A stretch of DNA of 41,582 bases from Octopus sinensis (taxonomy: Eukaryota): assembly GCF_006345805.1 (NCBI RefSeq), contig NW_021835286.1, positions 1 through 41,582 on the forward strand, read 5' to 3'. Positions within the stretch are counted from its first letter, which is position 1, and each line of letters opens with the position of its first letter. The notes beneath the pieces are model-generated. The model worked only from the letters and a program-made list of their open reading frames with translations, had not been told where the DNA came from and searched no databases. Both the position numbers and the translations under genes were made by a program. Positions 1-41,582 of the stretch are shown one piece after another.

Positions 1-12578: not shown

Positions 12579-13144
12579 TTGGGTTGTCTGGAAAGTTTGT
12601 GCCGATTTATAGTAGCTTACATTTCGACTTATTTTAAAACATGGTTGAGTTCATAAAACAGAATTTGACTACACCTCCATTTAGAGAACAGTTTAAGCTA
12701 TCTTTTCAAGGAAGAAGGTTTATGTTCCTATAAACTGTGTTAATTTTGTGACCCTTCAAAATGGAAGATAAGAAAGTTCATTTCTGGCACTTGGTGCTTT
12801 GGGAACCAGACAAAAATTGCTGCAGCTTGGCTGGGATGTGTTACCCCACCCTCCATATTCACCAGATATTGCTCCTTCGGATTTCCACTTATTCAGGTCT
12901 CTGCAGAATAGTCTTAATGGTAAAAATTTCAATTCCTTGGATGACGTAAAATGATACCTTGATGAATTCTTTGCCATGAAACCACCTCAATTCTGGGAAG
13001 AGGGTATTTTCAAGTTAAAGGAAAGATAGAGACGCATTGTGCAACAAAATGGTTCATATTTGGTTGATTAAAAATGTAATAGGAAGTATTTATTGACCTT
13101 TTTCTTTCGTTTAAAAATCGGCACAAACTTTCCGGACAACCCAA
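12579..13144 (+). mobile_element. Internally deleted mariner element
   Basis: 30-bp TIRs (12579-12608 and 13115-13144, 1 mismatch) with flanking TA. The N-terminus MEDKKVHFWHLVLWE is fused to the C-terminus LGWDVLPHPPYSPDIAPSDFHLFRSLQN...NGSYLVD*. Confidence 0.92.
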
Positions 13145-13147
13145 TAT

Positions 13148-13522
13148 GTTTCTTTATCAGCCACACAGGGCTGCACACAGACGGGACAGATTACAAAGTA
13201 GAGCTTTGGCGGGGGAGGGGAGAAAAAAAAAGTTGGGTAGGTTTTCGATCAAAAGGGATTGTAAAAAGGGGGGAAAAAAAAACAATCAATAGGGATCGTG
13301 TATCACAGAAATGTCATGATGTAAATTGTAAAGGGGGAAGAATTTAGGTTTATCCGTGGAAAGAAAAGCCTACGGAAAAGACCACGGTAACCTCGGTCTA
13401 TAATGTCACATGTTAACACATTTGTTTGCAAGTAAGTAACCCTCTGTTTTAAAGTTTTCTGGGGTCATAGGATTATGCTCAAGGTGGCTTCGTCATTCAT
13501 AAGTGCCATCCATGCTACATTC
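13148..13522 (-). mobile_element. Second, shorter copy of the Tx1/L1-like LINE 3' end
   Basis: Aligns by eye with 11941-12375, e.g. the shared ggattatgctcaaggtggcttcgtcattcat and ggtttatccgtgg. Confidence 0.75.
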
Positions 13523-13619
13523 TATCTATGTATATCTATCTATCTATCTATCTATCTATCTAGATAGATAGATAGATAGATGTATCAAAGGAAATAAAAA
13601 ACAGAACACAAAGGATGTC

Positions 13620-13712
13620 ACGGTACACGTGTTTCGAGCTTTATAAAACAACTTATTCTTACATCAATGTATAATCGACATAACAGATAGTTCAAAAGCC
13701 CTCTTCAGCCGC
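13620..13712 (-). ncRNA. Type-I hammerhead ribozyme, canonical core
   Basis: Minus strand: GCGG-CTGAAGA-GGGCTTT...AAAGCTC-GAAA-CACGTGT-A-CCGT. It has stem I, a 7-bp stem II, a palindromic stem III (ACACGTGT) and a GUA cleavage triplet. Confidence 0.85.
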
Positions 13713-13922
13713 ATGCAATTACTACACCAAAGACTTGTATCACATTATGAAGAGTCTGAAAAAGAACATTTGGTATTATCTATAATGGTAGGTATATTGA
13801 ATTTCACTGAGAAAGTATGTTTGTAAATCATCATAATCAAATAGGTGTACAGGGTATTATTGGACTCCAAATATCCGTCCATACTGTATCATCACTCAGT
13901 ATAGACTGATAGATCCAATATC

Positions 13923-14011
<89 letters not shown>

Positions 14012-14310
14012 GGGTAGACAAAGATAGAAGAAAAACCGTAAGTTAAATAAATATTTGGATGTTTGGTCATAGGTGGACATGAAACGATTATAGCCTAGTA
14101 AAGCAATTTAAATGATAGCTTTATGTTTATTTAGCGTAACTGACATGCACAATACCATAATATACATATATGACAATAGGGGAAACAAAGGATATGAACT
14201 TGCTGGTATTTATTGACTGGCTTTTTAATGATTATTGGGTGGATGGTTAGAACATATATCAGTGTGTTGCAGTTTCACATTTGGTCAACATTATCGTTTG
14301 TATTTTATAT

Positions 14311-14926
14311 GGTTCAGACATTGGACTGTGGTCATGCTGGAGCGTAGTCTTGAAGGGTATTTTTAGTTCAATGAATCAAAGTCGGTACTTGTTTTATCAA
14401 TCTCAGTTGCTGAACTGCAAAGTTACATGGAAGTAAACAGACCAACAACAGTTGTCAAGTGGTTGGTTCAGACATTGGACTGTGGCCATGCTGGAGCATA
14501 GTCTTGAAGGGTATTTTTAGTCCAATGAATCGATGCCGGTTGTTGTTTTATCAATCTCAGTTGCTGAACTGCAAAGTTACGTGGAAGTAAACAGACCAAC
14601 AACGGTTGTCAAGTGGTTGGTTCAGACATTGGACTGTGGCCATGCTGGAGTATAGTCTGGAAAGGTATTTTTTAGTCCAACGAATCAATGCCGGTTCTTG
14701 TTTTATCAGTCGCCGTTGCTGAACTGCAAAGTTACATGGAAGTAAACAGACCAACAACAGTTGTCAAGTGGTTGGTTCAGACATTGGACTGTGGCCATGC
14801 TGGAGCATAGTCTGGAAAGGTATTTTTAGTCCAATGAATCAATGCCGGTTCTTGTTTTATCAGTCTCAGTTGCTGAACTGCAAAGTTACATGGAAGTAAA
14901 CAGACCAACAACGGTTGTCAAGTGGT
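14311..14926. repeat. Four tandem copies of a 154-155-bp SINE-derived unit
   Basis: ggttcagacattggactgtgg recurs at 14311, 14465, 14619 and 14774. Confidence 0.92.
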
Positions 14927-15067
14927 GATGTTAGTGGTGGTGGGGACAAACACAGACTCAGGGGCACACACATACATACACACAAACATGCATACACAAT
15001 CTCATACACACATGTAGACAGACAGATAGGCGGAAAGAAAGAAAAAAAGAAAGACAGAAAGACAGAA

Positions 15068-15359
15068 AGAAAGAAAGAGATAATAAAAAGCAGAAAAGTA
15101 TTAATTCCATATATAATCCACAATTTGATTGTACTCAACAGCTGTTTCACTGACAAACAACATTGATATTTATATAATCATGTAATTAAGATGCATAATG
15201 CTTTTTCTTGATGAATTGGTTACACATCTCTTTTAAATTAACATGCATGCAAATTTATTCCATCAATATTTATTACATTGTATTAATTGGTGTTTAACAA
15301 AGTAATTATGTATCTTAGTTGCATAATTATGTATCTTAATTACATGATTATATAAATAT
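15068..15359. repeat. Unclassified dispersed repeat; inverted copy at 26891-27168
   Basis: Long reverse-complement match, e.g. ctcaacagctgtttcactgac versus gtcagtgaaacagctgttgag. Confidence 0.8.
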
Positions 15360-16351
15360 GAACACACACGCACAGCACACACACACACAACATAAATACA
15401 ACACACAACATACACACACAATACACAAACACACACAACACACACAACAAACACACACAACACACAACACACGCATATATACACACAACACACGCATATA
15501 TACACACAACACACGCATATATACACACAACACACAGAGACAACACACACATACATGCACAAAATACACACACACATACACACATAACACACACAACATA
15601 CACACAGCACACACACATAACACACACACACACAATACACACACACACAACACACACACACCCAACACACACACAACACACACACACACATACACATGCA
15701 CACACACACTATTACATCTGAATTCACTGAGGTGATGCCTTTTGTAACTAAGGTCAAACCAGTGAACTATACTACCAAACCTGGCATCTGCATACTCTAA
15801 TATCAAAATTAGTCCAACATCACCACACACAACTCTCCCTCTCCTTTATAACTACCATTCCTTTCCCTCTTCCCATCATCTTCTACTCCTCCCCATCAAA
15901 TCCACACAGAACTGCCCACATACCCCCACATACCCCAATCAATCTTTGAACTGGTCAAAATTGATAAACGACTCTCACTTGTACATCCGCTCTTTCCAAC
16001 GCTAATGCCATATCATCTGAAGAAATGAATGCATGAATATGATCCACCCGATGTCCATAGATACTACAGACTGTGCTGTAATCATCCCAGGAATATGGCC
16101 TATGATCATAAGTAACACGTGATTTGTGGAAATGTGCGTAGTGTTTCATTAAATATTTATAAATTCCGTCCATGGATTATTATTGTTATTACTATATTTA
16201 TCCTACATTATATTGGCACAGCTTGGTTACAACCCCAAAAACTGGTATTGCCAGCTGGTATTATTAGGCTGTAGTTGGCATAATAAAATAGGAGCTTTTA
16301 TATGTATATTCAAAGACATTTCTCTAAACGAACTTAAATGGTATATTATAT

Positions 16352-16412
<61 letters not shown>

Positions 16413-16602
16413 TAATATTTATATATTATATAATTTTTCACTGTAGAGATTTATTTTCTGCAGAATTACTTCTGGTATTTTAGTGTTTCAAAACGAAGAC
16501 TTTTGAAAGATAACCCCCCAAGTGTAATGGGTAGAACTGTATGCATGTTTAATCTCTTGCAGACGTCTCGTGTATAGTTATGCAAATTATATTTGCAAAG
16601 AC

Positions 16603-16675
16603 AATCACACTGATGAGCTACAGACGATTACGTAAGTAATTACATCAGTGGTAATAGAGAAACTAGTGTGTGATT
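16603..16675 (+). ncRNA. Degenerate hammerhead (GUG triplet)
   Basis: AATCACA-CTGATGA-gCTA...TAGa-GAAA-CTAGT-G-TGTGATT. Stem I is a perfect 7 bp and stem III is the palindrome ACTAGT. Position 17 is G and the first stem II pair is mismatched. Confidence 0.62.
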
Positions 16676-16822
16676 AATCTATATTTTGTTTCTTTTCATT
16701 TGTCTTACTCGCTTACCTTCTGGTGTTTGCTAAATTTTTTTGAGAACATTCTTTTCTTAGTGGTAAGACCATAGCAGATCTACTTCTAGCATAATGGATG
16801 TCCACATAGTGGTCATCCCTCT

Positions 16823-16870
<48 letters not shown>

Positions 16871-16872
<2 letters not shown>

Positions 16873-18209
16873 CATCATCATCATCATCATCATCATTTAG
16901 CGTCCGCTTTCCATGCTAGCATGGGTTGGACGGTTCAACTGGGGTCTGTGAAGCTGGAAGGCTTCGTGAGGCCCAGTCAGATCTGGCAGTGTTTCTACGG
17001 CTGGATGCCCTTCCTAACGCCAACCACTCTGTGAGTGTAGTGGGTGCTTTTTACGTGCCACCCGCACAGGTGCCAGACAGGGCTGGCAAACGGCCACAAA
17101 CAGATGGTGCTTTTACGTGTCACCGGCACGGGGCCAGGCGATGCTGGCAACGGACATGAACGGATGGTGCTTTTACGTGCCACCGACACGGGGCCAGACA
17201 GGGCTGGCAAACGGCCACAAACGGATGGTGCTTTTACGTGTCACCGGCACGGGGCCAGGCGATGCTGGCAACAGACACGAACGGATGGTGCTTTTACGTG
17301 CCACCAACACGGGGCCAGACAGGGCTGGCAAACGGCCACAAACAGATGGTGCTTTTACATGTCACCACGGCACGGGGCCAGGCGATGCTGGCAACGGACA
17401 GGCGAACGGATGGTGCTTTTACGTGCCACCGACACGGGGCCAGACAGGGCTGGCAAACGCCAAACGGATGGTGCTTTTTACGTGTCACCGGCACGGGGCC
17501 AGGCGATGCTGGCAACGGACACGAACGGATGGTGCTTTTACGTGCCACCGACACGGGCAGACAGGGCTGGCAAACGCCAAAACGGATGGTGCTTTTACGT
17601 GTCACCGGCACGGGGCCAGGCGATGCTGGCAACAGACACGAATAGATGGTGCTTTTACGTGCCACCGACACGGGGCCAGACAGGGCTGCAGCAACGGCAC
17701 AAACAGATGGTGCTTTTACGTGTCACCGGCACGGGCCAGGCGAGGCTGGCAACGGACACGAACGGATGGTGCTTTTTACGTGCCACCGGCACGGGGCCAG
17801 GCGATGCTGGCAACAGACACGAACGGATGGTGCTTTTTACGTGCCACCGACACGGGGCCACAGGGCTGGCAAACGGCCACAAACGATGGTGCTTTTACGT
17901 GTCACCGGCACGGGGCCAGGCGAGGCTGGCAACAGACCAACGGATGGTGCTTTTACGTGTCACCGGCACGGGGCCAGCGATGCTGGCAACGGACACGAAT
18001 AGATGGTGCTTTTACGTGCCACCGACACGGGGCCAGACAGGGCTGGCAACGGCCACAAACAGATGGTGCTTTTACTGTCACCGGCACGGGGCCAGGCGAT
18101 GCTAGCAACGGACATGAACGGATGGTGCTTTTACGTGCCACCGACCGGGCCAGACAGGGCTGGCAAACGGCCACGAACGGACGGTGCTTTTACGTGTCAC
18201 ACCGGCACG
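16871..18209 (-). mobile_element. SINE family 3 (Meta-domain-like, (GAT)n tail) with expanded internal minisatellite
   Basis: Plus strand (cat)n-ttagcgtccgctttccatgctagcatgggttgg...ctggatgcccttcctaacgccaacc. Other copies lie at 3622-3880, 7700-8190, 21295-22120, 25561-25760 and 34660-35110. The domain name is from memory. Confidence 0.78.
17043..18209. repeat. About 60-bp minisatellite, roughly 19 subunits in alternating A/B order
   Basis: Recurrent atggtgcttttacgtg(t/c)cacc. The A subunit carries gccaggcgatgctggcaac and the B subunit gccagacagggctggcaaac. Confidence 0.9.
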
Positions 18210-18298
18210 TATATATTATATATACATACACACACATAATATACTGTTCTATGATAGAAAATTCAATAAAAAAAGTATTCCATCTGGTGTGAGACAAA

Positions 18299-18488
18299 TA
18301 TTATTTATTCAAAGGACACAATACATATAATGAAGCACTACTAATAGTTTCATATGTTGAGAAATATCTCAAACATATTCATCAGACGCAAACCACATAT
18401 CATCGCAAATATGTTTGTGATATTTCTCAACATATGAAACTATTAGTAGTGCTTCAATATATGTATTGTGTCCTTTGAATAAATAATA
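18299..18488. repeat. 81-bp inverted repeat, 28-bp spacer
   Basis: Arms 18299-18379 and 18408-18488, 2 mismatches by eye. Confidence 0.9.
18335..18389 (-). ncRNA. Type-I hammerhead ribozyme, canonical core
   Basis: Minus strand: GCGT-CTGATGA-ATATGTT-tgagatatttctc-AACATAT-GAAA-CTATTAGT-A-GTGC. Stem II is 7 bp, stem III is near-palindromic, the triplet is GUA, and stem I has two G-U pairs. Confidence 0.78.
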
Positions 18489-18747
18489 TATATATATATA
18501 TATCAGCTAAAACCTGACACTAAAACCACATTAAATGTTCATACAGCACCACTGAACATTTAATGTGGTTTTAGAGTCGAGTTTTGGCTGCTATTTCCAG
18601 CATGGTGGTATCTCTTAGATACCCTAAACTATAATTTTAAATAATTATTACCTTTGAAGGATTTTATTCCCATGCTGGCCACTTGATAAGATTGATATTT
18701 AAATAACGATCATATCCTTATTTACATAAATTTATATATGAACGATG

Positions 18748-18832
<85 letters not shown>

Positions 18833-18834
18833 TA

Positions 18835-18870
<36 letters not shown>

Positions 18871-19541
18871 TATATGCACGCACACACATACATACACACA
18901 CATGCATGCACACACACACACACAACTGAGTAAAGAGCAGAAATGAATAAATGATGCCTAATTTAATAGTTCTCCATTTCCCTCCATCTTTTCTTAATTT
19001 GTATCAGATTTAACTCGTTAACAATATTTTGATTTCTATTTTCCAAGTTTTCCTCCCAATCAAATGAGTAATTCATCACATTTAGCGATTTAATTCATTA
19101 TGTACGCTAATTACGTAATTATATAAATGTCGATTTCTTTTCCTTCTTTACTCCTCTCGAAACAGCTGTCAAGAACAATTGAATTATTAATCTTATGTAC
19201 AATTCACGCCTTTCTGCTATATACTGTTCTAAATGTATGGCTGTCAACTGTTGCTTTAGCTGTGTTTGTATATAAATGCAACTTTATTCAATCAATATTT
19301 ATTGCATTGTAATACTGTATTGGAGTTTAACGGTGTGGAAATAACTGGAGATTTAAATACCACAGATATATTTTATGATGTCTATGCATTGACTTTGTAA
19401 ATATACACTTTTTACCCTTTGTCGCTTACTTGCTTCAGTCGTTGAAGCATTGTAGCCATATGGTAAGAAGTTTGGTATGGGTGGAGAGCTGGCAGAAACG
19501 TTAGCACGCCGGGTGAAATGCTTAGCAGTATTTCTTCTGCT

Positions 19542-19787
19542 GGAGGTGTGTGGCTTAGTGGTTAGGATGTCAGCATCATGATTGTAAGATTGTGGTTTCA
19601 ATTCCTGGACCAGGCAATGCGTTGTGTTCTTGAGCAAAACACTTCATTTCACGTTGCTCCAGTCCACTCAGCTGGCAAAAATAAGTAACGCTACGATGGA
19701 CCGGCGTCCCGTGCAGCTGGGTAACATATACGCCATAGAAACCAGGAAACTGGGCCCATAAGCCTGGCTAGGCTTTAAAAGGGTGCA
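19542..19787 (+). mobile_element. tRNA-derived SINE, family 4
   Basis: A-box tggcttagtgg and B-box-like ggtttcaattcc, followed by gttcttgagcaaaacactt. It sits between two family 1 heads. Confidence 0.65.
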
Positions 19788-19790
19788 AAT

Positions 19791-20020
19791 GCGGTGAGCT
19801 GGCTGAATCGTTAGCACATCGGGTGAAATGCTTAGCGGTATTTCATCTGTTTCTACGTTCTGAGTTCAAATTCCACCGAGGTCGACTTTGCCTTTCATCC
19901 TTTCGGGGTTGATGAAATAAGTACCAGTTACGCACTGGGGTCGATGTAATCGACTTAATCCCTTTGTCTGTCCTTGTTTATCCCCTCTATTTTTAGCCCC
20001 TTGTGGGTAGTAAAGAAATA
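19791..20020 (+). mobile_element. tRNA-derived SINE, family 1 (Deu/Nin-like central domain), full length
   Basis: A-box-like tggctgaatcg and B-box gagttcaaattcc, then gcctttcatcctttcggggttgatgaaataagtacc and an A-rich tail. Further copies lie at 6301-6520(-), 35134-35363(-), 19481-19540(+), 27865-27965(-), 29961-30082(+) and 30985-31075(-). The domain name is from memory. Confidence 0.82.
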
Positions 20021-20239
20021 AGAAGCTTGCTTTCCAACCATATATATATATTGTTATATTTCGGAATGGTCATATTGCCAGTTTAGCCAATAAAAAATCT
20101 TGCACAACAAATATTTAAACGTACATATATATAAATATATATATATATATAGGAAGAATTCACACGAAAAGAACAAAAAACAAATTCAGGTGGTGTAGAC
20201 ATCAGATGTATTAGTTTAACGCTTGAGAAGTGAAAAAGT

Positions 20240-20276
20240 CTTTAACGTTTCGAGCCTATGCTCTTCAACAGAAAAG
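20240..20276 (-). ncRNA. Minimal hammerhead remnant
   Basis: Minus strand: cTTTt-CTGTTGA-A-GAGC-atag-GCTC-GAAA-CGT-T-AAAG. A6 is changed to U. Confidence 0.55.
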
Positions 20277-20389
20277 AACACAGAAAGAAACAAGGAGAGA
20301 AAATACAGAATGTGTAGTGGCTAACACACACATATGAGGGCATTCTGAGAAGCTCCTTGTTTTGGCTAAAAGAAAATATAGGATCTGTT

Positions 20390-20547
20390 AATTATGATTT
20401 TATTCAACATATACCTCTCAGATTCACACACATACTGTATCGATCCCTCAGTTTTTCTGAACCCTGTAAAAGGACTCTGAAGATTGGACGTCCATTCAGG
20501 CCTTTCACGATACCCCTAAAGCCAGGAACTTTTCAGTACCCCATTGT
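20390..20547 (-). mobile_element. Mariner-derived MITE fragment
   Basis: TIR-like end aaagccaggaacttttcagtacccc, shared with 6092-6122 (aaagccaggaacttttcagcatcccctcg). Its internal sequence resembles a mariner ORF end. Confidence 0.45.
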
Positions 20548-20569
20548 ATATGTATTAGGTCTCTTTTAC

Positions 20570-20761
20570 TCTTTTACTTGTTTCAGTCATTTGACTGTGG
20601 CCATGCTGAAGCACCGCCTTATTTTTTGTAAGCCCAGTACTTATTCTATCACTCCCTGTTGCCGAACTGCTAAGTTACGGGGACGTAAACACACCAGCAT
20701 CACTTGTCAAGCGATGTTGGGGACAAACTCAGACACACAAATATACACACACACACATGCG

Positions 20762-20793
<32 letters not shown>

Positions 20794-21010
20794 CACACAC
20801 ACACACACGCACACACACACACACACACACATATACATATACATATATACGACGGGCTTCTTTCAGTTTCTGTCTACCAAATCCACTCACAAGACTTTGG
20901 TCGGCCTGAGGCTATAGTAGAAGACACTTGCCCAAGGTGCCACGCAGTGGGGTTGAATCTGGAACCACGTGGTTCATAAGCAAGCTACTTACCACACAGC
21001 CACTCCTACA
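20570..21010 (-). mobile_element. SINE family 2, near full length with internal (CA)n
   Basis: Both halves are present, separated by the microsatellite. Confidence 0.78.
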
Positions 21011-22220
21011 TCTGTTATATATATATATCTTTATATATATATACTATGGGCTTCGTTCAGTTTCCGTCTACCAAATCCACTCACGAGGCTTTGGTCAGCC
21101 CGAGGCTATAGTAGAAGACACTTGGCCAAGGTGCCACGCAGTGGGATTGAACCCAGGACCATGTGGTTGGTAAGCAATCTATTTACCACACAGCCACTCC
21201 TGCACCTATTTGTTATCTGATGAGATGTTAGAGTATCGATCTGCAAATAGTGATGCAGAAGTCATCCAGCAAGGAAATAATGTGAATGGAGATATCATCA
21301 TCATCATCATCATTTAGCGTCCATTTTCCATGCTAGCATGGGTTGGACGGTTCAACTGGGGTCTGGGGAGCCCGAAGGCTGCACCAGGCCAGTCAGATCT
21401 GGCAGTGTTTCTACAGCTGGATGCCCTTCCTAACGCCAACCACTCCGAGAGTGTAGTGGGTGATTTTATGTGCCACCGACACAGGTGCCAGACGAGGCTG
21501 GCGAACGGCCACGCTCGGATGGTGTTTTTATGTGCCACCGACACAGGTGCCAGACGAGGCTGGCAGACGGCCACGCTCGGATGGTGTTTTTATGTGCCAC
21601 CGACACAGGTGCCAGATGAGGCTGGCGGACAGCCACGATCGGATGGTGTTTGTTACGTCCCCAAAGCACGGAGGCCAGTCTATGCGGTACTGGCTACGGC
21701 CACGTTCGGATGATTTTTCTTGTGTGCCACCGGCACTGGTACCACCGGCACTGGTACCACAAGATACAAATTCCATTGATGTTCATCTATTTTGATTTGT
21801 TTTGATTTGATTTGATTTTCACTTGCCTCAACAGGTCTTCACAAGTGTCACAAGAAGGAAGGTATGCACAGGTGGACTGACTACGTCCCAGGTAGGGGCC
21901 ACGGGTTATGGCCTGACTAGTCTTGCCGGGTCTTCGGATGGTGTTTTTATGTGCCACCGACACAGGTGCCAGATGAGGCTGGCGAACGGCCACGATCGGA
22001 TGGTGTTTGTTGCGTGCCCACAGCACGGAGGCCAGTCGATGCGGTACTGGCTACGGCCACGTTCGGATGGTTTTCTTGTGTGCCACCGGCACTGGTACCA
22101 CAAAGATACAAATTCCATTGATATATATATATATATATTATATATATATATATATATTGATAAAACGGTAAGATAACAAAAGAAAGAAAGAGACCTCAAT
22201 ATTATGTAAATAGAGGAAAT

Positions 22221-22602
22221 TATCTATACAATATGTTACATTACTCGGTAGTCAAGATAAAACTCTGAGTTTCAGATGCCGAAGTGGAAATCCACAACAC
22301 CATCTCTTCGGTTATCTGGCTATTTGAAAACGTTATGAAAAAATACCGTTAAAAATGAAGGGAAATTACTCTGTTATAATTCTGCTTTGCTGCGTACTTA
22401 TACATCGCTCGCATTTTTCGTCATAAAATTATATAAAATACATAAAAATATATAAAAATATATAAAAATATATAAAATCTTCTTGGGACATAACACAGAA
22501 AGCATGTTCTATCCGTTTTCTTTAGGGGACCAAAAACGTAACAGAAATTTAGTCACATGTGGGCATGATCCGAAAAGCTCTGTCCTTGTATTTAGACATG
22601 TG
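22221..22602 (-). repeat. Inverted pseudo-LTR copy (left arm)
   Basis: Near-identical reverse complement of 24468-24842; differences are concentrated in the AT-rich TATAAAAA repeats. Confidence 0.93.
22249..22322 (-). ncRNA. Second copy of the hammerhead-like variant (inverted pseudo-LTR)
   Basis: Exact reverse complement of the motif at 24741-24814. Confidence 0.6.
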
Positions 22603-22790
22603 TAAGAGTTGTGTGTATTTGCTGTTATCTACCAGGTATAAGTTCTTGGTTTTATCCGAAAAAAGTGCTTTTTTCTTGGAGCTTTTTATATGATCAATAT
22701 CTTTTTTCAATTTATGTTGGAAATTGTTAAAAGACTTACGAAACTTTATTTTGCTCATGATCTTCAGCAGGTCCGCTTCGAAATCTTCCA
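22599..22790 (-). pseudogene. Inverted upstream fragment of the same PLE ORF
   Basis: Minus strand reads LEDFEADLLKIMSKIKFRKSFNNFQHKLKKDIDHIKSSKKKALFSDKTKNLYLVDNSKYTQLLH. Its last 46 nt (22599-22644) are the exact reverse complement of 22791-22836, where the plus-strand ORF begins. Confidence 0.85.
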
Positions 22791-23105
22791 AACTTATACC
22801 TGGTAGATAACAGCAAATACACACAACTCTTACACAACAGCATCATTAATAATTATACTAAGGCTAGGGCACAGACATATAACGAAATTAATAAAGAAGC
22901 TAGTGTCATCGCCGCTAAACTTAAATTAGATAAAAAATAGAAAACCCCCCCAAAAAGAGGCCTTTATTACTATTAAAGACCACAAAGAAAACTTCCTTTC
23001 CAACCCTAAATGTAGGCTTATCAACCCACCAAGTCAGAACTAGGGATTATTAGCAAAGAAATTTTAGATAAAATAAATACGAAAATTAAGACCGATACTA
23101 GGCTA

Positions 23106-24065
23106 GTGCAATGGTCCAACAGTATAGAAGTCGTAGACTGGTTTAAAGCTATTAAGAATAAGAAAAAAGCGAGGTTTACACAATTTGATATTGTTGATTT
23201 TTATGCCTCTATCTCTAAAGAACTGCTAGATAAAGCCCTAATCTTCGCTAGTGACTTCATAGAAATTAGTACCAATGATAAGGATATAATCTTCCATGCT
23301 AGAAAGACATTACTTTTCAGTGAGAATGCAAAGTGGGTAAAAAACACCGACACGGAGGGCGCTTTCGATGTGAGCATGGGTTCATATGATGGGGCAGGCA
23401 TCTGTGATCTAATTGGACTCTTTCTCCTAGATACCTTCGGTAAGACATTCCCTAACGTACATTTCGCCATCTACAAAGATGATGCCCTCGCCTTAACAGC
23501 TAATACAAATGGACCAGCACAAGATCGTTTTAGGAAGGATATTATCCAGTTAATGAAACACTTCGGACTTAGTATAACTATAGACACTAACCTGACGGTT
23601 GTCAATTTCTTAGACGTTTCCTTAGATCTTAATAATAATATTTATAAGCCTTATAGGAAGCCCAATGATAGACTAAGTTATATTAATGTAGGTTCATGCC
23701 ATCCCCCTATAGTATTCAAAAATTTAGTTAAAAATATTAGTAAGAGGATTTCTAGCCTCTCATCTAATGAGGACATCTTCAATAGCGTTGCCCCAGTTTA
23801 TAATAAAGCTTTAAAAGATAGTGGTTTTAGCGAAAAAATAAAATATACACCTATCACCAGCCCAACAATAAGGAAAAGGAATAATAGAAATAGGAAGGTC
23901 ATCTGGTTTACGCCCCCTTACTCACCCGAGGTGGCCTTCAATATAGGTAAATATTTCCTAGCACTGATAGATAGACATTTTCCAGTTAACCATGCTTATA
24001 GGAAACTCTTCAATAGACACAATTTAAAAATAGTTTTAGTTCAACTACCAATTTTAAAAACATAA
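23106..24065 (+). pseudogene. PLE reverse transcriptase core and thumb (the reading frame extends upstream to about 22791 across frameshifts)
   Basis: Motifs FTQFDIVDFYASI (A), SMGSYDGAGICDLIG (B), AIYKDDALAL (C), NFLDVSLDL, YRKPNDRLSYINVGSCHPP and RKVIWFTPPYS. The upstream frameshifted segment reads NLYLVDNSKYTQLLH...EAFITIKDHKENFLSNPKCRLINP. Confidence 0.9.
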
Positions 24066-24102
24066 TCAATCATAACATACAAAAAACACAAGAAGAAACA
24101 GC

Positions 24103-24561
24103 TGTTCATGCAGGAATAAAGAATTGTGCCCGCTAAATGGAGCTTGCATGTCCAAGACCATCATATATGAAGCTACCGTAAACTCTATAACCACTAAAGA
24201 CACCGTTTCGACGAAGAAATACGTGGGCCTGACAGAGGGTAATTTCAAGGCCAGGTTCAATAACCACACTTTGAGCTTTAGGCACTGGAACAAAAGAAAA
24301 GCGACACAATTATCCAATCATATTTGGTCTTTAAGAGATAAAGGTGTCGATTATAACATACAATGGAAGATTTTGGCCAAATGTAAGCCCTATACCAACG
24401 GCAGCGGAAGGTGCGGTTTATGCGACATGGAGAGATGGCTTATCTGGAAAAGCAGCTTAGACCCTACCACATGTCTAAATACAAGGACAGAGCTTTTCGG
24501 ATCATGCCCACATGTGACTAAATTTCTGTTACGTTTTTGGTCCCCTAAAGAAAACGGATAG
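24103..24561 (+). pseudogene. PLE GIY-YIG endonuclease domain with Cys-rich linker
   Basis: CSCRNKELCPLNGAC linker, IIYEATV...YVGLTEGNFKARFNNH (GIY-YIG-like), CGLCDMERWLI and a terminal SCPH. It is separated from the RT frame by small indels near 24030-24100. Confidence 0.88.
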
Positions 24562-24837
24562 AACATGCTTTCTGTGTTATGTCCCAAGAAGATTTTATAT
24601 ATTTTTATATATTTTTATGTATTTTTATATAATTTTTATGACGAAAAATGCGAGCGATGTATAAGTACGCAGGCAAAGCAGAATTATAACAGAGTAATTT
24701 CCCTTCATTTTTAACGGTATTTTTTCATAACGTTTTCAAATAGCCAGATAACCGAAGAGATGGTGTTGTGGATTTCCACTTCGGCATCTGAAACTCAGAG
24801 TTTTATCTTGACTACCGAGTAATGTAACATATTGTAT

Positions 24838-24842
<5 letters not shown>
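24468..24842 (+). repeat. PLE 3' pseudo-LTR (right arm)
   Basis: Contains the ORF C-terminus, the 3' UTR and a hammerhead-like motif; mirrored at 22221-22602. Confidence 0.93.
24741..24814 (+). ncRNA. Hammerhead-like variant in the PLE pseudo-LTR
   Basis: AGATAA-CCGAAGA-GATG...CATC-T-GAAA-CTCAGAGT-T-TTATCT. Stem I is 6 bp and stem III is ACTC/GAGT. It has C at position 4, an extra U before GAAA, and a GUU triplet. Confidence 0.6.
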
Positions 24843-24925
<83 letters not shown>

Positions 24926-25119
24926 TGAGAGAGAAAATGTTAATGGTATAAAACATCAAAATTTATATTCATAGGCTTTGAGATTTCAGTTAAACAAACA
25001 TGTTGATAAATTCCAAAAATGTCATTACAATGCAGTGAATTGCTGGGGAAACAGAATTGCATCCGTATACAGAATTGGTTAGGAAGGATACTGGAAGCGA
25101 CATATTTAGAATGAAAAGC

Positions 25120-25369
25120 TGAAAAACATCATCATTATCAACATCATCATCTCTATCATCATCATCATTGTCATCGTCATCGTTATCATCATCATCATCA
25201 TCATCATTATCATCATCATCATAATCATCATCATCGTCATCATCATCATCATTATTATCATCATCATCATAATCATCATCATCATCATTATTATCATCAT
25301 CATCATAATCATCATCATCGTCATCATCATCATCGTCATCGTCATCATCATCATCATCATCGTCGTCGC

Positions 25370-25400
<31 letters not shown>

Positions 25401-25401
25401 G

Positions 25402-25433
<32 letters not shown>

Positions 25434-25485
25434 TTCGTCATCATCATCATCATCACTGTCATCATTATCATCATCATCATCTTCG

Positions 25486-25562
<77 letters not shown>

Positions 25563-25570
25563 GTGATCAT
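25120..25570. repeat. (CAT)n microsatellite
   Basis: Directly visible. Confidence 0.95.
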
Positions 25571-26311
25571 CATTTAACATCTGCTTTCTATGCTGGCATG
25601 AATTGGATGGTTCTGACATGGTCTGAGATGGTTAGCAGGGAGCTGTCCAGACCCCCAGCTGTCCATTGAGGCACAGTTTCGAGGTTTCGATGGCTGGATG
25701 TCCTTCTTAATGCCAACCACTTCACAGAGTGTGTCGGGTGCTTTTTACCCTCCACCAGCACAGTTCTTTATGTTTGCAAAGTCCCCTGTAGTGAAAACCC
25801 AAGTATCACCGCCATGTAACATAGCTGTACATACACAGGCATCATGCAATCTGCCTTTCACTCTGAGGGAGAGGCCTTTACTTACCAACAAAGCCAGAAG
25901 CTCTCTGAACTTTGCCCAGCCCATTCTTATCCTAGCAACAACACTTTCAGAACTCCCTTCTCCCCTGCTAAGTTGGCCCCTAGGTAACAGAAGCTATCTA
26001 CTACTTCTAATGATCGACCCGAGCATTTGAGGGAGCCTATCGTCTGCTTATTTTTAGTGCCACACATAAAGACTATACTATCTACTCATTTACTTGTTTC
26101 AGTCATTTGACTGTGGCCATGCTGGAGCACCGCCTTTAGTCGAGCAAATTGACCCCAGGACTTATTCTTTGTAAGCCTAGTACTTATTCTATTGGTTTCT
26201 TTTGCCGGACCGCTAAGTTACAGGGACGTAAACACACCAGCATTGGTTGTCAAGCGATGTTGAGGGGACAAACACGGACCCACAAACATATACACACACA
26301 TACATACATAC

Positions 26312-26354
<43 letters not shown>

Positions 26355-26437
26355 CATCATCGTTTAACGTCCGCTTTCCATGCTAGCATGGGTTGGACGA
26401 TTTTGACTGAGGGCTGGCGAGCTAGATGGCTGCACCA

Positions 26438-26468
<31 letters not shown>

Positions 26469-26554
26469 CATCATCATCGTTTAACGTCCGCTTTCCATGC
26501 TAGCATGGGTTGGACGATTTTGACTGAGGGCTGGCGAGCTAGATGGCTGCACCA

Positions 26555-26585
<31 letters not shown>

Positions 26586-27217
26586 TATATATATACACAT
26601 ATAAGTACACATATATATACACATATATACATACATATATATATAACAGGCTTCTTTCAGTTTCCGTCTACCAAATCCACTCACAAGGCTTTGGTCGGCC
26701 CGAGGCTATAGCAGAAGACACTTACCCGAGATGCCACTCAGTGGGACTGAACCCAGAACCATGTGATTGGTAAGCAAGCTACTTACCACACAGCCACTCC
26801 TAGGCCTATCTGTTAACCTTTCTTTGATAACACTGCACAAATTTCACATATTTTTCAATGGCGGCTTCATTGGCAATAAACATCATTTTTATATAATTAA
26901 GATACATAGTTATGCAATTAAGATACATAATTACTTTGTTAAACTCCAATTAATACAATGTAATAGTTATTGATGGAATAAATTTGCATGCATGTTAATT
27001 TAAAAGGGATGTGTAACCAATTCACTGAGAAAAAGCATTATGCATCTTAATTACATGATTATATAAATATCGATGTTGATTGTCAGTGAAACAGCTGTTG
27101 AGCACAATCAAATTGTAGGTTATGTATGAAATTCATACTTTTCTGCTTTTTATTATCTCTTTCTTTCTCTCCGTTTGTTTGTCTGTCTTTCTCCCTGTAT
27201 ACATACATACATACATA

Positions 27218-27260
<43 letters not shown>

Positions 27261-27462
27261 CAATATCAAAGGGTAATCTGAAATATTAAAAATTTCCATT
27301 ACCAGTGGCCTAGCATGTAAAAAATTTAGTCAATAGCCTATATATTATTCATATAAATACAGTGTACATTTAAACACAAAAGAGGCATCCATCATAGTAC
27401 TACCTGCTCGCTAGAGAGGACAGTTAAATTCCAAAACCACTTTTGTGTTTAAATGTACACTG

Positions 27463-27501
<39 letters not shown>

Positions 27502-28712
27502 ATATATATATATGTACATATATATGTATGTATGTATTATGTATGTATGTAGAAGGTTGAAAAGCAACACGCAAGTTGATATATATGGAAAAACAAGTCA
27601 AGGTAGAAAATGCTAAAATAATTTTATAAAGAACATTTCAGTACCGGTTTCAGTAATTGAGACTTTTTCAGCTGTAAGTATGGAAAATAATTAAATTTTG
27701 GAATAGTTAAGAAAATTTTTTTTAAAAGCATATTTGCATAGTGTTCAAATACAAGGGGCATTTTCCTTGTTTCTGCCTGTCTCTGTGTCTCTTGTTTACT
27801 CTTGTGGGTTCTTCGTGAGCCTTGAGTGTATTCTCTCTCTCTCCCTCTCTCTCTCTTCCTCTCTTTCTTATTTCTTTATTGCCCATAAGGGGCTAAACAT
27901 AGAGGGGACAAACAAGGACACAGAAAGGGATTAAGTCGGTTACATCAACCCCAGTGCGTAACAGTGCGGTGTTGGGGACAAATACAGAAAGCACAAACAC
28001 AAACACACACACACACACACACACACACCACACACACACACACATATATACATACATTTTTTTTTTTAGTTTCTGCTCACAAGCTGTGGCCATGCTGGGG
28101 CACCGCCATACATGATGGGATTCTTTCAGTTTCCGTCTACCAAATCCACTCACAAGGCTTTGGTTGGCCTGAGGCTATAGTAGAAGACACTTGCTCAAGG
28201 TGCCATGCAGGGGGACTGAACCCAGAACCATGCGGCTGGGAAGAAAGCTTCTTATAACACAGCCTGGCCTGCAACACACACACACACACACACACAAACA
28301 CACATAATGGGCTTCTTACAGATTCCGTCTACCAAATACACTGCTCAATGCTACAGCAGAAACCACTTGCCCAAGGTACCTCACAGTGGGACTGAACCCA
28401 GAACCGTGTGGTTGGGAAGCTTATCTTGCTATTGATAGAATGTACTCTTCTATTTCCAATGTTATGTTCTATATCTCAGTTGTGCCCTACATCAGGCTGC
28501 GCAGTGTGTAATTACTATAGAATATTCTACCTATAAGATCGAAAGAGAGAGACACAGAGAGAAGGAGAGAGAGAGAGAGAAAGAGAGAGCTATTTTTCTG
28601 TTTGTATGTGAGAAATACAAAGGAAAAAAGTGATGTATGTACATATGTGTGTATATATATATATATATATCTTTCAGCAGAAGTTACAGAGTGACTGGAG
28701 TCCTACTTTCCT

Positions 28713-28751
<39 letters not shown>

Positions 28752-29954
28752 ATTATGCACAAATATATATACACACACACACAATTATATACAAATATAT
28801 ATATATACACACACACAATTATGTACATATATATATATACACACACAATTATGTACAAATATATATATATATTTGTATATATATATATATATATGTGTGT
28901 GTGTATGTATGTATTTCATTCTCGTTTTATATCAGTCTGAATAATCTTTGTCTTTCCCACCAGCTGTATGTAGACGATTAGCTTGTTAGAAATAACAGCC
29001 AGATCGTCAAATCACACACAACTACACGCCGCCATTTTAAACACACACATATATATATATGTATCTGTATATATTTATATCCCATACACAAAACCCTCCC
29101 TAAAAATAACGAAATCTATTTGATCATAGGTTTGTTTTTCGATCAGAGACGACCTTGGGTTAAATAACAATAATATTTCTGCAGAAAATATCGTCCATTG
29201 CAATATTGCAAAGCAAGATAACAAGAACACTAGACGCCATTAATTTCCTTTACAAATTTATCAATTTTTCTCATCTTTTCCTTCACACGCTGCCGGCTGC
29301 TTTTCTCTTTATTCCTTGACAGTAAATTATGATTGTATTTTACTATATTTCACATGTTCTATAAAGTTTATTCAATTATTTAGCTTAAAAAACGACTTCA
29401 AATAACCTTTTTTTAAATTTATTTTTTCTAAACCTCCTCCCGATCGCCGTGTTTTCTATATTTTGTGTTGCTTCTAACGATCGTTTTCAAGTTTATTAAT
29501 ATTTATTATATTAATAATTTTCACAAATGGCTCCTGATATATTATAATATTGATCTTCGTGTTTTAATATATCTGCATCGATATTCATATTTTTTTATGC
29601 TTTGTTGATTGTTCAGATATATAATTTTTTTACTTGCTTTTTTTTTTACTTGATGATGTAAATGTTCTTGTTGTTGTTGTTGTTAATTATTTTACTGTGG
29701 TTTTTGTTGTTGTTGCTTTTGTTGTTTTGTCGCTGTTGCTGTCGTATTTGCTTTTATTGTTTTTATTTTAGCTGTTTTTTCTAATTTTCAAAATTTGCTG
29801 TTGTTGTTTAGCCCCAAGCAAGCCACATCCTAATCCAGCAGACCTGAAACGAATCATTTCCTGGATTCTTAGCCAGGAATTAAAAACCTTAATCTACATT
29901 TTTTTGCAAGCTTCTTTCCATTGTTCACAGTATTAGCACTTAGAAATTTATGAG

Positions 29955-30084
29955 AGGCGGTCCTTTCGGGGTCGATAAATTAAGTACCAGCTACGTACTG
30001 GGTCGATGTAATCGACTTAATCCCTTTGTCTGTCCTTGTTTTTCCCCTCTATGTTTAGCCCCTTGTGGGTAATAACGAAATAAA
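29955..30084 (+). mobile_element. 5'-truncated SINE family 1 copy with 11-bp TSD
   Basis: aaatttatgag occurs at both 29944-29954 and 30085-30095. Confidence 0.72.
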
Positions 30085-30107
30085 AAATTTATGAGCGGGA
30101 ACTGCCA

Positions 30108-30529
30108 GGATCTTTTCGGTTTGAACGGCAGTTTTTAAAAATAATTTCCACGTAACTAAACACTTTTAAACTTCGTATACTGGTAGAATGTGTTTATAAA
30201 ACATTTTTTTCTCTTGGCTTTATTGAGAAAATTCTATAGTTTGTAAGATATTTGTTCTTTCTTTTCTTCAATTTCTGCAATTTCAACCAATCACTAACGT
30301 CCATTGAGGTAAAAAAAAACACATTCTGTGCCGTATGAATATGTCCCTCGTTTAAGAAACAGATTGGGCTTATTTACATTTCTGAAGCAAAAAAAGATAC
30401 CCTTCCCCACCCCTAACCCTAACCCTAAAACAGATTGAAATGCAATAGATCGATTCTAAGGTCATAATTATGGGTGACAATTTCATATGACACCGCTAGA
30501 AAAAACTGCCATTCAAACCGAAATGAGCC
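30108..30529. mobile_element. Non-autonomous TIR element (MITE)
   Basis: About 29-bp imperfect TIRs: ggatcttttcggtttgaacggcagttttt and aaaaactgccattcaaaccgaaatgagcc. It contains (CCCTAA)3 at 30411-30428. No clear TSD. Confidence 0.7.
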
Positions 30530-30844
30530 AAGGTTTATTCTTTTACCAGAATGTCTTAGGTTAAATTTAGTTCAATGCAAATCTGTTGTGTCTGGGGAGA
30601 GCCATTTTCTTTTTTTGTGTCTTATAATGTAACACACTCACCGGTAAAATTTCCACTTTTTTCTTATTTTTATTTTGCTAAAATTTTCGTTGCGTCTTGC
30701 AAATTTTTCAATAGTCTACAGACACAACAGATTATGCTTCAACACACGAACTCATATAAAGAATTTTGCAAACCAAATCCCAAAACGCAAATAAACTAAT
30801 TCACCTTCTTTTGTATCCCAACCTACTTACAGGTTTCGAACATG

Positions 30845-30975
30845 TATAAATATCTTCTCCATCAAGATACCTTAACTGATCCAGCCAGTCGTTGGGGTGC
30901 CACTCTAGATGCTGTCATTGCGTCTCTTCTCTGTCATGCATAGCAGGTTCACTCCATTGTGACCTGTCCACTTCT
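30845..30975 (-). mobile_element. Highly decayed RTE-like LINE C-terminal remnant
   Basis: Minus-strand fragments KWTGHNG and LEWHP resemble the RTE W-GH...EW-P motif; the frames are broken. Confidence 0.3.
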
Positions 30976-31440
30976 TAATGTTTATTTCTTTATTGCCCAC
31001 AGGGGGTTAAACATAGCGGGGGGAGGGGGCAAACAAGGACAGACAAAGGAATTAAGTCGCTTACATCGACCCAATTGAGAAGCAAGCTTCTTTTATTCAT
31101 TAGATTGGCCATAAAGGCCTTACAAAGACAGGAAGCTGCGGGCTGGACACGGACATAACGAGAGGGAATGATAAACGATATGATAATAATGAGGGCAACA
31201 GCAATGCCCGCTGATTGCTGTTTACCTGAGCACATTGTTCTTTATAAGTACCATATTTGAGGCAACAAACCTCTTACACAGTTCAAAGTAAAACACGAAG
31301 GAGGCGATAAACCTCTTACATTTACAACAAGAAAGCCATTATGAGGCAATAAACCTCTTACACAAGTCAATTATAAAATCAATGAAATAATACAACTGAG
31401 GCACCCAGCCTCTTACTTTAAGTAGTTACAAATCAACCAA

Positions 31441-31485
<45 letters not shown>

Positions 31486-31486
<1 letters not shown>

Positions 31487-31996
31487 TATGTTTGACTTTT
31501 GCTTTACATTGGTACAAGTTGGCTCCAAGTCTCACCCAGAGACCTCAAGAGACAACAGGTTGGAAGTTCACGTTGTTATTATACCTAGGGTGCCATATAT
31601 TTGGTATTATACATAGTGTTGTACTAGTGAATATCTAAAAAACCAAATGAAAATTATGTTTGTTTTAAAATTTGAGATTACATAGAAAGTATTTTGCGTT
31701 GGATATGAGCAGTTCCCATGAGCACTATCTTTTGAATTTCTGCCATTTTTGGGTTTCCTGGTATCTGAGTTAGGTAGCAATCAGCCCCTTTTGCTATCAT
31801 TCCCAGGGCACCTATGACAACATGTATTGTGTTAGTTTTCAGGTTTCACATTTTACTGATTTCTATTTCAAGATCTTTATATTTGCTCAGTTTTTGGTAG
31901 GTCTTGACAGATACGTTTATATCGATTGGGACAGTCATATCAATGAGGTGGCATGATTTTTGTCTGAAGTCTGGCCTATTCGCATCTATCTTTCTG

Positions 31997-31998
<2 letters not shown>
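31486..31998 (-). mobile_element. 5'-truncated R4/Dong-like RLE non-LTR retrotransposon in (TAA)n
   Basis: 31998-31678 reads DRKIDANRPDFRQKSCHLIDMTVPIDINVSVKTYQKLSKYKDLEIEISKM*NLKTNTIHVVIGALGMI...TAHIQRKILSM* (RPD...D-type restriction-like endonuclease). (ATT)n lies on both sides (31441-31485 and 31999-32028). Confidence 0.8.
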
Positions 31999-32028
<30 letters not shown>

Positions 32029-32470
32029 GAGTGAGAGAGCAGTTCATGCCATCAAAGTGACACTGGGGTAAAATATACGAAGCCTAATATACCCACCATG
32101 ACTACCCGTCTGATAAGGGTACACCAGGCACATGCATCACAACCATATGTGCGCGACATGGTGATCTCATATCAAGATAAACAGCGCATGACCTTGCAGG
32201 TGGGGCCCAGTTAGAATTTGATTCAGGTTGAGTAGCCCATCCCGCTCAAAAGGTCCCTGAATAAGGGTTGTTTAAGGACGTTGAACGAAACACCCATGTT
32301 TCCAGAGGTGAATTATTCAAACCCCAAAGAATCCTTCTCAACACATGGCTATGATGCTCCCCCACTACTTCTACTCGTGATCAGAGATGCACATATCGTC
32401 AGCCACTAAGGGACATGGTCAACTGGTTAAGGTCAAACAACTGACAAGCAAATCTGTGGTATTGAGCAGT
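32029..32470 (-). mobile_element. Unclassified interspersed retroelement-like repeat with (TAA)n tail
   Basis: GC-richer non-coding block bounded by (ATT)n tracts. I recall this sequence as a common octopus repeat, but that is not verifiable here. Confidence 0.35.
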
Positions 32471-32540
32471 ATTATTATTATTATTATTATTACTGTTATT
32501 TCTCTGTTGTTTCTCCTTTTGTTTGATGTAAGTCCCCGAC

Positions 32541-33344
32541 TTTTCTGTGTTGTATTTTGTCTTTCTGTGTTGTATTTTGTCTTTCTGTGTTGTATTTTGT
32601 CTTTCTGTGTTGTATTTTGTCTTTCTGTGTTGTATTTTGTCTTTCTGTGTTGTATTTTGTCTTTCTGTGTTGTATTTTGTCTTTCTGTGTTGTATTTTGT
32701 CTTCTCTGTGTTGTATTTTGTCTTTCTTTCTGTGTTGTATTTTGTCTTTCTGTGTTGTATTTTGTCTTTCTGTGTTGTATTTTGTCTTTCTGTGTTGTAT
32801 TTTGTCTTTCTGCATTGTATTTTGTCTTTCTGCGTTGTATTTTGTCTTTCTGTGTTGTATTTTGTCTTTCTGTGTTGTATTTTGTCTTTCTGTGTTGTAT
32901 TTTGTCTTTCTGCGTTGTATTTTGTCTTTCTGTGTTGTATTTTGTCTTTCTGTGTTGTATTTTGTCTTTCTGTGTTGTATTTTGTCTTTCTGTGTTGTAT
33001 TTTGTCTTTCTGTGTTGTATTTTGTCTTTCTGTGTTGTATTTGTCTTTCTGTGTTGTATTTTGTCTTCTGTGTTGTATTGTCTTTCTGTGTTGTATTTTG
33101 TCTTTCTGTGTTGTATTTGTCTTTCTGTGTTGTATTTTGTCTTTCTGTGTTGTATTTTGTCTTTCTGTGTTGTATTTTGTCTTTCTGTGTTGTATTTTGT
33201 CTTTCTGTGTTGTATTTTGTCTTTCTGTGTTGTATTTTGTCTTTCTGTGTTGTATTTTGTCTTTCTGTGTTGTATTTTGTCTTTCTGTGTTGTATTTTGT
33301 CTTTCTGTGTTGTATTTTGTCTTTCTGTGTTGTATTTGTCTTTC
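32541..33344. repeat. 20-bp minisatellite (TTTTGTCTTTCTGTGTTGTA), about 40 copies
   Basis: Directly visible and very homogeneous. Confidence 0.95.
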
Positions 33345-33654
33345 ATTATTATTATCAATTTTGTTGTTGCTGTTGTTGATTCATTTATTTATTTTTCTCT
33401 CAGACCTTTCGCCTCAGTTAAACACCTGGATGGCGCCAAGTCGGGCCAATTTGGCATGAATCTGAAGGTATCCTCAGGGAAGGAGTCCATTGAGAAGCAA
33501 CCTTCTTACCACATAGCCATACCTGTGCCCATAGCACACTAAATACCTCAAAACACCATGTTTTTTTCTTTGTTGCTCTACCAGTTTTCACCAGTTTAAA
33601 AAAATTCATATATTTTATTTTATCAGAACAAAACAAAAAAAAAATCTGACTTAC

Positions 33655-33736
33655 CTGGATGTATAGTGAGGAGAAGAAGGAGGATGAAGAGGAGGACAAG
33701 ATGAAGAAGAACGAAGGACGGGGTGGTTGCCATCAT
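33655..33736 (-). CDS. First coding exon (signal peptide) of a secreted Ly6/uPAR three-finger-like protein
   Basis: Minus strand AAAAA-ATG ATG reads MMATTPSFVLLHLVLLFILLLLLTIHP plus 1 nt, then a consensus donor CAG|GTAAGT (GT at 33654-33653). The hydrophobic core is typical of a signal peptide, and phase 1 matches the 6672-6842 exon. Confidence 0.72.

Positions 33737-41582: not shown

What the first reader, a model, noticed from the sequence alone, without database searches (positions are those of the whole stretch)
13620..13712. Intact canonical hammerhead in the sense strand of the host gene's intron
Seen: every core position is canonical (CUGAAGA, GAAA, G10.1-C11.1, GUA), with an unusually long 52-nt loop II. 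It lies on the same strand as the three-finger gene, inside the intron between the two exons. Its stem III (ACACGTGT) is identical to that of the 36501 motif, although the rest differs. Inference: it could cut nascent pre-mRNA, or pair with another molecule through the palindrome, making cleavage depend on transcript concentration.
Basis: partly seen in the sequence, partly recalled or inferred. Interest (0 to 1): 0.72.

Follow-up and report, generated by a model that had tools for sequence, protein, structure and literature searches.

The report
Retroelement hammerhead relic in octopus intron
The sequence is a real, intact-looking type I hammerhead ribozyme in the sense strand of a 27-kb intron of an octopus Ly6-like gene, but it looks like the ribozyme module of an old retroelement insertion that drifts neutrally, not a host gene switch.

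Summary
On the minus strand, 13713->13619 reads helix I (5 bp), CUGAAGA, G10.1-C11.1 helix II (7 bp plus a 52-nt imperfect hairpin insert), GAAA, ACACGUGU, A17, with cleavage predicted between 13624 and 13623. My descriptor finds only this motif and the 36.5-kb motif in the window, and none in 400 shuffles. Rfam does not call either.

The intron claim is confirmed. An Octopus vulgaris Ly6/QVR-like protein maps exon 1 to 33655-33736 and exon 2 to 6672-6842, both on the minus strand. The hammerhead therefore sits in intron 1, in sense.

The functional inference is weak:
- The hammerhead lies in a 342-bp element between (TAGA)n arrays.
- The orthologous O. vulgaris copy carries C11.1->U, a broken helix III palindrome and a helix I mismatch.
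- The 36.5-kb motif cannot form helix I in trans with it, and it lies upstream of exon 1.
- Homodimer Kd estimates are about 10^4 times above single-transcript concentrations.

The 36.5-kb element and a nearby RT/GIY-YIG (Penelope-like) element are lineage-specific insertions at (TA)n. The best reading is the ribozyme module of a Penelope-like or retrozyme-type non-autonomous retroelement. It is a new member of a known kind and of low to moderate interest.

The parts
13619..13713 (-). Complete type I hammerhead motif (helix I outer pair to outer pair); predicted cleavage between 13624 (A17) and 13623 (C1.1)
   Evidence: Direct reading; descriptor hit; 0 hits in 400 shuffles
13702..13708 (-). 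Core box C3-A9 (CUGAAGA)
13636..13701 (-). Helix II arm: 7-bp base (GGGCUUU/AAAGCUC, G10.1-C11.1) plus a 52-nt insert that folds into an imperfect hairpin with a 10-bp tip
   Evidence: Fold; 0 substitutions and 1 indel against O. vulgaris over 64 aligned nt
13625..13635 (-). G12A13A14 plus the helix III palindrome ACACGUGU (A15.1 to U16.1)
   Evidence: same helix III type as the Rfam Hammerhead_1 consensus
13582..13922 (-). Solitary ~340-bp AT-rich element (counted as 13583-13924, 342 bp, 33% GC, in the script) that carries the hammerhead 41 nt from its 3' end. It is present at the orthologous O. vulgaris site (L032 24444-24785, 93% identity).
13521..13581 (.). Flanking microsatellite, (TCTA)n then (TAGA)5
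   Evidence: TRF
13923..14011 (.). Flanking microsatellite (TAGA)22
   Evidence: TRF
33655..33736 (-). Coding part of exon 1 of the Ly6/QVR-like host gene (signal peptide MMATTPSFVLLHLVLLFILLLLLTIHP + G; donor CAG|GTAAGT; phase 1)
   Evidence: Exon scan, sequence, match to O. vulgaris protein P0129
6672..6842 (-). Exon 2 of the host gene (first half of the three-finger domain), 100% identical in protein to O. vulgaris CAI9744003.1. Exon 3 lies outside the window.
6843..33654 (-). Intron 1 (26.8 kb), which contains the hammerhead in sense orientation
   Evidence: Derived from the exon mapping; collinear with the O. vulgaris gene
36509..36582 (-). Second hammerhead (CUGAAGA, 9-bp helix II with one mismatch, GAAA, ACACGUGU, A17). 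It lies about 2.8 kb upstream of exon 1.
36442..36925 (.). ~484-bp insertion carrying the second hammerhead. The minus-strand copy is 36672->36442. A 5'-truncated inverted copy is 36673-36925 (arms 98% identical). It lies between (AT)n arrays and is absent from the orthologous O. vulgaris (TA)n site.

Best explanation
The motif is the self-cleaving module of a short, non-autonomous retroelement of the Penelope-like-element (PLE) or non-LTR-retrozyme kind. A roughly 340-bp copy landed in a (TAGA)n microsatellite inside intron 1 of an octopus Ly6/QVR-like gene, before this species split from O. vulgaris.

In active source elements, such type I hammerheads are thought to cut multimeric or read-through element transcripts. 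Two copies pair through the palindromic helix III, and each provides helix I to the other (a double hammerhead). This releases unit-length RNA with 5'-OH and 2',3'-cyclic phosphate ends, which a PLE reverse transcriptase/GIY-YIG endonuclease can copy into microsatellite targets (inferred from the literature).

This particular copy is a solitary relic. Its core is intact by descent and by luck, not by selection. It is co-transcribed with the host pre-mRNA (shown for position and strand; transcription is inferred). It is expected to cleave poorly or not at all there, because helix III is only 2 bp in cis and no compatible partner lies in the same transcript.
For: 1. Real hammerhead, beyond chance.
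2. The architecture matches the metazoan type I / PLE 'min-HHR' described by Cervera & de la Pena 2014 (PMC4209133): long helix II (7-9 bp), short helix I (5 bp), G10.1-C11.1 and a palindromic helix III. The Rfam Hammerhead_1 consensus has the same loop-less 8-nt helix III.
3. It sits in a discrete ~340-bp AT-rich unit bounded by microsatellite on both sides, 41 nt from the unit's 3' end.
4. The sister motif at 36.5 kb shares the exact 14-mer TCGAAACACGTGTA. It sits in a ~484-bp insertion at (TA)n with an inverted 5'-truncated partner, and it is absent from the O. vulgaris orthologous site. That is the insertion structure and target bias described for PLEs (PMC8557442).
5. An RT + GIY-YIG element at 22.2-24.8 kb, with its own inverted 3' copy, is also a lineage-specific insertion at the edge of a (TA)n array. 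PLE-type machinery was therefore recently active in this lineage.
6. Neutral decay: the O. vulgaris ortholog has C11.1->U, helix III G->A, G2.2->U and U1.4->C. That is 4 substitutions in the 30 core and helix I/III positions; the whole element differs at 22 of 341 positions.
7. No compatible partner exists: helix I of the 36.5-kb motif does not match in trans, and the 18.4-kb motif has a different helix III.
Against: - No sequence similarity outside the hammerhead links the 13.6-kb element to the 36.5-kb element or to the RT/GIY-YIG element in the window.
- That RT element, and three relatives from other animals, show no canonical hammerhead.
- No tandem array is present, which is the hallmark of retrozymes.
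- The extra unpaired nucleotide between A9 and G10.1, typical of PLE min-HHRs, is absent.
- No further family copies could be retrieved, so helix covariation is untested.
- The 64-nt helix II arm has no substitution between the two species, where about 4 would be expected at the element-wide rate. This is unexplained.
- All disabling changes lie on the O. vulgaris side. Without an outgroup, lineage-specific retention in the window species cannot be excluded.
Confidence: 0.75

Rival explanations
1. Domesticated intronic ribozyme. The hammerhead cleaves the nascent pre-mRNA of the Ly6/QVR-like gene in cis or as a dimer, and so tunes its expression, like the conserved intronic hammerheads of amniotes.
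For: Sense orientation inside intron 1. Every core position is intact in the window species. The helix II arm is unchanged between the two species. The homodimer cofold minimum is a double hammerhead. There is precedent in amniote introns (PMC6155905).
Against: The O. vulgaris ortholog carries changes at C11.1, in helix III and in helix I. The amniote examples, by contrast, are conserved in the introns of all amniotes analysed. Helix III in cis is only 2 bp (+1.4 kcal/mol). The dimer Kd estimate is about 10^4-fold above single-transcript concentration. The dimerisation energy is no better than that of shuffled sequences (39 of 100). PLE min-HHRs cleave poorly even as dimers in vitro.
Confidence: 0.06
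2. A hammerhead-bearing mobile element of another kind, not mobilised by PLEs. Examples would be a circRNA-type retrozyme copied by a different reverse transcriptase, or a foldback/MITE-like DNA element that happens to carry the motif.
For: There is no homology to the resident RT/GIY-YIG element. That element family shows no canonical hammerhead. The 18.4-kb hammerhead-like motif sits in a 192-bp whole-length palindrome next to (TA)n, which looks like a MITE.
Against: In the 36.5-kb insertion the inverted arms are not terminal: the plus-strand copy runs 143 nt beyond its arm. This fits 5'-truncated head-to-head retro-insertions and not a TIR element. The literature ties animal type I hammerheads and retrozymes to PLEs.
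Confidence: 0.15
3. A chance match to the hammerhead consensus in AT-rich, repeat-rich DNA.
For: Rfam gives no hit. A loose CUGANGA...GAAA...UH pattern is at chance level in the window (11 matches observed, 11 expected).
Against: The full descriptor gives 0 hits in 400 shuffles, against 2 real loci that share an exact 14-mer.
Confidence: 0.01

Closest known systems
Metazoan type I hammerhead (Rfam RF00163 Hammerhead_1; Schistosoma and newt satellite type)
   Same: Same core, same strand order (helix I open), G10.1-C11.1, and the same loop-less 8-nt palindromic helix III. The Rfam consensus is ACGcgCGU; this motif has ACACGUGU.
   Different: Helix II is a 66-nt arm instead of 4 bp plus a 6-nt loop. 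There is no recognisable loop 1/loop 2 tertiary contact. The motif scores below every Rfam threshold.
Minimal hammerheads of Penelope-like elements (Cervera & de la Pena 2014, PMC4209133)
   Same: Long helix II, short helix I, conserved G10.1-C11.1 and palindromic 15.x-16.x. Copies occur as dispersed single motifs and as inverted pairs 100-700 bp apart. A dimeric mode of action is expected.
   Different: There is no unpaired nucleotide between A9 and G10.1. Helix II carries a much longer insert. No RT ORF or pLTR is attached to this copy.
Animal non-LTR retrozymes (Cervera & de la Pena 2020, PMC7229834; Li et al. 2026 preprint, doi 10.64898/2026.07.22.740005)
   Same: Unit size (~340 bp), low GC (33%), one type I hammerhead per unit and no coding capacity. 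Monomeric dispersed copies are known, and about 43% of Xenopus copies lie in introns.
   Different: There is no tandem array here. circRNA expression is untested.
Conserved intronic hammerheads of amniotes (RECK, CTCL, DTNB; de la Pena & Garcia-Robles 2010, as summarised in PMC6155905)
   Same: Type I hammerhead of retroelement ancestry, in the sense strand of an intron.
   Different: Those hammerheads are conserved across amniotes. This one already differs at essential positions between two Octopus species.

Membership tests
Hammerhead ribozyme, type I | Conserved core C3U4G5A6N7G8A9 / G12A13A14 / A15.1-U16.1 / H17, in type I order | tested here: met
   Direct reading and descriptor scan
Hammerhead ribozyme, type I | Three helices around the core, with G10.1-C11.1 | tested here: met
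   Helix I is 5 bp and helix II is 7 bp plus an extension. Helix III is only 2 bp plus a tetraloop in cis, or 8 bp in trans.
Hammerhead ribozyme, type I | Score at or above the Rfam RF00163 gathering threshold | tested here: not met
   No Hammerhead match at gathering or at E<=10. The positive control L024 scores 36 bits against a threshold of 34. The long helix II insert is the likely cause.
Hammerhead ribozyme, type I | Mg2+-dependent self-cleavage 3' of H17 | not testable with these tools
   Needs in vitro transcription or end-specific RNA-seq
PLE minimal hammerhead | Long helix II (6-8 bp), short helix I (4-5 bp), palindromic 15.2-16.2 / loop 3 | tested here: met
   7 bp, 5 bp and ACACGUGU, compared with PMC4209133
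PLE minimal hammerhead | Unpaired nucleotide between A9 and G10.1 | tested here: not met
   G10.1 follows A9 directly in both window motifs (bulge = 0)
PLE minimal hammerhead | Location in the pLTR or 3' region of an element encoding RT + GIY-YIG | tested here: inconclusive
   The motif lies 41 nt from the 3' end of a short non-coding unit. The RT/GIY-YIG element in the window shares no sequence with it and has only a hammerhead-like relic.
PLE minimal hammerhead | Genome-wide consensus families with compensatory changes in the helices | not testable with these tools
   No octopus genome collection can be searched by DNA here. The metagenome scan gave only chance matches.
Non-LTR retrozyme | Head-to-tail tandem repeats of 170-400 bp, each with one type I hammerhead | tested here: not met
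   Single copy; no second unit in the window or in the 53-kb O. vulgaris locus
Non-LTR retrozyme | Low GC, non-coding unit of a few hundred bp | tested here: met
   342 bp, 33% GC
Non-LTR retrozyme | Expression as linear and circular RNA | not testable with these tools
   No transcriptome access
Domesticated intronic hammerhead (amniote RECK/CTCL type) | Sense orientation in an intron of a protein-coding gene | tested here: met
   Intron 1 of the Ly6/QVR-like gene
Domesticated intronic hammerhead (amniote RECK/CTCL type) | Conservation of the ribozyme at the orthologous site across species | tested here: not met
   The O. vulgaris ortholog has C11.1->U, helix III G->A and G2.2->U

The most novel reading that the evidence does not exclude
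In the window species, the still-intact hammerhead is active on the pre-mRNA of a Ly6/QVR-like gene. It would act either as a monomer helped by its unusually long helix II arm, which is unchanged between the two species, or with abundant family transcripts. That would give a young, lineage-specific case of ribozyme-mediated control of a gene from a family related to quiver/sleepless. It would be an early stage of the domestication seen in amniote introns.
Probability: 0.05. Interest if true: 0.6.

Novelty: new member of a known kind. Interest (0 to 1): 0.25.

Why it matters
It adds a cephalopod example, with an unusually long helix II arm, to the type I hammerheads carried by Penelope-like and retrozyme-type retroelements. 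Rfam misses this variant.

It also shows, with an orthologous comparison, that a 'perfect' hammerhead in the sense strand of an intron can be a neutral transposon relic. That is a useful caution for genome scans that read function from an intact core.

The neighbouring lineage-specific insertions suggest that such elements were recently mobile in Octopus. This could be followed up genome-wide.

Tried and rejected
- Rfam at gathering and at E<=10 over both motifs gave no hammerhead, only microsatellite-driven miRNA noise.
- The pattern CTGANGAG-N40-70-CGAAACACGTGTH was scanned in JGI metagenome contigs and IMG/VR. It gave 27 and 1 matches, essentially all chance hits in coding-like DNA. Two contigs (L009, L024) happen to carry compact hammerheads with the same helix III, but none is a relative of the long-helix-II form.
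- I looked for a hammerhead in the window's RT/GIY-YIG element and in three related loci from other animals, using relaxed descriptors. No canonical motif was found, so a direct link between this hammerhead family and that element could not be shown.
- The word-index protein search and the PDB search with the exon 2 peptide found nothing. Only the exhaustive HMMER search recovered the gene family.
- A literature search for the literal sequence strings was uninformative.
- Dimerisation free energy as evidence was rejected. The homodimer ddG of -9.3 kcal/mol is matched by 39 of 100 shuffles.
- Circular permutation between the 13.6-kb and 36.5-kb elements (a shared TGTTCTGTTTTT-like stretch downstream in one and upstream in the other) was considered. 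It rests on one 20-nt, 90% match with E = 0.48 and is not significant.
- An exact empty site for the 18.4-kb palindromic element could not be defined, because the region differs structurally between the two species.

Full report
**What is there**

On the minus strand the window reads, from 13713 down to 13619: UGCGG (helix I, 5' strand); CUGAAGA (C3-A9); GGGCUUU; 52 nt; AAAGCUC (helix II, with G10.1-C11.1); GAA-A; CACGUGU (helix III, A15.1 to U16.1); A17; CCGUG (helix I, 3' strand).

The 52 nt are not an open loop. The minimum-energy fold extends helix II into an imperfect hairpin of 7+4+1+10 bp.

ACACGUGU has no loop. In cis it can form only A-U and C-G around an ACGU tetraloop (+1.4 kcal/mol). 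Between two molecules it forms an 8-bp helix (-10.3 kcal/mol).

**Is it more than chance?**

A loose CUGANGA...GAAA...UH pattern is at chance level in the window: 11 matches observed and 11 expected.

A full descriptor is not. It requires the core, G10.1-C11.1, helix II of at least 4 bp, a palindromic or hairpin helix III, H17 and helix I of at least 3 bp. It finds only two loci in the window, 13624-13708 (-) and 36509-36582 (-). It finds none in 400 dinucleotide-preserving shuffles.

CGAAACACGTGT occurs exactly three times: in each of the two motifs and in an inverted partial copy at 36700 (+). The two motifs share an exact 14-mer.

Rfam reports no hammerhead, either at gathering thresholds or at E<=10. 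As a control, the same tool calls Hammerhead_1 (36 bits, threshold 34) on a compact motif with the identical helix III in metagenome contig L024. The Rfam consensus itself draws helix III as a loop-less 8-nt palindrome. The window motif is therefore a Hammerhead_1-type core whose helix II carries a long insert that the model penalises.

**The host gene**

- **Exon 2:** 6672-6842 (-) has a clean acceptor and donor, both in phase 1. It encodes EALLCSQCTSDKTPDCESNPPPATNC.... The word-index and PDB searches found nothing. The exhaustive HMMER search found a family of 130-150-aa proteins with a borderline Pfam QVR (quiver, u-PAR/Ly-6-like) match.
- **O. vulgaris match:** One cluster member is an Octopus vulgaris protein, CAI9744003.1, 156 aa. 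Its residues 28-84 are 100% identical to exon 2.
- **Exon 1:** The signal peptide of that protein matches, with two substitutions, an ATG exon at 33655-33736 (-). I had found this exon independently as the only candidate with a perfect phase-1 donor, CAG|GTAAGT.
- **Exon 3:** It is not in the window.
- **Intron 1:** It is therefore 6843-33654 (26.8 kb), and the hammerhead lies in it in sense orientation.
- **The gene product:** It is a GPI-anchored Ly6-type three-finger protein, not a toxin.
- **The 36.5-kb motif:** It lies about 2.8 kb upstream of exon 1, outside this intron.

**Comparison with the O. vulgaris locus**

The O. vulgaris locus (L032, OX597842.1:25227773-25280870) is collinear with the reverse of the window at 85-97% identity. 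The window therefore comes from a closely related Octopus species.

The ~340-bp unit that carries the hammerhead is bounded by (TAGA)5 at 13561-13581 and (TAGA)22 at 13923-14011. It is present at the orthologous place in O. vulgaris at 93% identity, so the insertion predates the split.

Within the hammerhead, the O. vulgaris copy differs as follows:
- C11.1->U
- G->A inside helix III (ACACAUGU, palindrome lost)
- G2.2->U (a helix I mismatch)
- U1.4->C
- a 1-nt deletion in the U run of helix II

That is 4 substitutions in the 30 core and helix I/III positions, and none in the 64-nt helix II arm. The whole unit differs at 22 of 341 positions. Most of the core changes are at CpG sites. This is the pattern of neutral decay, not of a conserved ribozyme. 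The silence of the helix II arm is unexplained: about 4 changes would be expected there at the element-wide rate.

**Evidence that it is a mobile element**

- **The 36.5-kb insertion:** The second hammerhead sits in a ~484-bp insertion, 36442-36925, between two (AT)n arrays. The minus-strand copy (36672->36442) carries the whole ribozyme. It abuts a 5'-truncated inverted copy (36673-36925) whose arm is 98% identical. The orthologous O. vulgaris site has an uninterrupted (TA)n tract, so this insertion is lineage-specific.
- **The RT/GIY-YIG element:** An element with an RT-like ORF and a GIY-YIG ORF lies at 22.2-24.8 kb, again with an inverted copy of its own 3' end. Its relatives are about 50% identical in Holothuria, Hydra and others. 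It belongs to a 3.5-kb block that is absent from O. vulgaris and sits at the edge of a (TA)n(GA)n array.
- **What the literature says:** Inverted 5'-truncated partners and microsatellite targets are the published hallmarks of Penelope-like elements (PMC8557442). Type I hammerheads with long helix II, short helix I and palindromic helix III are the published 'min-HHRs' of PLEs. These occur mostly as dispersed single motifs or as inverted pairs, and they cleave poorly in vitro even as dimers (PMC4209133). Animal retrozymes are now argued to be non-autonomous PLE derivatives, and about 43% of Xenopus copies lie in introns.

**Limits of that attribution**

Outside the hammerhead, the 13.6-kb unit shares nothing with the 36.5-kb unit or with the RT element. 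The RT element, and three relatives fetched from other animals, show no canonical hammerhead. I saw only a hammerhead-like relic in the RT element's 3' UTR. There is no tandem array. Pattern scans of metagenome and viral contigs returned only chance matches, so family-level covariation could not be tested.

**Mechanism in this copy**

Two copies of the 13.6-kb motif cofold, without constraints, into a double hammerhead with an intermolecular helix III and both helices I formed in trans. However, the energy gain of -9.3 kcal/mol is matched by 39 of 100 shuffles, so it is not evidence in itself.

The monomeric hammerhead fold is 3.4 kcal/mol above the monomer minimum. In that minimum, the upstream UGCAUG pairs with the palindrome.

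A heterodimer with the 36.5-kb motif can form helix III, but not helix I in trans (GGCGU against GAAUG, and CUUCU against CCGUG). It cannot build an active site.

Rough Kd values of 5e-8 to 3e-7 M compare with about 3-17 pM for one molecule per nucleus. Dimer-dependent cleavage of this pre-mRNA is therefore unlikely, unless abundant family transcripts with a matching helix I exist.

From general knowledge, not tested here: slow intronic ribozymes need not disturb splicing, whereas fast ones can. Any effect would depend on a cleavage rate that this architecture does not promise.

**Verdict**

The interpretation as a host regulatory device is not supported.

The best explanation (about 0.75) is a solitary, old copy of a hammerhead-bearing non-autonomous retroelement of the PLE/retrozyme kind, evolving neutrally inside the intron.

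It is a new member of a known kind. Hammerhead_1 matches have already been counted in a cephalopod genome (PMC6962438). The long helix II arm is a variant that standard models miss.

Noticed in passing
window 36442-36925: ~484-bp hammerhead-bearing insertion with a head-to-head 5'-truncated partner (arms 36442-36548 and 36673-36782, 98% identical), between (AT)n arrays. The orthologous O. vulgaris site is an uninterrupted (TA)n tract, so this is a lineage-specific and probably recent insertion.
   Followed up: yes
window 18339-18385 (-), inside 18298-18489: Third hammerhead-like motif: CUGAUGA, A10.1-U11.1, 7-bp helix II, GAAA, near-palindromic ACUAUUAGU, A17 and a weak 4-bp helix I. It lies in a 192-bp whole-length palindrome next to (TA)n, 41 nt from the element's end. 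It was not found in the 53-kb O. vulgaris locus. It could be a second hammerhead family or a MITE-like coincidence.
   Followed up: partly
window 22225-24838 (+), within the block ~21296-24838: Penelope-like element: an RT-like ORF (23016-24062) and a GIY-YIG ORF (24076-24558), separated by a stop, with an inverted copy of its 3' end at 22225-22700. The whole 3.5-kb block is absent from O. vulgaris and sits at the edge of a (TA)n(GA)n array. Relatives are about 50% identical in sea cucumbers and Hydra.
   Followed up: partly
window 24746-24808 (+) and its inverted copy 22255-22317: Hammerhead-like relic in the 3' UTR of that element: AGAUAA / CCGAAGA / GAUG...CAUC-U / GAAA / CUCAGAGU / U / UUAUCU. 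It has a 6-bp helix I and a near-palindromic helix III, but C at position 4 and an extra U before G12. H17 lies 36 nt from the element's 3' end, similar to the 41 nt in the 13.6-kb and 18.4-kb units. Significance not assessed.
   Followed up: partly
window 13637-13701 against L032: The helix II arm of the hammerhead has no substitution between the two Octopus species (0 of 64, one 1-nt indel). The 30 core and helix I/III positions have 4, and the rest of the unit about 8%. This may reflect CpG-driven change in the core plus chance. It is unexplained.
   Followed up: partly
window 40788-41042 (-) and 41115-41219 (+): Inverted duplicate ORF fragments encoding CGQATCCKDPYCYNY, which resembles the C-terminal CC..D.C.N end of Ly6/three-finger domains. 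This may be an exon of another Ly6-like gene, or a repeat.
   Followed up: no
window 41261 (+); L032 3468 (-): GAAACACATGTA, preceded about 30 nt upstream by CTGATGT. It is conserved in both species and may be a decayed hammerhead copy (A9->U and a broken palindrome).
   Followed up: no
window 37247-38943: G-rich tandem array with a period of about 176 bp (9 or more copies, 68-98% identical), followed by GAT/GGT trinucleotide-rich DNA up to about 39.6 kb.
   Followed up: no
window 32416-33330: Tandem array with a 20-bp period (40 or more copies), a few hundred bases downstream of exon 1, at the start of intron 1.
   Followed up: no
window 12799-12954 (+): Mariner-type transposase fragment (...PYSPDIAPSDFHLFRSLQNSL...). 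SINE-like repeats recur at about 12000-12330 and 13100-13470.
   Followed up: no
L009 591-626 (-) and L024 4270-4314 (+): Two metagenome contigs, found by chance, carry compact canonical type I hammerheads with the same ACACGUGU helix III. L024 passes the Rfam Hammerhead_1 threshold.
   Followed up: partly
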